Assembly (NCBI GenBank): GCA_951812955.1
Contig: OX638340.1
Span: 2,272,001 to 2,336,000 of the forward strand
Source: an uncultured Gemmatimonadota bacterium
GTDB taxonomy: Bacteria > JAAXHH01
Direction of reading: 5' to 3'
DNA: 64,000 nucleotides
Part shown: one piece after another, positions 1 to 64,000 of the stretch
Numbering within the stretch: the first letter of the stretch is position 1
How the letters are laid out: every line of letters begins with the position of its first letter
Position numbers and translations under genes: made by a program
The notes under the pieces: generated by a model
The model's database searches: none
Told to the model about the DNA's origin: nothing
What the model saw: the letters and a program-made list of their open reading frames with translations, nothing else

Positions 1-362
1 TGTATCGTGGCCGGATCGATCACGATGGTAGCGCCGGGGGAGGGCGCCGCGTCCTCGGCCTGTTCGTCCATAGCCTGTTCGGCCACGGCCTGCTCTTCCG
101 CTTCGGCCGTGTTTTTCATCGGCGTAAGATTCATCCCGCAGATCGGACACTGGCCCGGTTCTTCCGTAATTACGTTCGGATGCATACCGCACGTCCACAA
201 CTGAACCTGCGCCGTATCACCGCTATCGGAAGTGGTCGTCGACTCCGGATCGCCACAGCCCGTTAACAGCACCAGCGGCGCGGCGGCCAGCAGCATGACG
301 GCCAGCAACCTGGAGGCCAGTGACCGGAATGCACGCCCGCGTAGTCTCTTGACGATGTTCAT
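1..362 (-). CDS. RND-efflux membrane fusion protein (CusB/CzcB-like), N-terminal part; continues beyond window start
   Basis: Own translation of the minus strand from ATG at 362 (GGAGG 6 nt upstream): MNIVKRLRGRAF...LVLLTGCGDPES (lipobox) ...LWTCGMHPNVITEEPGQCPICGMNLTPM. This is the CGMHP-x10-CPxCGM heavy-metal-binding motif seen at the N-terminus of metal-efflux MFPs. Starts 16 nt after the TolC-like gene. Absent from the ORF track because it runs off the edge. Confidence 0.7.
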   Translation of the reverse strand, partial: MNIVKRLRGRAFRSLASRLLAVMLLAAAPLVLLTGCGDPESTTTSDSGDTAQVQLWTCGMHPNVITEEPGQCPICGMNLTPMKNTAEAEEQAVAEQAMDEQAEDAAPSPGATIVIDPATI

Positions 363-378
363 GATTTACCTCCTGTGT

Positions 379-1647
379 CTACGGGAGCGATCCCCCGGCG
401 GCCCGTTCCAGCCGGCTGAGATACTTTCGGTAGTTGGCCGTTTCGGCCACGTACCCGAGCCGGGTACGCAGCACCATGCGTTCCGCGTCGAGCAGGTCGA
501 GGAAGTCCATCTGCCCCGACTGGAAAGCGGCCAGTGTCGCCAGCACGCTGTTTTCCGCCTGGGTGATGAGGCCTTGCTCATAGACGTCGAGAGCCCGTCC
601 GGAATGACGCAGGCGCCCGTATGCCTCCGCGACCTCCGCCGCGACGGTGTCCCGGATGCTCCGCCTGGCATATTGGCTTTCTTCCACGCGTGCCATGGCC
701 TCCTGCACCCCGGCCCGCGTGCGTTTCCTGAACAGGGGCAGATTCACGCTCAACATGACGCCGAAGGCGTCTTTCCCGGCGTCGGATGCCGGGTTCCCTT
801 CGAGCTTCGGAACGGTGATATAAGAAGCCTGCACCATGAAATCCGGCCGGTTGCCGAGGCGCGCGAGCCGGAGACCCAGTTCGTTTTGCCGGATCCGTGC
901 GTCGACCGCCTCCAGTTCCTGCCGGACGGCCAGTGCTTTCTCAACCACCAGGGATTCGGGCTGTGTGTATCTCGTGGTATCAATGGCCGCAACCCGGTCG
1001 ACAGGCGTATCGGACGGACGGCTCAGCGCGCCGTTGAGGCGGGCAACGTGGGCGCTCCGCTCACCTTCCAGCGTAATGCGCTGTTTCAGTATCTCCGAAG
1101 CTTCCACGTGCGACTTGAGTACGTCTGCCTGGGAACCGCTCCCGGTGGCGTACTTCTCCTCCGCGGCGCCGGTGAAGGTCTCCAGCAGGACGAGATAGTC
1201 TTCAAGGATGCGCAGGGACCGGTCTACCCGGAAGAGATCATAGTAGACCGACTTCACTTCGTAGGTGATATCGCGCGCAATCGATTGGATCCCGGCCGTT
1301 TCGACCGCTGTTTCTTCCCCGGATATGTCGCCGCGCAGGCTCAGCTTGCCCGGATATGGAATCTGCTGTCCGAAGGCCAGCACGTTCCTCTGCGGTCCGA
1401 CACGCGTTTCCGGAGAGGATAGCCAACGCGTGTACATTAATACCGGATCCGAGTAGGAAGCGACCTGCGGCCGTCGTTGCGTGACCGCGGTCCGACGGTG
1501 ACGCGCTGCCTGCAGGACGGGGTTGCGGTCCAGGGCCTCGGCGACCAGCGCCTCGAGTCGCGGCGTCTGCGCCCGGGCCGGCAGAACGGCGAAAACGAGG
1601 GCGAAAGACATGATCAGAAAACCCGCGTATCGTGAAAAAACGGACAT
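379..1647 (-). CDS. TolC-family outer membrane efflux protein (CzcC/CusC-like)
   Basis: 422-aa ORF with signal peptide (MSVFSRYAGFLIMSFALVFAVLPARAQ). Typical OEP-family sequence (EALDRNPVLQAAR..., two-repeat helical/barrel architecture). Immediately upstream of the MFP gene, as in czcCBA/cusCBA operons. Confidence 0.85.
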   Translation of the reverse strand: MSVFSRYAGFLIMSFALVFAVLPARAQTPRLEALVAEALDRNPVLQAARHRRTAVTQRRPQVASYSDPVLMYTRWLSSPETRVGPQRNVLAFGQQIPYPGKLSLRGDISGEETAVETAGIQSIARDITYEVKSVYYDLFRVDRSLRILEDYLVLLETFTGAAEEKYATGSGSQADVLKSHVEASEILKQRITLEGERSAHVARLNGALSRPSDTPVDRVAAIDTTRYTQPESLVVEKALAVRQELEAVDARIRQNELGLRLARLGNRPDFMVQASYITVPKLEGNPASDAGKDAFGVMLSVNLPLFRKRTRAGVQEAMARVEESQYARRSIRDTVAAEVAEAYGRLRHSGRALDVYEQGLITQAENSVLATLAAFQSGQMDFLDLLDAERMVLRTRLGYVAETANYRKYLSRLERAAGGSLP

Positions 1648-1893
1648 GGCCTGTTCCTCGGGTTGATATGAATTGATCGTTACAGTTGAATACGGCCTGG
1701 AGAGCGGATGTGGCGGTCCCTTGCGGGATGGCGCTTCGCATCATCGGCGCGCAGTATCGTTAGGCGTTACGCATCGTCCCGGGACGCGCAGGCTGCCGGA
1801 CGGACAAAACCTGGAAGTCCGGATACACGATGCCTTCTACGCGTCGCGTGTTACGCTCACGGCCCGTTGGTGCCCAGTGTTTTCAGGTGGGTA

Positions 1894-2331
1894 TTAGATG
1901 AGGTACGTGCAGAAGAGTGCGCGCAATGGGGGTGGGGACCGGTCGGTATTCGATTCCGGAGAAATCCGTGAGACATGGACCGCCGGTTCAACCAGGTGTA
2001 ACCCCCGCAGCGGCGTCGATAGGACCAGCTGATCGGGTTGAACGGAAGCGGCTGGAAGCAGCGCACCCACCCCGGATTGCCGGTATGGCGCCGGATCGAC
2101 GCTGCAGCAGGACATGGCCAGCGTGCCCGTCGCGCATGTTTCCGTCGCGTGGCCCGTGGCGCATGTTTCCGGAGTCTTGGCCGTCGAGCAACAAGCGTGC
2201 TCGCTCCCGGACGAAGATGCGTCCGGCGACGAAGACTTTGCCATCATGCACACGCCGTCCGCTGCCGTGCCCGCCAGGGACGGAGACGACAAGGAGAGGA
2301 AAAGGATGAGAACGGTGAATCGCCTGATCAT
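1894..2331 (-). CDS. small secreted Cys/His/Met-rich protein (possible periplasmic metal-binding protein)
   Basis: 145-aa ORF. Clear signal peptide MIRRFTVLILFLSLSSPSLAG, then CMM, HACC, ETCATGHATETCATG and MSCC motifs. The C-terminal half is low-information and may be over-extended. Co-directional, 246 nt upstream of the TolC-like gene. Confidence 0.4.
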   Translation of the reverse strand: MIRRFTVLILFLSLSSPSLAGTAADGVCMMAKSSSPDASSSGSEHACCSTAKTPETCATGHATETCATGTLAMSCCSVDPAPYRQSGVGALLPAASVQPDQLVLSTPLRGLHLVEPAVHVSRISPESNTDRSPPPLRALFCTYLI

Positions 2332-2478
2332 GACCGGATCTCCGGGGAATCAACCTGGCTCGATATATAACAATCTACCCGCATACCGGGAGAAACACAA
2401 TCGAATTCGGGACACCCGCGACGCCTGCCGCGTCGGACCGCACTCCGCCCTGGCCTACCAGTCCGTATCGGATCCGCG

Positions 2479-2703
2479 CTATTTTCCCCGCCTTCGCTGG
2501 CGCCTGACGAGCTTTACTACTTCCTTCACCGAGAGGTTCGTCTTGACCGTTGGTATATCCAGCGGAGACGCTGGAGGCAGTTCGGGGACGACGGCATATC
2601 TCCTGCCATCCTTTCTGCGTATGATTACTTTTCCGGTCGATTCCGCTTCGTCGAGCAAACTCGACAGATGCTGCCTCGCTTCAGTATAGGTATAGACGTC
2701 CAT
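2479..2703 (-). CDS. Phd/YefM-type antitoxin
   Basis: Start moved to the internal ATG (MDVYTYTEARQHLSSLLDEAESTGKVIIRRKDGRRYAVVP...), a typical Phd/YefM N-terminus. SD AAGGGGAG lies inside the end of vapC. 7 nt after the vapC stop. Confidence 0.7.
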   Translation of the reverse strand: MDVYTYTEARQHLSSLLDEAESTGKVIIRRKDGRRYAVVPELPPASPLDIPTVKTNLSVKEVVKLVRRQRRRGK

Positions 2704-2710
2704 GACGCAG

Positions 2711-3118
2711 TCACTCCCCTTGAAATTCCAGACGCACAACGTCAATGCCAAGCGACTCCGCGGCGCGGGCCAATGACCGGTCCAGGGTCAGCAGAGGCGC
2801 ATTGTACCTGATGGCGGTCTCCAGAAAAAAAGCGTCGGCCGCCACTCCCTTCATTCGAGACGCGATCGAAAGGATCTGGGCCATGTCCACGTCCACGTAA
2901 CGTAGCGGGATGTTGCCCAGGATCTCCATGCCTCTGCGCGCCTCCTCGGCGTCGATCCCTTTCTGCCGGATCATGACGGAGAAGGCATGGCAAATCTCCC
3001 ATCGAACGAAATCCGGCGCGATGAGGACGTGACCCGAAGCCGCTTCGGCCAGGGCACCGCGTTCCGGACCCTGCATTACGGATGCAATAATCGCCGATGT
3101 ATCGATGACCATATTCAC
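2711..3118 (-). CDS. vapC: PIN-domain ribonuclease toxin VapC
   Basis: 135-aa ORF with PIN acidic signature: MNMVIDTSAII (Asp6), ...AADAFFLETA..., ...PLLTLDRSL.... Confidence 0.85.
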   Translation of the reverse strand: MNMVIDTSAIIASVMQGPERGALAEAASGHVLIAPDFVRWEICHAFSVMIRQKGIDAEEARRGMEILGNIPLRYVDVDMAQILSIASRMKGVAADAFFLETAIRYNAPLLTLDRSLARAAESLGIDVVRLEFQGE

Positions 3119-3140
3119 GCTGAAACCTCCCTTTTAATAT

Positions 3141-3154
3141 TGTACAATTGTACA
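3141..3154. promoter_or_regulatory. TGTACA-AT-TGTACA repeat/palindrome, candidate TA operator
   Basis: The sequence taatatTGTACAATTGTACAtcatta lies 23-36 nt upstream of the vapC ATG. Each TGTACA is self-complementary. AT-rich surroundings fit a promoter/operator. Confidence 0.3.
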
Positions 3155-3490
3155 TCATTATGTCAACAAAAATAACGAAACCCCGTATTTACAGGCCTTT
3201 AGGGGTTGCCGCCGACTTGGCGGCATTGACCAGCGGAGATCACCACAGATGCAATTCATGGTACGTGCGGCCGGCCGATTCAAAGGATTATGACGCAAGA
3301 CGTTCGCGCAATTACCCTTTTTCAGCGGCCATTGTTCACACACCGGTCACACTTATTTCGTTATATTTGAATGGAATGGGCGTTTTTTTAGATACCTTCC
3401 TATTGCCTACGTATCCGGTTGACTTCATGCGGGCTTGGATCCGTCGATCGTAACAGCAGTACGTTAATCACTTCTACGGGGATAGCGATC

Positions 3491-4003
3491 ATGAACGGCA
3501 CATTGAGTGAAGGAAGCAGGCGGGAGTTGACGGACAGGTTCGTTTGTGCGGTGCAGCACCTGGGCCGATTGATGCACAACGGACGGCTTGGCGAACTGAA
3601 GAAACTCGACCTGAACGCCCACCAGGCGGATACCCTGATGTTGCTGTATCATCACGGGCCCACCCGGATGGGGACCCTGGCGAACTACCTGGGGAGTAAA
3701 CTGCCGCACATGTCCCTCATTGTAGGTCACCTGGTCAACAAGGGTTACATTCAACGAAGTTCGGATCCAAAGGACCGGAGAGTGGTTATCTGCGAATTCA
3801 CTGCAAAAGGCAGGAAGGCTGCGCAACAGATCATACAACATACGAGGATACTCGTGAACGAGGTGGCCGAAAAGTGGGATTTCGAACAGTTCGAATCCGT
3901 GGTCGAGTCGCTGGAATCGTTTTGGGACCCAGAATCGGGAGTTCCCGGATCAGCCGTTTCTGGGCAGCGCCAGTCCAGAGACAGGTTGTTGGAAGAGATG
4001 TAA
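3491..4003 (+). CDS. MarR-family transcriptional regulator (paralogue 1)
   Basis: Winged-helix MarR pattern: ...LNAHQADTLMLLYHHGPTRMGTLANYLGSKLPHMSLIVGHLVNKGYIQRSSDPKDRRVVICEFTAKGRK.... Start set at MNGTLSE rather than the track start at 3419. Confidence 0.85.
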   Translation: MNGTLSEGSRRELTDRFVCAVQHLGRLMHNGRLGELKKLDLNAHQADTLMLLYHHGPTRMGTLANYLGSKLPHMSLIVGHLVNKGYIQRSSDPKDRRVVICEFTAKGRKAAQQIIQHTRILVNEVAEKWDFEQFESVVESLESFWDPESGVPGSAVSGQRQSRDRLLEEM

Positions 4004-4170
4004 TCCCAGATATGGCAGGCCAGTTCAATGCAGGGTGAAGCAGCCGGCGATCCGACTGTTGCCATTGCGCCCGAAGCCGGATCTGCGTGACCGGCGTCAG
4101 TTGGAACTACTTCGGCAATAAATAGTCCGCCAGAACATCGAGGTCGATTGGGGCGTCCCGCCCTAATTCT

Positions 4171-4221
4171 CCGACCCGCCCCTACATCCGACCCGCCCTT
4201 ACCACCGACCCGCCCACACCC
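4171..4221. repeat. ~17-18 bp tandem repeat x3 (CCGACCCGCCC core)
   Basis: Read directly: ccgacccgcccctacat / ccgacccgcccttaccac / cgacccgcccacaccc. Confidence 0.8.
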
Positions 4222-4283
4222 CCGGCCCAACCGGGAGAGTACAGATTCCTACCATATCCTTGGCCATCCGGCACTGCTCGGCT

Positions 4284-4404
4284 GGCCGTCCATTTCCGCC
4301 GCCGAGACGGCTGTCCGCTTTCGCCCCAGTCGGCCGTCCATTTCCGCCGCCGAGACGGCTGTCCGCTTTCGCTCCAGTCGGCCGTCCGCTTTCGCCCCAG
4401 TCGG
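4284..4404. repeat. 48-bp tandem repeat x2 plus a 25-bp partial third copy
   Basis: ggccgtccatttccgccgccgagacggctgtccgctttcgc(c/t)ccagtc at 4284-4331 and 4332-4379 (1 mismatch). An internally deleted copy lies at 4380-4404. Intergenic between the two marR paralogues. Confidence 0.9.
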
Positions 4405-4698
4405 ATCGCGGAACGGCACGCCTGCGGCAATAAAGTTTAATTTGACAAATGTTATTTTACTGGATAGTTTCCATACAGTTTTGTTCGAACTTTGTTTGGA
4501 ACTTCGGTTTATCTCCAGGGCATTCCCCGCCCCGGAGCATTCAACGTGAATTTACACACGTAAAACCGGTTCGATTCAAGGGACTACAACAAGCGGTTTC
4601 CAGACAGGGCCGAGCGTCCCGTGGCATTACCAGAAACACGGAATCGCGGGGTCCCGCGGAAAGCGTGCCGATCCAACCACTCTCATGGTTCTGGGTGA

Positions 4699-5181
4699 AT
4701 GAACGTGGAGAACGAATTCAGGCAGGACATCTCGAACCGCTACTTGAAGTCCGTGGAAGAAATCAACCGGATCATGTACAGCGGCCGTCTGCATGAGTGG
4801 CAGGGGATGGATCTATCGATTTCCCAGTTCAATACCCTTGTCATGCTGAAGCAGATGGGACCGATGCGCATGGGTATGATTTCCTACTATCTGAAGAACA
4901 CGCTTGCCGCCACCACATCGATCGTAGACCGTCTGGAGAACAAGGACCTGGTGATTCGGACCAAGGATCCCGAAGACAGAAGAGTGGTCATCTGCGAATT
5001 GACGGAACACGGGCAGAAAGCAACGGAGCGATTCTGGCGAGTCGCGCGGGAGGCGGCCTTGAGGGTAGCCAGCAAGTGGGACCTGAAGCAGTTCGAATCA
5101 GTGGTCGAGGCGCTGGAACTGGTCTTGCAGACCCATAAGGAGATCGTTCAGTCCGGCACATCTACAAAGCCTGCCGAATAA
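4699..5181 (+). CDS. MarR-family transcriptional regulator (paralogue 2)
   Basis: 160-aa ORF: ...LSISQFNTLVMLKQMGPMRMGMISYYLKNTLAATTSIVDRLENKDLVIRTKDPEDRRVVICELTEHGQK.... Shares the C-terminal W(D)xxQFESVVExLE motif with paralogue 1. Confidence 0.85.
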   Translation: MNVENEFRQDISNRYLKSVEEINRIMYSGRLHEWQGMDLSISQFNTLVMLKQMGPMRMGMISYYLKNTLAATTSIVDRLENKDLVIRTKDPEDRRVVICELTEHGQKATERFWRVAREAALRVASKWDLKQFESVVEALELVLQTHKEIVQSGTSTKPAE

Positions 5182-5218
5182 CCCACGCAACAATCTACTA
5201 AGCCTGCCAAATAACCAC
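5162..5218. repeat. 33-bp-period degenerate duplication spanning the marR-2 stop codon
   Basis: ctacaaagcctgccgaaTAAcccac (5162-5186) and ctactaagcctgccaaaTAAccac (5195-5218). Confidence 0.7.
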
Positions 5219-5223
5219 TGACA

Positions 5224-6195
5224 TCAAGATGAAGAAGAACAGGTAAGCATGAAGTGCCGCGCAGCGCCGATGATGCCGGCGTCGTCGCCGAGTTTGGCAG
5301 GCACGATCCGCAGTATGCCGGCCGACCACTTGTAGGCCCGCCGCGCCACCTCGGCGCCGATGGGATTGAAGATTAGATCGCCCGCCTTAATCACGCCGCC
5401 TCCAATAACGATCAATTCGGGATTCAGCAGGTTGGTGAGGCTGGAAACGGCCGTACCGAGCAGCGTGGCGGACCGGTGCATCACTTCCCGCGCCGTATCG
5501 TCGCCCTGGCCGGCGGCCTCGGCGACCATGGCCGCATCGATTCGGTCCAGGTTGCCCCCGCTCATTTCCCTTAATACGCTCTTCCGGCGACCGTGCACCA
5601 GTTCCCGCGCCTGTTCGGCGATGGCCGTCGCCGAAGCATAGGCTTCCAGGCATCCCGGCGCGCCGCAGCCACACATCCTGCCGTTCTCCACGACGGTCAT
5701 ATGGCCGATCTCGCCGCCCGCGCCGTTGGAGCCGCGCCAGACTTCGTTGTTCATGATGATCGCGCCGCCCACGCCCGTCCCCAGGGTAATACATATGACG
5801 TTCGCCTTGCCGGCGGCGGCGCCTACCCAGTGCTCCCCGATGGCCGCGGCGTTGGCGTCGTTCTCGATCGTCACCGGCAGTCCCAGGCGTTCACGGAGGA
5901 TCGACTGGAGCGGAAGATCCACCCATTCCGGCACGTTCGGCGCGTATACCACGATCCCTGAATCCTCCGGAATCAACCCGGGCGTACCCACGCCCACGCC
6001 GGCCACGCGGCCCCTTCCGCAGGAGTCCATGGTCATCTCGACGCAGGTCACCAGCCGGTCGATCACCTCGCCGGCGGTGCGGCTGCCCGATATGGATTGC
6101 CAGGCCCTGTGGGATATGCGGCCGCCGTCGTCCACTACGGCGCTGTTGACATTGGTCCCCCCCAGGTCCACGCCTATGACCAGGTCTCGCTTCAT
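5224..6195 (-). CDS. glk: ROK-family glucokinase
   Basis: Real start at MKRDLVIGVDLGGTNVNSAVV (ATP-binding DxGGT). ROK signature ...GHMTVVENGRMCGCGAPGCLEAYAS (Zn Cys motif). The 808-aa track ORF is an out-of-frame N-terminal over-extension across gpmI. Confidence 0.85.
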   Translation of the reverse strand: MKRDLVIGVDLGGTNVNSAVVDDGGRISHRAWQSISGSRTAGEVIDRLVTCVEMTMDSCGRGRVAGVGVGTPGLIPEDSGIVVYAPNVPEWVDLPLQSILRERLGLPVTIENDANAAAIGEHWVGAAAGKANVICITLGTGVGGAIIMNNEVWRGSNGAGGEIGHMTVVENGRMCGCGAPGCLEAYASATAIAEQARELVHGRRKSVLREMSGGNLDRIDAAMVAEAAGQGDDTAREVMHRSATLLGTAVSSLTNLLNPELIVIGGGVIKAGDLIFNPIGAEVARRAYKWSAGILRIVPAKLGDDAGIIGAARHFMLTCSSSS

Positions 6196-7754
6196 GCCCG
6201 TTCCCTGCTTCCGGCCAGGTCCACGCCCGACATCGGCTCCGGAGCGGGTATGCCTATCATGGACAGCACGGTCGGCGCCACGTCCGCCAGCCGGCCACCG
6301 TCGCGAAGACGCGCGTTTCTCCCGGAATCGTCGACAAGGATGAGCGGCACGGGATTCGTAGTGTGTGCGGTATGGGGCGTGGAGGTGACGGGATCCACCA
6401 TCATCTCCGCGTTGCCGTGGTCCGCCGTGACGATCGCCCCGCCGCCGGCCGACCCGACCGCGTCCATTACCTCTCCCAGGCACCGGTCGACCGTCTCCAC
6501 GGCCGCAACCGCCGCGGGGAGCGAACCCGTATGGCCCACCATGTCCGGATTGGCGAAATTCACCAGCACGAAATCGTATTCCCCGCCGCGAAGGGCGCCG
6601 GCCACGCGGGATGCGACCTCGGGCGCGCTCATTTCGGGCTTCTCGTCGTAGGTGGCCACGTCCCGCGGAGAGGGGACCATTAACCGGTCCTCGCCGTCGA
6701 AAGGCCGCTCGTCGCCTCCGTTGAAGAAATAGGTGACGTGGGGGTATTTCTCCGTTTCCGCCACGCGCAGTTGCCTCCGTCCGGCACGGCTGATCGTTTC
6801 CCCCAGAATACAGGCCATGGGCTCGGGTGGACGGAAGGCGCAAGGCACATCGAAACGTGCATCGTAGGGCGTCATGGTGGCGACGCGTACGTCCGGCACG
6901 GTTCCGCGGCAGAAACCGTCGAAGTCCTCCTCGATGAAGGTCCGGACGATCTGGCGTCCTCGGTCCGCCCGGTAATTGAAGACGATCACCGCGTCGCCAT
7001 CCGCCATCGTCCCGGCGGGGCCGTCCCGCGTCGCCCCGATCACGGTGGGCGATACGAATTCGTCGGTTTCGCCCCGGTCGTAAGCCGCCTGGATCGCCTC
7101 CGCCGCGGAACCGGCCCGGTTCCCCTTTCCCGCGGTGAAGAGATCGTAGGCCCTGCGCACCCGATCCCACCGGTTGTCCCGGTCCATGGCGTAGAAACGT
7201 CCGGTCACGGTGGCGATGCGGCCCGTACCGAGCCGTTCGATAGTCTCCTGCAGCGTCCGCAGATAGGCCGGCGCGCTTCGGGGCGCCGTATCGCGGCCGT
7301 CCACGACTGCGTGCACCAGGACGCGGTCTCCTGTGAATCCCTGGCGGGAGGCCAGTTCCAGTAGCGTCAGGTAGTGTTTTTCGGCGCTGTGGACCAGTCC
7401 GTTCGATGTGAGTCCCAGCAGGTGCAGCCTGCCGCCCGTTCCACGGAGCCGTTCCAGGATTGCGGCAAACGCCGCGTTCTCGAAGAACCTGCCGTCGTCG
7501 ATGGCCTCGTTGATCCGGGTGACTTCCTGCCGCACCACCCGCCCGGCGCCCAGGTTGAGGTGGCCGACTTCCGAGTTGCCCATGATACCGGGAGGAAGAC
7601 CCACGTCTACACCCGATGCACTCAGCATGGTGTGAGGATACCGTTGCCACAGCCTGTCGAAGTTCGGCGTCTCCGCCAGCAAAACGGCGTTGGCGTCGCC
7701 GCGGGGGGCGATGCCCCAGCCGTCCAGGATGACAAGCGCGACGGGAGGATTCAT
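6192..7754 (-). CDS. gpmI: 2,3-bisphosphoglycerate-independent phosphoglycerate mutase
   Basis: MNPPVALVILDGWGIAP..., ...MGNSEVGHLNLGAGR..., ...ADHGNAEMM.... Stop overlaps the glk start by 4 nt. Start at 7754 chosen over 7817 by N-terminal conservation. Confidence 0.9.
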   Translation of the reverse strand: MNPPVALVILDGWGIAPRGDANAVLLAETPNFDRLWQRYPHTMLSASGVDVGLPPGIMGNSEVGHLNLGAGRVVRQEVTRINEAIDDGRFFENAAFAAILERLRGTGGRLHLLGLTSNGLVHSAEKHYLTLLELASRQGFTGDRVLVHAVVDGRDTAPRSAPAYLRTLQETIERLGTGRIATVTGRFYAMDRDNRWDRVRRAYDLFTAGKGNRAGSAAEAIQAAYDRGETDEFVSPTVIGATRDGPAGTMADGDAVIVFNYRADRGRQIVRTFIEEDFDGFCRGTVPDVRVATMTPYDARFDVPCAFRPPEPMACILGETISRAGRRQLRVAETEKYPHVTYFFNGGDERPFDGEDRLMVPSPRDVATYDEKPEMSAPEVASRVAGALRGGEYDFVLVNFANPDMVGHTGSLPAAVAAVETVDRCLGEVMDAVGSAGGGAIVTADHGNAEMMVDPVTSTPHTAHTTNPVPLILVDDSGRNARLRDGGRLADVAPTVLSMIGIPAPEPMSGVDLAGSRERA

Positions 7755-7888
7755 ATGGAAGTACGTACTCCGGACGTATCGATTCGGGTACCCATTACCC
7801 TTCTGGCGAAGGGCCAATTATGAAGAAAACGCGGAAGTCACTCCGCGTTTTCTGATGTGTCGATCGATATTCCGTAGATCAATTTGTG

Positions 7889-9370
7889 TTATTCTTCGGG
7901 GATCCGCAGGCCGATAAGAAACTGCGCATTGCCCCGCTGTATCCTGAATCGGATGGCCTGGCCGGGTTCGAATTCTCGGACGATGCCTAGGAATTCCTGT
8001 ACGCTGGACACCGACTCGCCGTTCACCTCGCGGATCAGGTCGCCCCGTTGCAGTCTCTTGTCCTCGGCCACGCTGCCCGCGCGAACCTGGGTGATCACCA
8101 CGCCCGAACCCGCCTCGTAGAAACGAGACCACTCCCGCGTCACATCCATGACGTCGATGCCGAGGTTGGTCGCGGGGCTCCTTCTGGGTTCGCTCGTCGA
8201 CGCGACGCGGGTCGGATCTCCATCGGGTAACTCGCCAAGTTCCAGCGCGATCGTCACCGGCGATCCTTCCCGTACGACCTCGATCTCAATTTCCGTCCCC
8301 GGAGCGATATCCGCGATCCGTTTCCGCAGGTCGTCCACGTCTTCCACGTCTTCCCCGTCGACCGCGACGATGACATCCTCCACCTGGAGATCGGAGTCGA
8401 TCGCCGGTCCGTCATCCACGATGTTGCTTATGAGCGCTCCCGCCTTGCTGTCCAGGCCCATGGATTCGGCCACGATCTCATCCAAATCTGCGATTTCCAC
8501 CCCCAGGTACCCGCGGCTCACGCGTCCGTCCTCGACCAGCCGGGTCATGATGTCCCGGGCCATGTTGGCCGGAACCGCGAAGCCGACGCCCTGGTACCCG
8601 CCGGTCCGGGTGGAAATGGCGGTGTTGATGCCCATGAGGTTCCCTTCCAGGTCGACCAGCGCGCCTCCGCTGTTCCCCGGATTGATGGCGGCGTCCGTCT
8701 GGATGAAGTTCTCGTAAGAGTTCGGTTCCAGTACGCGTCCCCGGCCCTTGGCGCTGACGATGCCCGCCGTGACGGTATGGTTCAGTCCGAAGGGATTGCC
8801 CACGGCCAGCACCCACTCGCCGACCCTCAACTTGTCCGAATCGCCAAAGGCCAACACGGGAAGATTATCGAAATCGATCTTGATGACGGCAAGATCTGTA
8901 CGGGGATCCAGTCCGACGATCTCCGCCTCCGTCTCCCGTTCGTCCGACAATTGAACGGTCAGTTTCTCCGCGTTTTCCACCACGTGGTTGTTCGTCACGA
9001 TGTAGCCGTCTTTCGACACGATCACCCCGGACCCCAGACCCTGGAACGGCCGCGGCCGTTGATTTCCCGGCGGTCCGCCGCCGAAAAACTCTTCGAAGGG
9101 ATTCCTGAACCGCTGCTGCGTCTGCGCGACCGCGCGTTTGCTCGTGATGAGTACAACGGAAGGCTTGACCCGCTCCGCGATGGTGGCGAAGGTCTCGCTG
9201 AATTCCTGCATCGACCGCTGGTCAGCGGCGACGACCGGTGTTATCGACCTGTTCTCGTCCTGTTCGACAATGGAGGCGTCCCAGTTGGAAATGAACAGGC
9301 CGCCGAGTACCATGCCCGTGATGAGCAGCGCCGCGCCGGCGAAGCCTCCTATATTCCTTTTCTCCGTCAT
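7889..9370 (-). CDS. htrA: HtrA/DegP-family periplasmic serine protease with two PDZ domains
   Basis: 493 aa. N-terminal TM anchor. Trypsin-like catalytic motifs (...TNNHVV..., ...DLAVIK..., ...GNSGGALV...) followed by two PDZ-like regions. Confidence 0.9.
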   Translation of the reverse strand: MTEKRNIGGFAGAALLITGMVLGGLFISNWDASIVEQDENRSITPVVAADQRSMQEFSETFATIAERVKPSVVLITSKRAVAQTQQRFRNPFEEFFGGGPPGNQRPRPFQGLGSGVIVSKDGYIVTNNHVVENAEKLTVQLSDERETEAEIVGLDPRTDLAVIKIDFDNLPVLAFGDSDKLRVGEWVLAVGNPFGLNHTVTAGIVSAKGRGRVLEPNSYENFIQTDAAINPGNSGGALVDLEGNLMGINTAISTRTGGYQGVGFAVPANMARDIMTRLVEDGRVSRGYLGVEIADLDEIVAESMGLDSKAGALISNIVDDGPAIDSDLQVEDVIVAVDGEDVEDVDDLRKRIADIAPGTEIEIEVVREGSPVTIALELGELPDGDPTRVASTSEPRRSPATNLGIDVMDVTREWSRFYEAGSGVVITQVRAGSVAEDKRLQRGDLIREVNGESVSSVQEFLGIVREFEPGQAIRFRIQRGNAQFLIGLRIPEE

Positions 9371-9542
9371 GCTCGATCTCCCTTTCTATGCTGTTTTTGC
9401 CCTGCCATTTACAACTATGCATAATACCGGGCACGCGTCCCGGCGTCAAACGATTACGGTCTATCTGCGACTGCCTCTTCCCCTTCCCATCCGGTTTCGC
9501 CAAGCGTCAGTCCGCCGGCCACACCCCGCGCTTCGAGCAATT

Positions 9543-9636
9543 CCTGCCTCAGTTCAGATTCGCGTCCCGGGTCGAAACGGTCACGCCGTCCTGCCTCAGT
9601 TCAGATTCGCGTCCCGGGTCGAAACGGTCACGCCGC
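9543..9636. repeat. exact 47-bp-period tandem duplication spanning the lon stop codon
   Basis: cctgcctcagttcagattcgcgtcccgggtcgaaacggtcacgccg occurs at 9543-9588 and again at 9590-9635. The upstream (coding-sense) copy encodes ...GGVTVSTRDANLN*. Confidence 0.9.
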
Positions 9637-12049
9637 CTTGCATGGACTCCACCCAGGTCCCGTCGCTTTCCGGGGTGTCGGCGGGTTCATCCATGAGCGC
9701 CAGTTCCAGGACCTGGTCGATATGGTCGACCAGGCAGAACCCGAGCTTCTCCTTAACGGCCGCGGGGACGTCGTCCAGGTCTTTCTCGTTCCGGCGGGGC
9801 AGGATGATGGTGGTGATACCGGCCCGCATCGCGCCGAGGACCTTCTCCTTGACGCCGCCGACCGGCATGACCTTCCCGCGCAGAGTGACCTCGCCGGTCA
9901 TGGCCAGATCGTTTCGTACCGGCCGGCCCGTGAGCAGGGAGGTCAGCACCGTCACGAGCGCCACGCCGGCGGACGGACCGTCCTTGGGGATAGCACCCAC
10001 GGGCAGATGGATATGTATGTCGTGCCGACCGAAGAACGCCGGGTCGATCTGCCATTCCTCGGCGTGCGACCTGACGTAGGTCATTGCGGCCCGGGCGGAT
10101 TCCTTCATCACGTCGCCCAGTTGGCCCGTAAGCGTCAGCCCCTTTCTGCCGGGCATCTTGCTGGCTTCGACAAACATGATCTCGCCGCCGGCCGGGGTCC
10201 AGGCCAGCCCGATCGCCACGCCGGGGTCTCCGGTGCGTTCCGCGGTCTCGGAGAAGTACTCGGGCGGACCCAGGTGCCGGTGCAGGTCACCTTCGGAAAT
10301 CTGGAAGGGTGGAGCCTGCCCTTCGGCGACCGAACGGGCCGATTTGCGGGCGACTGTGCGGATCTTCCGCTCCAGGTTGCGCAGGCCCGCCTCCCGGGTA
10401 TAATCGGAGATGATCCGGGCGATCGCCCGGTCGTCAAGACGCAGGTCATCCGTGGACAACCCGTGCGACTCCAGTTCCCTGGGAACGAGGTAGCGCCGCG
10501 CGATTTCGACCTTCTCCTCTTCCGTGTATCCCGACAGCTCGATGATCTCCATGCGGTCGCGCAGCGGCTCCGGTATGCCGGCCAGCATATTGGCAGTGGT
10601 CACGAACATGACGTTGGACAGGTCGAAGGGCAGATCGATGTAGTGATCGGTAAAGGTGTCGTTCTGTTCCGGGTCGAGCACTTCGAGCAGCGCGGAGGAG
10701 GGGTCTCCCCGGAAATCCCGGCCGAGCTTGTCGATCTCGTCCAGCATGAAGACCGGGTTGTTGGTGCCCGCCTTGCGGATGCTCTGGATGATGCGTCCCG
10801 GCAACGCGCCGATGTAGGTCCTGCGGTGTCCCCTGATCTCAGCCTCGTCATGCACACCGCCCAGCGATATGCGCACGAACCGTCGGCCCAGGGCGCGGGC
10901 GATCGACTTGCCGAGCGAGGTCTTGCCCACCCCCGGCGGACCCGCGAAACACAGGATGGAACCCTTCAGGTCCGGCTTCAGGCTCCGCACGGCCAGGTGT
11001 TCGAGGACGCGGTCCTTGATCTTCTCGAGGCCGTAGTGGTCTTCGTCCAGGATTTCCCGGGCCCGCTCGATGTCCAACTGATCATCCGATGAAACGGACC
11101 AGGGCAGCTCCGACAGCCACTCGAGATAGGTCCGCAGTGTCGAATACTCCGGAGAGACGGTCGGAATGCGCTCCAACCTTTTGAGTTCGCGCTCCGCTTC
11201 CGCCCGGGCCTCGCCAGGCAGGCCGGCTTCCTCGATCTTCTCGCGCAGGTCGGACAGGTCCTCGCCCTGTCCTTCGCCGTCTTCTCCGAGCTCCCGTTGT
11301 ATGGCCTTCATCTGCTCGCGGAGATAGTACTCGCGCTGTGCCTTGCCCATCTTGTCCTCGACCTGCGACTGGATGCGGCTGCCCGTCTCCGCCACTTCGA
11401 TCTCCCGGGTTATCAGGAATGTCAGCGCCTTCAGCCTTCCCTTGACATCGCTCAATTCCAGCATGGCCTGCTGGTCTTCGAGGGAAATCTTCAGATTGAA
11501 GGCGATGAAATCGGCCATTTTGGATGGCTGGTCCTCCAGGTTGAGCAGGGGGATGCGCAGCTCTTCGGACATGGTCGGGACCAGTTCGATCAGCCGCTGG
11601 AACTGCTCCGCCAGGTTGTGGGCCAGTGCCTTGCCTTCCATGGACTCATGTTTCTGCTCAGCCTGGAGTTCCACCCGGACGCGCATGATCGGCTCGGTTT
11701 CGAGCACGTCCAGTACACGTGCGCGGGCCACCCCGTGGACCACCGCGTGGAGGCTGTCTTCCGGCAGCTTCATCATCTTGTATATCCGAACCAGCGTACC
11801 GAATTTGTAGAGATCTTCGGGCGACGGCTGGTCCGTGTCCGGGTCCCGCTGCGCCAGGACCATGACCATCTTGTCCTGTTGTAGCGCCTCGTCCAGCGCC
11901 TTGACAGAACCCGTCCGGTCGGCTACCAGCGCGGCCGCCATATGGGGATACACGATCAGGTTGCGCACCGGCAGCACGGCGATGGACTCGATTACCGAGT
12001 TCTCCTGCAGGTTCAACGGTACTTCCTGGAGCGCCTTGATTTCAGCCAT
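9596..12049 (-). CDS. lon: ATP-dependent Lon protease
   Basis: 817 aa. LON N-domain, Walker A GPPGVGKTS, and C-terminal protease domain with ...KDGPSAGVAL... catalytic Ser. Confidence 0.95.
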   Translation of the reverse strand: MAEIKALQEVPLNLQENSVIESIAVLPVRNLIVYPHMAAALVADRTGSVKALDEALQQDKMVMVLAQRDPDTDQPSPEDLYKFGTLVRIYKMMKLPEDSLHAVVHGVARARVLDVLETEPIMRVRVELQAEQKHESMEGKALAHNLAEQFQRLIELVPTMSEELRIPLLNLEDQPSKMADFIAFNLKISLEDQQAMLELSDVKGRLKALTFLITREIEVAETGSRIQSQVEDKMGKAQREYYLREQMKAIQRELGEDGEGQGEDLSDLREKIEEAGLPGEARAEAERELKRLERIPTVSPEYSTLRTYLEWLSELPWSVSSDDQLDIERAREILDEDHYGLEKIKDRVLEHLAVRSLKPDLKGSILCFAGPPGVGKTSLGKSIARALGRRFVRISLGGVHDEAEIRGHRRTYIGALPGRIIQSIRKAGTNNPVFMLDEIDKLGRDFRGDPSSALLEVLDPEQNDTFTDHYIDLPFDLSNVMFVTTANMLAGIPEPLRDRMEIIELSGYTEEEKVEIARRYLVPRELESHGLSTDDLRLDDRAIARIISDYTREAGLRNLERKIRTVARKSARSVAEGQAPPFQISEGDLHRHLGPPEYFSETAERTGDPGVAIGLAWTPAGGEIMFVEASKMPGRKGLTLTGQLGDVMKESARAAMTYVRSHAEEWQIDPAFFGRHDIHIHLPVGAIPKDGPSAGVALVTVLTSLLTGRPVRNDLAMTGEVTLRGKVMPVGGVKEKVLGAMRAGITTIILPRRNEKDLDDVPAAVKEKLGFCLVDHIDQVLELALMDEPADTPESDGTWVESMQGGVTVSTRDANLN

Positions 12050-12565
12050 GTCTTACCTCGCTTTCCCTGCCCTTGTGCCGCGTCCTCGGGCGTCCTCAAG
12101 AGGTGGCCGTCGCGAGACTCGGTTAGCCCTCGACCGTCAGTGAACGTCGCCGGGCCTGTTTCCATTCGCATGGCCATGGGAAGCGCCTCGCGGCTGCTTG
12201 ATTCATTATACGCACCAACCGGCCAATACGCTTCATTTGGCCTGGATTTCTACCGTACTACAGCAACATAGGGTGCAAACTCCATGCCACGATGATTCCG
12301 TGTCGACGACTTGATGATTCCGTGCCTCCTTCACGATGCTTCTGGGCCGACGGCATGGTAAATTCGCGCCACGCCAGGATTCTATTCGCGTATATGTGCC
12401 AATTTGGCATATCAGGTCGCACAAACTGCCATTTTAGCATGTGGCTTACTACAGAATCTCACACTATTTGGTCGGCAACTTCATCCCTCCGCTCGAATCC
12501 GTGTATGCCACGGCCTTCGCATAGCTATTCCGAACCGCGCCGGAGGTTTTTCTGCCCAGACCGTA

Positions 12566-12649
12566 CTGCGCCTGTGTGATCTGCTGTCCGGACCGCGCTG
12601 CGCCAGTGTAATTTGCTACCCGGACTGCGATACGCCTTGTGTGTTCTAC
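12566..12649. repeat. ~31-bp tandem repeat x2.5
   Basis: ctgcgcctgtgtgatctgctgtccggaccgcg / ctgcgccagtgtaatttgctacccgga / ctgcgatacgccttgtgtg..., within the 780-bp gene-free region. Confidence 0.7.
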
Positions 12650-12830
12650 TTCCATCGAAACAGGTTGACAATTCGACGGTTCGGGTTACCATGTCGAGAA
12701 ATGATCGGCCTGCGTGTCCGTACTTAAACAGAGCGGTCTGTTCAGCCTGTTCCGGGGCAATCACGCGCCTGTTTTCGACGGAAACAGCCGCGACATTTCT
12801 CTGTCTACTGTCTCCATACGAGGAATACCC

Positions 12831-13298
12831 ATGAAACGTCCTTTCATTCGGATCTTGACGACCACGCTGTCATGCTTTCTTATCGCGGGATTGGCCATGG
12901 CGGGTTGCGGCGGCGAAGGCGGCGGAAGCCAGGACCATGCCGAAGAACCGGCCGAAAGCGAGGCGCCCGACCCGAACACCGAGGCGCGCCAGGAGTACAT
13001 GAGAGAGATCGCGCAGCTCTGCGAAGGGATCGCCCTGGCGATCGAGGAAGGATCCGTGGGGACGATCGGCGCCGACGTGTCGAATCTCAAGGGGGTCATG
13101 GAGGAAGTGTCTACGATGCCTCCGCGATACGATTCTTCGAGATTCGGGTTCTACGCCTCCGACTTCCAGATACGCGCCGACACGCTCATCGCAGCTGCGG
13201 AGACCGGTTCGGCCATCGAGGCCGACTCCGCGATGCAAGCCCTCGCGATCACCTGCGGCGTTTGCCATTACAACTGCAAGTTCCCGGCCGATCCGTAA
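12831..13298 (+). CDS. lipoprotein class II c-type cytochrome (cytochrome c'/c556-like)
   Basis: Start at MKRPFIRILTTTLSCFLIAGLAMAGCGG (lipobox). ~155 aa, predicted helical, with a single CxxCH (CGVCH) 10 residues from the C-terminus, the hallmark of class II cytochromes c. Confidence 0.65.
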   Translation: MKRPFIRILTTTLSCFLIAGLAMAGCGGEGGGSQDHAEEPAESEAPDPNTEARQEYMREIAQLCEGIALAIEEGSVGTIGADVSNLKGVMEEVSTMPPRYDSSRFGFYASDFQIRADTLIAAAETGSAIEADSAMQALAITCGVCHYNCKFPADP

Positions 13299-13366
13299 TT
13301 CGCGGTTAGTTCCCGGCCGACCCGTAAATATCCGGCAAGTTCCCGGCCGATCCGTAATTCCCGCCA
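13279..13366. repeat. ~30-bp tandem repeat x3 spanning the cytochrome c' stop codon
   Basis: agttcccggccgatccgTAAttcgcggtt / agttcccggccgacccgTAAatatccggca / agttcccggccgatccgTAAttcccgcca. Confidence 0.9.
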
Positions 13367-13376
13367 AGGAGGAACC

Positions 13377-14360
13377 ATGATACGTCAATTCACCGCGGCG
13401 CTCGTCTGCGCCGCGCTCATAGCCGCGGCGTGCAGTGATTCCGAAGGGCCCGCGCCGTCCGAAGAGGAGCCCGCAACCGTGAACCCGATGAATGAATACG
13501 GCATGACGGCCAGCAACGTATTCCTGTACTACGCCGACGTAGAAGCGGCGACGGAGTTCTACACCCGGACCCTGGGCTTCGCCGTTGCGGCAGATTACGG
13601 GTTCGCCAAGATCCTCCGCGTCGCCCCGAGTTCCTTCATCACCCTCGTCGACGAAGAGATGGGCATGCACAGCGCCAGCGATCCCAAGACCGTGGCCATC
13701 GCCCTCATCACGGACCAGCTGGACGAGTGGTGGGACTACATGAAGGACCAGGAAGTAGAGATGCGGTCCACCTCCTACAACCCGGTCGAGGGACGTCCCC
13801 ATCACGGATTCGTCGCCATCGATCCGGAGGGTTACCTCCTGGAGTTCGAGCGGTTCAACGAACACGCCGAGAACGAGATGCTGGTCCCGGTGCTGAACGA
13901 GACCGAGACGATCTATCCCGCCGAAGGCACGTCCAATGTGCCTCCGGGACTGGGTTTCAAGGCGACGGTGGTGTGGTTCTACTACAAGGACATGCCCGCG
14001 ATCCAGGCCTTCTACGAAGAGGTCATGGGCTTCGACCTGATCGTGGACCAGGGGTGGACCAAGATCTACCGCATCTCGCCATCGGGCTACATGGGCCTCG
14101 TGGACGAGCAACGCGGCATGCACAACTTCACGGAGAAGAAGGCCGTCACCATGTCCTTCTGGACGGACCGTATCGACGACTGGTACGCCTACGTCAGCGG
14201 CCACGGCGACTTTGAAATGCGCTCCGAGAAGGTCGAGGAAACGGACCGGTACCGCGCCTTCGTCGCCTACGATCCGGAAGGCTACTTCCTTGAATGGAAC
14301 GTCTTCAAGGACGCGCCGGACAACGAGACGCTCCACAGAATGCTGCGGGGCGAAGAGTAG
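13377..14360 (+). CDS. lipoprotein with two VOC (glyoxalase/bleomycin-resistance/dioxygenase) domains
   Basis: 327 aa. Signal/lipobox MIRQFTAALVCAALIAAAC. Two internally similar halves (...YYADVEAATEFYTRTLGF... and ...YYKDMPAIQAFYEEVMGF...; ...DPEGYLLEF... and ...DPEGYFLEW...). Confidence 0.75.
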   Translation: MIRQFTAALVCAALIAAACSDSEGPAPSEEEPATVNPMNEYGMTASNVFLYYADVEAATEFYTRTLGFAVAADYGFAKILRVAPSSFITLVDEEMGMHSASDPKTVAIALITDQLDEWWDYMKDQEVEMRSTSYNPVEGRPHHGFVAIDPEGYLLEFERFNEHAENEMLVPVLNETETIYPAEGTSNVPPGLGFKATVVWFYYKDMPAIQAFYEEVMGFDLIVDQGWTKIYRISPSGYMGLVDEQRGMHNFTEKKAVTMSFWTDRIDDWYAYVSGHGDFEMRSEKVEETDRYRAFVAYDPEGYFLEWNVFKDAPDNETLHRMLRGEE

Positions 14361-14371
14361 AAGGAAGAAAC

Positions 14372-15607
14372 ATGCCGACCATCAGGCCCTACGACCCGGA
14401 ACGCGATCGAGACGCGATCATCCGGGTCTGGCGCGAAGTACATTGGATCACCAGCGACGTGCAGGCCAAGTGGGCGCCGCTGTTCATGGAGAAAACCCGG
14501 ACCGACGTGGCGGAGGTGAACGGCGAAGCGGAGTGCCAGGCTTCATCGACCGACGGGACGTTCCGCTACCAGGACGAAGACCTGGCCATGTCCGCCATCG
14601 TGGGCGTGACGACCAGCCGCGTCGCCCGCAAGCAACGTCTCGCCCAGCGGGTTACGGCGCACCGCATTGCCGAAGACGCCGCCCGGGGGGCGGAGATCTG
14701 CATGCTGACCATGTTCGAGCAGGGATTCTACGACCTGATGGGATTCGGCACGGGTCCCTACGGACACAGGGTGCGGTTCGATCCCGCCGACCTCACGATC
14801 GACCGGCCCTTCCGGGTGCCCAGGCGCCTGACCGCCGACGACTGGGAAATGATCCATTCCGCCATGGTAAACCGCAGGTTGACCCACGGTGGCTGCAGGC
14901 TGTATCCGGCGGAGTTGCTGCAGGTCGAACTGAATCACTCGGAGAAATCCTTCGTGCTGGGCTACTGCGATGGTCCAGGCGGCGAGCTGACCCACTTCTT
15001 CTGGGCGAGCGACAATGAAGAGCACGGTCCCTGCTATGTCTACATGATGGCCTACCAGGATCATTCCCAGCTCATGGAACTGCTCGCGCTCATGAAATCT
15101 CTCGGAGACCAGATTCGGCTCTTCCAGATCGTCGAACCCCCCGACGTGCAAATCCAGGACCTGATCAGGCAGCCCTTTCGGGCCAGGATCGTATCCGAAA
15201 AAGGTCCCTTCAACACACTGATTCGGGGTGATGGGTACTGGCAGGCCCGGATCTGCGACCTGGAAGCCTGCATGGCCAAGACCCGCCTGCACGGCCCGTC
15301 GACGCGGTTCAATCTTTCCCTGAGCGATCCCATCGAGAAGTACCTGGACGCCGGCGCGTCCTGGCGAGGTCTTAGTGGGGAGTACGTGGTCACGCTGGGT
15401 CCCGAGTCCCAGGCTGAACCCGGCGCCGACCCCGCACTACCTACGCTGGCCGCCTCCGTCGGCGCCTTCACCCGTCTCTGGCTCGGCGTTCGTCCCGCCA
15501 CCGGCCTGGCCGTCACCGACGACCTGTCCGGTCCCCCCGAACTGCTGTCCGCGCTGGATCGCACCCTGCGCCTGCCCGTGCCGGGGATGTGCGGGTGGGA
15601 GTTTTAG
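14372..15607 (+). CDS. GNAT N-acetyltransferase with C-terminal SCP2-like domain (Eis-like architecture)
   Basis: Start at MPTIRPYDPERDRDAIIRVWREV. ~411 aa, a length and layout typical of Eis/GNAT-SCP2 proteins. The family call is by pattern only. Confidence 0.6.
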   Translation: MPTIRPYDPERDRDAIIRVWREVHWITSDVQAKWAPLFMEKTRTDVAEVNGEAECQASSTDGTFRYQDEDLAMSAIVGVTTSRVARKQRLAQRVTAHRIAEDAARGAEICMLTMFEQGFYDLMGFGTGPYGHRVRFDPADLTIDRPFRVPRRLTADDWEMIHSAMVNRRLTHGGCRLYPAELLQVELNHSEKSFVLGYCDGPGGELTHFFWASDNEEHGPCYVYMMAYQDHSQLMELLALMKSLGDQIRLFQIVEPPDVQIQDLIRQPFRARIVSEKGPFNTLIRGDGYWQARICDLEACMAKTRLHGPSTRFNLSLSDPIEKYLDAGASWRGLSGEYVVTLGPESQAEPGADPALPTLAASVGAFTRLWLGVRPATGLAVTDDLSGPPELLSALDRTLRLPVPGMCGWEF

Positions 15608-15723
15608 ATTTCCGCGACTTTTCCTACTAATGCTATAACTGCATTTCCCGGCGGTTCTTCACGATTCGATGAACCCCTGCCGCGAACGTACTGCTCGGTC
15701 GAGCTAACTTTAAGAGGTTCGTG

Positions 15724-15965
15724 ATGGTTCTCAAGATCAATTCAAAAAGCAAATCACCTTACCGACAAGTGTTCTGGATGCCCTCGGTGTGGATCCCGGT
15801 GACCAGATTGAAATCATCGAGGGACCTGATGGATTCATCCTCAGGCCCCGGAAAATTGACTATTCAAGTCTGGGGACATTGAAGGAGAAAACTCGACGCG
15901 GTCACGACACCTTCGATATCCAGGTCTTCCGCGAGCAGCCCTATAGCCCATCGCTAAAGGAATGA
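15724..15965 (+). pseudogene. AbrB/MazE/VapB-type antitoxin gene interrupted by a frameshift in an A5 run
   Basis: RBS AAGAGG, then ATG at 15724 (MVLKINSK...). The SpoVT/AbrB core KKQITLPTSVLDALGVDPGDQIEIIEGPDGFILRPRK...SLKE* is read in the +1 frame from 15747 to TGA 15963-15965 and has no start codon of its own. One extra A in the run 15744-15748 would restore MVLKINSKKQITLP. Confidence 0.6.
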
Positions 15966-16289
15966 TACCTCGGTGCTTGCCGAAATCAAGGAAGTGCAGG
16001 ATCGTGCGGGTTTCTGCGTAGGCAGATTTTGGAGATCCATCGGTAAATGCGTTGAAAGTTGGAGTGGTGGAGATGGGGTTCCTCAAGCCACACTTGAAGA
16101 ATACAAACATTAGTTGGTGTGTCCGTGATTGTGTCCTCATTACATTGCGGAACCAGACTGAATAGTATATCATACTCGATATACATTTGGATCTTACGAT
16201 CCAGTGGAAGGAAGAGTTCCCAGGACCAACCCAATCTTGGATTTGTGGATCTTATACAAGCGTTGCGACGATCAGTGGAGCGAACAACG

Positions 16290-16505
16290 ATGAAAAACGA
16301 GTTCACTGCGATTATCGAAAGGGACGAAGAAATATACATTGCTTTTTGTCCCGAAATACCGGAAGCGAATGGCCAAGGCGCGACCAAGGATGAAGCCTGC
16401 GAGAGCTTGGCAGAGGCCATTGCCCTTGTATTGGAAGATCGCCGGGAAGAGGGGCTTCGCGGAGCAGCCCCTGGAGCTATTCGAGAAAGAGTCACCATTT
16501 CGTGA
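16290..16505 (+). CDS. hicB: HicB-family antitoxin (short UPF0150 form)
   Basis: MKNEFTAIIERDEEIYIAFCPEIPEANGQGATKDEACESLAEAIALVLEDRREEG.... Internal start within track ORF 16119-16505. Confidence 0.8.
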   Translation: MKNEFTAIIERDEEIYIAFCPEIPEANGQGATKDEACESLAEAIALVLEDRREEGLRGAAPGAIRERVTIS

Positions 16506-16690
16506 AACGGAGGAGTTTAATCCGACATCTCCAAAGACACAACTGTCAACTCAAACGCGAAGGACGTTCGCATTCATTGTGGTGTAATTCGATAACGGGG
16601 GCTGTCGAAACAATTCCTCGTCATACCGAGATTTCTAACCGTCTGGCGCGTAAGATATGCCGAAATCTCTCAGTTCCTGATATACTGTAA
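16502..16690 (+). CDS. hicA: HicA-family mRNA interferase toxin
   Basis: 62 aa: MKRRSLIRHLQRHNCQLKREGRSHSLWCNSITGAVETIPRHTEISNRLARKICRNLSV. The GTG start overlaps the hicB TGA (GTGA). Confidence 0.8.
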   Translation: MKRRSLIRHLQRHNCQLKREGRSHSLWCNSITGAVETIPRHTEISNRLARKICRNLSVPDIL

Positions 16691-16839
16691 CCATGACTAA
16701 TCGTCTTGTGATTTGATCAACAAAGTTGTTTGCAGAATTACCTGTTCTCCAGAAGTACCCCTCCCATCTGAAACAGCACTCCTCAAAGGCAATCTGAGTC
16801 AGCGTTACGACGTCAAGATGACGTTTATCTTCGAAGTAC

Positions 16840-18084
16840 TCAGCGCATGAAGCACGGAAGCGCCTGGCTGACCGCCGGTGGATGAACGATGCGCTTGACC
16901 AGACTGCCTGATCCGTCGTCCTGCCACTGGATCTGTATGCCCTTCAGGTCGCGCTGGGCGCCGGCCTGGGCGTCGCCGATCGGATAGACACCGAACGGTC
17001 CCAGGACAGTCAGTTTGGAGGTCGCAAACAGAAAGTTGCGTATTGACGCCCGGTCGATTTCCCCGGTGGGCGTAGCGGCCCGGTTGATGCCCTCCGCGAG
17101 CAGCTCCACGGCGCCGAAACCTGCGGCGGCCTGGTAGTCCGGCATCCTGTGGTAGGCCGCTTCGTAGCGTCGTACGAACATCTCGTTCGTGGCGATGTAC
17201 CCCTCCGTGCGGATCGTTGGATCCCAGGCCGCGTTGCTGATGACGCAGCGACCAACCGCGCCTACCTCGTTGATGAAGGTTTCCCCGCTCGCCAGGAGGA
17301 GGGACGTCAGGAGCGGTCTGTATTCCACGGCGTCCACGGCCCGCGCGAACGCGATCGCGTCGTCCGAGTATCCTCCGCCGATGAACAGATCGGCGCCCGC
17401 ATCCCGCGCCATGGCCGCCAGTGCCTCGTGGTCCACGCTGCCCAACGCGTAGGCCTGCTCCATAACGATGTCGAGCCCACTGTTCCGCGCCGCGTCGCGT
17501 ATGCCCTGGGCCACCGCAGTGGGAAAGGCCGTATCCTCCCACACCAAAGCCACCGTGCGGGCGCCGGACTGCGCGGCCAGTTCCACCGATCCCTCGAGAT
17601 AAGTCGGGGCCGGATTCGTCACCTGCACGCTCCACTGCCGTCCCCGGTTCGCCCAGATCACGGGAGCCGCCGCCGCCGAGGAGACGAGCGGGATGCCGGC
17701 TGCTTCCGTCACGCCGATCACGGGTTCGGTGATCCCGCTGCTGTAGGGGCCCAGAAAGGCGGTGATCGAATCCGATGCGATCATCTCCTGATAGAGGCGA
17801 ACGCTCGCATCCGCGTCGCTCCCATCGTCGCGTATCACCAGCTGCACCTTCCGCCCGCCGATGCCGCCCTTCTCGTTCAGCATTTCGACGGCGAGCCTAT
17901 AGCCGCGGCTGACTTCCTCCCCGGGCGTGCTGAGGCGGCCGGTCTCCGCCACGGCCGCCCCAAGCGTGATGGGTTTCGGCGCCGGCGCCGGCGTTGACTC
18001 CGGCCCCATCGGATCTTCGTTGCCGCACGCGGCCAACGACATTGCCAGCGCCATTGCCAGCGCGCCAAGCCATCTTTGTCTCAT
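16840..18084 (-). CDS. ABC transporter substrate-binding lipoprotein, LivJ/LivK (branched-chain amino acid) family
   Basis: 414 aa. Lipobox MSLAAC. ...ITLGAAVAETGRLSTPGEEVSRGYRLAVEMLNEKGGIGGRKVQLVIRDDGSD... is typical of type I periplasmic binding proteins. Confidence 0.8.
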   Translation of the reverse strand: MRQRWLGALAMALAMSLAACGNEDPMGPESTPAPAPKPITLGAAVAETGRLSTPGEEVSRGYRLAVEMLNEKGGIGGRKVQLVIRDDGSDADASVRLYQEMIASDSITAFLGPYSSGITEPVIGVTEAAGIPLVSSAAAAPVIWANRGRQWSVQVTNPAPTYLEGSVELAAQSGARTVALVWEDTAFPTAVAQGIRDAARNSGLDIVMEQAYALGSVDHEALAAMARDAGADLFIGGGYSDDAIAFARAVDAVEYRPLLTSLLLASGETFINEVGAVGRCVISNAAWDPTIRTEGYIATNEMFVRRYEAAYHRMPDYQAAAGFGAVELLAEGINRAATPTGEIDRASIRNFLFATSKLTVLGPFGVYPIGDAQAGAQRDLKGIQIQWQDDGSGSLVKRIVHPPAVSQALPCFMR

Positions 18085-18114
18085 GATAACACCTCATTGA
18101 TCAGAATTGTCCCA

Positions 18115-18435
18115 TCACAACTTCGGATCCGGATCCCCGGTATTCACGCCGCCTTCCTGTATCAGCAGGTAATTCATCGTCGATGCGGCCTGGCGAAACT
18201 TCATCGCCTCCTGGTAGGCCGGATCGTTGTACCATGCCTCGGCCTGCGCCTTGCTGGAAAATTCCAGAATTACCATCCTCCCGTCGTAATCATTGCCCTC
18301 GACGCAGGCGATCTCCTCGCCCCGCGTCAGGAACTTCCCCCCGTACTTCTTGACGATGGGAGGCGTCCGGTCGGTGTATTTACGGTAGATGTCAGGGTCG
18401 TGGATGGACATCATGGAGATGACATAAGCAGGCAT
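18115..18435 (-). CDS. DUF1330-family protein
   Basis: 106 aa: MPAYVISMMSIHDPDIYRKYTDRTPPIVKKYGGKFLTRG...VILEFSSKAQAEAWYNDPAYQEAMKFRQ. Confidence 0.75.
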   Translation of the reverse strand: MPAYVISMMSIHDPDIYRKYTDRTPPIVKKYGGKFLTRGEEIACVEGNDYDGRMVILEFSSKAQAEAWYNDPAYQEAMKFRQAASTMNYLLIQEGGVNTGDPDPKL

Positions 18436-18578
18436 TGAAGGTGCTCTCCTGTCTGGTTGGCGTGACCTGGTATGGACTCACTTCAGGGTAGTTCAGCAAG
18501 AGCCGACTTGGCTTCCCAAAACACACGCTGAGCCACAAAGGATGCTTTGGAGGCGGAAGCACCTGTGGCGTCATGGCG

Positions 18579-20246
18579 TCAATCGACCTCGTCCGGATGG
18601 TCCCCTTCCACAATCCGCTCCGCCCGGTGGGTCTTTCCATCCTGGAGAAAGAGGAAATGGTCCACGTTTCCCATCTCGTCCCGGACGAAGGTGATCCGGG
18701 CGTCCTCTACTTCCAGGTAGAAGTCCCCTGAAGATTCGAGGATCAGTTCGCTTCGGGGCTGGCCGGGGGGCTGGCCGTAGAGCTTTCCGTCGCTGTAGGT
18801 GATGTCCACGGTAAACTCGGGGGAGAACGTGTAGGTTCCGGTGCATGCCTCGTAGGCGTCCTCGCTCAGGCGTACGGTCTTCATTGGGGGCGGCGCCAGG
18901 GGATTCCGGGCGCTCAGCAGGTGGAAGCCGATGTCCTCGACGTTGGCCGAGCTGTTGGACAGGACCACGACGCCCTTTCGCCACGCCTTGAGGAAGGCGG
19001 CGAATGCGTAGAACCCGTTGGTCCGGCCGGTGAGCCAGTGGATTTCTCGGCCTTGTTCGTCCTGGCGCACCTTCCAGCCCAGCGCGGTCCGGACGCCCTC
19101 TTCGTCAGTCGGTTCCCTGGCCACGATGAGGCTGTCGAAGGACGCGTGGTAGCGGGTCGAATCGTCTTCGGTGAAGTCTTCCGGCAACGCGTAGATGATA
19201 CCCATGTTGGCCGACACCAGGGTCATCATGTCGTGGAGATTGGACCGCAGCCCCGTGCCGCCCACGAGGGTCGTATCGGACCAGGCGTGCACGGGGCGGC
19301 GGGCTTCGTCGTGTCCGGTCGCCAGATACGTCCGCATGGACTGCGAAGGCGCGTTGGCCGTGTTGGCCAGCTTGATAGGATCGCCGAGCATCTCCCGGAC
19401 CAGGTCGTCGTATGATTCGCCGGTAGCCCGTTCCAATACGTGTCCCAGGAGTCCCATTCCGAGATCTGAATAGGCATAGGGGGCGTCCGTCGAGTAGCGG
19501 TCTTCCGTCTCGAAGGGATCGTCTCCTACCGGATCCTGTCCTTCCGGATCATCTCTCTCCAAAACGTTGTAACCAAACTGGGCCCCAAGCCCGTCGCGCT
19601 GCGCGTCCGTGTACCCGGCGAGGTATTCGTACAGCAACTCCACCGAATATCCCTTCAACGGATCGTCCGGATCGTCCGAAACCAGGTTGTCCGGCACGCG
19701 GGGCAGTCCCGAGGTGTGGGTGGCGAGGTGCTCAATCAGGATGGGGCGTCCGGCGGGTGTCGCCGGCACGGTCACCGTATCCGGGAGATAGACGGACACC
19801 CGGTCGGTCAGGTTCAGGTCGCCCCGCTGGACCAGGAGGGACAGCATGGCCGTCGTATACAGGCTGCTCAACTGGCCGATCTCGAAGACCGTCATGGCGC
19901 TCGCGCGCCGTATCGTGCCGCGGTTAAACGTGCCGTGGGCGTAGACGTACCGGTTGATGCCTCGGATGATCCCGGCGACGATGCCCACCGTCTGGCCGTA
20001 TTCATCGACGCGTTCGCGAAGCACGCGCTGTACGGGGTCCTCTTCCTCGACCTCTTCCGCACCGGAGCTTCCCGCGCTGCTGGGCGTATTGCTCCTCGCG
20101 CCCTGCGCATAGGCCGAGTCCTGCGCATAGGTCGTGCCCTGCGCATATGCCGAGCCCAGCGCGCGCGCCGGTGTGGACACGGCGAGCGTATAACAGATGC
20201 CGAAACAACACAACCACATGAGAAAACGGCCCGTGAATGACCGCAT
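18579..20246 (-). CDS. secreted beta-lactamase/serine-hydrolase-fold protein, apparently lacking the SxxK catalytic motif
   Basis: 555 aa with signal peptide. Class C/esterase-like blocks (...TVFEIGQLSSLYTTAMLSLLVQRG..., ...YAYSDLGMGLLG..., ...VGGTGLRS...). Where FEIGSxSKTFT is expected it reads FEIGQLSSLYT. Extra C-terminal domain. Confidence 0.7.
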   Translation of the reverse strand: MRSFTGRFLMWLCCFGICYTLAVSTPARALGSAYAQGTTYAQDSAYAQGARSNTPSSAGSSGAEEVEEEDPVQRVLRERVDEYGQTVGIVAGIIRGINRYVYAHGTFNRGTIRRASAMTVFEIGQLSSLYTTAMLSLLVQRGDLNLTDRVSVYLPDTVTVPATPAGRPILIEHLATHTSGLPRVPDNLVSDDPDDPLKGYSVELLYEYLAGYTDAQRDGLGAQFGYNVLERDDPEGQDPVGDDPFETEDRYSTDAPYAYSDLGMGLLGHVLERATGESYDDLVREMLGDPIKLANTANAPSQSMRTYLATGHDEARRPVHAWSDTTLVGGTGLRSNLHDMMTLVSANMGIIYALPEDFTEDDSTRYHASFDSLIVAREPTDEEGVRTALGWKVRQDEQGREIHWLTGRTNGFYAFAAFLKAWRKGVVVLSNSSANVEDIGFHLLSARNPLAPPPMKTVRLSEDAYEACTGTYTFSPEFTVDITYSDGKLYGQPPGQPRSELILESSGDFYLEVEDARITFVRDEMGNVDHFLFLQDGKTHRAERIVEGDHPDEVD

Positions 20247-20270
20247 GAGTCTGATCCTCTCCGAGTGTGC

Positions 20271-21059
20271 TTAGTGCCGCGGTACCAGCACTTCGTTGGC
20301 GCTGTCCAGCCGGACGGGTTTCGCGTAGTGATACACGTTGACGCCCTCGGCGACCGGCGTGGGCACCCGGACGATGAACTCCACCCAGTCAGGTGTATTA
20401 AACGCGGCGAAGGCCAGTTCGATCCCTTCCATCATGTCTTCCGGGTCGCGGGTCAGGTCCGGCAGCAGTACCGGGCCCGTGTCCGGCTGGTAGATCCAGT
20501 CCCGCTCGTTGGCATTGATCGTCTTGACCGGGTATTCGAGCACCGCGGCGTACCGGTCGTTCCCGATGGTCGTCCGGGCGTTCAGGGGGACGTTGCCGAG
20601 GACGGCCTCGACGATGGTCCGCGGCGTCTCCAGAAGGCGGCCGTCCACGCGGGACAGGTCGATCCGGACGTCGTCGAAGGTCTCCGCGATGGCGACGATC
20701 TGCCGCTCGGGCTGCTCTCCCAGGGAGGGCGGGTAGAGCGTGGCGCCCCGGTTCGCCACCTCGTAGGTCTTGATGGCCATGAAGGTGTCCGACGAGAAGA
20801 TCGGCTTGAAGTCCGCGCTGGGGATGTGCCAGATATCCCGCTCCACCCCGACCTGTTCGGTCTTGCAACTCACCCCCAGGACGTATTCTTCCCGGAACCC
20901 GCCGTCCTTCCCGGTCACGGTCAGGGTGGCCTCTATGGGAATGCGGGCGTTATTCAGGGAATAGGGCACCTTCTGGGTCACGGTCTTCGGCGGTTTCTTC
21001 TCGGAATCCACGCGAAAGGTAAAATAGGAACGCGCGAAATCGATGGTCTGCATGGGCAT
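20271..21059 (-). CDS. hypothetical protein (no recognised family)
   Basis: ORF with coding-like composition. Start set at the ATG preceded by CAGGAG (MPMQTIDFARSYF...). No signal peptide or motif recognised. Confidence 0.5.
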   Translation of the reverse strand: MPMQTIDFARSYFTFRVDSEKKPPKTVTQKVPYSLNNARIPIEATLTVTGKDGGFREEYVLGVSCKTEQVGVERDIWHIPSADFKPIFSSDTFMAIKTYEVANRGATLYPPSLGEQPERQIVAIAETFDDVRIDLSRVDGRLLETPRTIVEAVLGNVPLNARTTIGNDRYAAVLEYPVKTINANERDWIYQPDTGPVLLPDLTRDPEDMMEGIELAFAAFNTPDWVEFIVRVPTPVAEGVNVYHYAKPVRLDSANEVLVPRH

Positions 21060-21138
21060 GGGCACTCCTGAAAGGTTCTGCAGCAACCGGCTATGGACTA
21101 CTTGATCCAGATGCAGCCTACAAATGGTTTTTCAACAT

Positions 21139-21192
21139 CTGATTATGGACTACTTGACGCGACTGATTATGGACTACTTGTGATTATGTACC
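21139..21192. repeat. 24-bp tandem repeat x2 plus partial (core GATTATGGACTACTTG; a further degenerate copy at 21091-21104)
   Basis: ctgattatggactacttgacgcga / ctgattatggactacttg / tgattatgtacc, in the spacer between the permease stop and the next gene's start. Confidence 0.85.
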
Positions 21193-21222
21193 TTCTGTTC
21201 CAGACGCAGATTAAAATGGGTC

Positions 21223-21267
21223 CTGGACACGGTTATTCATACCTTCTGGACACGGTTATTCATACCT
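21223..21267. repeat. exact 23-bp-period tandem duplication spanning the permease stop codon
   Basis: ctggacacggttattcatacct at 21223-21244 and 21246-21267. The second copy encodes ...RYE* of the minus-strand gene (TAA at 21256-21258). Confidence 0.9.
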
Positions 21268-23718
21268 CAATGCATGCACAGGGTCGGACAGCGTGGTCTT
21301 CAACGTATGATACATCACAGTCAGCAGAGCGATCATCGTGACGAAAGCCCCTACGAGACCGAAGATGCCAAGATTGACCACGGCGTGATACGCAAACTCC
21401 TGAATCCACGTCATCATCATCGTGTACGCAATTGGCCAGGCTATGGCGTTTGCGATGAGTGACAAAATGACCACCTCGCGGCATTGCAGGGTTAACAGAC
21501 TCAGAAAAGTCGCTCCCAGTGCCTTTCGTATCCCCACTTCCCTGATGCGTTTTCTTGTCGTGTATGAAACAAGGCCGGTCAGGCCCAGGCAAGCGATAAG
21601 AACCGCTATCAGCGAAAAACTGCCGAGTATCGTAATCAGTCTGTTCTCTTCGTTATAGAACTGTGCGGTGTCTTCATCCAGGAAGTAGTAGGCAAATGCG
21701 AAGTCCGGATTGATGTCCCTCCATGTCTCCTCGATGAATGCCAGGGTTTCCTCGTAGTTCTCCGAACCGAGTTTAATGGACACATTCCAGAATTCATCTG
21801 ATGCGAGCATGGCGAGCGGTTCGATTTCCGACCTTAAGCTATTGTAATGAAAGTCATTTACTACCCCGATTACCGTTCTGAAGGATTCAGCGGCCTCCCC
21901 GGACGCTGACATGCCGCGGGGCGCAATCCACCTTATCCTTTCTCCCACGGCTCCTTCAGCAGAATCCCAGCCGGCTTTCGCGGCCGCGCGCTCGTTGAGA
22001 ATGATTGAACGCCTGTCTTCCGCCGCCAGGGTACTCGAGAAAAAACGTCCTGCTTTCATGGTCATGCCAAGCGTACGGAGGTAGTCGGCGTCGACCCAAA
22101 AGGTCCTTACCTGGATTTGCCCTCCGTCGTCTGCGGTTATCGGCCGTATGGTCGTTTGTAGCGGCGGTCTTCCCGGGGGCATGTCGGACCCGGAAACACT
22201 GAGTACGCTATGGTGTTCAAGCAGTCTTTCTTTCAGGGCCGAGAATGTATTTACGACAGGAGTGAATGTGAGCGGAATGACGACTATCCGTTGGTTGTCA
22301 TAGCCCAGGTCCTTGTCCCGGATGTAATCTATTTGCTGATACACGATGCAGGTAGCGATTATCAGAACAGTCGATATGGTGAATTGAAACACGACCAGCG
22401 TTTGACGCAGCGACGCCTTTTTTATCCCTCTGCTAATCCCGCTTTTAAGTACGTCAATCGGTTTGTAAGATGAAAGCAGGAGGGCGGGGTAAATGCCGGA
22501 GACAAGTCCAACCATCAGCGAAGTGCCGAGTAACGCCGGTATCAACTCGGAGATATCATAACTGATCTGGTCTGCTGACGCTGTCATCATACTGCTGAAC
22601 ACGGGAAGCAGGAACTCGATCATTCCCCAAGCGATAGGCAAGGCGATGATGGCGATAAACACAGACTCTCCGATATGCTGTGCCATCAGTTGGGCTCGTT
22701 GCGCTCCCAGCGTTTTACGCAGTCCTATTTCACCTGCACGGCCGCTCGAGTACGCGGTAGCGAGATTGATGAAGTTCACACAGGCAATCATCAGTATCAG
22801 TACCGCTACGGCGCCGTAGAGGAAAACAGTTGAAATACTGCCGTTTGGTTCCAACTCACCCATGCGACTAGAGTAAAGATGAATGGATGTCAGGGGTTGC
22901 AGAGTGAGGTCAAAAGTAATTTGCTCACTTTCAAACCGGGGATTCACGTGCCTGGAAACAAACTCGGGAAACTTGGTGGTCAATTCACCGGGGATGGAAG
23001 CCGGTGTGAGCAACAAGTAAACATGGCTGCGGTTCCAAAGATCCCAGGTGTACCGCTCATCCGGCCTAAAACTGACCGATGATTCACGTTGATGTGCGAG
23101 AAAATCATAATTCATGTGCGAGTTTGGTGGCAGGTCTCGCATTACCCCCACGATACGATAGTCCCAGGTATCTTCGGCGCGAATCGTTTTACCTATGGGA
23201 TCGGCATCCTTGAAGTACTTCAGCGCCATGGATTCGGACAAAACGACCGTAAAGGCGTCTTTCAGCGCGGTTTCGGGGTTTCCTTGAACGAATTCGACCG
23301 AAAAAACATCGAAAAACGTGGAGTCCGTGTGATAGAACCCCTTTTCATAGAATCGATTTTCGCCGTGGGCTATCATGTAGGAAGAACCCGGTTTCAGAAC
23401 GGTCACCGACGCTTGAATTTCCGGGAACTCCTCTTTCAGGACGCTGACCAGGGGGGTCAAGGCAGCAGCGGTTTCCGTGGTGCTGTTCGGACTGTGTATG
23501 TCCATCGCCACGCGGTATATTCTGTCTGAATTCACATTGAACCGATCGAAACTCAGTTCGAACCGCATGTAGAGCATAATCATCACGAAACATGTTACGC
23601 CAATTGTAAGACCCACTACATTGATGGATACATAAGCCTTATTGTTCCACAGGTGGCGAACAGTAGTCCTTAAAATGTTACTGATCAGCGACGCAGGAAG
23701 AAACCCGGTAGCGGCCAT
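21256..23718 (-). CDS. orphan FtsX/MacB-type ABC permease (two FtsX domains, large periplasmic domains), lower GC than neighbours
   Basis: Start at MAATGFLPASLISNILRTTVRHLWNNKAYVSINVVGLTIG (typical N-terminus of this family). ~820 aa. Two ...REIGIRKxLGA... FtsX motifs. No ATPase gene adjacent. Confidence 0.85.
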   Translation of the reverse strand: MAATGFLPASLISNILRTTVRHLWNNKAYVSINVVGLTIGVTCFVMIMLYMRFELSFDRFNVNSDRIYRVAMDIHSPNSTTETAAALTPLVSVLKEEFPEIQASVTVLKPGSSYMIAHGENRFYEKGFYHTDSTFFDVFSVEFVQGNPETALKDAFTVVLSESMALKYFKDADPIGKTIRAEDTWDYRIVGVMRDLPPNSHMNYDFLAHQRESSVSFRPDERYTWDLWNRSHVYLLLTPASIPGELTTKFPEFVSRHVNPRFESEQITFDLTLQPLTSIHLYSSRMGELEPNGSISTVFLYGAVAVLILMIACVNFINLATAYSSGRAGEIGLRKTLGAQRAQLMAQHIGESVFIAIIALPIAWGMIEFLLPVFSSMMTASADQISYDISELIPALLGTSLMVGLVSGIYPALLLSSYKPIDVLKSGISRGIKKASLRQTLVVFQFTISTVLIIATCIVYQQIDYIRDKDLGYDNQRIVVIPLTFTPVVNTFSALKERLLEHHSVLSVSGSDMPPGRPPLQTTIRPITADDGGQIQVRTFWVDADYLRTLGMTMKAGRFFSSTLAAEDRRSIILNERAAAKAGWDSAEGAVGERIRWIAPRGMSASGEAAESFRTVIGVVNDFHYNSLRSEIEPLAMLASDEFWNVSIKLGSENYEETLAFIEETWRDINPDFAFAYYFLDEDTAQFYNEENRLITILGSFSLIAVLIACLGLTGLVSYTTRKRIREVGIRKALGATFLSLLTLQCREVVILSLIANAIAWPIAYTMMMTWIQEFAYHAVVNLGIFGLVGAFVTMIALLTVMYHTLKTTLSDPVHALRYE

Positions 23719-23852
23719 GGCGGATCTCCAGCAGCTTAAAACGGGATTTCGTACAGGAAGCAGAAGCCACCCCAACCTTATGCGGACAATATAGTGTTCC
23801 CCTCGACTTTTCGGTACGACATTACAGGCGTAACGCGGCAACCAGGAGCACC

Positions 23853-25697
23853 ATGTCAAGCGAACTGACCAGGACCTACCGCCCGTTCTCGGACTCCCGC
23901 CCCTACACCCGCTGGTGGTGGTTCTACGATGACATCAGGGCGGTGGACATCCGGACGCAGTTGCGATGGGTGCGGGACCAGGGATTCGGTGGCGTGGAGA
24001 TCGCCTTCATGTATCCGCAGCCAGGGTCCGGTGAAGGGCCCCACTGGCTGAGCGAGGCGTGGACCGACTTGGTCGCCTTCGCCAAGGAAGAGGCGGACCG
24101 GCTCGGGATCGGATGCGACTTCACCTTCAGCACGTCCTGGCCCTTCGGTGGGTCGATCGTTCCCGAGGAGGACGCGGGACAGGTATTCGGCGGGCCGGCG
24201 ACCCAGCGCCTGGAAAAGTCGTGGGAACTGTCCTATTTCGGCCGCGGCCGGATCCTGAACCACCTGGACACGGGCGCGTTCAGCCGTTACGCCGAGCAGG
24301 TAGGTGGCGCACTGAAACCCGCCCTGCGCGGTACGACCTCGGGAATGTTCTCCGATTCGTGGGAGGTTTTCCCGGAGGGCCTCTGGAGCGCCCACCTGGA
24401 CCCCGTCTTCAGGGATCGTTTCGGGTACGACCTGGAACCGTTCAAGGCATGTATCGACCAGCATCCCGACGTGCGGTACGATTACCGGAAGATCCTGTCG
24501 GATGCGGCGATCGAGGGCTTCTTCAGGCCCTATGCCGAGGTTTGCCACCGCCTCGGCGCCGTGAGCCGCGTGCAGTGTCACGGGGCGCCGACGGACCTGC
24601 TGGCCGCTTTCGCGCTCGTGGACGTCCCGGAATCGGAGGCCCTGCTGTTCGAGACGTTCTTCTCGGCCATACCGGGTTCGGCCGCGGCCCTGGGCTCTCG
24701 GCCCGTGGTGACCTGCGAGACGTTCACCTGTATCTACGGCTACGCGCCATGGCCCGCGCCGTCACCCCATCACGGCGAGGAGAAGGTGGAGGACATGAAG
24801 CTCATGGCGGACGCGGTGTTCGCCAACGGCGTCAACCACATCGTCTGGCACGGCATGCCCTACAACGCGCCGGGCGGGAACAACACCTTCTACGCGACCA
24901 CGCACGTCGGTCCGGGCAGCGGATTCGCCGGCCGGCTTCCGGCCTTCAACGCCTACATGGCCGAGGCCTCCGATTTCGTCAAGCAGGGCAGAACGTATAC
25001 GGACGTGGCCGTGTACCTCCCACTGGAAGACCACTGGATGTGCCATACGCTGCCCGAGGAACGGCGCGGACCGGCCGCGAACTATTACTGGGAACTGCAA
25101 ACCGTCGAACGGCCCGGTGCCTTGCTTGGGTACCATCCCCTCTGGATATCGACGCCTTTTCTGGAGGAAGCGGAGGTGGAGGACGGCCGCGTTCGATATG
25201 GAGAGGCAGTCTTTTCCGTATTGTATGTGGACGTGGAATGGCTGGACGGCGAAGCCCTGTCGGCCCTGCAGCGGCTGGCAAGGGAAGGTGCGCATATCGT
25301 CATTCCGCGCAGGCCTGCCGCGCCCGGCCACCGTCCGCCTGCGGATTACGAGGATCGCCTGAAACAACTGATGAGCCAACCAGCGGTTACCACTGATCCG
25401 GGTGAGGCGCTGCGGCATCCTCCCCTCGTGAGCGGCCTGGACACGCCGGAATTCTGGTGCAGGGAGGTCGACGGCGACTACCACCTATACTTCGCCCATC
25501 CCGATACGAAGCGCATCCGGTACCCCATGGCCTACGAGGGCTGGCGTTCCACGGGCCTGGTCGAGCGGGAAGTAGTCCTGCATGTCAACAGCCGGGAGCG
25601 GACGGTGCGCCTGGCCTTCGAGCCCGAAGATGCCATGCTGGTCAGGGTATCGGCCACGGGCGCGGTGGACGTGGAACCGGGGCGTGTTGATGAGTGA
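23853..25697 (+). CDS. putative glycoside hydrolase (GH106/rhamnosidase-like family pattern)
   Basis: 614 aa. N-terminal ...RPYTRWWWFYDDIRAVDIRTQLRWVRDQGFGGVEIAF... and later ...VQCHGAPTDLL...DVPESE... resemble proteins annotated as glycosyl hydrolases. Family assignment is tentative. Confidence 0.45.
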   Translation: MSSELTRTYRPFSDSRPYTRWWWFYDDIRAVDIRTQLRWVRDQGFGGVEIAFMYPQPGSGEGPHWLSEAWTDLVAFAKEEADRLGIGCDFTFSTSWPFGGSIVPEEDAGQVFGGPATQRLEKSWELSYFGRGRILNHLDTGAFSRYAEQVGGALKPALRGTTSGMFSDSWEVFPEGLWSAHLDPVFRDRFGYDLEPFKACIDQHPDVRYDYRKILSDAAIEGFFRPYAEVCHRLGAVSRVQCHGAPTDLLAAFALVDVPESEALLFETFFSAIPGSAAALGSRPVVTCETFTCIYGYAPWPAPSPHHGEEKVEDMKLMADAVFANGVNHIVWHGMPYNAPGGNNTFYATTHVGPGSGFAGRLPAFNAYMAEASDFVKQGRTYTDVAVYLPLEDHWMCHTLPEERRGPAANYYWELQTVERPGALLGYHPLWISTPFLEEAEVEDGRVRYGEAVFSVLYVDVEWLDGEALSALQRLAREGAHIVIPRRPAAPGHRPPADYEDRLKQLMSQPAVTTDPGEALRHPPLVSGLDTPEFWCREVDGDYHLYFAHPDTKRIRYPMAYEGWRSTGLVEREVVLHVNSRERTVRLAFEPEDAMLVRVSATGAVDVEPGRVDE

Positions 25698-25701
25698 AGC
25701 A

Positions 25702-25837
25702 GCGCATGGATTCATTGCCACATAGGCGCATTGAGGCGTCGCATCAGCACATTGCCGCAAAGATGCATTGGAGCGCCGCGTAAACTCATTGTCGAACAGG
25801 CGCAATGAAGCGGCGCATAGATTTACTGCCGCAAAAG
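25702..25837. repeat. degenerate ~37-bp tandem repeat, ~3.7 units
   Basis: gcgcatggattcattgccacatag / gcgcattgaggcgtcgcatcagcacattgccgcaaag / atgcattggagcgccgcgtaaactcattgtcgaacag / gcgcaatgaagcggcgcatagatttactgccgcaaaag. Intergenic, just upstream of the M29 peptidase gene. Confidence 0.75.
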
Positions 25838-25871
25838 CGTATCGAAAACCAACCACGGAGACTTAACACCC

Positions 25872-26987
25872 ATGCACGACCCACGATATGGTGACCTGGC
25901 GAAGGTGCTTACCGGACACTCGACGAAGATCCAGCCGGGAGACCGGGTACTCATCGAGGCCTTCGACGTGCCCGATGAAATGGTTATCTCGCTCATCCGG
26001 ACGATCCGGGAAGCGGGCGGCGTTCCGCTGGTCTCCATCAAGCACCAGCGCGTCATGCGGGAACTGGTCCATGCCGGGGACGAGGCCGCGATGGAAGCCG
26101 CCGGCGCCTTTGAATCCCATCGCATGGAGCGGGTGCAGGCCTACATGGCCCTGCGCGGCAGCCGGAACGTGATGGAGATGTCGGACGTGCCTGGCGAAGC
26201 CATGCGGCTCTACGAGCAACGCTGGCTCAAGCCCGTGCACTTCGATATCCGCGTGCCAAAGACCCGGTGGGTGGTGCTGCGCTGGCCGACCCCGTCCATG
26301 GCGCAGCAGGCCGGCACGAGCACCGAGGCCTTCGAGGACTTCTTCTTTGACGTGTGCACCCTGGATTATGGGAAGATGGAAAGGGCCCTCGCGCCGCTGA
26401 AGGAGCACATGGACCGCACCGACCGTGTCCGGCTCACAGGTCCGGGTACCGACTTGAGCTTCAGTATAAGGGACATCCCCACCGTCGGATGCTCGGGCGA
26501 CCGTAACATTCCCGACGGCGAGTGCTTTACCGCGCCGGTGCGCGATTCGGTCAATGGCGTCATTACGTTCAACACGCCGACGCTGTATCACGGCGTGACG
26601 TTTACGGACGTGCAGTTGAGATTCGAAGACGGCAAGATAGCGGAGGCGAGCGGCAACCGGACGGAGAAGCTCAACGAGATCTTCGACACCGATGAGGGGG
26701 CGCGCTACATCGGCGAATTCGCCATCGGCTTCAATCCCCACATCACCGCGCCCATGCTGGACATTCTCTTCGACGAGAAGATCGCGGGTTCCTTCCACTT
26801 CACGCCCGGACAGGCCTACGAGGAAGCGGACAACGGCAATCGATCCGCCGTGCACTGGGACATGGTCATGATCCAGACGCCGGAATACGGCGGCGGGACC
26901 ATCGAGTTCGATGGGGAAGTAATCAGGAAAGACGGGATATTCGTCGTTCCGGAACTCGAGGGCCTGAATCCGGAACGATTGAGGTGA
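25872..26987 (+). CDS. M29-family aminopeptidase (AmpS/PepS-like)
   Basis: 371 aa: ...[12 protein letters not shown]...[11 protein letters not shown]...GEFAIGFNP...[16 protein letters not shown].... Confidence 0.85.
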
Positions 26988-27029
26988 AACAGGCGCGCTA
27001 CGACGACGCGGAGAAGATCGAAGAAAGTC

Positions 27030-29555
27030 CTACTGTTCCAACAGCATGAAGCTGGTCGTCCTGGTTGCGCGCTGCCCGGAATGCCGGTCCTCAAGCGTCA
27101 CCGCGAGCACATACACACCGGCCGTCAGGTCCGTGGTATCGATCGCCGTGTACTCGGCTTCCTCGGACGTATCGCCCTCGCCCTCATACGACAGAACGAC
27201 GGTCTGCAGGTCGCCGGACCGATCAACCGGACGGCCGCCCGTATCCGGCATGCCCTCGGGTTTGATCTCGTAGTAGGTCTGGTAGGAGGTCCGTCCCGCT
27301 TCGTCTCTGTCCAGGTTATAGATCTCGTAATACACGTACACCAACTGGCCCCGCCCATATGCGCGCAACGGATGCGGCACGATGTTCAGCCCTTTCCTGA
27401 CGAACGATCCGGTCTGGTCGGTCGGCGTTATACCGGTAGACATCTTGAGGCCGCTGATCATCAGATCGCGTCCCTGGTAATCGGGGATGGAAACCGGTTT
27501 CCTGTAGACGCCGATGCGCTGGGAGGTTTCATCCTGCATCTCCACGGCCGCCGTGAACTGTCCCGAAGGCACCAGGACATCGACGGCCAGCGTGTAGGCC
27601 GATACCCGGGCCTGTTCGGAGCTTATCATCCGCTTCGGCCGTTCGATGGGACCGAAGCGGAACTTCTGATTAAGCACCGGCTTGTTTACCGTATCGCGCA
27701 GCGTGGCCTGGTTTCTCAGGAAAGTTTCGTTTCCAAGGCCGTCGGTGACGTCTCCGAACTGCCAGACTGGAAGGCTGTAGACCAGTTCCATTACCGTTTT
27801 CTTGCCGTTCCCCCGGAAAGTGGTGATGTCGAAGGCATAGTCCAGGCCGTCGCCTCCGAAATCGTGCTCGTAGTCTTCCGGGCTACGCTCGATCAGCTGT
27901 TCGGCGATCCGCTGGGGATGATGCATTTCCTCCTTCTGAATTTCGTTGAATGCAGCGTTGTTATCGGGTTCCGTGGAGATCATCAGCGTGCGCAGGGGGT
28001 AGTCGAACCGGCCCCCTCCCATCTGGTCGACGAAGAACAATTCCATGTCGTGCGCCGCGTATACCCAGCTCTCCGACCTGTAAGACGGCCCCATCGCCCG
28101 TCTTTGAACGATCCTGGTTTCGTAGTTGACCTCGGATTGATCATTTAATGAAGACTCTTCTGTGGCTACGTTGTCCGCGGTGAGGTTGTTCACGGTCAGA
28201 AGTGATGCAGCGCCGAAGCCCGCGCGATTCTTCGTGTCCTGTTCCAGCTGGACGGACACCTGTCCCCGGTCCACTTTCAAGCGGTAACCGAACTGCCAGT
28301 TCTTTTCGCGAATGGCGTCCACGGCCGGATTGCCGGTGGGCATGTAGATATCTCTTGGGTCCTCGTATGAGCGGAAGAGAAACCGTCGGCGGTCGTCGGG
28401 CTCGCCATAGCGGACGTATATCTCCCCACGACGGTCGTAGGGGAACCGAGCCGAGGAAAAGTGTATACGTGCATACATCACCCGCTTGTAATGTTCGACC
28501 AGGCGTTCGTTCTCGACCGTGGCTGGATTCGGGTCCCGGGCATTCCAGAAGTCCTGCCACAACCTGTCGCGGGCCGGTCCTTTCGCGGCCTCCCAGGCCG
28601 CCAGCTCGTCGGGAGAAGCCACGTGGGCCAGGTCCCAGTAAATCTCCTGTTCCTCGGACTCAAGCCCCTTGATGTAGGTCTCCAGCGACCGCTGCAGCAG
28701 GTCGTACTGTTTCTTCGAACTCATGGACAGCGCTTCGAACTGCGTCAGCATGGTCCGGATCAGGTCGGGCGTGATACCCTCCATCTCCTCCGCCATCTTC
28801 CGGAGCTGTTCTGCGCCCCGCTCGTAATATTCGAACCGGTGACAGATGCCGGCGAATTTCCGAAGCGTCTCGGGATGGTCCGGATTGACCTGGTACTGTC
28901 TCAGGTAATTAGTCAGCGCCTTGATGTAGTCGTCGTAACGGTCCCTGACGCGCTTCCCGTGGTCCGCCAGCTTCAGTTCCTCGTAACAACGGCCGAGTTG
29001 ATAGAATGCGTCCGGATGCTCGGGATCCAATTCTACAGTCCGCTCAAAGTACGCCCGGCCATCCTGATGACTGCCGATCAGCCAGGCGGTATCGACCTGG
29101 TCCATGTACGTCAGGCCCATGATGTACTGGATCTGGGCGTTTTCGGGATCCAGTCTCATGGCGGTGCGCAACGCCTTCCGGGCATCGAGGCGCCGGTGCG
29201 GCATGCGATTGTATACGAGCCCCAGGCCCATATGGCCAGGTGCCCATTTCCTGTCTCTCCTGACCGCGTGCTTGAAGGCCTTGAGCGCTTCTGCGTCCCT
29301 GTTCAGTGCGAACAGGGCCATGCCGAGCCAGTAGTGGCCGGAAGCACTGTTCTTATTATCCAGTACCGCCTGCTGCAACGGAGGCAGCGCTTCACGGTAC
29401 ATGCCCAGTTCGTAGTAGCGTTTGCCTTCTTCAAGCGATGACTGGCTTGCCAGCCCTGCATCCGGCGGCAAGGCGGACTGGGCCTGCGAGCGACCGAATG
29501 GGACCCACACGGTCAGAATCAGTGCGGCGGTTGAAATGAAACGGAGTGTAGTCAT
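27030..29555 (-). CDS. secreted TPR-repeat protein with GWxTD-like domain (paralogue 1)
   Basis: Start at MTTLRFISTAALILTVWVPFGRSQAQ (signal peptide). TPR repeats, then ...FWNARDPNPATVENERLVEHYKRVMYARIHFS...PYDRRGEIYVRYGEPDDRR, which follows the FW..RDP...NE...Y..R...A...F...GWxTDRG.IY..YG.P layout, but the GW is replaced by PY. Confidence 0.65.
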   Translation of the reverse strand: MTTLRFISTAALILTVWVPFGRSQAQSALPPDAGLASQSSLEEGKRYYELGMYREALPPLQQAVLDNKNSASGHYWLGMALFALNRDAEALKAFKHAVRRDRKWAPGHMGLGLVYNRMPHRRLDARKALRTAMRLDPENAQIQYIMGLTYMDQVDTAWLIGSHQDGRAYFERTVELDPEHPDAFYQLGRCYEELKLADHGKRVRDRYDDYIKALTNYLRQYQVNPDHPETLRKFAGICHRFEYYERGAEQLRKMAEEMEGITPDLIRTMLTQFEALSMSSKKQYDLLQRSLETYIKGLESEEQEIYWDLAHVASPDELAAWEAAKGPARDRLWQDFWNARDPNPATVENERLVEHYKRVMYARIHFSSARFPYDRRGEIYVRYGEPDDRRRFLFRSYEDPRDIYMPTGNPAVDAIREKNWQFGYRLKVDRGQVSVQLEQDTKNRAGFGAASLLTVNNLTADNVATEESSLNDQSEVNYETRIVQRRAMGPSYRSESWVYAAHDMELFFVDQMGGGRFDYPLRTLMISTEPDNNAAFNEIQKEEMHHPQRIAEQLIERSPEDYEHDFGGDGLDYAFDITTFRGNGKKTVMELVYSLPVWQFGDVTDGLGNETFLRNQATLRDTVNKPVLNQKFRFGPIERPKRMISSEQARVSAYTLAVDVLVPSGQFTAAVEMQDETSQRIGVYRKPVSIPDYQGRDLMISGLKMSTGITPTDQTGSFVRKGLNIVPHPLRAYGRGQLVYVYYEIYNLDRDEAGRTSYQTYYEIKPEGMPDTGGRPVDRSGDLQTVVLSYEGEGDTSEEAEYTAIDTTDLTAGVYVLAVTLEDRHSGQRATRTTSFMLLEQ

Positions 29556-29574
29556 GATCTCTATGTGATAAACC

Positions 29575-29631
29575 GGGTACGGTATGGCCTGCAAGGTACG
29601 GTGTAGCCCGCATGGTACGATATGGCCTGCG
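29575..29631. promoter_or_regulatory. 3 x 19-bp direct repeats upstream of TPR-GWxTD paralogue 1
   Basis: gggtacggtatggcctgca / aggtacggtgtagcccgca / tggtacgatatggcctgcg, ending 20 nt upstream of the ATG at 29555. Confidence 0.4.
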
Positions 29632-29704
29632 AACAAACTGAACCGTCGATCAAAGCGGCTGTTTCCCCACACGTTCGGCGACGCGGGGAAGACCGAAGAA
29701 AGTC

Positions 29705-32125
29705 CTACCGTTCCATGACCAGGAAGTTGGCTGATTTGGAAACGGTACTTCCCGCGTGCAGGTCGGTAAGCCTGACAGTAAGTATATACTCACCCGCCGG
29801 CAGACCCGAAGTATCCAATGAAGTATACTCACGGTCCTCGGCTGAAGACCCTTCTCCCGCGAAGGCCATCATTACCGTCTGCATGTCTCTTTGCCTGCGG
29901 GCCGACCAGCCACGCCTTTCAGTAACCTCCAGGGGGCTGATCTCGTAGTGGAATTCGTACGCTGTTCTCTTCTCCCTGTCCAGGCTGAGGTTGTATATCT
30001 CGCAGTAAACGTAAACGGGGTTTCCCCGAAGGTAGAGCCGTCCCGGATTGGGCGTGATGTTCAATCCCTTGCGCACAAAGGGGCCCTGTACGCCTGTCGG
30101 AGCGATGATGGTGGCCAACTTGAGATCGCTGATGAGTAATTCTTCGCCGCTGTAATCAGACAGGGTGACTGGCTTGCGATACACTCCGATCCGGCTCGTC
30201 GTCTCGTCCTGCACCTGGACCGCCAGCGTGAAGCGTCCCGCCGGCGCCACGACGCTAGCGGGCAACGAATACACCGGGACATTCACTTGGCTTTCGGCCA
30301 TCGGCCCCTTCGGCCGGTCGAAGGGGCCGAAACCGAACTCGTGGGTGAACTGCGGGCTCATGGTCGAATCACGCAGGGTGACCAGGTGCGCGAGCCGGGT
30401 CCTGATCCCTCTGCCGTCCGACACCTCACCGAACTGCCATATGGGTATGCTGTAGGACAGATCCAGTTCCGTTGCACCGTTGTCCGCCCTGAAACTTACG
30501 GCGTCGAAGGCGTACTCGAGCGGCTCTCCGCCGTAGTCGTGCAGGTATTCCTCCGGGGCTTTGGCGATCAGTTCTTTGGCGAGCCGCCGGGGACTGAACC
30601 TTTCCTGCCGGGCCATCGCCTGCGGGTTGGTAAGCAGGTTGCCCTGGGGGTAATCGAATCGGCCCCCGCCGAACTGGTCGACGAAGAACAGTTCCAGGCC
30701 ATGCCGGACGTATACCCAGCTCTCGGTAGTGTATCCCGCACCCATTTCCTTTCTCTCCCTCTGCAGGTCAAAGACCGCGGATGATGCAACGATTCCGTCG
30801 GCCAGCGTTCCGCCAAGGGAGTCCAGTTCTGCTACAGTTACCCCCTCGGGCGGGACGATCGTCAAATTGCCCCGGTCGACACGCAATTGATAGCCAAACC
30901 GGTTATTCTGCTCTCGGATCGCGTCCACTGCCGCGTCATCGGAAATCGTAGCACTTTGATAGGCAATCCGATCTGCGTTATAGACGTTGCCGCGGCGGTC
31001 TTCCGGTTCACCGTAACGGACGTACATCTCGCCGCGGCGGTCATAGGGGTGCTGTCCCTGTGAAAAATGGTACCGGGCATACATTACGCGACGGTAATGC
31101 GCTACGAGGCGTTCGTTGGTCACGGTGGCGGGATTCGAATCCCTGGCATTCCAGAAGGCATGCCAGCGCGCATCGCGTTCGAGTCCGCCGGCTTCCTTCC
31201 AGGACGCCAGCTCGTCAGGAGTAGCCACGTGCGCCAGATCCCGGTAAACGCGCTGTTCGTCAGGGCCAAGAAGGGAAATGTACGTTTCAAAAATCCCATG
31301 CAGCACATCCGGCCGTGATTTCGAGTCTTCGGAAAGCGTGCTGAATTGCGTAAGCAGGGTCTGGACGATAGCTGAACCCGAATCTTCAAGTTCTGCTCCG
31401 GCATGTTCCAGTAACTCAACGGCCAGACCATACCTTTCGGAAAGAAGGGCCAGATAGACGAAACGGCCGAGTGCGTCGTAATGGCCGGGATTTACCTTGA
31501 ACTGCGAGATATATGCCGCCATCGCCTTGTCGAATTCGGGCGACTCGGGCCGTTCAAAACAACGGCCGATCTGAAAATACGCATCGGGATGGGAAGGATC
31601 CAATACCGCCGCTTTGAGGAAATAGTTCCGGCCGTCCCGGCCGCCACCCAGAATCCGGTCGGTCTTTCGCGGATTCATATGGGCGATTCCGATATGGTAC
31701 TGGATTTCCGGGTCGTCAGGCGCCAGCCTGGCCGCCATACGCAAGGCGTGACGCGCGTCCAGTCTTCGGTATTTCAACTGAATGTAGGACTTGCCCAGCC
31801 CCACGTAGCCTAACGCCAACTTCTCGTCCAGTTCGACTGAACGCTTGAACGAACTTACCGCCTTCCGGTATTGCTCCAACCCGTATTGAGCCATGCCGAG
31901 CCAGTAGTGGGCGGGCGCCGAACCCCCATCAGCCTCGACGGCCTGATTAAAGTACGGCAATGCTTCCGCGAACTTTTCCTGGTCGAATAGCGTCCGGCCC
32001 GCTTCCAGGGGAGTCCGCTGGCCGGTTTCAGCGACTGTATCCGTTGCGGAGGATTGGGCCTGTAGGCGACCCTGCATGAGTAAAACGAGCAGCACCGCTA
32101 CCAGAAGAACAGGGTATCTGGTCAT
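29705..32125 (-). CDS. secreted TPR-repeat protein with GWxTD-like domain (paralogue 2)
   Basis: 806 aa. Signal peptide MTRYPVLLVAVLLVLLMQGRLQAQS. TPR repeats. ...FWNARDSNPATVTNERLVAHYRRVMYARYHFS...HPYDRRGEMYVRYGEPEDRR. Collinear with paralogue 1. Confidence 0.65.
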   Translation of the reverse strand: MTRYPVLLVAVLLVLLMQGRLQAQSSATDTVAETGQRTPLEAGRTLFDQEKFAEALPYFNQAVEADGGSAPAHYWLGMAQYGLEQYRKAVSSFKRSVELDEKLALGYVGLGKSYIQLKYRRLDARHALRMAARLAPDDPEIQYHIGIAHMNPRKTDRILGGGRDGRNYFLKAAVLDPSHPDAYFQIGRCFERPESPEFDKAMAAYISQFKVNPGHYDALGRFVYLALLSERYGLAVELLEHAGAELEDSGSAIVQTLLTQFSTLSEDSKSRPDVLHGIFETYISLLGPDEQRVYRDLAHVATPDELASWKEAGGLERDARWHAFWNARDSNPATVTNERLVAHYRRVMYARYHFSQGQHPYDRRGEMYVRYGEPEDRRGNVYNADRIAYQSATISDDAAVDAIREQNNRFGYQLRVDRGNLTIVPPEGVTVAELDSLGGTLADGIVASSAVFDLQRERKEMGAGYTTESWVYVRHGLELFFVDQFGGGRFDYPQGNLLTNPQAMARQERFSPRRLAKELIAKAPEEYLHDYGGEPLEYAFDAVSFRADNGATELDLSYSIPIWQFGEVSDGRGIRTRLAHLVTLRDSTMSPQFTHEFGFGPFDRPKGPMAESQVNVPVYSLPASVVAPAGRFTLAVQVQDETTSRIGVYRKPVTLSDYSGEELLISDLKLATIIAPTGVQGPFVRKGLNITPNPGRLYLRGNPVYVYCEIYNLSLDREKRTAYEFHYEISPLEVTERRGWSARRQRDMQTVMMAFAGEGSSAEDREYTSLDTSGLPAGEYILTVRLTDLHAGSTVSKSANFLVMER

Positions 32126-32237
32126 GCCAAACCAACTTGTAGGGGGAAATGACGAAAAGAGATGGAACCTGCTTTAACAGATCCAGGTAATGCCTGCAAC
32201 CTACCCTTATTCGCGGCCACAGTCAAACAAAAGCGGC

Positions 32238-34610
32238 CTAATCTCGCCGCAGGGTGTCCGCCGGGTTGAGCATGGCGCTTCGGAAGGTATGCACGCTCAC
32301 GGTGAGCAGGGCGGTGGCCAGGACAACCAGTCCCGCCGCGACGAAAGGCGCAGCACCGATCTCCGTCCGGTAGGCGAAGTCCGCCAGCCACTCGTTCATG
32401 AGCCACCAGGCGGCCGGCCAGGCGAGGACGTTGCCGATCACCACGAGGACGACGAACTGCCTCGACAGCAGGCCGACTATATCTGAGACCGCGGCGCCCA
32501 TCACCTTGCGGATGCCGACTTCCCGCGTGCGGCGCGCGATGTCCAGCGACACGAGTCCATATACACCCAGGCAGGCGATCAGCAGGGCGAATACCGCGGA
32601 ATAGGTGAAAATGCGCGCAAGGTTGGCTTCACCCTCGTAGAATCGGGCGATGTCGTCATCAAGGAAGGAATACTCGAAAAGCGATTCCGGGGCGATCTCC
32701 ATCCATGCCGCTCTCAACAGATCCAACGTGGCAGGCAGGTCCCGCCCGCTGACGCGTACCAGGAGGAAATTAACACCACCCTGGGTTTCCTCCCCGAAGG
32801 AAGCGGGATTCATCGTCAGGATTACCGGCTCTATTTCTTGATGCATCGACTGGTAGTGGTAGTCCTCCAACACGCCGATGACCGTATATCCGTGGGGCAG
32901 GGTCCGTCCGAGGGGGTCGTCCCATTCCATCACCCTGGCCGCGGCTTGGTTGATTATACATGACCCGGATTCGTCGTTGCCGAACTCCCGGGAAAAATCT
33001 CGTCCTGAGACCAGGTTCAGCTCTAGCGCCTTCACGTAATCGTAATCCACCGTGAACATATATGCTTCAAGCTTGTTCCCGTCCTTATCTGTATAGGCGG
33101 ACTGACCCAGGCCCCGACCGAAGGTGTTGGAAGCTCCCGTCACCAGGATTACGTTCTCATACGAGTTTATCCTGGATTTATAGACGTCCGCGGAGTTGGA
33201 ATTGGGCCCCATGTGGATGACGATGACGTTTTCCTTGTTGTATCCCAGATCTGTGTTCATGACGAAGTCCAACTGTCGGGTCATGACGAGTATGGAAACA
33301 ACGAGTAAGGCAGACAGGCCGAACTGGACGACCATCAGGCCGCGGATAACCAGGTTTGGGCTCCCGATCCGAACCTGATGTCTGAATACGGCAACGGGAT
33401 TGAAACGGGAGAGGATCAGGGCGGGATAGCTCCCGGACGCCAGGGCAACCAGGCCAGTCAACACTAGTAGCGCGGCGATCGTAGAGCCGTTGGAGAGATA
33501 ATCTAGGACGTATGAGCTTCCCGCCAGCGTGTTGAATACAGGAAGAAACAGGTGGGCCAGGATAACGCCTAAGATGAGGGCGAAGCAACTCAACACCGCG
33601 GTCTCACCCAGGAACTGTTTCATGATCTGGGTTTTCTGCGCACCGAACACCTTCCGCAGTCCAACCTCCCTGGCGCGCGAAGACGATCGGCAGAAGGCCA
33701 GGTTCATGAAATTCACGCAGGCGATGAAAAGAACGAAAAGCGCCGTGCAAATCAGTATGTAAGACCTGTTGGGATCGCTCGTGGTACCCTGGCCAAACCT
33801 CACACCCTGAGCAAGATACATGTCCGTTAAAGGCTGCAATTCCAGGTATGGCGATCCCATCTGTGAAAAATGAGTCTCGACAAAACCCGGCAACTGGTTT
33901 TCAAGCATGTCTGCCATTTCCGGATCCGACAGCTCGACGTAGGTTGAGGAGACACTGTAGTTCCAATTGCCGATCGCCTGATTCGTCCAGTTGTCGATAG
34001 CAAACATTTTGTCGAAGGGGATCAGGAAATCGAACCGTATGCTGGAATTAACCGGAGTGTTCTCTGCTACCCCGGCCACCAAAAACGGTTCACCTCGTAT
34101 CGTGAGTTGCCTGCCCAGGGGGCTTCCCGTCCCAAAATACTTCTCGGCGGCGGACTGGCTGATCACCACCGAGTTCAGTTCGTTCAGGACCGTCCCGGGA
34201 TCACCTTCGATCAATGGGAAGGAGAACACGCTGAATATCGATGGATCGCTATACAGAACGTGTTCTTCCCGGAACACATCATTACCAACACGGACTTCCG
34301 CCCCTCCGGTGGTTCGTATTCGCACGGTCTGTTCGACGCCGGGATACTGTTCCTTAAAGGCAGCGGCAAGTGGAAGAGGGGTAATCCCACTGGTATATAA
34401 GTTATCCTCGAAACCTGATCCACCGACGTTGACCCGGTAGATCCGGTCCGCCTTCTCGTGAAAGGCGTCGTAGGTCCACTCCTGGCGCACGAAGAGAAAT
34501 ACGAGGAGGCTGCAGGCGATGCCGGTGGACAGGCCCAGCGTGTTGATGAAGAAGTAGCCCTTGTTGCCGAACAGGTGCCGAAACGCGATGACAAGGTGGT
34601 TTTTCAGCAT
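32238..34610 (-). CDS. orphan FtsX/MacB-type ABC permease (copy A)
   Basis: 790 aa: MLKNHLVIAFRHLFGNKGYFFINTLGLSTGIAC.... Two FtsX modules (...AREVGLRKVFGA..., ...TREVGIRKVMGA...). No ATPase gene nearby. Confidence 0.85.
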   Translation of the reverse strand: MLKNHLVIAFRHLFGNKGYFFINTLGLSTGIACSLLVFLFVRQEWTYDAFHEKADRIYRVNVGGSGFEDNLYTSGITPLPLAAAFKEQYPGVEQTVRIRTTGGAEVRVGNDVFREEHVLYSDPSIFSVFSFPLIEGDPGTVLNELNSVVISQSAAEKYFGTGSPLGRQLTIRGEPFLVAGVAENTPVNSSIRFDFLIPFDKMFAIDNWTNQAIGNWNYSVSSTYVELSDPEMADMLENQLPGFVETHFSQMGSPYLELQPLTDMYLAQGVRFGQGTTSDPNRSYILICTALFVLFIACVNFMNLAFCRSSSRAREVGLRKVFGAQKTQIMKQFLGETAVLSCFALILGVILAHLFLPVFNTLAGSSYVLDYLSNGSTIAALLVLTGLVALASGSYPALILSRFNPVAVFRHQVRIGSPNLVIRGLMVVQFGLSALLVVSILVMTRQLDFVMNTDLGYNKENVIVIHMGPNSNSADVYKSRINSYENVILVTGASNTFGRGLGQSAYTDKDGNKLEAYMFTVDYDYVKALELNLVSGRDFSREFGNDESGSCIINQAAARVMEWDDPLGRTLPHGYTVIGVLEDYHYQSMHQEIEPVILTMNPASFGEETQGGVNFLLVRVSGRDLPATLDLLRAAWMEIAPESLFEYSFLDDDIARFYEGEANLARIFTYSAVFALLIACLGVYGLVSLDIARRTREVGIRKVMGAAVSDIVGLLSRQFVVLVVIGNVLAWPAAWWLMNEWLADFAYRTEIGAAPFVAAGLVVLATALLTVSVHTFRSAMLNPADTLRRD

Positions 34611-34687
34611 GATCGTTTTGCCTCCTGTCGCTTACGAGCTGTAAGCCGGAAAACGTTCCTGAGGAAACACGATCTTGGAATGGCAAA

Positions 34688-34718
34688 GGGGATCTACGGT
34701 TTCGACCCGTCGATCCCC
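34688..34718 (-). other. conserved hairpin in the Big_2-permease spacer (copy A)
   Basis: ggggatc-t-acgg-tttcgac-ccgt-c-gatcccc. On the transcribed strand it is followed by TTTGCCATT. It lies in a ~75-nt block nearly identical to 39608-39680, although the flanking coding sequence has diverged. Confidence 0.4.
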
Positions 34719-34779
34719 TGAAAAGTTGCATGTTGGTAACTATTGCGATGCCGGAACTTACGTAGTGCATTCCCGACTG

Positions 34780-36381
34780 TCAGTCAACGACAAACGTGTT
34801 TTCACTACGGCGAAAACTCCTATCATCGCCAAACGAAACATCATAAACCAGTCTATACTCACCGGCGACTTCCGGATCGTATGGGCAAGCGTCGAATTCC
34901 ACCCGTGTGGCCTCGATGTCTTCCCATGTACTGCCCATATCGTCGCTTCGCTGCCATACGGAGTAATGGACCGTCATGGGGATACCTAACGGCTGAGTTG
35001 GGTAGTTGTTTAGTTCAGCACGAAAGAGTGAACTTGCACAGTATTCTATAGTTATAGGAGTATATCCTGGTCCCGTGAATATCAACTTACCGGGCTCGAC
35101 CTTCCAACCTTCCCACGGGACATAGACTATCTCGTCGACTGGCTCGTCGACGCCTTCGCCGCCATCCCCGCCATCCCCGCCTTCACCACCTTCCCCTTCA
35201 GTCGGAACCATGACCGTGATACTCACCATGGCCGACACGTCGCCGGACGCGGCCGTGACTACGGCCATGCCGTTGCCCACCGCTTCTACCAATCCATCCT
35301 CGTCCACGGTGATCACGTTTTCGTCACCGCTCGTCCACGTGACGGCCGGTTCGGCAATGGCATTGTCGTTCCCGTCGCTGACGGAAACCATGAGTTGCAG
35401 GGTCTGTTCGATCTCGGTCAGCGTGGTGGCATCGGGTGCGACCTCGATGCTGATGCCGGCCGGAACCTGGGCGACGGTGATCGACGCAGTCCCCATAGCG
35501 TCTCCGGCCTGTGCCGTGATCTCCGCCATGCCGTTGTCCACCGCGGTCACAAGCCCGTTCTCGTCCACGGTGGCCACGGCGTCATCGGCGCTTGACCAGG
35601 TCACCATCACGTCCTCCATCGCGTTTTCGTGCTGGTCCAGCACGACGGCCGCGAGTTCCACGGTGTCGCCGATCGCTTCCAGCGTGTGCGCAGCGGGCTC
35701 GATCGTCAGGCTCGTCGGCACGGATACGGATACCGTGATGGACGCACTGGCGGACAGGCTGCCGGATGTGGCCGTGATCTCAGCCATCCCGTTACTCACC
35801 GCCGTTACAAGGCCCGCCCCGCTCACGGTCGCCACGGCGTCGTCGCCGCTCGACCAGGTGATGGACTGGCCGGACATGATGTTGTTCCGCTGATCCCGCA
35901 CCGTAGCCGACAACTGTACCGTTTCCCCGATCGCCTTCAGCGTATGGGACGTCGGTGCGACCGTGATCCGGGTCGGCACCGGCTCGGCCACCGTGATGTT
36001 CGCAGTGCCCGTCGCGTTGCCGGACTGCGCCCTTATTTGCGCGGCGCCGTTGGCCACGGCCGTCACCAGGCCATTTCCGCTGACAGTCGCCACCGCGGTA
36101 TTGCTGCTCGACCAAGTCACCGCCTGGCCGGTCATCGGATTGTTGTTCTGGTCCCTCACCATGGCCATCAGTTGCACGGTCGCGCCAATCGTCGCCAGCG
36201 TGTGCGAAGACGGCGTGACAGAAATGCTCGTCGCAACGGGCGCAGGCGGTGGAGCAGGCGGGGTCGGTGTGGACGGCTCGGGACTCGTCGGGCTGCTGTC
36301 CCCGCCACCGCATCCCGCCAGAAAAACCAGGTACAAGGATGCCGTGATCTTGGCGAACACGCGACTGTATGGACCAAACAC
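34780..36381 (-). CDS. lipoprotein with four Big_2 (bacterial Ig-like) domains and a Cys-containing C-terminal domain (copy A)
   Basis: 533 aa. GTG start after AAAGGAG. Lipobox LVFLAGCGG and Pro-rich linker. Four repeats of ...TLxAIGxTVQL...VxWSSxxxxVATVxxxGLVTAVxNG.AxIxA... Gly/Glu/Asp linker GEGGEGGDGGDGGEG. The ~120-aa C-terminal domain is unassigned. Confidence 0.85.
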   Translation of the reverse strand: MFGPYSRVFAKITASLYLVFLAGCGGGDSSPTSPEPSTPTPPAPPPAPVATSISVTPSSHTLATIGATVQLMAMVRDQNNNPMTGQAVTWSSSNTAVATVSGNGLVTAVANGAAQIRAQSGNATGTANITVAEPVPTRITVAPTSHTLKAIGETVQLSATVRDQRNNIMSGQSITWSSGDDAVATVSGAGLVTAVSNGMAEITATSGSLSASASITVSVSVPTSLTIEPAAHTLEAIGDTVELAAVVLDQHENAMEDVMVTWSSADDAVATVDENGLVTAVDNGMAEITAQAGDAMGTASITVAQVPAGISIEVAPDATTLTEIEQTLQLMVSVSDGNDNAIAEPAVTWTSGDENVITVDEDGLVEAVGNGMAVVTAASGDVSAMVSITVMVPTEGEGGEGGDGGDGGEGVDEPVDEIVYVPWEGWKVEPGKLIFTGPGYTPITIEYCASSLFRAELNNYPTQPLGIPMTVHYSVWQRSDDMGSTWEDIEATRVEFDACPYDPEVAGEYRLVYDVSFGDDRSFRRSENTFVVD

Positions 36382-36463
36382 TGCTGTCTCCTTTCGGCTA
36401 ATTACTGAAAAGCGGTTCGTTGTAATCTACCGTTCTTGATCTCGATGAACAGATTATCTGACT

Positions 36464-37057
36464 TCATGCACGCAGGCCCTTCATACTCTCCCGGGCCGCT
36501 TCGAGGGTCCGGTCGATGTCTTCTTCGGTATGGGCCAGGGACACAAACCCCGTTTCAAGGCGCGAAGGCGCCAGGTAGACGCCCCGGTCCAGCATATTCC
36601 AGAAGTATCGCCCGTACGTATCCGCGTCTGACGTGGAAGCTGCATCGAAATTGTTGACGGTCTGATCTGTGAAGAAGGTACACATCATGGAGCCCACACG
36701 GGTCAGGCAGGCCGGGACGCCGGCCGCTTCCGCCGCGGCGCGAAGGCCGTCGCCGAGGCGGGCGGCCAGGGATTCCAGCCGGTCGTAGACCCCGGGTTCC
36801 TGAAGCTGCCGCACCGTTTCATATCCAGCGGTCATGGCAAGCGGATTGCCGGACAGCGTGCCGGCCTGGTAAACCTCACCGGCGGGCGCCACGGTTTCCA
36901 TGAACTTTTCCTGGTCGAATAGCGCACGTCCCGCTTCCAGGGGAGTCCGCTGGCCGGTTTCAGCGACTGTATCATCTGCGGTGGATTGGGCCTGGAGGCG
37001 ACCCTGCATGAGAAAAACGAGCAGGACCGCTACCAGAAGTACAGGGTATCTGGTCAT
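36464..37057 (-). CDS. chimeric ORF at the duplication junction: signal peptide/first 52 codons of the TPR-GWxTD gene fused in frame to the last 145 codons of hemL (probably non-functional)
   Basis: MTRYPVLLVAVLLVFLMQGRLQAQSTADDTVAETGQRTPLEAGRALFDQEKF | METVAPAGEVYQAGTLSGNPLAMTAGY...KGLRA. The second part is base-identical to 41855-42294 (hemL 3' end). The first part is ~95% identical to 31971-32125. Confidence 0.8.
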   Translation of the reverse strand: MTRYPVLLVAVLLVFLMQGRLQAQSTADDTVAETGQRTPLEAGRALFDQEKFMETVAPAGEVYQAGTLSGNPLAMTAGYETVRQLQEPGVYDRLESLAARLGDGLRAAAEAAGVPACLTRVGSMMCTFFTDQTVNNFDAASTSDADTYGRYFWNMLDRGVYLAPSRLETGFVSLAHTEEDIDRTLEAARESMKGLRA

Positions 37058-37169
37058 GGCAAACCAACTCGTAGGGGGAAATGACGGAAAGAAATGGAAC
37101 CTGCTTTAACATATGCAGGTAATGCCTGCAACCTACCCTTATTCGCGGCCTCAGTCAAACAAATGCGGC

Positions 37170-39541
37170 CTACTCGCTCCGCAGGGTGTCCGCCGGGTTG
37201 AGCATAGCGCTTCGGAAAGTATGCACGCTCACGGTGAGCAGGGCGGTGGCCAGGACAACTAGTCCCGCCGCGACGAAAGGCGCAGCACCGATCTCCGTCC
37301 GGTAGGCGAAGTCCGCCAGCCACTCGTTCATGAGCCACCAGGCGGCCGGCCAGGCCAGGACGTTGCCGATCACCACGAGGACGACGAACTGCCTCGACAG
37401 CAGGCCGACTATATCTGAGACCGCGGCGCCCATCACCTTGCGGATGCCGACTTCCCGCGTGCGGCGCGCGATGTCCAGCGACACGAGTCCATATACGCCG
37501 AGGCAGGCGATCAGCAGGGCGAATACCGCGGAATAGGTGAAAATCAGCGCCAGGTTGTTCTCATCCTGGTAGAACCGTTCTATATCGTCTTCCATGAAGA
37601 AATACTCGTAGGGCGTCTCAGGCGCTGTCCCCTTCCACGCGTCCTCGAGCAGGGAAAGCGTGGTTGGCAGATCCCTGCCGCTGACCCGGACCAGGAGGAA
37701 GCCGTAACTGACCGAAGTGTTACCCATGGATGTGGGATTGAGGGAGAGTATAATCGGATCGATCTCCTGGTGCAGCGACTGGAAATGGAAGTCCTTGACT
37801 ACGCCGATTACCGTATACCCATGGGGCAGTTTGCGCCCGATCGGATCTTCCCATTCCAGCTTCTTTGCCGCGGCCTCGTTGATGATGCACGATTGGAACT
37901 CGTCGTTTACGAATTCGCTGGAAAAATCACGGCCACGGACGAGGTTCAGTTCAAGCGTCTCCAGGTAATCGCGGTCCACGGTCGCCATGAACGCTTCCAG
38001 CTTGTTTCCGTCCGGTCGGTGTAGGCAACCTGGGGCAAGAAATGCCCCTGACCAAAGGTGCTGGAAGTGCCGGAAACCAGGAGTATGTCTTCGTACGGTA
38101 TCACTTTGCTGCGAAAGATCTCCAGGTCGTTTGAATTGAAGGGGGCCTGGATGACTACCACGTTGTGCGGGTTGAACCCCAAATCCCCCGTCCGCACAAA
38201 GTCCAGCTGCCGGGTCATGATGAGAATTGAAATGACGAGCAACGCGGACAACCCGAACTGCACGACCATCAAGCCGCGCACGAAGAGATTCGGCCCTCCG
38301 ATCTGAACCTGTTGCCGGAAGATGGTGACGGGGTTGTAGTGTGAGAGCACCAGGGAAGGATAACTGCCGGAAACCAGGGCGACCAGCACGGTCAAACCCG
38401 TCAGCGCGGCCAGCGTGGATCCGTTCGTCAGGTAGTCCAGCACGAGGGACTTTCCCGCCAGCATATTGAAAACCGGAAGGAACAGGTGGGCCAGGGCCAC
38501 GCTCAGCACCAGGGCGAAGCAGCACAGCGCCGCGGTTTCGCCCAAGTGCTGTCCCATGATCTGGGTTCGGCGCGCGCCGTAAACTTTCCTGACACCGACC
38601 TCTTTCACACGCGAAGACGAACGGCAGACGGCCAGGTTCATGAAGTTGACGCAGGCGATGAATAGTACGAGCAGCGCCGTGCAAATCAGGATGTAGGACC
38701 GGTTGGGATCGCTGGTGGGACCCAGCCCGAATTTGACTTCCTGATCCAGGTAGATATCGGTGATGGGTTGCAGGATCAGATAGGGCGACGAGTAGGCCGG
38801 GAAATGGGTTTCGACGAATTCCGGCAGTTGACTGAGGAGCGATTCTACTCGATCCGGATCCCCGAGTTCGATGAAAGTGGCCGTGGACGAATAGTTCCAC
38901 TTTCCGATGGCATTCGATATCCAGGGGTTTATTTCCGGCGCCTTGTCAAAGGGTATGAGCAGGTCGAACCGAATACTGGAGTTATCCGGTCCGTTCTCCG
39001 CGACGCCGGTTACGGTCAGCGGAATGCCCTGTACCAGGAGCGTCCTGCCCGTCGGAGACTCCTGGCCGAAGTACTTCGCCGCGGCGGATTTGCTGACGAC
39101 CACTGAATTCGCCTCGCCGAGGGCCGTACCGGGATCGCCTTCGATCATCGTGAAGGAGAACATCTCGAAGAAGGACGGATCGCAGAAAAGGGCGTTCTCC
39201 TTGCGGAACGTATCTTCTCCGATGCGAATATCGGATGGATATTCCGTTATGCGCACGGTCCGGACCACGTCGGGATATTGCTGCTCCAGGGTAGCCGCGA
39301 GCGGGAGGGGAGTTCTCGCGCTTATGAACGGGTTGTCGTCGAAATCCACTCCACCGGCTGCGACCTGGTAGATCCGGTCCGATTTCTCGTGGAAGGCGTC
39401 GTAGGTCCACTCGTGGCGGACGAAGAGAAAGATCAGGAGGCAGCACGCGATACCGGTCGACAGGCCAAAAGTATTGATGAAGAAATAACCCTTGTTGGCG
39501 AACAGGTACCGCAACGCGATGACGAGGTTGTTTTTCACCAT
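37170..39541 (-). pseudogene. orphan FtsX/MacB-type ABC permease (copy B) with a 1-nt frameshift near 38010-38020
   Basis: The N-terminal 508 codons are read in ORF 37946-39541 (...VAYTDR then nonsense). The C-terminal ~280 codons (PDGNKLEAFMATVDRDY...TLRSE*) are in the frame of ORF 37170-38900. Copy A reads AYTDKDGNKLEAY across this point. Observed tacaccgaccggacggaaac appears to lack one base. Confidence 0.7.
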
Positions 39542-39617
39542 GATCGTATTGCCTCCTGTCGCTTACGCATGCAAGCAGGAAAACGCACCTGGGGAAAGAC
39601 GATCCTGCAATGGCAAA

Positions 39618-39648
39618 GGGGATCTACGGTTTCGACCCGTCGATCCCC
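39618..39648 (-). other. conserved hairpin in the Big_2-permease spacer (copy B)
   Basis: Sequence identical to 34688-34718. Confidence 0.4.
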
Positions 39649-39708
39649 TTAAAGGTTGCATGTTGGTAACTATTGCGATTGGGAACTTACGTTGTGCATT
39701 CCTGACTG

Positions 39709-41772
39709 TCAGGGGATGACAAACGTATTCTCACTACGGCGAAAACTCCTATCATCGTCAAGCGAAATATCACCAACCAGTCTATACTCACCGGCGACTT
39801 CCGGATTGTATGGGCAAGCGTCGAATTCCACCCGTGTGTCCTCGATGTCTTCCCATGTACTGCCCATATCGTCGCTTCGCTGCCATACGGAGTAATGGAC
39901 CGTAATGGTGACACCTAACGGAGTTGGGCGGTTGTTTAGTTCTCCACCTAAGAGTGAACTTGCGCAGTTTACTATAGGTATTGTAGCAAGTCCTGGGACC
40001 GTAAAAACCAACCGACCGGGCTCGACCCGCACACCTTCCCACGGGACGTAGGTGACTTCATCCACCGTAATGGTCACCGTGATGCTCACCATGGCCGACA
40101 CGTCGCCGGACGCGGCCGTAACTTCGGTCATGCCGTTGCCCACAGCTTCTACCAACCCATCCTCGTCCACGGTGACCACGTTCTCGTCACCGCTCGTCCA
40201 CGTGACGGCCGGTTCGGCAATGGCATTGTCGTTCCCGTCGCTGACGGAAACCATGAGTTGCAGGGTCTGTTCGATCTCGGTCAGCGTGGTGGCATCGGGT
40301 GCGACCTCGATGCTGATGCCGGCCGGAACCTGGGCGACGGTGATCGACGCAGTCCCCATAGCGCCTCCGGCCTGGGCCGTGATCTCCGCCATGCCGTTGT
40401 CCACCGCGGTGACCACGCCGTTCTCGTCCACGGTGGCCACGGCGTCGTCGCCGCTCGACCAGGTCACCATCACGTCCTCCATCGCGTTTTCGTGCTGGTC
40501 CAGTACGACGGCCGCGAGTTCCACGGTGTCGCCGATCGCTCCCAGCGTGTGCGCGGCTGGCTCGATCGTGATGCTCGTTGCCACGGGCTCGGATATCACC
40601 ATGACCGTGATACTCACCATGGCCGATACGTCGCCGGATGCGGCCGTAACTGCGGCCATGCCGTTCCCCACCGCTTCTACCAAACCATCCTCGTCCACGG
40701 TGGCCACGTTTTCGTCACCGCTCGTCCACGTGACGGCCGGTTCGGCAATGGCATTGTCGTTCCCGTCGCTGACGGAAACCATGAGTTGCAGGGTCTGTTC
40801 GATCTCGGTCAGCGTGGTGGCATCGGGTGCGACCTCGATGCTGATGCCGGCCGGAACCTGGGCGACGGTGATCGACGCAGTCCCCATAGCGTCTCCGGCC
40901 TGTGCCGTGATCTCCGCCATGCCGTTGTCCACCGCGGTCACAAGCCCGTTCTCGTCCACGGTGGCCACGGCGTCATCGGCGCTTGACCAGGTCACCATCA
41001 CGTCCTCCATCGCGTTTTCGTGCTGGTCCAGCACGACGGCCGCGAGTTCCACGGTGTCGCCGATCGCTTCCAGCGTGTGCGCAGCGGGCTCGATCGTCAG
41101 GCTCGTCGGCACGGATACGGATACCGTGATGGACGCACTGGCGGACAGGCTGCCGGATGTGGCCGTGATCTCAGCCATCCCGTTACTCACCGCCGTTACA
41201 AGGCCCGCCCCGCTCACGGTCGCCACGGCGTCGTCGCCGCTCGACCAGGTGATGGACTGGCCGGACATGATGTTGTTCCGCTGATCCCGCACCGTAGCCG
41301 ACAACTGTACCGTTTCCCCGATCGCCTTCAGCGTATGGGACGTCGGTGCGACCGTGATCCGGGTCGGCACCGGCTCGGCCACCGTGATGTTCGCAGTGCC
41401 CGTCGCGTTGCCGGACTGCGCCCTTATTTGCGCGGCGCCGTTGGCCACGGCCGTCACCAGGCCATTTCCGCTGACAGTCGCCACCGCGGTATTGCTGCTC
41501 GACCAAGTCACCGCCTGGCCGGTCATCGGATTGTTGTTCTGGTCCCTCACCATGGCCATCAGTTGCACGGTCGCGCCAATCGTCGCCAGCGTGTGCGAAG
41601 ACGGCGTGACAGAAATGCTCGTCGCAACGGGCGCAGGCGGTGGAGCAGGCGGGGTCGGTGTGGACGGCTCGGGACTCGTCGGGCTGCTGTCCCCGCCACC
41701 GCATCCCGCCAGAAAAACCAGGTACAAGGATGCCGTGATCTTGGCGAACACGCGACTGTATGGACCAAACAC
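39709..41772 (-). CDS. lipoprotein with six Big_2 domains and a Cys-containing C-terminal domain (copy B)
   Basis: 687 aa. The first ~355 aa are identical to copy A. Contains an extra 176-aa (528-bp) two-domain unit (d3-d4 repeated as d5-d6, ~95% aa identity). The C-terminal domain is related to, but diverged from, copy A. Confidence 0.85.
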   Translation of the reverse strand: MFGPYSRVFAKITASLYLVFLAGCGGGDSSPTSPEPSTPTPPAPPPAPVATSISVTPSSHTLATIGATVQLMAMVRDQNNNPMTGQAVTWSSSNTAVATVSGNGLVTAVANGAAQIRAQSGNATGTANITVAEPVPTRITVAPTSHTLKAIGETVQLSATVRDQRNNIMSGQSITWSSGDDAVATVSGAGLVTAVSNGMAEITATSGSLSASASITVSVSVPTSLTIEPAAHTLEAIGDTVELAAVVLDQHENAMEDVMVTWSSADDAVATVDENGLVTAVDNGMAEITAQAGDAMGTASITVAQVPAGISIEVAPDATTLTEIEQTLQLMVSVSDGNDNAIAEPAVTWTSGDENVATVDEDGLVEAVGNGMAAVTAASGDVSAMVSITVMVISEPVATSITIEPAAHTLGAIGDTVELAAVVLDQHENAMEDVMVTWSSGDDAVATVDENGVVTAVDNGMAEITAQAGGAMGTASITVAQVPAGISIEVAPDATTLTEIEQTLQLMVSVSDGNDNAIAEPAVTWTSGDENVVTVDEDGLVEAVGNGMTEVTAASGDVSAMVSITVTITVDEVTYVPWEGVRVEPGRLVFTVPGLATIPIVNCASSLLGGELNNRPTPLGVTITVHYSVWQRSDDMGSTWEDIEDTRVEFDACPYNPEVAGEYRLVGDISLDDDRSFRRSENTFVIP

Positions 41773-41854
41773 TGCTGTCTCCTTTCGGCTAATTACTGAA
41801 AAGCGGTTCGTTGTAATCTACCGTTCTTGATCTCGATGAACAGATTATCTGACT

Positions 41855-43144
41855 TCATGCACGCAGGCCCTTCATACTCTCCCGGGCCGCTTCGAGGGTC
41901 CGGTCGATGTCTTCTTCGGTATGGGCCAGGGACACAAACCCCGTTTCAAGGCGCGAAGGCGCCAGGTAGACGCCCCGGTCCAGCATATTCCAGAAGTATC
42001 GCCCGTACGTATCCGCGTCTGACGTGGAAGCTGCATCGAAATTGTTGACGGTCTGATCTGTGAAGAAGGTACACATCATGGAGCCCACACGGGTCAGGCA
42101 GGCCGGGACGCCGGCCGCTTCCGCCGCGGCGCGAAGGCCGTCGCCGAGGCGGGCGGCCAGGGATTCCAGCCGGTCGTAGACCCCGGGTTCCTGAAGCTGC
42201 CGCACCGTTTCATATCCAGCGGTCATGGCAAGCGGATTGCCGGACAGCGTGCCGGCCTGGTAAACCTCACCGGCGGGCGCCACGGTTTCCATGATTTCCC
42301 TGCGACCGCCATAGGCCCCCACGGGAAGTCCTCCCCCGATGATCTTGCCCAGGCAGGTCATGTCGGCCGAGATGCCGAATCGTTCCTGCGCTCCGCCGAA
42401 TGCGATCCTGAATCCCGTGATGACCTCGTCAAAAATCAGAATGATCCCCCGCTTCTCCGTCTCTTCCCGAATGGTTTCGAGAAAGCCTTCGGCCGGAGGG
42501 ATCATGCCCATGTTGCCGGCGACCGGCTCTACGATCACGCAGGCGACGTCGCCGCCCCGCTCCGCCAGGGTGCGCCGGACGGCCTCGACGTCGTTGTAGG
42601 GTAGATTGATGGTCATCTTCGCCAGGTCCGCAGGCACGCCGGGACTGTCGGGGATGCCGAATGTCGCGGCGCCGGAACCGGCCTGGATGAGAAAGCTGTC
42701 TCCGTGGCCGTGGTATCCCGCCTCGAATTTGACCGCCAGGTCGCGCCCCGTGTATCCGCGGGCGACGCGCAGGGCGCTCATGGTCGCTTCCGTGCCGGAG
42801 TTGACCATGCGTATCAGGTCGATGGACGGGAAGGCGGTCCTGACCAGTTCCGCCAGCCTGATCTCGGCTTCGGTGGGCGTGCCGAAACTCGTACCCCGTT
42901 CACAGGCCTTCTTCAGGGCCTCGACCACGGCGGGATGGCCGTGGCCCAGGATCAGCGGTCCCCAGGATCCCAGGTAATCGATGTACTCGTTGCCGTCCAC
43001 GTCGTAGACCCTGGAACCCGCGCCCCGGTCCATGAAGACGGGGCTTCCTCCAACCCGCCCGAAATTCCGCACGGGGCTGTTCACCCCGCCGGGCATGGAT
43101 CGCTGGGCCTGGTCGAAGAGGGTACTGGATCGGGAACGGTTCAT
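41855..43144 (-). CDS. hemL: glutamate-1-semialdehyde 2,1-aminomutase
   Basis: 429 aa: ...MPGGVNSPVRNF..., ...SGTEATMSALRVARGYTGR..., ...LGKIIGGGLPVGAYGGRREIME.... Confidence 0.95.
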   Translation of the reverse strand: MNRSRSSTLFDQAQRSMPGGVNSPVRNFGRVGGSPVFMDRGAGSRVYDVDGNEYIDYLGSWGPLILGHGHPAVVEALKKACERGTSFGTPTEAEIRLAELVRTAFPSIDLIRMVNSGTEATMSALRVARGYTGRDLAVKFEAGYHGHGDSFLIQAGSGAATFGIPDSPGVPADLAKMTINLPYNDVEAVRRTLAERGGDVACVIVEPVAGNMGMIPPAEGFLETIREETEKRGIILIFDEVITGFRIAFGGAQERFGISADMTCLGKIIGGGLPVGAYGGRREIMETVAPAGEVYQAGTLSGNPLAMTAGYETVRQLQEPGVYDRLESLAARLGDGLRAAAEAAGVPACLTRVGSMMCTFFTDQTVNNFDAASTSDADTYGRYFWNMLDRGVYLAPSRLETGFVSLAHTEEDIDRTLEAARESMKGLRA

Positions 43145-43159
43145 ACGATTTATTCCATT

Positions 43160-44128
43160 TCAGAGTCTTCGGGCGACATCCATCGCGAAATAAGTGAGGA
43201 TCATGTCGGCGCCGGCGCGTTTTATGGCGGTCAGCGACTCCAGGACGATCCGTTCTTCGTCGATCCAGCCTTTCTGTCCTGCCGCCTTGATCATGGCGTA
43301 TTCCCCGCTCACGTTGTAGGCGGCCACCGGCACTTCAAAGGCCGATTTGACTCGTTGTATCACGTCGAGATAGGCCAGGGCCGGCTTGACCATGACGATA
43401 TCGGCGCCTTCCTCAAGGTCGAGTTCTACTTCCCGCAGCGCTTCGGTGGCGTTCGCCGGGTCCATCTGGTAGGAACGGCGGTCGCCGAATTGCGGGACCG
43501 AGTCCGCGGCGTCGCGAAAGGGCCCGTAATACGCCGAAGCGTACTTGGCGGAATAGGCCAGGATCGGGACATGCCCGAGGTGTTCGCCGTCCAGACCCTC
43601 CCGGATCGCACGCACGCGGCCGTCCATCATGTCCGACGGCGCAACCAGGTCCGCGCCGGCGCGGGCCTGCGAGAGCGCGGTCCTGACGAGCAGGCGAAGC
43701 GTGGCATCGTTCTCCACGTCGCCGTCCCGGATCACGCCGCAGTGCCCGTGATCGGTGTACTCGCAGAGGCATACGTCGCCGATGACGGTCAGTTCCGGTA
43801 CCGCTTGCTTGATCGCGCCAATGGCCCGTTGCACGATGCCGTCGTCCGCATAGGCTCCGGAACCGTAGGCGTCCTTGCTCTCCGGGATGCCGAAGAGCAT
43901 GACGGCCGGGATACCCAGGTCCACGACTTCACGGCAGGCCTCCACGGCCTGGTCAACCGACTGCCGGTCCACGCCGGGCATCGAATCTACCGGGGAACGT
44001 ACGCCTTCGCCCGGGCAGATGAACATGGGATAGACCAGGTCGTCCACGGAGAGCCGGGTCTCGCCGATCATGGCGCGCAGGCTTCCGGTCCGCCGCAGGC
44101 GCCGTAGCCGATGTACGGGAAATGCCAT
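43160..44128 (-). CDS. hemB: porphobilinogen synthase (delta-aminolevulinate dehydratase)
   Basis: 322 aa: [36 protein letters not shown]..., ...[11 protein letters not shown]..., ...YQMDPAN..., ...MVKPAL.YLD.... Confidence 0.95.
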
Positions 44129-44154
44129 GAGTTATCCTGCCCGCCGCCGGGACA

Positions 44155-44772
44155 TCAGTACCCCCCGCAGTTGGCGCAACCGCCGCTGTCAAATCCGTTC
44201 AAAGCACTGCAGCGTTCACACTGGAACAGGAGATGCCCGGCGTCTATGGACCGTGACGCCATCAAATTCAGCGCCGTCGCCCGGAGTTTCGAGGGCACGA
44301 TGATCCTCGCCGACTCGTCCGAACATGGACCGGTAAGCAGGCCGGAGTCCTGCTTGGTCGAGAACACCCGGCTGTCCACACCCTGCTGTGCGAGGAAACG
44401 CTGGTAGCTCAGCGCTTCACGGTCTTCGGCCCGATAGAGGATTTCCTCCTTCGGAAACTCTTCTACCAATCCATGTCTTTCACAGAAATACCGGCCATGA
44501 CGGCGTATCCCGCAGTCCTCGCACACGTGCCGTCCGCAGACGACGCACAGGCCGTGCGCAGGTCCGGCCGGATGGTTCAGGCATCGAAGATCGTCGATGA
44601 ATACTGTGCCGCAGACCGGGCAGGACCCCAGGTCGCCCGGGATCTCCTCCTTGCACTCGTCGCAAACCCACGTCGACACCTCATTCAGGGCGTTAACCAG
44701 GGTGGACGCGCAGATAGGGCATTTTTCCTCGCCGCGGGCGTATTCACATTCGCATTCCGGGCAGAAAGGCAT
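44155..44772 (-). CDS. multi-zinc-ribbon protein with DUF2007-like middle domain, embedded in the hem operon
   Basis: 205 aa. CPEC-x11-CPIC; CDEC-x11-CPVC; a B-box-like C/H cluster (CLNH...CVVCGRHVCEDCG...H...CERH); then ...LYRAEDREALSYQRFLAQQGVDSRVFS...ARIIVPSKLRATALNLM; and a final CERC-x10-CANC. Confidence 0.6.
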   Translation of the reverse strand: MPFCPECECEYARGEEKCPICASTLVNALNEVSTWVCDECKEEIPGDLGSCPVCGTVFIDDLRCLNHPAGPAHGLCVVCGRHVCEDCGIRRHGRYFCERHGLVEEFPKEEILYRAEDREALSYQRFLAQQGVDSRVFSTKQDSGLLTGPCSDESARIIVPSKLRATALNLMASRSIDAGHLLFQCERCSALNGFDSGGCANCGGY

Positions 44773-44967
44773 AGAAGTCCGCTCATATCAACAGGATGGT
44801 GCCATGACGGGCGCGGTGAAGCCACTGGCCCGATGCCGGAAAGTATACGAACCCGATGCCGGATAGTTTACTGGTCCAAAGTCGGCCGCGCGTCGTATTT
44901 CACACGGATATGTCCCTTATTCACGGACCCGACAAATATACACCGGGCCGCAAAGTCATGGCAATCG

Positions 44968-46539
44968 TTATTCCGTGTGCTGCTTTCCCGCGGCCAGCCG
45001 GTCGCGCACGATCGCGGCCACGAGCGCTGAGACGGTGGCCTGAGCGGGCACAATGTCCACGGACAGGCCTGCTTCCGCGGCGGTTTTGGCCGTGGCCGGA
45101 CCTATGCAGGCGATGCGGACGCCCCCGGCCAGCCGCTTAAGGCGATCCGGCCCCGCGGCCTTCGTAAACGCCGACACGGCCGACGAACTCGCGAATACGG
45201 CGAGATGGATCTTCCGGTCTTCCAGCATGGACGCGATGCCGTCCGGCAACCTCTCTTCCATGACCGTTCGATAGACCGTTATCCTCGTCACGGACGCACC
45301 GGCGCGGGCAAGTCCCTCCACGACGGCTGGCCCCGCGATATCCGCCGCGGGAAAGAGGATCCGTGCATCCAGCAGGTCGCGGTTTCCGGCCAGGGTTTCC
45401 ACCAGGTTTTCGGCCCGGAAGACATCGGGTTGGCAGTCCGCTTCAATCCCGCAGTTTCGCAGCGCGCCGGCCGTGGCCCGGCCTACCGCGGCGACGCGAA
45501 CTCCGCCCAGGGCCCTGGCGTCCAGGCCCTGTTCGACTAAACGCGAGAAAAACGCCTTCACGGCGTTACCGCTGGTGAAAACCACGTAATCGAATCCGGA
45601 AAGGTCGGACAGCGCGGCATCGGTTTCCGACCAGTCATCGGGCGCTTCGATCCGTATCAGCGGAGCTTCGACCGGCTCCGCGCCCTGCCGGACGAGAGAT
45701 TCCGACAGTTCGCCGGCCTGGTCGCGGGCGCGTGTTACCAGTGCTCGGACCCCGAAAAGCGGTTTCGATTCGAACCAATCGAGCTGCGAACGCAGCGAAA
45801 CGACTTCGCCCACGACGATCAGTACGGGCGGGGTGAAGGAAGCCGGACGGGACCTGGATACGATATCGTCCAAAGTGCCGACGAGGGTCCTTTGCTTCGG
45901 CGTCGTGCCCCACTGGATCAGCGCGATGGGCGTATCCTTCGGCCGCCCGTGTTCGATCAACCGTTCCACGATGAAGGGCAGGTTCCGCGCGCCCATGTAG
46001 AAGATCAGCGTGCCGATCCGTTTGGCGAAAGCCTCCCAGTCTAGATCCGTCCGGGACTTGTCCGGCGATTCGTGGCCGGTGACCACGGTCATCGTCGAGG
46101 TGATCTCACGATGGGTCACCGGTATGCCGGCGTAGGCCGGGACCGCGACGGCCGCCGTGACGCCGGGAACGACCTCGAATGGGATTCCGTGGCGTTGCAG
46201 GTGCAGTCCTTCTTCGCCTCCCCGGCCGAACACGAATGGGTCGCCGCCCTTCAACCGGACCACGGTCTTCCCGGCCTCGCTGTGACGCACCAGCAGGTTG
46301 TTGATCTCCTCCTGCCGTCCGGGACGCCAGGGAACGCGGATGCGCACGGCCTGTGAAGGCGCCTCCGCCACCAGCCGGTCATCGGCGAGGAAATCGGCAA
46401 CGACGACGTCGGCCCGGCGCACGCATTCCAGGCCCTTCACGGTAATCAGTCCGGGGTCGCCGGGACCCGCGCCCACCAGGTAAACGATTCCTGCGGACCG
46501 CGGGGTGGATACGCGCTTGGTCGGGGATTCGCCGTTCAT
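44968..46539 (-). CDS. cobA: fused uroporphyrinogen-III C-methyltransferase / uroporphyrinogen-III synthase
   Basis: 523 aa. N-terminal SUMT (...IVYLVGAGPGDPGLITVKGLECVRRADVVV...), C-terminal HemD-like half (...LFGVRALVTRARDQAGELSESL...). 4-nt overlap with the hemC stop. Confidence 0.9.
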   Translation of the reverse strand: MNGESPTKRVSTPRSAGIVYLVGAGPGDPGLITVKGLECVRRADVVVADFLADDRLVAEAPSQAVRIRVPWRPGRQEEINNLLVRHSEAGKTVVRLKGGDPFVFGRGGEEGLHLQRHGIPFEVVPGVTAAVAVPAYAGIPVTHREITSTMTVVTGHESPDKSRTDLDWEAFAKRIGTLIFYMGARNLPFIVERLIEHGRPKDTPIALIQWGTTPKQRTLVGTLDDIVSRSRPASFTPPVLIVVGEVVSLRSQLDWFESKPLFGVRALVTRARDQAGELSESLVRQGAEPVEAPLIRIEAPDDWSETDAALSDLSGFDYVVFTSGNAVKAFFSRLVEQGLDARALGGVRVAAVGRATAGALRNCGIEADCQPDVFRAENLVETLAGNRDLLDARILFPAADIAGPAVVEGLARAGASVTRITVYRTVMEERLPDGIASMLEDRKIHLAVFASSSAVSAFTKAAGPDRLKRLAGGVRIACIGPATAKTAAEAGLSVDIVPAQATVSALVAAIVRDRLAAGKQHTE

Positions 46540-47516
46540 TGGGATTCCGTGGTCCGCCTGGTCGGCCCGGACGACTTGGACTGCGTGTTACCTTCGGCCT
46601 GCTCGGCCTGCTCGGCTTGTTCGGCCCGTGCCATCACCGCTTCCGCCAGCCGGCGGCCCAGTTCCGGTCCTTCTTCCGGCAGTCCCCGCAGGCCGTGGCG
46701 CGCGATCCAGCTGCCGTCATCGGCGGCCAGCACGGCGTCCAGCTCCAGGCAATCGTCCCGGATTCTCCCCCAGGCGCCAACCGGGGTATGGCAACCGCCG
46801 CCTATACGATAGAGAAAAGACCGCTCCGCCATCACCGCCTGCCTGGCCGGGAGGTCCTCGATTCGCCTTGCCGCTTCCAAGGTGGGATGATCGTCCTTAC
46901 GGGTTTCAATCGCGAGCGCCGCCTGGCCGACGGCCGGCATGCAGACCTCCGGCGGCAATATCTCGGATATGCGGTCATTCCAGCCCAGTCGCTGCAATCC
47001 CGCCACGGCCAGCACGATGGCGTCCGGACCGTCCGGTTCTTCCAGTTTCTTCAACCTGGTGTCTATATTCCCTCGAATGCCCGAAAAGCGCAGATCCGGC
47101 CGGTAATGTTGAAGCTGCGAGCGCCGCCTCGGACTCCCCGTGGCGACCAGGGCGCCCGATGGGAGCTCGTCGAGTCTGGCGCTGTCGCGGCTGATCAGGG
47201 CGTCCCGCACGTCCACGCGCTCCGGCACCGCGGCGATCGCCAATCCATCGGGAAGGGACGTGGGCAGGTCCTTGAGACTGTGTACGGCCATGTCGATCTC
47301 TCCCGAGACCAGGGCCCGTTCCAGTTCCTTGACGAAGACGCCCTCGCCGCCGAAGGTGTCCAGGGAAGCGCTTCTGTCAGAATCGCCCTTCGTCTTGATG
47401 ACGCGCACCTGTACGGACAGGCCGCCCTGGCCCGCTTCCAGGTCCTTGGCCACCGAATGGGCCTGGACGAGGGCCAGCCTGCTGCCGCGGGTGCCTATGA
47501 TCAATGAAGAAGCCAT
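46536..47516 (-). CDS. hemC: hydroxymethylbilane synthase (porphobilinogen deaminase)
   Basis: 326 aa: MASSLIIGTRGSRLALVQA..., ...IKTKGD..., ...AVHSLKDLP..., ...GGCHTPVGA.... The C-terminal tail carries an (AEQ)3 repeat. Confidence 0.95.
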   Translation of the reverse strand: MASSLIIGTRGSRLALVQAHSVAKDLEAGQGGLSVQVRVIKTKGDSDRSASLDTFGGEGVFVKELERALVSGEIDMAVHSLKDLPTSLPDGLAIAAVPERVDVRDALISRDSARLDELPSGALVATGSPRRRSQLQHYRPDLRFSGIRGNIDTRLKKLEEPDGPDAIVLAVAGLQRLGWNDRISEILPPEVCMPAVGQAALAIETRKDDHPTLEAARRIEDLPARQAVMAERSFLYRIGGGCHTPVGAWGRIRDDCLELDAVLAADDGSWIARHGLRGLPEEGPELGRRLAEAVMARAEQAEQAEQAEGNTQSKSSGPTRRTTESQ

Positions 47517-47555
47517 GGGAAGGGATCGACGTCCCGGACGCCTGGACTCGCCGCG

Positions 47556-48854
47556 CTATTCGTTTCCGGCGCCGTTCTTTTCGTTCCCGTGTTCGTCGAG
47601 TCCGAAGAGGTGTCGCAGGCTGTAGAGGTGGTAGTCCTTGTGCTCCGGATCGGTAGTGTTTCTGAGCTGGACCGTCGGTTGATGCAGCAGCTTGTTTACG
47701 ATGGCGCGGGTCATCTTGTCCACGGTCTCGCGGTCCTCTTCGGAAAGATGACCGAGTTGCGCGAAGGCGCGGCCGACTTCCTGGTGCCGGACGTCGTCCG
47801 CGAAGTGGCGGAGTTGGGCAATGGTGGGCGTGATGGAGAGATTCTGGTACCATGCGAGTAGCCGTTCTACCTCTGTCTCGACAATCGCCTCCACCTTCTG
47901 CGCTTCCACCTTACGCGCCTCTGCGTTGTCGTCCACCACCGATTGCAGGTCGTCCATGTCGTAAAGGATCACATTATAGAGATCACGCACGCGGGGGTCG
48001 ATATCCCGTGGCGCGGCGATGTCGATCAGGAAAATGGGCCGGTTATGACGATCGTGCATGATGTCGATCATCCGGTCCCTTCCCAGCACCGGTTCGGTGG
48101 CGCCGGTGGAACTGATGACGATATCGACATCGGAGATCATCTGCAGTCCGTCGTGCAGGGAAACGGCGATCCCGTCGAAGCGGTGGGCCAGGTCGGCAGC
48201 CCGGTCGTAGGTCCTGTTGGCGACGATGAGCCGCTTCACGCCCTGGTCGACGAGGTACTCCGCGGTGCGTTCGCCGGTCTCTCCCGCCCCGATCAACATG
48301 GCCGTATGCTGCCGCAGATCCTTGAAGATCTTCCGGGCGAGTTCGACCGCCACGGAACTGACGGAAACCGAACCCGACCCGATCTCCGTTGTCTCCCGCA
48401 CCTGCTTGCCCACGGCCAGCGCCTTTTCAAACAACCGGTTGAGGACCAGTCCCGTGGTCTTCGTATTCAGCGACTGCATGTAGGCCTCTCTGACCTGGCC
48501 GAGGATCTGCTGTTCCCCGACGACCATCGAGTCCAGGCTGGAGACGACCCGGAACAGGTGCCGGATGACCGCCTCGTCCCTCCGGTGATAGAGGTAAGGA
48601 GACAGTACGCCTTTGTCCACGCCGTGGATCTCGTGAAACCACGCTTCGATCGGACCGGGATCGGTATGTTCCTCATCGGTGGTCGCGTACATTTCACTGC
48701 GGTTGCACGTGGAAAGCAGTACCGCTTCCAAAATGCCGGTCGAAGTCTTCACGAAGGAAAGGGCCTTATCCTGGAGCGACTTCGTCAGTACCGCCTGGTC
48801 GCGTACATCCACAGGCGCGGTATGGTGACTCAGTCCGACGAGTGTAAGATGCAT
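47556..48854 (-). CDS. hemA: glutamyl-tRNA reductase
   Basis: Start at MHLTLVGLSHHTAPVDVRD.... ...LSTCNRSEMY... and NAD-binding ...MLIGAGETGE.... The track ORF (530 aa) is over-extended at the N-terminus. Confidence 0.9.
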   Translation of the reverse strand: MHLTLVGLSHHTAPVDVRDQAVLTKSLQDKALSFVKTSTGILEAVLLSTCNRSEMYATTDEEHTDPGPIEAWFHEIHGVDKGVLSPYLYHRRDEAVIRHLFRVVSSLDSMVVGEQQILGQVREAYMQSLNTKTTGLVLNRLFEKALAVGKQVRETTEIGSGSVSVSSVAVELARKIFKDLRQHTAMLIGAGETGERTAEYLVDQGVKRLIVANRTYDRAADLAHRFDGIAVSLHDGLQMISDVDIVISSTGATEPVLGRDRMIDIMHDRHNRPIFLIDIAAPRDIDPRVRDLYNVILYDMDDLQSVVDDNAEARKVEAQKVEAIVETEVERLLAWYQNLSITPTIAQLRHFADDVRHQEVGRAFAQLGHLSEEDRETVDKMTRAIVNKLLHQPTVQLRNTTDPEHKDYHLYSLRHLFGLDEHGNEKNGAGNE

Positions 48855-49474
48855 GACTCCACCCTGTCGCGTGCTTCTTCCGCGCGTCCGGCGCGTATGA
48901 GATCGAGGAGGTCGGAATCTACCAGGGACGTCCACAACCTCGCGCGTGTTTCGATTTCGTCGGGGTGCCTGTCCTTCATCCGGGGACGGAACTCCCCCAG
49001 CAGGTCGAGCAGGACGGCGTACTCGGCCCCGAATGCCTCTTCCAGCTGCCCACGGATCTTCTTCGCCAGCGCGGGGCTCTTGCCCCCTGTGGATATGGCG
49101 ATGCACAGGTCGCCCTGTCGAACGATGGATGGCACGATGTACCTGCACAGTTCGGGCACGTCCACCACGTTGACCATGATGCCTTCCGTCTCGGCATCCA
49201 CGTAGACCCGCTCGTTGACTTCCGCGGAGTCGGTCGCGGAGATGACCAGCCTGAAATCCCGGACGTCGCCGGGTTCGTACCGCCTTGCGAGCCAGCGCAA
49301 TTCGCTATTGTCCGCCCGGTCACGCAGTTCCTCCGTCAGATCGGGGCTGATCACGGTTACAACCCCTCCGCATTCGAGCAACGATCCAGCCTTCTCAGCC
49401 GCGATCGCGCCGCCGCCTACCACCAGGCACGGCTGTCCTTCGATGTCAACGAAAGCGGGGTAGTATTTCTTCAT
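48830..49474 (-). CDS. precorrin-2 dehydrogenase / sirohydrochlorin ferrochelatase (SirC/CysG N-terminal domain type)
   Basis: MKKYYPAFVDIEGQPCLVVGGGAIAAEKAGSLLECGGVVTVISP.... Start at the ATG with a purine-rich SD; an alternative GTG lies at 49507. The 3' end overlaps the hemA start by 25 nt. Confidence 0.8.
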   Translation of the reverse strand: MKKYYPAFVDIEGQPCLVVGGGAIAAEKAGSLLECGGVVTVISPDLTEELRDRADNSELRWLARRYEPGDVRDFRLVISATDSAEVNERVYVDAETEGIMVNVVDVPELCRYIVPSIVRQGDLCIAISTGGKSPALAKKIRGQLEEAFGAEYAVLLDLLGEFRPRMKDRHPDEIETRARLWTSLVDSDLLDLIRAGRAEEARDRVESCILHSSD

Positions 49475-49537
49475 GGCCTTTCTTCCATCTTTCACCGGAT
49501 CGGTCACCGAAATCTCTCGCCGGCATCAGGCTTCGGA

Positions 49538-50359
49538 TCAGTCGAATATATGCAGGTTGGTCCATAGTCCGGCGCCGAGATAGGCCAGCAGCACGGACGC
49601 GAACCCGGCCATGGAAATGATGGCCGCCCTTTCGCCCTGCCAACCCGCGGTATAGCGCGTAATCAGCTGGGAAGTGTAGATAACCCAGGTCAGCATCACG
49701 CACAGTACTTTCGGATCCAGCAGCCAGGGCATTATCGAATCCCACGCGGCCGTCGCCCACCAGATCCCCGTTGCGATACCCGCGGACAGGAATACCCATC
49801 CGATGAGCGTTGCCTTCAGGTTCATCTCGTCCAGCATGCCCAGCGCGGGCAGCCGCGAAAACACCAGGCCCACGCGCCGGTGGTGGATGTAGTACATCTG
49901 CATGACGTACAACAGCCCGGTGATGAATGTGAAGGAAAACGCCGCGTATGCCAGGAAACTCGCCGTTACGTGGAAATTGAACCATGGGCTCTGGAGGAGT
50001 GGCGGCAACGGATCGACTGGACTCATGAACGCCGTGGAGGCTGTCTGCGCCGCCAGGATCAGGGGCAGGACGAACACCCCCAGCGACCGGTCGTGGAAAC
50101 GGCGCTCCAGGAACAGGTAGACCACGGCGATGAGCCATGCGAAGAAGCTCATCGACTCGTGAAGGCCGACGAAAGGCGCGTGGCTGGATTCGACGGCGCG
50201 GGCGATCAGAAAGGCGCTGTGGCAGGCCAGCGCCAGCACCAGGCACAGGCTGGCGTAGAACCCTGACCTGGGTTGCTTCGTCCAGAAATGGCGGAAGTAG
50301 ATCACCGTGGCGACCGCGTAACCCGCCAGAATCAATCCATGCAGAATATAGATGCCCAA
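49538..50359 (-). CDS. CcsA-family cytochrome c assembly-type membrane protein (HemX-like position next to hemA)
   Basis: 273 aa, ~8 TM segments, W-rich region ...GIATGIWWATAAWDSIMPWLLDPKV.... First gene of the co-directional hem cluster, as in the Bacillus hemAXCDBL layout. Confidence 0.75.
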   Translation of the reverse strand: MGIYILHGLILAGYAVATVIYFRHFWTKQPRSGFYASLCLVLALACHSAFLIARAVESSHAPFVGLHESMSFFAWLIAVVYLFLERRFHDRSLGVFVLPLILAAQTASTAFMSPVDPLPPLLQSPWFNFHVTASFLAYAAFSFTFITGLLYVMQMYYIHHRRVGLVFSRLPALGMLDEMNLKATLIGWVFLSAGIATGIWWATAAWDSIMPWLLDPKVLCVMLTWVIYTSQLITRYTAGWQGERAAIISMAGFASVLLAYLGAGLWTNLHIFD

Positions 50360-50507
50360 GGATGTAACCTCGAAGTGATACCGCCTCGATAATTCAGACC
50401 CGATAAGATACCGTAAAATACCGTCCTATCATGTATTTATCAAGTCGAAAGGGGTGCGGGCCGGGTCGCCTGGGTCGCACGCGCCTGGATCGCCTCGCTA
50501 GGGTCGC

Positions 50508-51425
50508 CTAGTCCACGTTTCTCATTTGTGCCAGTATATCCATGCCTACGCTTCGGCCCCACGCCTCCATGACCCGCGCGAACAGTGGGCCGGGCTTGCC
50601 GTCGCCGATGGGCGTGTTGTTGATGCGCGTACAAGGCGCGAGACAATACGGCGTACTCGTCAGCCACGCCTCGTCGGCATTGACGGCGTCGTATGGCTGA
50701 AGATCCTTCTCGACCCAGTCCAGCCCCAGGTCGGGCGCTAGTTCCCGCAGCGTGACCAGACTTACGCCTTCGAGGATGTTCCGGCTGGTGGGCGTATAGA
50801 TAGTATCATTTTCCACCACGACGAAGTTGGCCCCCGAGCACTCGGTGAGGTTGCCGTCCAGGTCGAGCAGCAGCGAGGTGGCGGAGGGGTCGACGGACTG
50901 CGTCTGCCGATCGGCCAGCCAGTAGTGCAGGCGCGAGCGGTTTTTCGTCTTGGGATCGACGCACTGGGGCGGTACGTGCCGGATGGAGGGTGTGACCACG
51001 TGGACGCCCTGCTCGAAGAAGGGGCGCCACACGGTGAAGGGCAGCGGAAAGGAGTGGATGCACAAGGTAGGCGAAAGGCGCACCGGCTTACCGGCGCTGC
51101 CCGCGTAGATCTGGTTTTCCCCGGGGGTTACGAAGTGGACGACGCCCAGGTCCTGCTCCGGGCCGATCAGCCTGCAGTTGGTCTCGATGAGGCTTCGTGT
51201 GCGTTCGACCAGGCCATCGTGGTCCGTATCCAGCTCGAAACCGGCGTATTTGCACGACCGCAGGAGCCGCCGCACATGCTCTTCCAGGCGAAACGGCGCA
51301 TGCCCGAAAGTGCGGGTCATTTCGGTCACGGTGGCCCCCAGGACAATCCCCAGGTCATAGATATTCAAATGGGCCTCGGAAGCTGGGACGAATCCATCGT
51401 TGAGATAGACGACCGGTTCATTCAT
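50508..51425 (-). CDS. class IV (fold type IV) aminotransferase, branched-chain/D-amino-acid aminotransferase family
   Basis: 305 aa: MNEPVVYLNDGFVPASEAHLNIYDLGIVLGATVTEMTRTF..., ...EGVSLVTLRELA.... Confidence 0.75.
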   Translation of the reverse strand: MNEPVVYLNDGFVPASEAHLNIYDLGIVLGATVTEMTRTFGHAPFRLEEHVRRLLRSCKYAGFELDTDHDGLVERTRSLIETNCRLIGPEQDLGVVHFVTPGENQIYAGSAGKPVRLSPTLCIHSFPLPFTVWRPFFEQGVHVVTPSIRHVPPQCVDPKTKNRSRLHYWLADRQTQSVDPSATSLLLDLDGNLTECSGANFVVVENDTIYTPTSRNILEGVSLVTLRELAPDLGLDWVEKDLQPYDAVNADEAWLTSTPYCLAPCTRINNTPIGDGKPGPLFARVMEAWGRSVGMDILAQMRNVD

Positions 51426-51490
51426 AACGCGTTTTTCTCCTGTCTATAAAACCGTAACTCATGGGTCTTCAGTGCAACGGGTCCACGCCG

Positions 51491-51542
51491 GATGGCGCCT
51501 TTCGTTCGCCGCGCCAGATGGCGCCTTTCGTTCGCCGCGCCC
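51491..51542. repeat. 26-bp tandem duplication
   Basis: gatggcgcctttcgttcgccgcgcc(a) at 51491 and 51517, in the divergent spacer between the aminotransferase gene and era. Confidence 0.9.
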
Positions 51543-51862
51543 CGTATTCACGTCGCATTCGAAATACAAACTACACCCTCGGCCGTGACAATTAAACAGC
51601 GAATGATAAAAACATCCGGTTCACGGTCGCGCGGGCAGCCGTAACAGGCCGTTCGCGGGCAGGCCTTCAGTGGCCTGTACACGGGAAGGCCGTAACTGCC
51701 CGTGACAGGCCGATACTGGCAATTATCGGGCATGTCCCACCTGTTCCCGTCGTGCGGCCAACAGTCTTTTCTCTTTTGTTAAATCATAGTATTACGTATA
51801 AAGAACGTTCCAGTCCTATCTTGACTCATCGTACGCCCCTGGCTGTCAAACGGCAGTTTCTC

Positions 51863-52792
51863 ATGGCACCCACTGAACATATGGAAAGCACGGACAGCGC
51901 CGGATCGCATCGCGCAGGCTTCGTCGCCCTGGTCGGGAAACCGAATGTGGGCAAGTCCACCCTGATGAACGCGTTCCTTCAGCACCGGCTTTCCATCGTC
52001 ACCCCCAGGCCCCAGACCACCCGTCAACGGGTGCTTGGCATTCTGACGAAGGATACCTGCCAGGTCCTGATCCTGGATACGCCCGGGTTGCTCGAACCCG
52101 GCTACCGGCTCCAGGAATACATGCTGCAGTCCGCGGTCCATACGCTGCACGACTCCGATGCGGCCGTGGCCATCGTCGACGCCACCCGTTTCGAACGCGA
52201 TCTCGACGACCGCGTCGTCGGGTTCCTCGAGCATAGCCGCGGACCGGTGATCCTGGCCATAAACAAAATCGACAGGGCATCCAGAACTTCCCTGCTTCCC
52301 ATGATCGACCGGGCCGCAGGCCGTTTCCCCTTTGCCGAGATCGTACCCGTGTCCGCCCTCAAGGGAGACGGTCTCGACCCTTTGCTCTCCGCCGTCATCC
52401 GCCTGCTCCCATCCGGGCCGGCACTGTATCCCGCCGACATGCTCACCGATCAACCGGAACGGTTCTTCGTGGGTGAAATCATCCGGGAGCACCTGTTTCT
52501 GGCCCTGCACGAGGAACTGCCCTACGCATCGGCCGTGATCGTGGAGGACTTCACGGACCGGCCCAACGGCACAGCCTTCATACAGGCGGGTATCATTATC
52601 GAGCGGACATCCCAGAAGGGCATCATCATCGGCAGGAACGGCCGCATGCTGAAGCGCATCGGCACGTCCGCGAGGAAGGCAATCGTCGAATTCCTCGACC
52701 GTCCCGTCTATCTCGACCTGCGGGTCAAGGTCAGGCCGTCCTGGCGTAAGAAAGAACAGGATCTGAAGCGTCTGGGCTACACCACGAGGTGA
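51863..52792 (+). CDS. era: GTPase Era
   Basis: Start at MAPTEHMESTD.... G1 GKPNVGKST, ...DTPG..., ...NKID..., and a C-terminal KH domain (...IIGRNGRMLKRIG...). Confidence 0.9.
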   Translation: MAPTEHMESTDSAGSHRAGFVALVGKPNVGKSTLMNAFLQHRLSIVTPRPQTTRQRVLGILTKDTCQVLILDTPGLLEPGYRLQEYMLQSAVHTLHDSDAAVAIVDATRFERDLDDRVVGFLEHSRGPVILAINKIDRASRTSLLPMIDRAAGRFPFAEIVPVSALKGDGLDPLLSAVIRLLPSGPALYPADMLTDQPERFFVGEIIREHLFLALHEELPYASAVIVEDFTDRPNGTAFIQAGIIIERTSQKGIIIGRNGRMLKRIGTSARKAIVEFLDRPVYLDLRVKVRPSWRKKEQDLKRLGYTTR

Positions 52793-52855
52793 GCGTCGCC
52801 GAGGCGAGCATCTGGGCTACACCGCGAGGTGAGTGTCGCCGAGGTGAGCGTCGCC
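52771..52855. repeat. 40-bp-period tandem duplication spanning the era stop codon (with 15-bp sub-repeat)
   Basis: tctgggctacaccacgaggTGAgcgtcgccgaggcgagca / tctgggctacaccgcgaggTGAgtgtcgccgaggtgagcgtcgcc. Confidence 0.9.
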
Positions 52856-52864
52856 GCAGGGACC

Positions 52865-53953
52865 TTAAACCGGTCCCCGCAGCGCTGTGCCTAGTCTCTT
52901 GCCGGCGAGCCCGGCGTACCGTTCCAGATCCTCCCACAACGCCTCCAGCGGCCGGAGTTCGTTCCAGGGCCGGACTGCCTGACGGTCGTATCCTTCGATC
53001 AGGGACAGGATCCGCACGCACCACTGCACGGGCAGGATGGCTTGGTATACGTCCATCTTCTCGAAGGCGTGGGGATCGGCGCTTTTTTCGCAGTAAACCG
53101 CGATCATCTCTTCCCGCAAACCAGACGCCAGCGCCGCGCTCTCCGGATGCCAGAAAAAACCGGCGATCTCGTAAAAAGGGTCCATGATCCCCGCGTGTTC
53201 CCAGTCTACCAGCCCGACGACGTCCCGTTCCGCCTTGATCACATTGGCCGGCCGTAAATCTCCATGACACAGGCGTGGCGGGGCATCTGCCCATAACGCG
53301 GGCTGCAGGTCCGCCATGGCCAGGCACCGCCTCAGGTCGAGCAACCTGTCCACGGTCCGGCAGAAAGACGGATCGTTCATGGCGGGCGATGCGGACATGG
53401 CGCGCATTGTCTCGTCCATATACGCGAGGCAGTCAGCGGGACGGGACGGCCCCGCCGGTGGGGCCAGTAAGGGATCTCCGGGATCCCTATGGCCATGCAC
53501 CGCGACCGCGATTCCGAGGAGCAGGGCCAGGTCCTCCCTGGTCATGCTTGCGGGTACCACCGCCGACCCCGGTAGTTTATCGTAGATCAGCACGGGGGCG
53601 TTCAGAACCGCTGCCAAGGAATCCGCAAAAACGGCATTCGGCACTTCTTCCAGGCTGGCAAGCCGGGTCAACGCCGCAAACTCCCGTTCGAGGCGCCGTG
53701 CGCGATCACCCGGATATACCTTAAGGAGAAAGATGCCTGCGGATGTATCTACTTCGTATATAAGGTTGTTGAATCCGCCGGCCAGAGACCGGACACGGCG
53801 TGGGCCCATGGCGAACCCGTGCCCTTCCTCGGCCAGCCGCCGGAGGTAGCGCGATACGGCCGCCAGGTCCGCGGACTCACCTTCACGGAGCGGCGGCGTT
53901 CCCCGATCGTCCCTGGATTCAGTCATCATCGAGCGATACATAGGACGATACAT
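52865..53953 (-). CDS. aminoglycoside/choline-kinase-like phosphotransferase family protein
   Basis: 362 aa. ...LCHGDLRPANVIKAERDVVGLVDWEHAG... (HGD catalytic loop plus DWE). Start uncertain (several Met codons between 53926 and 53953). Confidence 0.7.
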   Translation of the reverse strand: MYRPMYRSMMTESRDDRGTPPLREGESADLAAVSRYLRRLAEEGHGFAMGPRRVRSLAGGFNNLIYEVDTSAGIFLLKVYPGDRARRLEREFAALTRLASLEEVPNAVFADSLAAVLNAPVLIYDKLPGSAVVPASMTREDLALLLGIAVAVHGHRDPGDPLLAPPAGPSRPADCLAYMDETMRAMSASPAMNDPSFCRTVDRLLDLRRCLAMADLQPALWADAPPRLCHGDLRPANVIKAERDVVGLVDWEHAGIMDPFYEIAGFFWHPESAALASGLREEMIAVYCEKSADPHAFEKMDVYQAILPVQWCVRILSLIEGYDRQAVRPWNELRPLEALWEDLERYAGLAGKRLGTALRGPV

Positions 53954-54109
53954 GACCGGCTGTTCCCTCCTGGCCTTTTCCGATTGCCCGCGGGTCTGCC
54001 CGTTCGTATCTTCATTACTCGGAACCCATCATCCGGCGCACCCCGGAACACAGGTTTCCGAGTGTCCCGTTCCACGTCCGGCTCATCCCTTATACCGGTG
54101 TGATGCAAG

Positions 54110-55012
54110 ATGAAACCCCTTTGCCGGCTCCGGTTTGCCGCAAAGAACCTGTCCCGGTACCTGTCGCTCCTGTCGCTCAGACAGGCCACCGCGTCGATCT
54201 CCGTCCTGCTGCTGACGACCCTGGGTTGCGGAAGCGCCTTCCAGAATATCAACGTCCTCAGCGAGTCGGATGAAATAGCGCTCGGCCGCGAGTTTTCGAG
54301 AGAAATCGAAAGAGAGATCAAACTGTTCACGGACCCGGAGGTGGTCCGCTACGTCGACGAACTGGGGCAGACCCTCGTCCGGCATTCCAAACGGTCCAAT
54401 TTACAATACTACATAAAAGTCGTGGATACGGATGAAGTCAACGCCTTTGCCCTTCCCGGCGGCTTTCTCTATGTCAATCGGGGCCTCATCTCCTTAGCGA
54501 ACACCGAATCGGAACTGGCGGGGGTGATCTCCCACGAAATCGGGCACGTGGTGGGGCGTCACGGCGCCAAGGCCCTGACCCGGCAACTCGGGCTGGAGAT
54601 CGTGCTGGGCATGATATCGGGAAGGAACTCCACCGGCGTCCAGCGCGTCGCTTCGCAACTGGCGGGAATCGGCGGCATCCTCTCCATGTTGCACTACTCC
54701 CGGGAAGCGGAACGGGAAGCGGACGCCCTAGCGGTCGAGAACCTCCGGGAGGCCGGCTACGATCCCGATGGCGTCTCGGCGTTCTTCGAGAAGCTCCTGG
54801 AAATCAACGACCGTGAACCCGGCGCGCTGGCCCTGCTGTTCTCGACTCATCCACCGAGCAGGGAACGCATCGATCAAACCAGGAAACAGATCGCCGGACT
54901 ACCGGTCCTGGACGGACTGATTACCGATTCGGAACGGTTTCATCAGATCAAGAGCCGGCTGCCGCCGCTTAAGAAGAACCCGCTGGACAATGAAGTACCA
55001 ACTGGACAATAA
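54110..55012 (+). CDS. M48-family zinc metallopeptidase lipoprotein (BepA/YfgC-like catalytic domain)
   Basis: 300 aa. Lipobox LTTLGC. ...NAFALPGGFLYVNRGL... and HEIGHVVGRH zinc motif. Confidence 0.8.
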   Translation: MKPLCRLRFAAKNLSRYLSLLSLRQATASISVLLLTTLGCGSAFQNINVLSESDEIALGREFSREIEREIKLFTDPEVVRYVDELGQTLVRHSKRSNLQYYIKVVDTDEVNAFALPGGFLYVNRGLISLANTESELAGVISHEIGHVVGRHGAKALTRQLGLEIVLGMISGRNSTGVQRVASQLAGIGGILSMLHYSREAEREADALAVENLREAGYDPDGVSAFFEKLLEINDREPGALALLFSTHPPSRERIDQTRKQIAGLPVLDGLITDSERFHQIKSRLPPLKKNPLDNEVPTGQ

Positions 55013-55050
55013 GGAATAAGCGCAACCGCTCCGCACGCACCGATCAGCCC

Positions 55051-56244
55051 ATGCCGCCATCAAACCTCGAAAACAGCCCTGGCCTCCTCCTGCGTGGGGG
55101 GACCGTCGTGGACCCGTCGCAGGATCTGAACCGGGTATGCGATGTCTCCATTTGCGGCGGTTCGATTTCGGCCGTAGGCGACGGCCTGCCAGTGGAGGGC
55201 CGACGCGTCCTCGACGTATCCGGCCGCTACGTCTTTCCCGGACTGGTCGACCTGCACGCCCACATCTGCTGGGGATTCACCGACATCGGCCTGGTTCCCG
55301 ACGACGTCTGTCCCTCCACCGGCGTAACCGCTATCGTGGACGCCGGAAGCTCTAGCTGGCCCAGCCAGGAGGCCTTCCGCCGCAACGTTGCGGAACCTTC
55401 CAGGACCCGGGTTTTCGGCTTCTCCAACATCTCGAGCGTGGGCATCCCGACGGCGGGCACTCCCGAACTGGCCAGCCTGCGGTTCGTGGACGTGGACCGT
55501 TCCGTGACCGCCGTAGCCGGCAATCGGGACCTGATGACCGGTATCAAGGTAAGACAGGGCCGGCACCTGGTGGGCGACAATGGCGTCGAGCCGACGCGCC
55601 TGGCGGTAGAGGCCGCCGAACAGCTCGGCGTCCCGGTCATGGTCCACGTGGGCAATACGCCGTGTCCCCTCGGCGGCATTATGGACCTGCTTCGGCCAGG
55701 CGACATCATCACGCACGCCTATCACGGCCATCCCCACGGCATTCTGGACGACCACCGGGCCATTTGGGAGGACGTCATCGAGGGACGTTCCCGGGGCATC
55801 CTGATGGACGTGGGACACGGCGCAGGCAGTTTCAGCTTCGACGTGGCCAAAGCGGCCTTCGAGCGGGGGTTCTTCCCGGACGCCATCAGCACGGACCTGT
55901 ACACCGTAAACGTCAATGGCCCGGTTTTCGACTTGCCGACCACCATGTCCAAGATGCTTAACCTGGGCATGCCCCTCACGGACATCGTGGAGAGTACGAC
56001 CACCATACCGGCCGCGGCGATCGGGCGCACGGAACTCGGCACGCTCCGGCCGGGCGCGTCGGCCGACGTGGCGGTCTTCGTAAAGGAGGAGGGCGAGTTC
56101 GAATTCACCGATTCGCACGGGGAACGCCGGATATGGCCGCGGCGCCTGGCCTGTGAAATGACCCTGCTGGACGGGGAGATCGTATTTGACCGGGAACGAT
56201 CCGCACGTCCGTCATTGGACGTCAACAACGGGGAAAACGCGTAA
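55051..56244 (+). CDS. amidohydrolase-superfamily metallohydrolase (dihydroorotase/deacetylase-like)
   Basis: 397 aa: ...LLRGGTVVDPS...VFPGLVDLHAHI..., ...VMVHVGN..., ...ITHAYHG..., ...ISTDLY.... Confidence 0.75.
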   Translation: MPPSNLENSPGLLLRGGTVVDPSQDLNRVCDVSICGGSISAVGDGLPVEGRRVLDVSGRYVFPGLVDLHAHICWGFTDIGLVPDDVCPSTGVTAIVDAGSSSWPSQEAFRRNVAEPSRTRVFGFSNISSVGIPTAGTPELASLRFVDVDRSVTAVAGNRDLMTGIKVRQGRHLVGDNGVEPTRLAVEAAEQLGVPVMVHVGNTPCPLGGIMDLLRPGDIITHAYHGHPHGILDDHRAIWEDVIEGRSRGILMDVGHGAGSFSFDVAKAAFERGFFPDAISTDLYTVNVNGPVFDLPTTMSKMLNLGMPLTDIVESTTTIPAAAIGRTELGTLRPGASADVAVFVKEEGEFEFTDSHGERRIWPRRLACEMTLLDGEIVFDRERSARPSLDVNNGENA

Positions 56245-56879
56245 TGAAAACCAGATACTGGGTGGGCGGTTGTCTATCCGCGATCATTCTGCTCGCCGTA
56301 ATCGCAGGCGCAACCTACTATTTTCTCCTCCAGGCGAGCGATGAACTGGTCGAGACTTACACGAGTCCGGAGCCCCGCGATTTCTCCCGCACTGAGTCCC
56401 GTGTAGAGAAGGGTCGGGAAGAAGCGCTGTCGGCAATCGAACGGTTCAGGGATTTCATCTTTGCGCTTGAGACGGGCGAAGATACCGAAAGCTTTTCGCT
56501 GTCTGCGGACGATATCAATGCCCTCCTCGAGCAAGAGGATCTGTTCAAAGAAATCCACGGGATGGCGCGCGTGGACATCCAGGATGACAAGCTTCAGGCC
56601 GAGATCAGCGTGCCCCTCGGCTTGTTCAACGATCGATTCGAAGGCCAATACCTGAACGGTACAGGCGAACTCTCCATCGAGATGAAGGACGACCGGCTGG
56701 AGGTCACCATCGACCGGCTGGAGGTCGGCGGCAGAGACATTCCTGCAGAATTCATGAATGAAATCCGTAAAAACAACCTGGTGGAAACCCTGTACCGGGA
56801 GCCGGCTCTGGATCGATTTCTACAAATGGTGAAGGACGTGAAGATCGAAGACGGCCGGCTCGTTATCCAACCCAGGTAG
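56244..56879 (+). CDS. hypothetical membrane-anchored protein
   Basis: 211 aa. One N-terminal TM segment (WVGGCLSAIILLAVIAGATYYFLL). The ATG overlaps the upstream stop (ATGA). No family recognised. Confidence 0.55.
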   Translation: MKTRYWVGGCLSAIILLAVIAGATYYFLLQASDELVETYTSPEPRDFSRTESRVEKGREEALSAIERFRDFIFALETGEDTESFSLSADDINALLEQEDLFKEIHGMARVDIQDDKLQAEISVPLGLFNDRFEGQYLNGTGELSIEMKDDRLEVTIDRLEVGGRDIPAEFMNEIRKNNLVETLYREPALDRFLQMVKDVKIEDGRLVIQPR

Positions 56880-56911
56880 GATCCGGACCCTCGCGCCGTG
56901 GAAACAACGCC

Positions 56912-57757
56912 ATGCCCATCCTCCTCGCCATCGCCCTGCACGCGGAAGCGCGGCCTGTGATCGAGCGATTCCGATTGAAGCAGGACGCATCCTTCGACCT
57001 GCCCGTTTTCCGGCGGGACGAGGTCTGGCTTACCGTGACCGGTACGGGACGCATGAAGTCCGCCATCGCGACCACCTGCCTGGTCACCCGGATTGAAAGA
57101 GATGAGCGAACGGTCATCTTCAACCTCGGCGTCGCCGGCCATACGCAGAAGGCGGAGGAGGGACCCGTCAAGGTCGGGGACCGGTTCCTCGCGAACAAGA
57201 TCACGGAGCAAAGCACCGGCCGATCCTTCTATCCCGACCTGCTGGCGAGGACGCCCCTGGCGGAATCCGCGGTCACGACCGTGGAACGTCCCCTGGACCG
57301 GGCGGACGCCGGCGCCGTCGAGCCGGGCCTGGCCGACATGGAAGCGGCCGGATTCTTCCAGGCGGCGGCGACCTTCCTCCCGCCCCACCGGATCGGCTGC
57401 GTCAAGGTCGTTTCCGACCACCTGGAAACGAGACGCTTCGACAAGGACTGGATAAGTGAACTGATCGCGGGATCCCTGGACGATTTCGAGGCAGCGATCG
57501 CGGCTTACAGGACGATCTCCGACGGGGAACCGGACGCGTTGACCGACGCGGACGTGCGCGTCGTGGAAGACATCCGCGACCGGCTGCGACTGACGGCCAG
57601 CCGGCACCGGATGCTGTCCGACCTGGTGCGGTCTTACAAGCTACACACCGGCTCGGACCTGCCTGACCTCACACGGATCTCCCAGGTCTCCGTCAAGACG
57701 AAACAGGAAGGCGATGCAGAATTTGAAAGACTACGCGGCATCCTCTCGGTGGAATAA
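56912..57757 (+). CDS. PNP_UDP-type nucleosidase/phosphorylase-like protein (MTAN/MqnB/HpnG-like N-terminal domain) with extra ~90-aa C-terminal domain
   Basis: 281 aa. MPILLAIALHAEARPVIERF...VWLTVTGTGRMKSAIATTCL...FNLGVAGH...ADMEAAGFFQAA...VKVVSDH follows the nucleoside phosphorylase-I fold pattern. Called by eye only. Confidence 0.5.
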   Translation: MPILLAIALHAEARPVIERFRLKQDASFDLPVFRRDEVWLTVTGTGRMKSAIATTCLVTRIERDERTVIFNLGVAGHTQKAEEGPVKVGDRFLANKITEQSTGRSFYPDLLARTPLAESAVTTVERPLDRADAGAVEPGLADMEAAGFFQAAATFLPPHRIGCVKVVSDHLETRRFDKDWISELIAGSLDDFEAAIAAYRTISDGEPDALTDADVRVVEDIRDRLRLTASRHRMLSDLVRSYKLHTGSDLPDLTRISQVSVKTKQEGDAEFERLRGILSVE

Positions 57758-58754
57758 CTTCTCCCACCTCTATGTCGAGCGCGGCGCAGACGAATACTCG
57801 CTCACCCGGCGCATACGGGATCGTTTTTCGAAAGCCCGCGTGGTGGAGATCGACGACTACAAGGCGGTCTTCGCCCGGCCGCGTCAGCGGTTCCAGGCAC
57901 AAAAGGAGACCATGAAACTGATCCTGGCCGTGAAGAAGGACCGGTTCCTGTACGAAGGGTCGGGGAACAGCCAGAACTTCAACCTCGAGGATTTCTACTA
58001 CAACACGCTTATGTTCAATTGCGTGTACAACTGCGACTACTGCTACCTGCAGGGCATGTATCCATCGGCGAATATCGTGGTTTTCGTGAACCTGGAGGAC
58101 TACTTTAAGGCGACGCGCAGGGCCATACGCGAGAGGTCGAACCCCTCGCAGCCGTTTTACCTGTGTATCTCTTACGACACCGACCTGCTCGCTTTCGAGT
58201 CGGTCGTGCCCTATTGCCGCGCCTGGATAGAATTCGCCCGCGAGGAGCCGGACCTGCTCGTTGAAATCCGTACCAAGAGCGCCGCGTACCGCGCCATCGG
58301 GGACCTGTCGCCTTCAGAACGCGTCATCCTGGCGTGGACCCTGTCCCCCGAACCGGTCGCCGCACGCTTCGAACACGGGACGGCGCCGCTCAATCAGAGG
58401 CTGGACGCCGCCCGGTCGGCCATTGACGACGGCTGGCCGGTCCGTCTCTGCTTCGACCCGGTCCTCGCCGTTCCGTCCTGGGAGTCCGTTTACGGAGACC
58501 TGGTCGAGGAGGTCGTCCGGCGGATCGAGCCGGCCGCCGTTCGAGACGTGACCGTGGGCGTCTTCCGATTGTCGAAGATCCATTATCAGCGCATGAGACG
58601 TTTGCGGCGGGATACGCCGCTTCTGTACGACGAATACGTACAGGAGGGCACGACCGTGACCTACACGGCCGAACGGCGGGAGGAGATGACCGCCTTCATG
58701 CGGCAGCGCCTGGGAGACCACTTCGAAGAGGAGCGAATCGTCACATGGACGTAG
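57714..58754 (+). CDS. radical SAM enzyme of the spore-photoproduct-lyase (SplB-like) family
   Basis: 346 aa. N-terminal ...FSHLYVERGADEYSLTRRIRDRFSKARVVEIDDYKAVFARPRQRFQAQK...LILAVKK... resembles SPL-family N-termini. CxxxCxxC cluster CVYNCDYC. The start overlaps the upstream gene by 44 nt. Confidence 0.65.
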   Translation: MQNLKDYAASSRWNNFSHLYVERGADEYSLTRRIRDRFSKARVVEIDDYKAVFARPRQRFQAQKETMKLILAVKKDRFLYEGSGNSQNFNLEDFYYNTLMFNCVYNCDYCYLQGMYPSANIVVFVNLEDYFKATRRAIRERSNPSQPFYLCISYDTDLLAFESVVPYCRAWIEFAREEPDLLVEIRTKSAAYRAIGDLSPSERVILAWTLSPEPVAARFEHGTAPLNQRLDAARSAIDDGWPVRLCFDPVLAVPSWESVYGDLVEEVVRRIEPAAVRDVTVGVFRLSKIHYQRMRRLRRDTPLLYDEYVQEGTTVTYTAERREEMTAFMRQRLGDHFEEERIVTWT

Positions 58755-59464
58755 CACTGGTCACCGGCGCTTCATCCGGAATCGGCCTGGCCATCGCCGC
58801 GCGCCTGGTCGAGTCGGGCTACAACGTATACGGGTATGCCCGCGACCACGGGAAGACCTCCTACCGCCACGCCCGGTACAAACCCGTCGAATGTGACGTG
58901 ACCGATACCCGGGTGCTGCTGGATCGCACCGAGGATTTGCTCAAGGAAACCGGGGGACTGAAGGTCCTGGTCAACAACGCCGGTGTGGGGTTCTTCGGTC
59001 CCCATGCCACCATGGCGCCCGGGCGGATAGAAACCATGGTGCGGACCAACCTGATCGCGCCCATGGTCCTGACCCGGGCGACCCTGCGGCACCTGGAGGC
59101 CTCGCGGGGGTATGTCGTCAACATCGCTTCCACCGCCGCGTTGAATCCCGGTCCCTTCGGCGCGGCCTACGGCGCCACGAAGGCCGGCCTCCACCAGTTC
59201 GGCCAGGCGCTCTTCAGCGAGGTGCGGAAGAGCGGCGTCCGGGTGGTGACCCTGTACCCGGACATGACACGGACGCCGTTTTACGACGGGGCCGACTTCG
59301 AACCCGGCGAGGAACCCGGCACCCACATCACGCCCGAGTGCGTGGCCGACGCCGTTGCACAGGCCGTGGACCAGCGGGAGGGGACGGTGATCACGCAGAT
59401 CGTCATCAGGCCTCAGCGGACGCAAGTCGTCCGCAAGGGAAAGCCGCGGCGGGAGAAGGATTAA
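58745..59464 (+). CDS. short-chain dehydrogenase/reductase (SDR)
   Basis: 239 aa: MDVALVTGASSGIGLAIA..., ...NNAG..., ...YGATKAG.... Overlaps the radical SAM gene by 10 nt. Confidence 0.85.
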   Translation: MDVALVTGASSGIGLAIAARLVESGYNVYGYARDHGKTSYRHARYKPVECDVTDTRVLLDRTEDLLKETGGLKVLVNNAGVGFFGPHATMAPGRIETMVRTNLIAPMVLTRATLRHLEASRGYVVNIASTAALNPGPFGAAYGATKAGLHQFGQALFSEVRKSGVRVVTLYPDMTRTPFYDGADFEPGEEPGTHITPECVADAVAQAVDQREGTVITQIVIRPQRTQVVRKGKPRREKD

Positions 59465-59632
59465 GCGTCCGTCGGCTCAAGCAGCGGAATGGACTGCCCC
59501 GTGAAACCGCGCGAAACCATGCCAACGAATCCGCGCAAACGAGATTCCGCAAACGAACGAAATCCCCTGGCCCGGTGTTTTGGCACATGAATGAATTGCC
59601 CATCCGGTAGCTCATTTGCGAAAGGAACATTC

Positions 59633-60445
59633 ATGCCCTACATATCCTCCCTCCACGTCTATCCCATCAAGTCCTGCGCCGGACACGAGGTAAATCGGGC
59701 GGAGCTTGACGCCCGGGGGATCCTCTACGACCGGTCGTGGATCGTCGTCGGCAGTGGCGGCGGAATGCTCACCCAGCGCGACACGCCCGCCCTGGCGCTC
59801 GTTCGGCCTGCCGTGGAAAACGGCGGGCTGGTCCTTTCGGCACCGGGGATGGAGGACCTCGCGGTGCCGCGAACCGAGGAGGGCAATATACGGAACGTGG
59901 AAGTATGGGGAGATGCCTGCGACGGGATCGACCAGGGCGACGACGCGGCGGACTGGTTCAGCTCGTACCTAGACACTGCCAGCCGCCTGCTGTATTTCAA
60001 ACCGGGCTTCGTGCGTCCCGTAGACCCGGATTACGCGACCCGGCCAGGCGACCAGGTGGGCTTCGCGGACGGCTTTCCGCTGTTGATGATCTCCGAAGCC
60101 TCCCTGGCGGACCTGAATGCGCGGCTCGCATCGCCTGTCCGCATGAACCGCTTCAGACCCAATGTCGTCGTGGCAGACTGTCCGCCCTACGCGGAGGACA
60201 CGTGGAAGCACGTTCGCGCAGGGAACCTGGAACTCGACCTGGTAAAACCCTGCGGCCGGTGCGCCACGATCCTAGTGGAGCAGGAGAGCGGGACACCGGG
60301 CAAGGAACCGCTGCGCACGCTGGCGACCTACCGCAAACTCGGTCGGCCAACCCCGTCTTTCGGCCATAACGCCGTGCACCGGTCGCCCGGCGTGTTGGAA
60401 GCGGGCATGGCCATTCAGATTCTCGACATGCGGCAGAGCGCATAA
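59633..60445 (+). CDS. MOSC-domain protein (N-terminal beta-barrel + MOSC)
   Basis: Start at MPYISSLHVYPIKSCAG.... ...FADGFPLLMISEASL..., ...RFRPNVVV..., ...KPCGRCA.... Confidence 0.8.
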   Translation: MPYISSLHVYPIKSCAGHEVNRAELDARGILYDRSWIVVGSGGGMLTQRDTPALALVRPAVENGGLVLSAPGMEDLAVPRTEEGNIRNVEVWGDACDGIDQGDDAADWFSSYLDTASRLLYFKPGFVRPVDPDYATRPGDQVGFADGFPLLMISEASLADLNARLASPVRMNRFRPNVVVADCPPYAEDTWKHVRAGNLELDLVKPCGRCATILVEQESGTPGKEPLRTLATYRKLGRPTPSFGHNAVHRSPGVLEAGMAIQILDMRQSA

Positions 60446-60465
60446 TAGTCAAGGAGGAGGACCCT

Positions 60466-61911
60466 TTGAGTCAGCGTGTAATCGCCATGCCGGCCGGCCG
60501 TTGCGATCTGGGCTTCGCACGGATCGATATCACCCCGCCCGAGGGGATATACCACCGCAGCTGGGGCGCGGCGAAGCATGACGCGTCCACGGGCGCACAC
60601 CGGGAACTGACCGCTTCCGCGCTGGTCTTCGTGGATCCCGGTTCGGGGGTGGAACACGCCCTCGTCGTCCTCGAACTGGGCTGGCTGCAGGCCGTCGACC
60701 TGCAGCGTCTTTCGGATACCGTCTCTTCCGGTTCGGGCCTGCCCGCCGAACGCGTCGTCATCACCTTCTCCCATACCCACGCCGCGGGCAACTACGATCC
60801 GGATCGACTGGAGCACGAGGGCGGCGCGCTGATCCCGGGATACCTGGACGAACTCGGCAAGGGACTGGCCGGCCTCGTGGAAGATGCCAGGGCCGCCGTG
60901 CTGCCGGTCGACCTGGCCTTCGGGCTCGGCCGCTGCGACCTGGCGTTTAACCGTGACTACTGGGACGCGGAAAACCGGCTGTATGCCTGCGGGACCAACC
61001 CGGAACGAGCCGCCGACGACACGGTCGTGGTCACGCGCGCCAGCGACCGGGAAGGCGGGTTGGTCGTCACCCTCGTCAACTATGGCTGCCATCCCACGAC
61101 CCTGGCCTGGGACAATACGCTGATCAGCCCCGACTACCCCGGCGCCATGCGGGAGGTCGTGGAACGGGAAACCGGCGCGCCCTGCGTGTTCATGCTGGGC
61201 GCAAGCGGCGATCTCGGTCCGCGGTACGGGTTCGTGGGCGAAACGGCGGCGGCGGACCGGAACGGCCGTCAGCTGGGCTATGCCGCGCTGTCGGCCATGG
61301 AGTCCCTGCTGCCTGACGGCTCAGAAATGCATTACGACGGCCCCGTGATATCGGGCGCCACCATAGGGGTCTGGCTACACAGCCCCATGGATGCCGGACG
61401 CGCCCGGCGGCTCGAAACCTTCGACTCCTCCGTGATGACGCTGGACCTGCCCCTGCTGGACCTGCCCACGCAGGCGGAACTGGACCGGCAGCTTGCCGAA
61501 TGGATGTCCCGCGAAGAAACCGCCAGGCGGGACGGGCGAAACCGGGAAGCCGCCGATTGTCGCGCCCGCATTGAACGGGTTCGGCGGACCATGCGGCGCG
61601 TCGAAAGCATTCCGCCGGACAGAAAGTCCGCCCCCTACGGTGTCACGCTCTGGCGCATCGGCGAAAGCGTCCTCGTGCTGGTCAGCGGCGAACCCTACAG
61701 CGTGTTCCAGCGCGAACTCAGGGCGCGCTTTCCGGCTACCGCCATCGTCGTGGTCGTCCTGTGCAACAGGGGAACGGGCGGTTACCTGCTGCCCGCGGAC
61801 GACTACGGCAAGGGCCTCTACCAGGAAGAGGCCGCGTCGATCGGTCCGGGCGGGCTCGAAGCGGCGACCGACGCGATTGCGCGGCAGCTTGCAGCCTGGG
61901 GCCTGAAGTAG
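60466..61911 (+). CDS. hypothetical hydrolase, neutral/alkaline-ceramidase-like N-terminal pattern
   Basis: 481 aa. ...ARIDITPPEG..., ...FSHTHAAG..., ...LVNYGCHPTTL..., ...SPDYPGAM... resemble the ceramidase_alk-type superfamily. Tentative. Confidence 0.4.
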   Translation: MSQRVIAMPAGRCDLGFARIDITPPEGIYHRSWGAAKHDASTGAHRELTASALVFVDPGSGVEHALVVLELGWLQAVDLQRLSDTVSSGSGLPAERVVITFSHTHAAGNYDPDRLEHEGGALIPGYLDELGKGLAGLVEDARAAVLPVDLAFGLGRCDLAFNRDYWDAENRLYACGTNPERAADDTVVVTRASDREGGLVVTLVNYGCHPTTLAWDNTLISPDYPGAMREVVERETGAPCVFMLGASGDLGPRYGFVGETAAADRNGRQLGYAALSAMESLLPDGSEMHYDGPVISGATIGVWLHSPMDAGRARRLETFDSSVMTLDLPLLDLPTQAELDRQLAEWMSREETARRDGRNREAADCRARIERVRRTMRRVESIPPDRKSAPYGVTLWRIGESVLVLVSGEPYSVFQRELRARFPATAIVVVVLCNRGTGGYLLPADDYGKGLYQEEAASIGPGGLEAATDAIARQLAAWGLK

Positions 61912-62003
61912 CAGGATGCCCGTCCCCGAGGGCGTCTACGGCCGGGACGGGGCGCAACCAATCGGAACCTGGAACAGGATGCAGATCAGACAGGAGCGGT
62001 GAC

Positions 62004-63146
62004 ATGGCAGCAGGCAACACGGTAGAAGGCAACACGGCAGAAGGCAACATGACAACAGGCAACTTACGTATCGGGCTCATCGGGCTCGGAACGGTGTGCG
62101 AATACGTGCATTACCCTGGGTTCTCCCGTATTCCGGGCGTGGAAATCGCCGGGCTGTGCGAGGTGGACGGGGATCTGCTGGCCCGCAGACAGGCACAGTG
62201 GGGCGTCGCGGATGGTTTCACGGACGTGGACCGGTTCCTGGCCACCGTCAAACCGGACGCCGTGGCCGTCGCCGTGCCGAACGTGTATCACCGCGATATC
62301 GTGATTAAATCCGTCGAGGCGGGTTGTCACGTGCTCTGTGAAAAACCCATCGGCATGACCGTAGCGGAGACCGTGGATATGTACGTATCCGCCAGAAACG
62401 CAGGCGTTCGCCACATGACCGCCTTTACCTACCGGTTCGTACCGGGCATGCGCTACCTGAAGCACCTGGTCGACGAAGGGCAACTCGGCGAGATACGCCA
62501 CGCGCGCTTCCAGCGCCTCCAGGACTGGGGCGAACATTCCGTGGGATGGCGCCAGTACCGGCGCATGGCCGCCACGGGGGAACTCGGGGACATGGGCATA
62601 CACCGCATCGACTTCGCCGAGGACCTGCTCGGTCCGATCAAGTCGGTGTGCGCGTCACTGAAGCAGGTCATTCCCCGGGACCGGACGGAGGACGGAAGGC
62701 CCTGCGAACCGCAGGACGTGGAGGACTGGGTCGCCTGGATCGCCGAATTCGAATCGGGGACCACGGGCGTATTCGAGATGGGAAAACTGACCAAGGGCCA
62801 CGGGCCCGGGGGTGATCACGACATCTGCGAGTTGAACGGGACCATCGGATCCGCCGCCTACCGGCTTCACACGCCCTGTGCCATCCTGGCCGGTCCGCGC
62901 CGCGCCAGATACCGGAGACGCCGTGTGCCTGCGGGCTTCCTCACCGTGCCCGGTTCTCCCCGCGACCCGAAAGAAGGCGATCCTGCACAGACTTTTCGTT
63001 TCGACCAGGCCTGGGAGTTCGTCTGTGCCATCCGCGAGGAACGGGACTGCGTGCCTTCCTTCTACCACGGCATGCGCGCACAGGTCGTCGCGGAGGCTAT
63101 CCTCGAGGCGGCCGAGTCCCGGAGGTGGGTGGACGTGCCGGCTTGA
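62004..63146 (+). CDS. Gfo/Idh/MocA-family NAD(P)-dependent oxidoreductase
   Basis: Start at the ATG after CAGGAG (alternative 62049). ...LRIGLIGLGTVCEYVHYPGF..., ...HVLCEKPIGMTVAE.... The N-terminus has a 15-nt repeat (GNTVE/GNTAE/GNMTT). Confidence 0.8.
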   Translation: MAAGNTVEGNTAEGNMTTGNLRIGLIGLGTVCEYVHYPGFSRIPGVEIAGLCEVDGDLLARRQAQWGVADGFTDVDRFLATVKPDAVAVAVPNVYHRDIVIKSVEAGCHVLCEKPIGMTVAETVDMYVSARNAGVRHMTAFTYRFVPGMRYLKHLVDEGQLGEIRHARFQRLQDWGEHSVGWRQYRRMAATGELGDMGIHRIDFAEDLLGPIKSVCASLKQVIPRDRTEDGRPCEPQDVEDWVAWIAEFESGTTGVFEMGKLTKGHGPGGDHDICELNGTIGSAAYRLHTPCAILAGPRRARYRRRRVPAGFLTVPGSPRDPKEGDPAQTFRFDQAWEFVCAIREERDCVPSFYHGMRAQVVAEAILEAAESRRWVDVPA

Positions 63147-63372
63147 ACCGGTATCGGGCCGGTCCGCCTGCCGGACAGGCTGAAATCCCACACCACCGAA
63201 TTTTCATTTCATCGTCATGGTTTCGTCATACTTGGCCCTTATCTTACGACCGTTCTGACGATGGGACACATAGTCCCGGCACAAGCCGGGCATAGTGACC
63301 ACAGATATCGCAGGGTGCCCGTGACCGTTGGGTACCCGATTGTCCTGACGGGTCAATTTTGGAGGAGAAGCC

Positions 63373-64000
63373 GTGAAAGCTCTGAGCTACCTGTTCATCG
63401 CAACGCTACTGGTTTTACCGGTCCAGCGGTCCCAGGCCGGCGTCGGTCAGGCCGGCGGACTGTTCCTGCAGATCGCGCCCGACGCGAGGTCCACGGCCAT
63501 GGGCGAGACCGGCGTTGCCCACGCCCGCGGCGCACAGGTCCCTGCGTGGAATCCCGGCGGACTGGGATACCTCGAGTACAACGGGCTTTCGGGAACCTAT
63601 TTCAAATGGCTGCCTTACCTGGCAGACGATCTCTACTACCTGCATTTCTCCTACGTGCGCCCGGTCGAAGGCATAGGCACATTCGGCGTCAGCGTTCCCT
63701 ATCTTTCATTGGGAGAACAGGAAAGAGTCAATGCGGCAGGGGACAGCCAGGGCACGTTCAGCAGTTCGGACATGGCGGTGTCCCTTTCTTACGGAACCCT
63801 TCTCAACGATCGCCTGGGAATCGGTTCCAATCTGAAGCTCATACGCAGCGCCCTGTCCGATGAGGACAATGGGGTGGGGACGAGTTTCGCCCTGGATATC
63901 GGAGTGACCGCCCGCGTCCTGCCTCGACTCACCTTGGCCGGCGTCGTGCAGAACCTGGGCAAGGATATCAAATATGTTGATCCGGACCAGGGAGATCCGC
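63373..64000 (+). CDS. PorV/PorQ-type outer-membrane beta-barrel protein (T9SS-associated family), N-terminal part; continues beyond window end
   Basis: Own translation from GTG 63373 (GGAGGAG upstream): VKALSYLFIATLLVLPVQRSQAGVGQAGGLFLQIAPDARSTAMGETGVAHARGAQVPAWNPGGLGYL...FALDIGVTARV...LAGVVQNLGKDIKY. Not in the ORF track (runs off the edge). Confidence 0.55.
   Translation, partial: MKALSYLFIATLLVLPVQRSQAGVGQAGGLFLQIAPDARSTAMGETGVAHARGAQVPAWNPGGLGYLEYNGLSGTYFKWLPYLADDLYYLHFSYVRPVEGIGTFGVSVPYLSLGEQERVNAAGDSQGTFSSSDMAVSLSYGTLLNDRLGIGSNLKLIRSALSDEDNGVGTSFALDIGVTARVLPRLTLAGVVQNLGKDIKYVDPDQGDP

Follow-up and report, generated by a model that had tools for sequence, protein, structure and literature searches.

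The open reading frame at positions 36464-37057 on the minus strand of the 64,000-nucleotide stretch of DNA analysed here (the window) is a chimera, which joins in frame the 5' end of a gene encoding a TPR/GWxTD protein to the 3' end of hemL, the gene of glutamate-1-semialdehyde 2,1-aminomutase, at the junction of a tandem duplication. Its start codon is ATG, and 197 codons precede the stop, as seen in the ORF list and the translation. Most likely, judging from the sequence comparisons described below, it has no protein-level function of its own. The explanation that we consider probable is that it is a functionless junction remnant riding a variable and exchanged array of Big_2 and ADOP-permease genes, and kept open and hemL-like by conversion from, or recombination with, real alleles. 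According to this explanation, a segment composed of the hemL 3' end, a Big_2 lipoprotein gene, an ADOP/MacB-type permease gene, and the TPR/GWxTD 5' end would have been duplicated in tandem, and illegitimate recombination at a 2-nt microhomology would have fused TPR codon 52 to HemL codon 285. The hemL-like and TPR-like halves would subsequently have been overwritten, repeatedly, from real hemL and TPR alleles, which would keep the ORF open and hemL-like even without selection acting on the ORF itself. Turnover of the array, with one unit in some relatives and an order of permease types that differs between genomes, would be a part of the same process, and the junction-bearing block would pass between lineages that are about 20% diverged at the nucleotide level.

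Both parents of the chimera are present in the window. The parental hemL (41855-43144, minus strand) is a full-length gene of a 429 aa protein, which scores 620 bits against the NCBIfam model TIGR00713 (cut-off 527) and matches GSAM chains of the PDB with E = 1e-166. The parental TPR/GWxTD gene (29705-32125, minus strand) encodes 806 aa with matches to Pfam TPR families and to the NCBIfam GWxTD domain model TIGR04514 (49.8 bits vs. cut-off of 28). Codons 1-52 of the chimera (36902-37057, minus strand) are 93% identical in nucleotide sequence to positions 31970-32125 of the TPR gene, with 11 differences in 156 nt, while codons 53-197 with the stop codon (36464-36901, minus strand), which correspond to HemL residues 285-429, do not differ by a single nucleotide from positions 41855-42292 of hemL. 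Since each half is 93-100% identical to its parent at the nucleotide level, the ORF represents a fusion and not a chance similarity. An alignment of the chimera with both its parents places the switch from TPR to hemL at window positions 36902/36901, with the reading frame preserved and TPR codon 52 joined to HemL codon 285. The dinucleotide TC (in the minus-strand reading; 36902-36903), common to both parents, is the sole perfect microhomology between them at the breakpoint. The prior chance that such a junction would be in frame is about one in three. The translation begins with the start of the TPR parent, ends with the stop of the hemL parent, and contains no internal stop, and the same is true of four other alleles described below. 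The peptide signature of the junction at all loci is DQEKF/[MI]ETVAP (the slash marks the junction), and the tryptic peptide of the junction in the chimera of the window is FMETVAPAGEVYQAGTLSGNPLAMTAGYETVR. In total, the chimera keeps 52 of the 806 TPR codons, none of them within the match to the GWxTD model, and 145 of the 429 HemL codons.

The intergenic regions adjacent to the chimera are also copies. Upstream of it, positions 37058-37169 (minus strand) are about 93% identical to the permease-TPR spacer at 32126-32237, while downstream of it, positions 36382-36463 (minus strand) are identical to the hemL-Big_2 spacer at 41773-41854 and lie within a perfect repeat of 1,590 bp. The translation and the alignments agree with the earlier note on this DNA in that an in-frame chimera of 197 codons at a duplication junction carries the TPR start codon, the TPR upstream spacer, and a hydrophobic N-terminal leader, that its HemL part comprises the last 145 residues with zero substitutions relative to hemL, and that it is located between genes referred to as permease-B (37170-39541) and Big_2-A (34780-36381). 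The five amino acid changes reported there for the TPR-derived codons have to be reduced to four, namely, L15F, S26T, T28D, and T45A in residues 1-52; the higher count probably includes residue 53, which is already hemL-derived.

The order of genes on the minus strand is hemB, hemL, Big_2-B, permease-B, chimera, Big_2-A, permease-A, TPR, and a second TPR/GWxTD paralog. The genes between the parents encode a protein with Big_2 repeats and an ADOP-type duplicated permease (MacB_PCD/FtsX). Self-BLAST and windowed identity delimit duplication unit A at 31964-36913 (TPR 5' end, permease-A at 32238-34610, Big_2-A, and the hemL 3' copy) and unit B at 36896-42302 (TPR 5' copy, permease-B, Big_2-B at 39709-41772, and the hemL 3' end). 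Both breakpoints, in TPR codon 52 and hemL codon 285, are inside coding sequences, and the parents are in parallel orientation. The identity of the two units, calculated in windows, is strongly mosaic and ranges from 100% down to 56%. It amounts to 93% over the TPR 5' end with its upstream spacer, to 98-99% in the final 300 nt of the permease, to 56-75% over the permease core, and to about 90% around the Big_2 3' end; unit B additionally contains a 528-bp insertion, which represents two extra Big_2 repeats. Extension of exact matches revealed a perfect tract of 1,590 bp, in which positions 35314-36903 (5' part of Big_2-A, spacer, and hemL-derived part of the chimera) equal positions 40705-42294 (5' part of Big_2-B, spacer, and 3' end of the functional hemL). 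Of Big_2, the tract takes in about 1 kb; it also includes the spacer and all of the chimera that derives from hemL, and stops at the chimera junction. Permease-B (minus strand), an ADOP/MacB-like duplicated permease, is frameshifted and split into two overlapping ORFs in different frames; as compared with permease-A, it has lost one G of a GGG run located within 38001-38020. The frameshift of permease-B and the mosaic identity of the units were not mentioned in the earlier note.

The product of the chimera matches in Pfam the C-terminal quarter of Aminotran_3 alone (profile positions 269-374 of 403), and its score against the NCBIfam hemL model TIGR00713 is 172.5 bits vs. the cut-off of 527.3 (profile positions 276-421 of 423). 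It lacks K267 of the parental HemL, the lysine that in this enzyme forms the Schiff base with PLP. Alignment to 3K28 locates this residue in a CLGK motif. The chimera begins 18 residues past it and lacks the N-terminal segment as well as most of the cofactor-binding domain. With K267 and most of the catalytic domain missing, the chimera cannot be an aminomutase, and it is outside the HemL family, being below the score cut-off and without the catalytic lysine. What the hemL-derived part retains are about 19 residues of the large domain and the complete C-terminal domain. In an AlphaFold2 model based on a 45-sequence alignment, residues 72-197 have mostly pLDDT above 90, a confidence that reflects HemL co-variation and is silent on the stability of the isolated domain, while the confidence of residues 1-70 is low, with residues 6-34 forming a low-confidence helix. 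When superposed, the modelled residues 72-197 fit the C-terminal part of known GSAM structures.

The leader of the chimera, MTRYPVLLVAVLLVFLMQGRLQA/QS followed by 28 further TPR residues, resembles a signal peptide when judged by eye: it comprises MTR as a positive n-region, a hydrophobic core of 14 residues, and the sequence QGRLQA/QS with the LQA motif. With an upstream region taken over from the TPR gene and a plausible signal peptide in front of a complete C-terminal domain, it is conceivable that the product would be a stable exported protein. The genes of the array are all on one strand and are separated by spacers of 82-170 nt, which makes co-transcription of the chimera with its neighbours plausible. 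A scan for promoters and terminators gave counts no higher than those in shuffled sequences, and no Rfam elements were found between 26 and 46 kb of the window.

A protein search with subsequent retrieval of the relevant contigs identified an identical protein (P0001), a 197-residue protein of 90% identity, and a version of 146 residues; the 90% cluster added chimera variants of 195 and 197 residues. Protein P0001, which is 100% identical to the chimera of the window, is encoded by a 3.81-Mb contig. Exact look-ups of P0001 and of the chimera, hemL, and permease-A of the window yielded no recorded gene, and the genomic context was therefore taken from the relatives identified in the protein search. 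The same breakpoint is present in six other metagenome assemblies (L081, L084, L085, L086, L087, and L088), and the seven assemblies, including that of the window, contain five chimera alleles of 88.7-94.3% nucleotide identity. In L081 (a 39-kb contig), the chimera of 197 aa is found in the order hemB, hemL, Big_2, intact permease, chimera, Big_2, permease, TPR, TPR2, and M29 peptidase. The L086 chimera, also of 197 aa, is preceded by Big_2 (cut by the contig start) and a permease and followed by Big_2, a permease, and a TPR fragment. The chimeras of L087 and L088 end two codons early (195 aa); the former is located after hemB, hemL, Big_2, and a split permease and before Big_2, at which the contig ends, and the latter between Big_2 (cut by the contig start) with a split permease and Big_2 with a permease, at which the contig ends. 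In L084 and L085, which represent two samples but are identical in sequence, an in-frame deletion of 51 codons between two DRT motifs leaves a chimera of 146 aa and removes about 40% of the modelled C-terminal domain. No stops or frameshifts occur in any of the five alleles, and the sole large deletion is in frame. The upstream spacer of the chimera is nearly identical across the other chimera-bearing loci. The closest named relatives in NCBI records are MAGs of Gemmatimonadetes/Gemmatimonadota, and the degenerate junction pattern DQEKF[MI]ETVAP had no matches in JGI metagenome contigs.

The three-nucleotide change ACG>GAT in codon 28 is common to the chimeras of the window, L081, L086, and L087, and is missing from all four TPR alleles examined (window, L081, L086, and L089), which indicates that the chimera junction arose once. 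Codon 28 is the only marker of this kind that we kept, as L15F, initially considered a shared chimera-specific change, was rejected owing to the presence of F15 in the real TPR allele of L089. Two relatives contain a single unit and no chimera: L082, which is more distant, and L089, a 137-kb contig that is 91% identical to the window but comes from a short-read assembly, in which the collapse of repeats is possible.

The earlier note described the chimera as young. This does not hold, as the same junction occurs in the six other assemblies in alleles of 89-94% nucleotide identity, some of them in genomes with flanks that share only 77-82% identity with the window. The zero substitutions relative to hemL result from the homogenisation of the 1,590-bp tract and are neither a sign of recency nor a property of the ORF, and it is the homogenisation of the tract on the hemL side that accounts for the asymmetry between the two halves of the chimera (no changes vs. 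several). A young duplication was rejected on the grounds of allele divergence, the homogenised tract, and the contrast between chimeras and resident hemL genes. For instance, the nucleotide identity of the hemL-derived part to the resident hemL is only about 80% in L081 and L087 (73-75% over the longer repeat), while the chimeras of these contigs are 89-93% identical to the window-type hemL. All the chimeras form one group with hemL of the window and L001 in a neighbour-joining tree, with hemL of L082, L087, and L081 outside it. The L081 block composed of permease(y), chimera, and Big_2-A is 91-99% identical to the corresponding segments of the window, while the L081 flanks (hemB/hemL and TPR/TPR2) are only 77-82% identical to it. 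Moreover, the order within the unit is circularly permuted, namely, chimera, Big_2-A, permease(y) in the window, and permease(y), chimera, Big_2-A in L081 and L086-L088. We infer from these patterns that the junction was formed in a window-like genome and that the array later expanded, contracted, or recombined. The junction-bearing block seems to have been exchanged between lineages of about 20% divergence at the nucleotide level, and gene conversion or a similar process appears to be the mechanism of homogenisation.

The branch codon model that we used (maximum likelihood, GY94 type, F3x4, fixed topology) estimated omega at 0.28 on the chimera branches vs. 0.096 on the hemL branches. Equal omega was rejected (p = 0.002), and so was omega = 1 on the chimera branches (p = 2e-5). 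On its own, the value of 0.28 would point to a constrained gene, but the single-tree assumption of the model is violated by the data. In the hemL-derived part, pairwise dN/dS values (Nei-Gojobori) are 0.08-0.24 for comparisons of real hemL genes with one another and 0.25-0.33 for those of chimeras; chimera pairs in general have dN/dS of 0.2-0.5. Parsimony N:S counts of 12:7 or 15:8 vs. 16:17 correspond to omega of 0.35-0.8, values that hinge on ascertainment and on which we place no weight. At the level of sequence, the two omega estimates of the branch model, together with the private replacements described below, suggest that constraint on the chimera is relaxed relative to that on hemL.

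The origin of the differences between chimera alleles was assessed by comparison with 42 real HemLs of the clade, of which 37 were obtained in a further protein search (74-95% identical). Nearly all amino acid differences among the chimera alleles are states found in some real hemL or TPR allele. For instance, K83, R84, N92, T96, I105, and D111 of the L086 chimera are the states of the real hemL of L089 (P0259), with the 3' third of this chimera being of the window type; Q132K, Q132R, S96D, and A59T of the chimeras are also found in real hemL alleles; and F15, P16, and P18 of the L084 chimera are the states of the real TPR gene of L089. Only seven residues are private to chimeras relative to the 42 HemLs: T76I and E179G (L081), T119I (L084), G70A (L086), and A108T, M124I, and E194F (L087). 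In the first 140 aligned positions, four of the six private replacements of chimeras concern sites invariant in the 42 HemLs, as compared with 9 of the 81 private replacements of real HemLs (Fisher p = 0.004); as 44% of the sites are invariant, the placement of the former is close to the random expectation. G70, a residue of the GTLSGNP motif, is also invariant in the wider 45-sequence alignment. Only 2.8% of single substitutions would create a stop codon, and, with so few private changes, the open frame in all alleles requires no selective explanation. The low omega of the chimera may in turn be attributed to hemL variation imported after it had been filtered, that is, to repeated copying from, or recombination with, alleles that had already passed selection, although real purifying selection would look alike.

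The rejection of omega = 1, the frame open in all five alleles, and the retention of the complete C-terminal domain speak against a mere remnant and in favour of a new gene, a possibility raised in the earlier note. The chimera would in that case be a free HemL C-terminal alpha/beta domain that is expressed from the TPR upstream region, exported by the TPR signal peptide, and maintained by purifying selection, and that has gained a role in the periplasm or envelope, possibly in connection with the Big_2 lipoprotein and ADOP permease encoded next to it. The intactness of the ORF in five diverged alleles from seven assemblies, the chimera-branch omega of 0.28, significantly below 1 under the single-tree model, the C-terminal domain modelled in its entirety with pLDDT above 90, the almost unchanged upstream spacer, and the transfer of the block with the cassette into divergent genomes are all consistent with such gene birth. 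We nevertheless regard it as unlikely. The low omega may be inherited, given that the allele differences are nearly all states of real hemL and TPR genes; G70A, T76I, A108T, and M124I affect HemL-invariant and fold-core positions at an approximately random rate; the L084/L085 allele has lost 51 codons; and the ORF is absent from both relatives with a single unit. Additionally, the frameshift in the adjacent permease-B of the window suggests the decay of that copy of the unit, and the best 120 matches listed in the protein search include no stand-alone HemL C-terminal proteins other than fragments and these chimeras. A more far-reaching version, according to which the ORF encodes a small exported protein (TPR leader and free HemL C-terminal domain) that is genuinely new and was retained and spread with the Big_2/ADOP-permease cassette between lineages about 20% diverged in nucleotide sequence, seems to us quite improbable; in a variant of it, the hemL/TPR junction may act as a portable homology arm that drives the expansion, contraction, and inter-strain exchange of the array.

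The frame could also be kept for the sake of translation as such. If ribosomes traversed the junction region of about 600 nt, Rho-dependent polarity would be avoided or translational coupling preserved, so that Big_2-A, permease-A, and the TPR gene would still be expressed from upstream promoters, and any open frame would serve the purpose. This would agree with the location of all genes on one strand with spacers of 82-170 nt, with promoter and terminator signals not exceeding the shuffled expectation, with private replacements that disregard HemL conservation, and with the fact that premature stops are absent from all alleles and the only large deletion preserves the frame. Yet an open frame is expected by chance with seven private replacements and a 2.8% share of stop-creating substitutions, and the inherited spacers may carry promoters of their own, which leads us to consider this explanation doubtful. 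An assembly artefact, in which repeats were mis-joined or strains co-assembled, is extremely improbable. While a perfect repeat of 1,590 bp and mosaic identity can confuse assemblers, the 2 nt that the parents share at the breakpoint are too short for a join by k-mer overlap, and the same junction with both its flanks recurs in six further assemblies produced from different samples with different assemblers. To judge from their names, these include long-read-style contigs (L081 ptg..., L086-L088 ctg..._Nx) as well as SPAdes/scaffold contigs (L084 and L085), and the protein of the window is found on a contig of 3.81 Mb. The recurrence of the junction in six independent assemblies together with the 2-nt microhomology excludes an artefact of this kind. 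We favour the junction remnant maintained by exchange with real alleles over the gene birth suggested previously, in view of the variation shared with these alleles, the private replacements at invariant sites, the loss of 51 codons in one allele, and the two relatives without the chimera.

Interlocus gene conversion homogenises duplicated sequences, a process known as concerted evolution. The locus described here resembles cases of this process in that patches of perfect or nearly perfect identity occur beside strongly diverged segments in one tandem repeat and in that a copy that probably has no function continues to resemble the functional gene serving as its donor, but differs from them in that a part of the pattern of similarity also involves exchange between genomes. 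With regard to HemL/GSAM (class-III, fold-type-I PLP enzyme; PDB 2GSA, 3K28, and others), residues 53-197 of the chimera equal HemL 285-429 and are modelled as the GSAM C-terminal domain, but K267, the N-terminal segment, and about 220 residues of the PLP-binding domain are missing from the chimera, which reaches only a third of the family cut-off score. Moreover, HemL is cytoplasmic, whereas the chimera carries a putative export leader.

As an event, the formation of the chimera is a fresh instance of an already known type. In Drosophila, tandem duplications with both breakpoints in parallel coding sequences have been described to produce chimeric genes, which can alter cellular targeting (Rogers et al. 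2014, PMC4069613). As in those chimeras, here the unit boundary connects the 5' portion of the downstream gene with the 3' portion of the upstream one, and the promoter side with the targeting leader comes from one parent and the domain from the other. The differences are that the chimera of the window is bacterial, probably in an operon context, and that the Drosophila chimeras segregate as polymorphisms, while the junction of the window is conserved across several lineages and its sequence is exchanged with the parents. In evolution experiments with E. coli, chimeric genes and pseudogenes of C-terminal fragments were observed for icd/icdC beside prophage e14 and for cpsG paralogs, and the authors left it open whether the chimeras are adaptive or a by-product (Maddamsetti & Orman 2026, PMC13626634). 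Similarly to the chimera described here, the C-terminal portion of a housekeeping enzyme gene has been retained next to the locus there and undergoes recombination with the functional gene. However, the E. coli chimeras are full-length enzymes formed by deletions between paralogs, while here a duplication fused unrelated genes into a truncated, non-catalytic fragment.

Results of our analysis indicate that the lack of substitutions between a duplicated fragment and its parent need not be a sign of youth. A fragment without a function can stay open and enzyme-like in several lineages when it is homogenised with an essential parent gene, and such ORFs are called in annotation as short class-III aminotransferases. 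In screens for gene birth, dN/dS below 1 may likewise be inherited from the donor gene. If the chimera were expressed and useful, it would represent a rare natural bacterial case of an enzyme domain retargeted by a duplication junction. The locus around the chimera may be of more interest than the chimera itself, as the array of Big_2 lipoprotein and ADOP permease genes between hemL and the GWxTD gene gains, loses, and exchanges its units; in L089, the locus consists of hemL, a gene of a 687-residue Big_2 protein, a permease of a third type, and the TPR gene.

The block composed of a type y permease, the chimera (minus strand, window 36464-37057), in which codons 1-52 of the TPR/GWxTD gene are joined in frame to the hemL 3' end, and Big_2-A is 91-99% identical between the window (31964-36901) and L081 (~5000-9750), a locus of another assembly with the same chimera junction, while the hemB/hemL/TPR flanks of these same genomes share only 77-82% identity. 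In addition, the block order in L081 is circularly permuted with respect to that of the window. The discrepancy between block and flank identities, together with the circular permutation, suggests that either the duplicated block was exchanged between lineages or a longer ancestral array was turned over.

Comparison of the permeases of the window (permease-A, 32238-34610, and permease-B, 37170-39541), of L081 (5005-7377 and 9925-12300) and of L089 (13494-15872), a relative with a single unit and no chimera, allowed us to distinguish at least three types of the ADOP-type permease (x, y, and z). Their cores are only 56-75% identical at the nucleotide level; their first ~200 nt are 80-94% identical, and their last ~200-300 nt are 96-99% identical. 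The array positions of the types vary between genomes. Judging from these sequences, the ADOP-type permease resembles a hypervariable gene that recombines in the manner of a cassette.

Permease-B, encoded on the minus strand, is divided into two overlapping frames by an indel within 38001-38020, where a GGG run is short of one G (CGGGAC > CGGAC). L081 has an intact permease upstream of the chimera. In L087 and L088, two further loci with the chimera junction, the permease at this position is split as well (523+273 aa), but is of another type than permease-B of the window. These splits may represent real pseudogenes or long-read errors.

The Big_2 genes differ in repeat number. Big_2-B (39709-41772) contains two more Big_2 repeats than Big_2-A (34780-36381; 687 vs. 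533 aa), and its extra 528 bp correspond to window ~40070-40597. The 687 aa version is present in L089 as well. The ~260-bp internal repeats of these genes are 68-100% identical, and it appears that unequal exchange changes their number.

In codon 28 of the chimera (36974-36976), all three positions are changed as compared to the TPR parent (ACG>GAT, giving GATGAT). This change, common to four chimera alleles, looks like the result of one multi-nucleotide or slippage event, and not of three substitutions. The allele of L087 and L088 (L087 8127-8714) stops two codons early (…ESMKFL*), following a cluster of 3'-end changes. Just 5' of its start codon, GAGTTGG is replaced by GAGGAGG, which makes a Shine-Dalgarno-like motif.

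Among the named relatives, Gemmatimonadetes MAG APA_bin_41 (L001) is the closest, with a hemL gene that is 93.7% identical in nucleotide sequence. This hemL is separated from Big_2, within which the L001 contig terminates, by ~1 kb (1867-2892) that contains only small ORFs (62-91 aa) and is absent from the window. In L082, another single-unit relative without the chimera, hemL (9130-10372) carries a frameshift at GGRK/EIMETV that breaks the gene in two, a few codons 5' of the site matching the chimera breakpoint in hemL of the window. The TPR gene of L082 (15063-17466) is split as well, and both splits may be long-read homopolymer errors.

The TPR/GWxTD and ADOP-type permease families are both expanded locally. 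The parental TPR gene is followed immediately by a second TPR/GWxTD paralog (27030-29672, minus strand; 45% aa identity), and a further ADOP-type permease paralog (21259-23688, minus strand; 33% aa identity) lies ~8 kb further downstream.

What the first reader, a model, noticed from the sequence alone, without database searches (positions are those of the whole stretch)
56912..59464. Translationally coupled trio: nucleosidase-like protein + SPL-family radical SAM enzyme + SDR (MOSC gene follows)
Three genes overlap: 57714-57757 by 44 nt, and 58745-58754 by 10 nt. A MOSC gene follows on the same strand. The first product looks like a PNP_UDP-fold nucleosidase (MTAN/MqnB/HpnG-like) with an extra ~90-aa C-terminal domain. 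The second has the SplB-like N-terminus and a CVYNCDYC cluster. Known pairings of a radical SAM enzyme with a PNP-fold nucleosidase are HpnH/HpnG (adenosylhopane formation, then adenine removal) and MqnE/MqnB (aminofutalosine/futalosine). In both, the radical SAM enzyme attaches the 5'-deoxyadenosyl moiety to a substrate and the nucleosidase trims the adenine. Alternatively, MTAN-type enzymes clear the inhibitory by-product 5'-deoxyadenosine. SPL-family proteins in non-spore-formers are functionally unassigned. This operon could therefore encode an undescribed adenosylation/trimming/reduction pathway, or a DNA-lesion repair enzyme with a dedicated 5'-dAdo scavenger.
Basis: partly seen in the sequence, partly recalled or inferred. 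Interest (0 to 1): 0.55.

Follow-up and report, generated by a model that had tools for sequence, protein, structure and literature searches.

The report
Nucleosidase paired with SPL-like radical enzyme
A radical-SAM enzyme shaped like the spore DNA-repair enzyme SPL, but with a rebuilt substrate pocket, is encoded almost always right after an overlapping adenine-releasing nucleosidase gene (often with a reductase) in at least eleven bacterial phyla; the system is undescribed and its chemistry is unknown.

Summary
Three overlapping + strand genes encode an MTAN-fold nucleosidase with an extra C-terminal helical domain (56912-57757), an SPL-family radical SAM enzyme (57714 or 57723-58754) and a classical SDR (58745-59464).

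The nucleosidase-rSAM pair is nearly obligate. Starting from the nucleosidase, the rSAM follows in 71 of 80 genome loci. Starting from the rSAM, the nucleosidase lies upstream in 74 of 75 metagenome loci. At least 11 phyla are represented. The overlap is ancient: 69 of 72 pairs overlap, mostly by 29-35 nt. They use a TTG start and a Shine-Dalgarno-like motif embedded in conserved nucleosidase codons.

MTAN catalytic residues are invariant in 181 family members. The rSAM keeps the SAM-binding residues of SPL. It lacks the H-donor Cys140, the thymine-binding Arg193 and Glu268, and the DNA-flipping hairpin tip, so it is not a spore photoproduct lyase.

The SDR is an accessory part (35-65% of loci). 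MOSC is lineage-local synteny.

Function remains inferred. My best guess (about 0.35) is an HpnH/HpnG-like sequence: adenosylation, adenine removal, reduction. Rivals are dedicated 5'-deoxyadenosine clearance and a nucleosidase-first pathway. I found no literature on this pairing.

The parts
56912..57757 (+). Nucleosidase ('nuc', 281 aa). It has an MTAN/futalosine-hydrolase-like PNP_UDP fold (residues ~1-200) plus a family-specific C-terminal helical domain.
   Evidence: Pfam PF01048 is sub-threshold at 19.5 vs 25.1 bits. NCBIfam futalosine hydrolase gives E = 8e-8, also sub-threshold. The family profile hits S. aureus MTAN 3bl6 at E = 9.5e-10. The AF2 model has pLDDT 90, and all top Foldseek PDB hits are MTAN or futalosine hydrolase (E = 1e-13, TM 0.66). 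E12, E144, K165 and D169 are 100% conserved and M143 99% in 181 full-length members.
57518..57754 (+). C-terminal domain of nuc (residues ~203-281; helices 212-225, 229-246, 264-278; motifs LRLTxxQ and KxEGxxxFExLR).
   Evidence: A profile of this domain was searched against 1.84 billion representative proteins. It matched 374 clusters, nearly all 265-290 aa long with the domain at the C-terminus. No other architecture was seen except one nuc-rSAM fusion. There is no Pfam match.
57705..57725 (+). Translation-initiation signals for the rSAM, embedded in the nuc coding sequence: SD-like AGGAAGG (57705-57711, from the K-Q-E-G codons), ATG 57714, and the conserved TTG 57723 (inside the TTTGA of the Phe-Glu codons).
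   Evidence: Sequence read. A TTG within TTTGA at -29 to -35 occurs in 54 of 72 pairs, mostly with a purine-rich motif upstream.
57714..58754 (+). SPL-family radical SAM enzyme (346 aa from the ATG; 343 aa from the conserved TTG at 57723). The cluster motif is C103-x3-C107-x2-C110.
   Evidence: PF20903 scores 77.2 bits against a cut-off of 27. TIGR04070 scores 85 vs 400 and TIGR03886 62 vs 437. The AF2 model has pLDDT 92.8 and matches SPL 4fhf at E = 2e-22, TM 0.81-0.83 over the whole length.
58745..59464 (+). Classical short-chain dehydrogenase/reductase (239 aa; TGASSGIG, NNAG, S...YxxxK), probably NADP(H)-dependent. It is an accessory third gene of the module.
   Evidence: PF00106 E = 8e-42. 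No specific NCBIfam equivalog is reached. The nearest solved structures are uncharacterised SDRs and clavaldehyde dehydrogenase. It is adjacent in 46 of 71 pairs (nuc-side sample) and 26 of 74 (rSAM-side sample). The L. noguchii triad has an orthologue at 37% identity.
59591..60445 (+). MOSC protein. It is a neighbour, not part of the conserved module.
   Evidence: MOSC_N and MOSC domains. It is present only in loci L001-L020, the close Gemmatimonadota-type relatives, and in none of the more distant loci.

Best explanation
Shown: a conserved two-enzyme core with an optional third enzyme.
- The SPL-fold radical SAM enzyme binds SAM as SPL does, but it has a remodelled and probably larger substrate pocket.
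- It is made in fixed proportion with an MTAN-type N-ribosyl hydrolase, because the rSAM start codon and ribosome-binding site lie inside the last ~35 nt of the nucleosidase gene.

Inferred mechanism:
1. The 5'-deoxyadenosyl radical from SAM adds to an sp2 carbon of a common cellular substrate. This gives a 5'-C-adenosylated intermediate, as HpnH does with diploptene and MqnE with its enolpyruvyl substrate.
2. The partner nucleosidase hydrolyses off adenine, leaving a ribosyl (C5 sugar) appendage.
3. Where the SDR is present, it reduces or oxidises the freed anomeric or open-chain carbonyl.
4. The C-terminal domain of the nucleosidase docks it to the rSAM or to the non-adenosyl part of the intermediate.
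For: The pairing is near-obligate from both sides: 71 of 80 loci and 74 of 75. Three further rSAM look-ups out of three also show it. It spans at least 11 phyla. In Leptospira noguchii the full triad is present.

The overlap is deeply conserved, with embedded SD and TTG signals. Sequence divergence of the two genes is correlated (Spearman 0.84; 0.59 among distant loci). One natural nuc-CTD-rSAM fusion exists.

The nucleosidase chemistry is under strict selection. The equivalents of MTAN Glu12, Met173-Glu174, Arg193 (here Lys) and Asp197 are invariant or nearly so in 181 members. The N-terminal half scores better against futalosine hydrolase (E = 8e-8) than against MTAN (E = 9e-4). The loop that lines the 5'-substituent pocket in MTAN is 7 residues shorter here.

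The rSAM keeps the SAM ligands: K174->K188, S195->T209, R273->R285, and Y96/Y98. It loses the SP-specific residues and gains invariant C246 and D248 beside the SAM site; C246 could donate an H atom to a product radical.

A tightly coupled SDR in 35-65% of loci points to small-molecule or sugar chemistry.

From established knowledge, the only characterised rSAM/PNP-fold-nucleosidase partnerships, HpnH/HpnG and MqnE/MqnB-MTAN, are both adenosylation followed by base removal. PMC13459092 describes the HpnH/HpnG case, including adenosylhopane accumulation in hpnG knockouts.
Against: No product, substrate or activity is known. Adenosylation has never been shown for an SPL-fold enzyme.

No substrate-supplying genes are conserved nearby. 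The neighbours are lineage-specific housekeeping genes.

The SDR is missing from a third to two thirds of loci, depending on the sample.

The one fusion protein (P0306) has lost the nucleosidase catalytic residues (ME->SD, SD->TN). That suggests a structural rather than catalytic need for the domain in at least one case, although it is a singleton metagenomic sequence.

Leptospiraceae also carry a solo paralogue of the nucleosidase, so the fold can work without an adjacent rSAM.

The conserved Tyr pair (CxYCY) recalls SPL's H-atom relay, which suits H-abstraction chemistry.
Confidence: 0.35

Rival explanations
1. Dedicated by-product clearance. The rSAM performs H-atom-abstraction chemistry on its own substrate, using SAM as co-substrate. 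The bound nucleosidase hydrolyses the inhibitory 5'-deoxyadenosine to adenine and 5-deoxyribose at the source. The SDR either belongs to the rSAM's substrate chemistry or disposes of 5-deoxyribose.
For: The MTAN catalytic set is intact. By established knowledge, MTANs accept 5'-dAdo and relieve product inhibition of rSAM enzymes such as BioB. The family-specific C-terminal domain and the translational coupling fit a docked helper subunit. The catalytically degenerate fusion P0306 is tolerable if catalysis is only auxiliary. The H-donor Cys140 of SPL is absent, so SAM is less likely to be regenerated.
Against: No other rSAM family is known to need a private nucleosidase. It is hard to see why one helper would stay obligatorily coupled across at least 11 phyla while its catalytic residues stay invariant in 181 members. 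By general knowledge, many of these host lineages encode many rSAM enzymes and a housekeeping MTAN or MTA phosphorylase; this was not checked here. The shortened 5'-pocket loop and the better score to futalosine hydrolase do not point to a minimal 5'-methyl substrate.
Confidence: 0.25
2. Nucleosidase-first pathway. The nucleosidase releases a 5-substituted ribose from an adenosine derivative (for example S-ribosylhomocysteine from SAH, methylthioribose from MTA, or 5-deoxyribose from 5'-dAdo). The SPL-like rSAM then transforms that sugar, and the SDR finishes the product. This would be a salvage or detoxification route that follows the gene order nuc-rSAM-SDR.
For: Gene order matches the proposed reaction order in almost every locus. 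The housekeeping neighbourhoods and broad but sporadic distribution suit a salvage function. The SPL pocket naturally holds (deoxy)ribose-bearing ligands, and the phosphate/ribose-contacting Arg273 equivalent (R285) is invariant. A solo nucleosidase paralogue in Leptospiraceae suggests a generic adenosine-derivative substrate.
Against: There is no precedent for radical SAM chemistry on these sugars. Gene order is weak evidence. The catalytically degenerate fusion would break such a pathway. Phyletic anticorrelation with luxS, ahcY or mtnK could not be tested with these tools.
Confidence: 0.2
3. DNA (or RNA) lesion repair like SPL. The rSAM reverses a nucleic-acid lesion other than the spore photoproduct, and the nucleosidase and SDR are auxiliaries.
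For: The whole-length fold is that of SPL (TM 0.81-0.83). The Tyr96/Tyr98 and Arg273 equivalents are kept. Other SplB-like clades sit in SOS or repair operons (PMC3765255). DNA polymerase I follows the rSAM in six loci, all in the Thermosediminibacter/Tepidanaerobacter-type group.
Against: Thymine-binding Arg193 and Glu268 are replaced by Ala and an invariant Gly. Cys140 is absent. The hairpin is 3 residues shorter with an acidic tip instead of Arg304/Tyr305, and Lys309 is lost. Firmicute-type LexA boxes occur upstream in 1 of 80 loci, against 1.6 expected by chance. An SDR and an adenosine nucleosidase are not known repair partners. The window protein has pI 6.2.
Confidence: 0.1

Closest known systems
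Spore photoproduct lyase SplB (Geobacillus thermodenitrificans, PDB 4FHC/4FHD; TIGR04070)
   Same: Same Pfam family (PF20903). Same whole-length architecture: N-terminal alpha/beta domain, partial TIM barrel and C-terminal hairpin region (TM 0.81-0.83). Same CxxxCxYCYLQ cluster motif with both tyrosines. The SAM-binding Lys174, Ser195 (here Thr) and Arg273 equivalents are kept.
   Different: Only 21-22% identity, and far below the equivalog cut-off (85 vs 400 bits). Cys140, Arg193, Glu268, Arg304/Tyr305 and Lys309 are not conserved. It has its own invariant residues (C246, D248, W241, W256, Y260, and the N-terminal R55/Q58/Q63/K64). It is always partnered with a nucleosidase, whereas splB is partnered with splA in Bacillus (own knowledge). 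It occurs mostly in non-spore-formers.
HpnH/HpnG (adenosylhopane synthase plus adenosylhopane nucleosidase) in hopanoid side-chain synthesis
   Same: A radical SAM enzyme is encoded next to a PNP_UDP-fold nucleosidase. A reduction step would follow base removal, and here the SDR could supply it. By own knowledge, the nucleosidase gene precedes the rSAM gene in many hpn clusters.
   Different: The rSAM here has the SPL fold, not the HpnH type. No squalene-hopene cyclase or other hpn genes are in the window or the loci. The nucleosidase has MTAN-like hydrolase residues and an extra C-terminal domain. The hosts include anaerobic thermophilic Firmicutes and Leptospira; whether they make hopanoids was not checked.
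MqnE/MqnB (aminofutalosine synthase plus futalosine hydrolase or MTAN) of the futalosine menaquinone pathway
   Same: An adenosylating rSAM is followed by an MTAN-fold hydrolase. The best NCBIfam hit for the nucleosidase is futalosine hydrolase TIGR03664 (E = 8e-8), and H. pylori MTAN/futalosine hydrolase structures top the fold search.
   Different: The score is far below the equivalog cut-off (32 vs 125 bits). The rSAM model matches MqnE only weakly (E = 2.5e-4, TM ~0.4). No mqnA/C/D genes are nearby.
MTA/SAH nucleosidase (MtnN/Pfs)
   Same: Same fold and same catalytic residues: Glu12, Met173-Glu174, Ser196-Asp197, with Arg193 replaced by an invariant Lys.
   Different: 13-20% identity. The loop corresponding to MTAN residues 105-113 is 7 residues shorter, with an invariant Pro-Asp. 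A C-terminal helical domain of about 75-80 aa has been added. It is genetically coupled to an rSAM.

Membership tests
Spore photoproduct lyase sensu stricto (SplB, TIGR04070) | Radical SAM CxxxCxxC cluster motif and membership of Pfam PF20903 | tested here: met
   C103/C107/C110 are invariant. PF20903 scores 77.2 bits against a cut-off of 27.
Spore photoproduct lyase sensu stricto (SplB, TIGR04070) | Score at or above the NCBIfam equivalog cut-off | tested here: not met
   TIGR04070 scores 85.1 vs 400. TIGR03886 (SPL-family, non-spore-formers) scores 62.5 vs 437.55.
Spore photoproduct lyase sensu stricto (SplB, TIGR04070) | Whole-length SPL fold | tested here: met
   Foldseek against 4fhf/4fhc gives E = 2e-22, TM 0.81-0.83 over 344 aligned columns.
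Spore photoproduct lyase sensu stricto (SplB, TIGR04070) | H-atom donor Cys140 (B. subtilis Cys141) | tested here: not met
   The profile alignment puts I152 at this position. The neighbouring C151 is variable in the family.
Spore photoproduct lyase sensu stricto (SplB, TIGR04070) | Dihydrothymine-binding Arg193 and Glu268 | tested here: not met
   They align to A207 (nearly invariant) and G282 (invariant). Residue roles are taken from PMC3467042.
Spore photoproduct lyase sensu stricto (SplB, TIGR04070) | DNA-flipping beta-hairpin tip Arg304/Tyr305 and phosphate-binding Lys309 | tested here: not met
   The hairpin is 3 residues shorter, its consensus tip is acidic, and Lys309 aligns to Val.
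Spore photoproduct lyase sensu stricto (SplB, TIGR04070) | Tyr96/Tyr98 radical-relay pair and the SAM ligands Lys174, Ser195 and Arg273 | tested here: met
   The equivalents are Y109, Y111, K188, T209 and R285. All are invariant or nearly so.
Spore photoproduct lyase sensu stricto (SplB, TIGR04070) | Repairs 5-thyminyl-5,6-dihydrothymine in DNA | not testable with these tools
   Requires an enzyme assay.
MTAN / PNP_UDP_1 nucleosidases | PNP_UDP alpha/beta fold | tested here: met
   The AF2 model has pLDDT 90. All top-50 PDB hits are MTAN or futalosine hydrolase, probability 1.0.
MTAN / PNP_UDP_1 nucleosidases | Catalytic Glu12, Met173-Glu174, Arg193 and Asp197 (E. coli numbering) | tested here: met
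   E12, M143-E144, K165 (Lys in place of Arg) and S168-D169. E12, E144, K165 and D169 are present in 181 of 181 members.
MTAN / PNP_UDP_1 nucleosidases | Curated model cut-offs (PF01048; NCBIfam MTAN or futalosine hydrolase equivalogs) | tested here: not met
   PF01048 scores 19.5 vs 25.1. TIGR03664 scores 32.2 vs 124.7. PRK05584 scores 18.9 vs 169. Some homologues do pass PF01048.
MTAN / PNP_UDP_1 nucleosidases | Hydrolysis of MTA, SAH or 5'-dAdo | not testable with these tools
   Requires an enzyme assay.
Adenosylating rSAM plus nucleosidase systems (HpnH/HpnG, MqnE/MqnB) | rSAM gene conserved next to a PNP-fold nucleosidase gene | tested here: met
   71 of 80 loci and 74 of 75 loci.
Adenosylating rSAM plus nucleosidase systems (HpnH/HpnG, MqnE/MqnB) | rSAM homologous to HpnH or MqnE | tested here: not met
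   The best fold match is SPL. MqnE matches only at E = 2.5e-4 with TM 0.38-0.46. No HpnH or MqnE NCBIfam hit.
Adenosylating rSAM plus nucleosidase systems (HpnH/HpnG, MqnE/MqnB) | Pathway context (shc/hpn or mqnA/C/D genes) | tested here: not met
   No recurrent neighbours beyond the SDR. The flanks carry housekeeping genes.
Adenosylating rSAM plus nucleosidase systems (HpnH/HpnG, MqnE/MqnB) | Formation of a 5'-C-adenosylated intermediate | not testable with these tools
   Requires biochemistry or metabolomics.
Classical SDR | TGxxxGxG, NNAG and the Ser-Tyr-Lys triad | tested here: met
   VTGASSGIG, VNNAG and S...YGATK are read in the translation. PF00106 E = 8e-42.

The most novel reading that the evidence does not exclude
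This is a third, independently evolved adenosylating radical SAM system, built on the SPL fold. It works as an obligate complex with its own nucleosidase to graft a ribose-derived C5 unit onto a common cellular molecule, whether metabolite, lipid or nucleic acid. That would reveal an unrecognised modification or metabolite present in at least 11 phyla, including pathogenic Leptospira, Clostridium and Thermoanaerobacter.
Probability: 0.3. Interest if true: 0.85.

Novelty: new variant of a known kind. Interest (0 to 1): 0.62.

Why it matters
SPL-family radical SAM proteins outside spore-formers are a large group with no assigned function. This clade alone has more than 2,200 clusters at 90% identity, and public databases call them only 'DNA photolyase' or 'SPL family radical SAM protein'.

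A near-obligate, translationally coupled, catalytically intact nucleosidase partner gives this clade a concrete, testable biochemical handle. The rSAM product, or a by-product handled in complex, carries an adenine N-glycosidic bond.

If the enzyme adenosylates, the known repertoire of that reaction type would grow, and a new ribosyl-derived metabolite or modification would be defined. If the nucleosidase is a private 5'-dAdo scavenger, it would be the first rSAM with a dedicated product-clearance subunit.

The module occurs in cultivable organisms: Leptospira spp., Clostridium tyrobutyricum, Thermoanaerobacter, Caldicoprobacter and Tepidibacillus. Experiments are therefore feasible.

Tried and rejected
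- Anti-phage defence: no PADLOC hit for any of five proteins.
- SOS regulation: a Firmicute-type LexA box lies upstream of nuc in 1 of 80 loci, at the chance level.
- Riboswitch control: an Rfam scan of 11 Firmicute loci found only an unrelated cobalamin riboswitch 2.5 kb upstream in L056 and a THF riboswitch far downstream in L062.
- Further conserved partners: all-vs-all clustering of ORFs from 61 diverse loci found only nuc, rSAM and SDR recurring across lineages. The other recurrent genes are each confined to one lineage: a PHP-like gene, DUF4380, a cyclase, MgtE, IleRS, PolA, CoaE and an HD-GYP protein.
- MOSC, ceramidase-like, amidohydrolase and M48 genes as parts of the system: rejected. 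They occur only in close relatives.
- Promoter and terminator scan of 53.8-62.2 kb: uninformative.
- 'Leptospiraceae have the nucleosidase without the rSAM': rejected. Leptospira carries the full triad elsewhere, and the gpsA-linked gene is a second paralogue.
- 'Six rSAM loci lack nuc': five of them have nuc 550-700 nt upstream, separated from the rSAM.
- Literature searches found nothing on this pairing.


Full report
**Observation**

The window has a G+C content of about 0.6. It carries a run of co-directional + strand ORFs. A fourth follows at 59591-60445.

With the first ATG as start, the overlaps are 44 nt and 10 nt, as stated. Pfam and NCBIfam give the following:
- The first protein has a sub-threshold PNP_UDP_1 match (19.5 vs 25.1 bits) and a sub-threshold futalosine-hydrolase match (E = 8e-8).
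- The second is a solid PF20903 'SPL' member (77 vs 27 bits). It falls far below both SPL equivalog models (85 vs 400; 62 vs 437).
- The third is a classical SDR (PF00106, E = 8e-42).
- The fourth is a MOSC_N + MOSC protein.

**The nucleosidase**

An alignment of 18 homologues, and later of 41, shows invariant E12, M143-E144, K165 and D169. A profile of this alignment matches solved MTA/SAH nucleosidases (3bl6, E = 9.5e-10). In that match the invariant residues fall on the MTAN catalytic positions Glu12, Met173-Glu174, Arg193 and Asp197.

The AlphaFold2 model has a mean pLDDT of 90. Its 50 best PDB matches are all MTANs or futalosine hydrolases (E down to 1e-13). The MTAN-like core ends with a long helix (residues 178-200). 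Three to four further helices follow (212-225, 229-246, 264-278) and form an extra domain of about 75-80 residues.

In 181 full-length family members from two searches, E12, E144, K165 and D169 are present in every one, and M143 in 180. The protein is therefore almost certainly an active adenine-nucleoside N-ribosyl hydrolase.

A profile of the C-terminal domain alone was searched against 1.84 billion representative proteins. It found 374 clusters. Nearly all were 265-290 aa proteins with the domain at the C-terminus, so the domain is specific to this family. The one different architecture is P0306, a 580-aa protein ordered nuc, C-terminal domain, SPL domain. Its nucleosidase catalytic motifs are degenerate. 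It is a singleton from one metagenome.

**The radical SAM enzyme**

The AF2 model (pLDDT 92.8) superimposes on Geobacillus SPL over its whole length (TM 0.81-0.83, 21-22% identity). The next best hits (PFL-AE, MqnE, SuiB) are far weaker.

I mapped the residues described for SPL in PMC3467042 through a profile alignment.

Residues that are conserved:
- the cluster cysteines;
- Tyr96 and Tyr98 (CDYCYLQ);
- the SAM ligands Lys174 (K188) and Ser195 (T209);
- Arg273 (R285).

Residues that are not conserved:
- The H-atom donor Cys140 aligns to I152, and the neighbouring C151 is variable.
- The dihydrothymine-binding Arg193 and Glu268 align to A207 and an invariant G282.
- The hairpin is three residues shorter, without the Arg304/Tyr305 tip.
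- Lys309 is lost.

The clade has its own invariant residues, including C246 and D248 on the strand that contacts SAM in SPL (the A234 position), and a conserved N-terminal motif (Y49, F53, R55, Q58, Q63, K64). The enzyme is thus an SPL-fold protein with a rebuilt substrate pocket. It is not a spore photoproduct lyase.

**Conservation of the gene pairing**

A scan of one genome per GTDB species with the nucleosidase alignment found 293 loci, of which 80 were retrieved. In 71 of them the rSAM lies immediately downstream. The loci come from:
- Gemmatimonadota, Latescibacterota and Zixibacteria;
- Planctomycetota, Bacteroidota and Balneolales;
- Verrucomicrobiota and Lentisphaerales;
- Clostridia and Bacilli, including Clostridium tyrobutyricum, Thermoanaerobacter, Caldicoprobacter, Tepidibacillus and Vulcanibacillus;
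- Dictyoglomota and Myxococcota.

The test from the other side agrees. Three of three looked-up rSAM homologues have a ~270-aa gene directly upstream; one of them is from Vulcanimicrobiota. In a metagenome scan with the rSAM alignment, 75 loci had enough upstream sequence to judge. In 69 the nucleosidase is adjacent. In five more it lies 550-700 nt upstream. In four of those five, a SUFU-like gene sits between the two. Only one locus lacks it within 3 kb.

The apparent exception was a set of seven Leptospiraceae/Spirochaetota loci with the nucleosidase but no rSAM. These turned out to hold a second, solo paralogue next to gpsA. Leptospira species do encode the rSAM. In L. noguchii the rSAM sits in the canonical triad, with an overlapping 291-aa nucleosidase paralogue upstream and an SDR downstream.

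Divergence of the two proteins is correlated across loci (Spearman 0.84).

**The overlap**

In 69 of 72 pairs the rSAM start lies inside the nucleosidase gene. In 54 of 72 there is a TTG at -29 to -35 from the nucleosidase stop. It is formed by the TTTGA of the conserved Phe-Glu/Asp codons of the nucleosidase C-terminal helix (FExLR). It is usually preceded by a GGAGG- or AGGAAGG-like motif, which is formed by the conserved K-x-E-G codons.

In the window these elements are AGGAAGG at 57705-57711 and TTG at 57723. The ATG at 57714 lies only 2 nt after the SD-like motif and is found only in close relatives. The likely product is therefore 343 aa, the length at which most homologues are called.

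The rSAM residues encoded within the overlap are poorly conserved, and residues 1-9 have low model confidence (pLDDT below 50). The overlap is therefore shaped mainly by the nucleosidase frame and the initiation signals. I infer that such an old, conserved coupling means production in fixed proportion, and probably a physical complex.

**Accessory and non-member genes**

The SDR follows the rSAM, overlapping it by 10, 4 or 16 nt or separated by a short gap. This holds in 46 of 71 pairs in the genome sample and in 26 of 74 in the metagenome sample, across many phyla. It is a real but dispensable third component.

MOSC, the ceramidase-like gene, the amidohydrolase, the 211-aa membrane-anchored protein and the M48 protease co-occur only in relatives whose nucleosidase is at least 54% identical. 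That is lineage synteny.

Clustering of all ORFs in 61 diverse loci found no other gene recurring across lineages. The neighbours are housekeeping genes such as TyrRS, IleRS, PolA, CoaE, GpsA, RecA, MiaB-like and Suf genes. No LexA boxes, riboswitches or defence-system signatures accompany the module.

**Interpretation**

These points are shown:
- a nucleosidase-rSAM core that is tightly coupled and widely conserved;
- an intact hydrolase active site;
- an SPL fold with SAM-binding residues but a non-SP pocket;
- an optional SDR.

The chemistry is not shown. I weigh four readings.

1. Adenosylation, adenine removal and reduction, about 0.35. This is by analogy with HpnH/HpnG and MqnE/MqnB, the only characterised rSAM/PNP-fold-nucleosidase partnerships. 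PMC13459092 describes HpnH/HpnG and notes that hpnG mutants accumulate adenosylhopane. This reading explains the obligate pairing, the invariant catalytic residues, the somewhat better match to futalosine hydrolase, the shortened 5'-pocket loop, and an SDR acting on a freed sugar carbonyl.

2. A private 5'-deoxyadenosine-clearing subunit, about 0.25. This fits a docking domain and the catalytically degenerate fusion. It explains poorly why only this rSAM family would need one across at least 11 phyla.

3. A nucleosidase-first salvage route, with the rSAM acting on the released 5-substituted ribose, about 0.2. This matches the gene order and the housekeeping context but has no precedent.

4. 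SPL-like nucleic-acid repair, about 0.1. This is disfavoured by the lost lesion- and DNA-binding residues, the metabolic-type partners and the lack of SOS signals. However, other SplB-like clades do sit in repair operons (PMC3765255).

**Novelty**

I found no paper describing this pairing. Source databases name the proteins only 'hypothetical protein', 'DNA photolyase' or 'SPL family radical SAM protein'. Both proteins belong to known superfamilies, and the logic resembles known rSAM/nucleosidase systems. I therefore rate it a new variant of a known kind: an uncharacterised, widespread system with clear experimental entry points.

Noticed in passing
L071:4997-8859 (also L045, L048, L060, L068, L074, L080): Leptospiraceae carry a second, solo paralogue of the nucleosidase. 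It keeps the C-terminal domain and catalytic residues and lies directly after gpsA. It is convergent with a MutY-like HhH-GPD glycosylase and QueG. The canonical nuc-rSAM-SDR triad sits elsewhere in Leptospira (L165:3154-5787).
   Followed up: partly
P0306 (580 aa, JGI metagenome contig of 7281 nt): A natural fusion ordered nuc, C-terminal domain, SPL-like rSAM. The nucleosidase catalytic motifs are degenerate (DME->SES/D, SD->TN) while the rSAM motifs are intact. It is a singleton cluster, so it could be a real variant or an artefact.
   Followed up: partly
L158:2308-2964 (same in L132, L161, L164): In low-G+C metagenome loci, two of them labelled human gut, a 218-aa SUFU-family gene (PF05076, E = 1e-30) is inserted between the nucleosidase and the rSAM. 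It breaks the usual overlap but keeps the order nuc-X-rSAM-SDR.
   Followed up: partly
window:54110-61911: Eight co-directional, closely spaced genes: M48 metalloprotease, PRK09237-type amidohydrolase/deacetylase, a 211-aa protein with an N-terminal membrane anchor and no family match, the triad, MOSC, and a distant neutral-ceramidase-like protein. The array is conserved only among the close Gemmatimonadota-type relatives (L001-L020). No terminator-like site was found within it on the + strand beyond chance.
   Followed up: partly
window:58745-59464 versus L165:5035-5787: The module's SDRs share a distinctive C-terminal motif, PD(M/I)TxTxFYDGxDFE, beyond the generic SDR signatures. It might mark a substrate-specific subfamily.
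   Followed up: no
L056:3297-3472 and L062:11792-11893: A cobalamin riboswitch (122.6 bits) lies 2.5 kb upstream of the module in Thermovorax subterraneus. A THF riboswitch (80 bits) lies about 4 kb downstream in a Clostridiaceae MAG. Neither is positioned to control the module.
   Followed up: no
window:27030-32125: Two adjacent large TPR-repeat proteins (880 and 806 aa) lie on the minus strand. The rest of the window looks like ordinary chromosome: Lon protease, HtrA-type protease, a ROK-domain protein, a MacB/FtsX permease, a beta-lactamase-fold protein and a GH106-like protein.
   Followed up: no
L053, L055-L057, L059, L061 (about 7860-10970): In the Thermosediminibacter/Tepidanaerobacter/Fervidicola group, DNA polymerase I (polA) directly follows the rSAM, then coaE and an SLT transglycosylase. 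This is probably lineage synteny, but it is the only DNA-metabolism neighbour seen.
   Followed up: no
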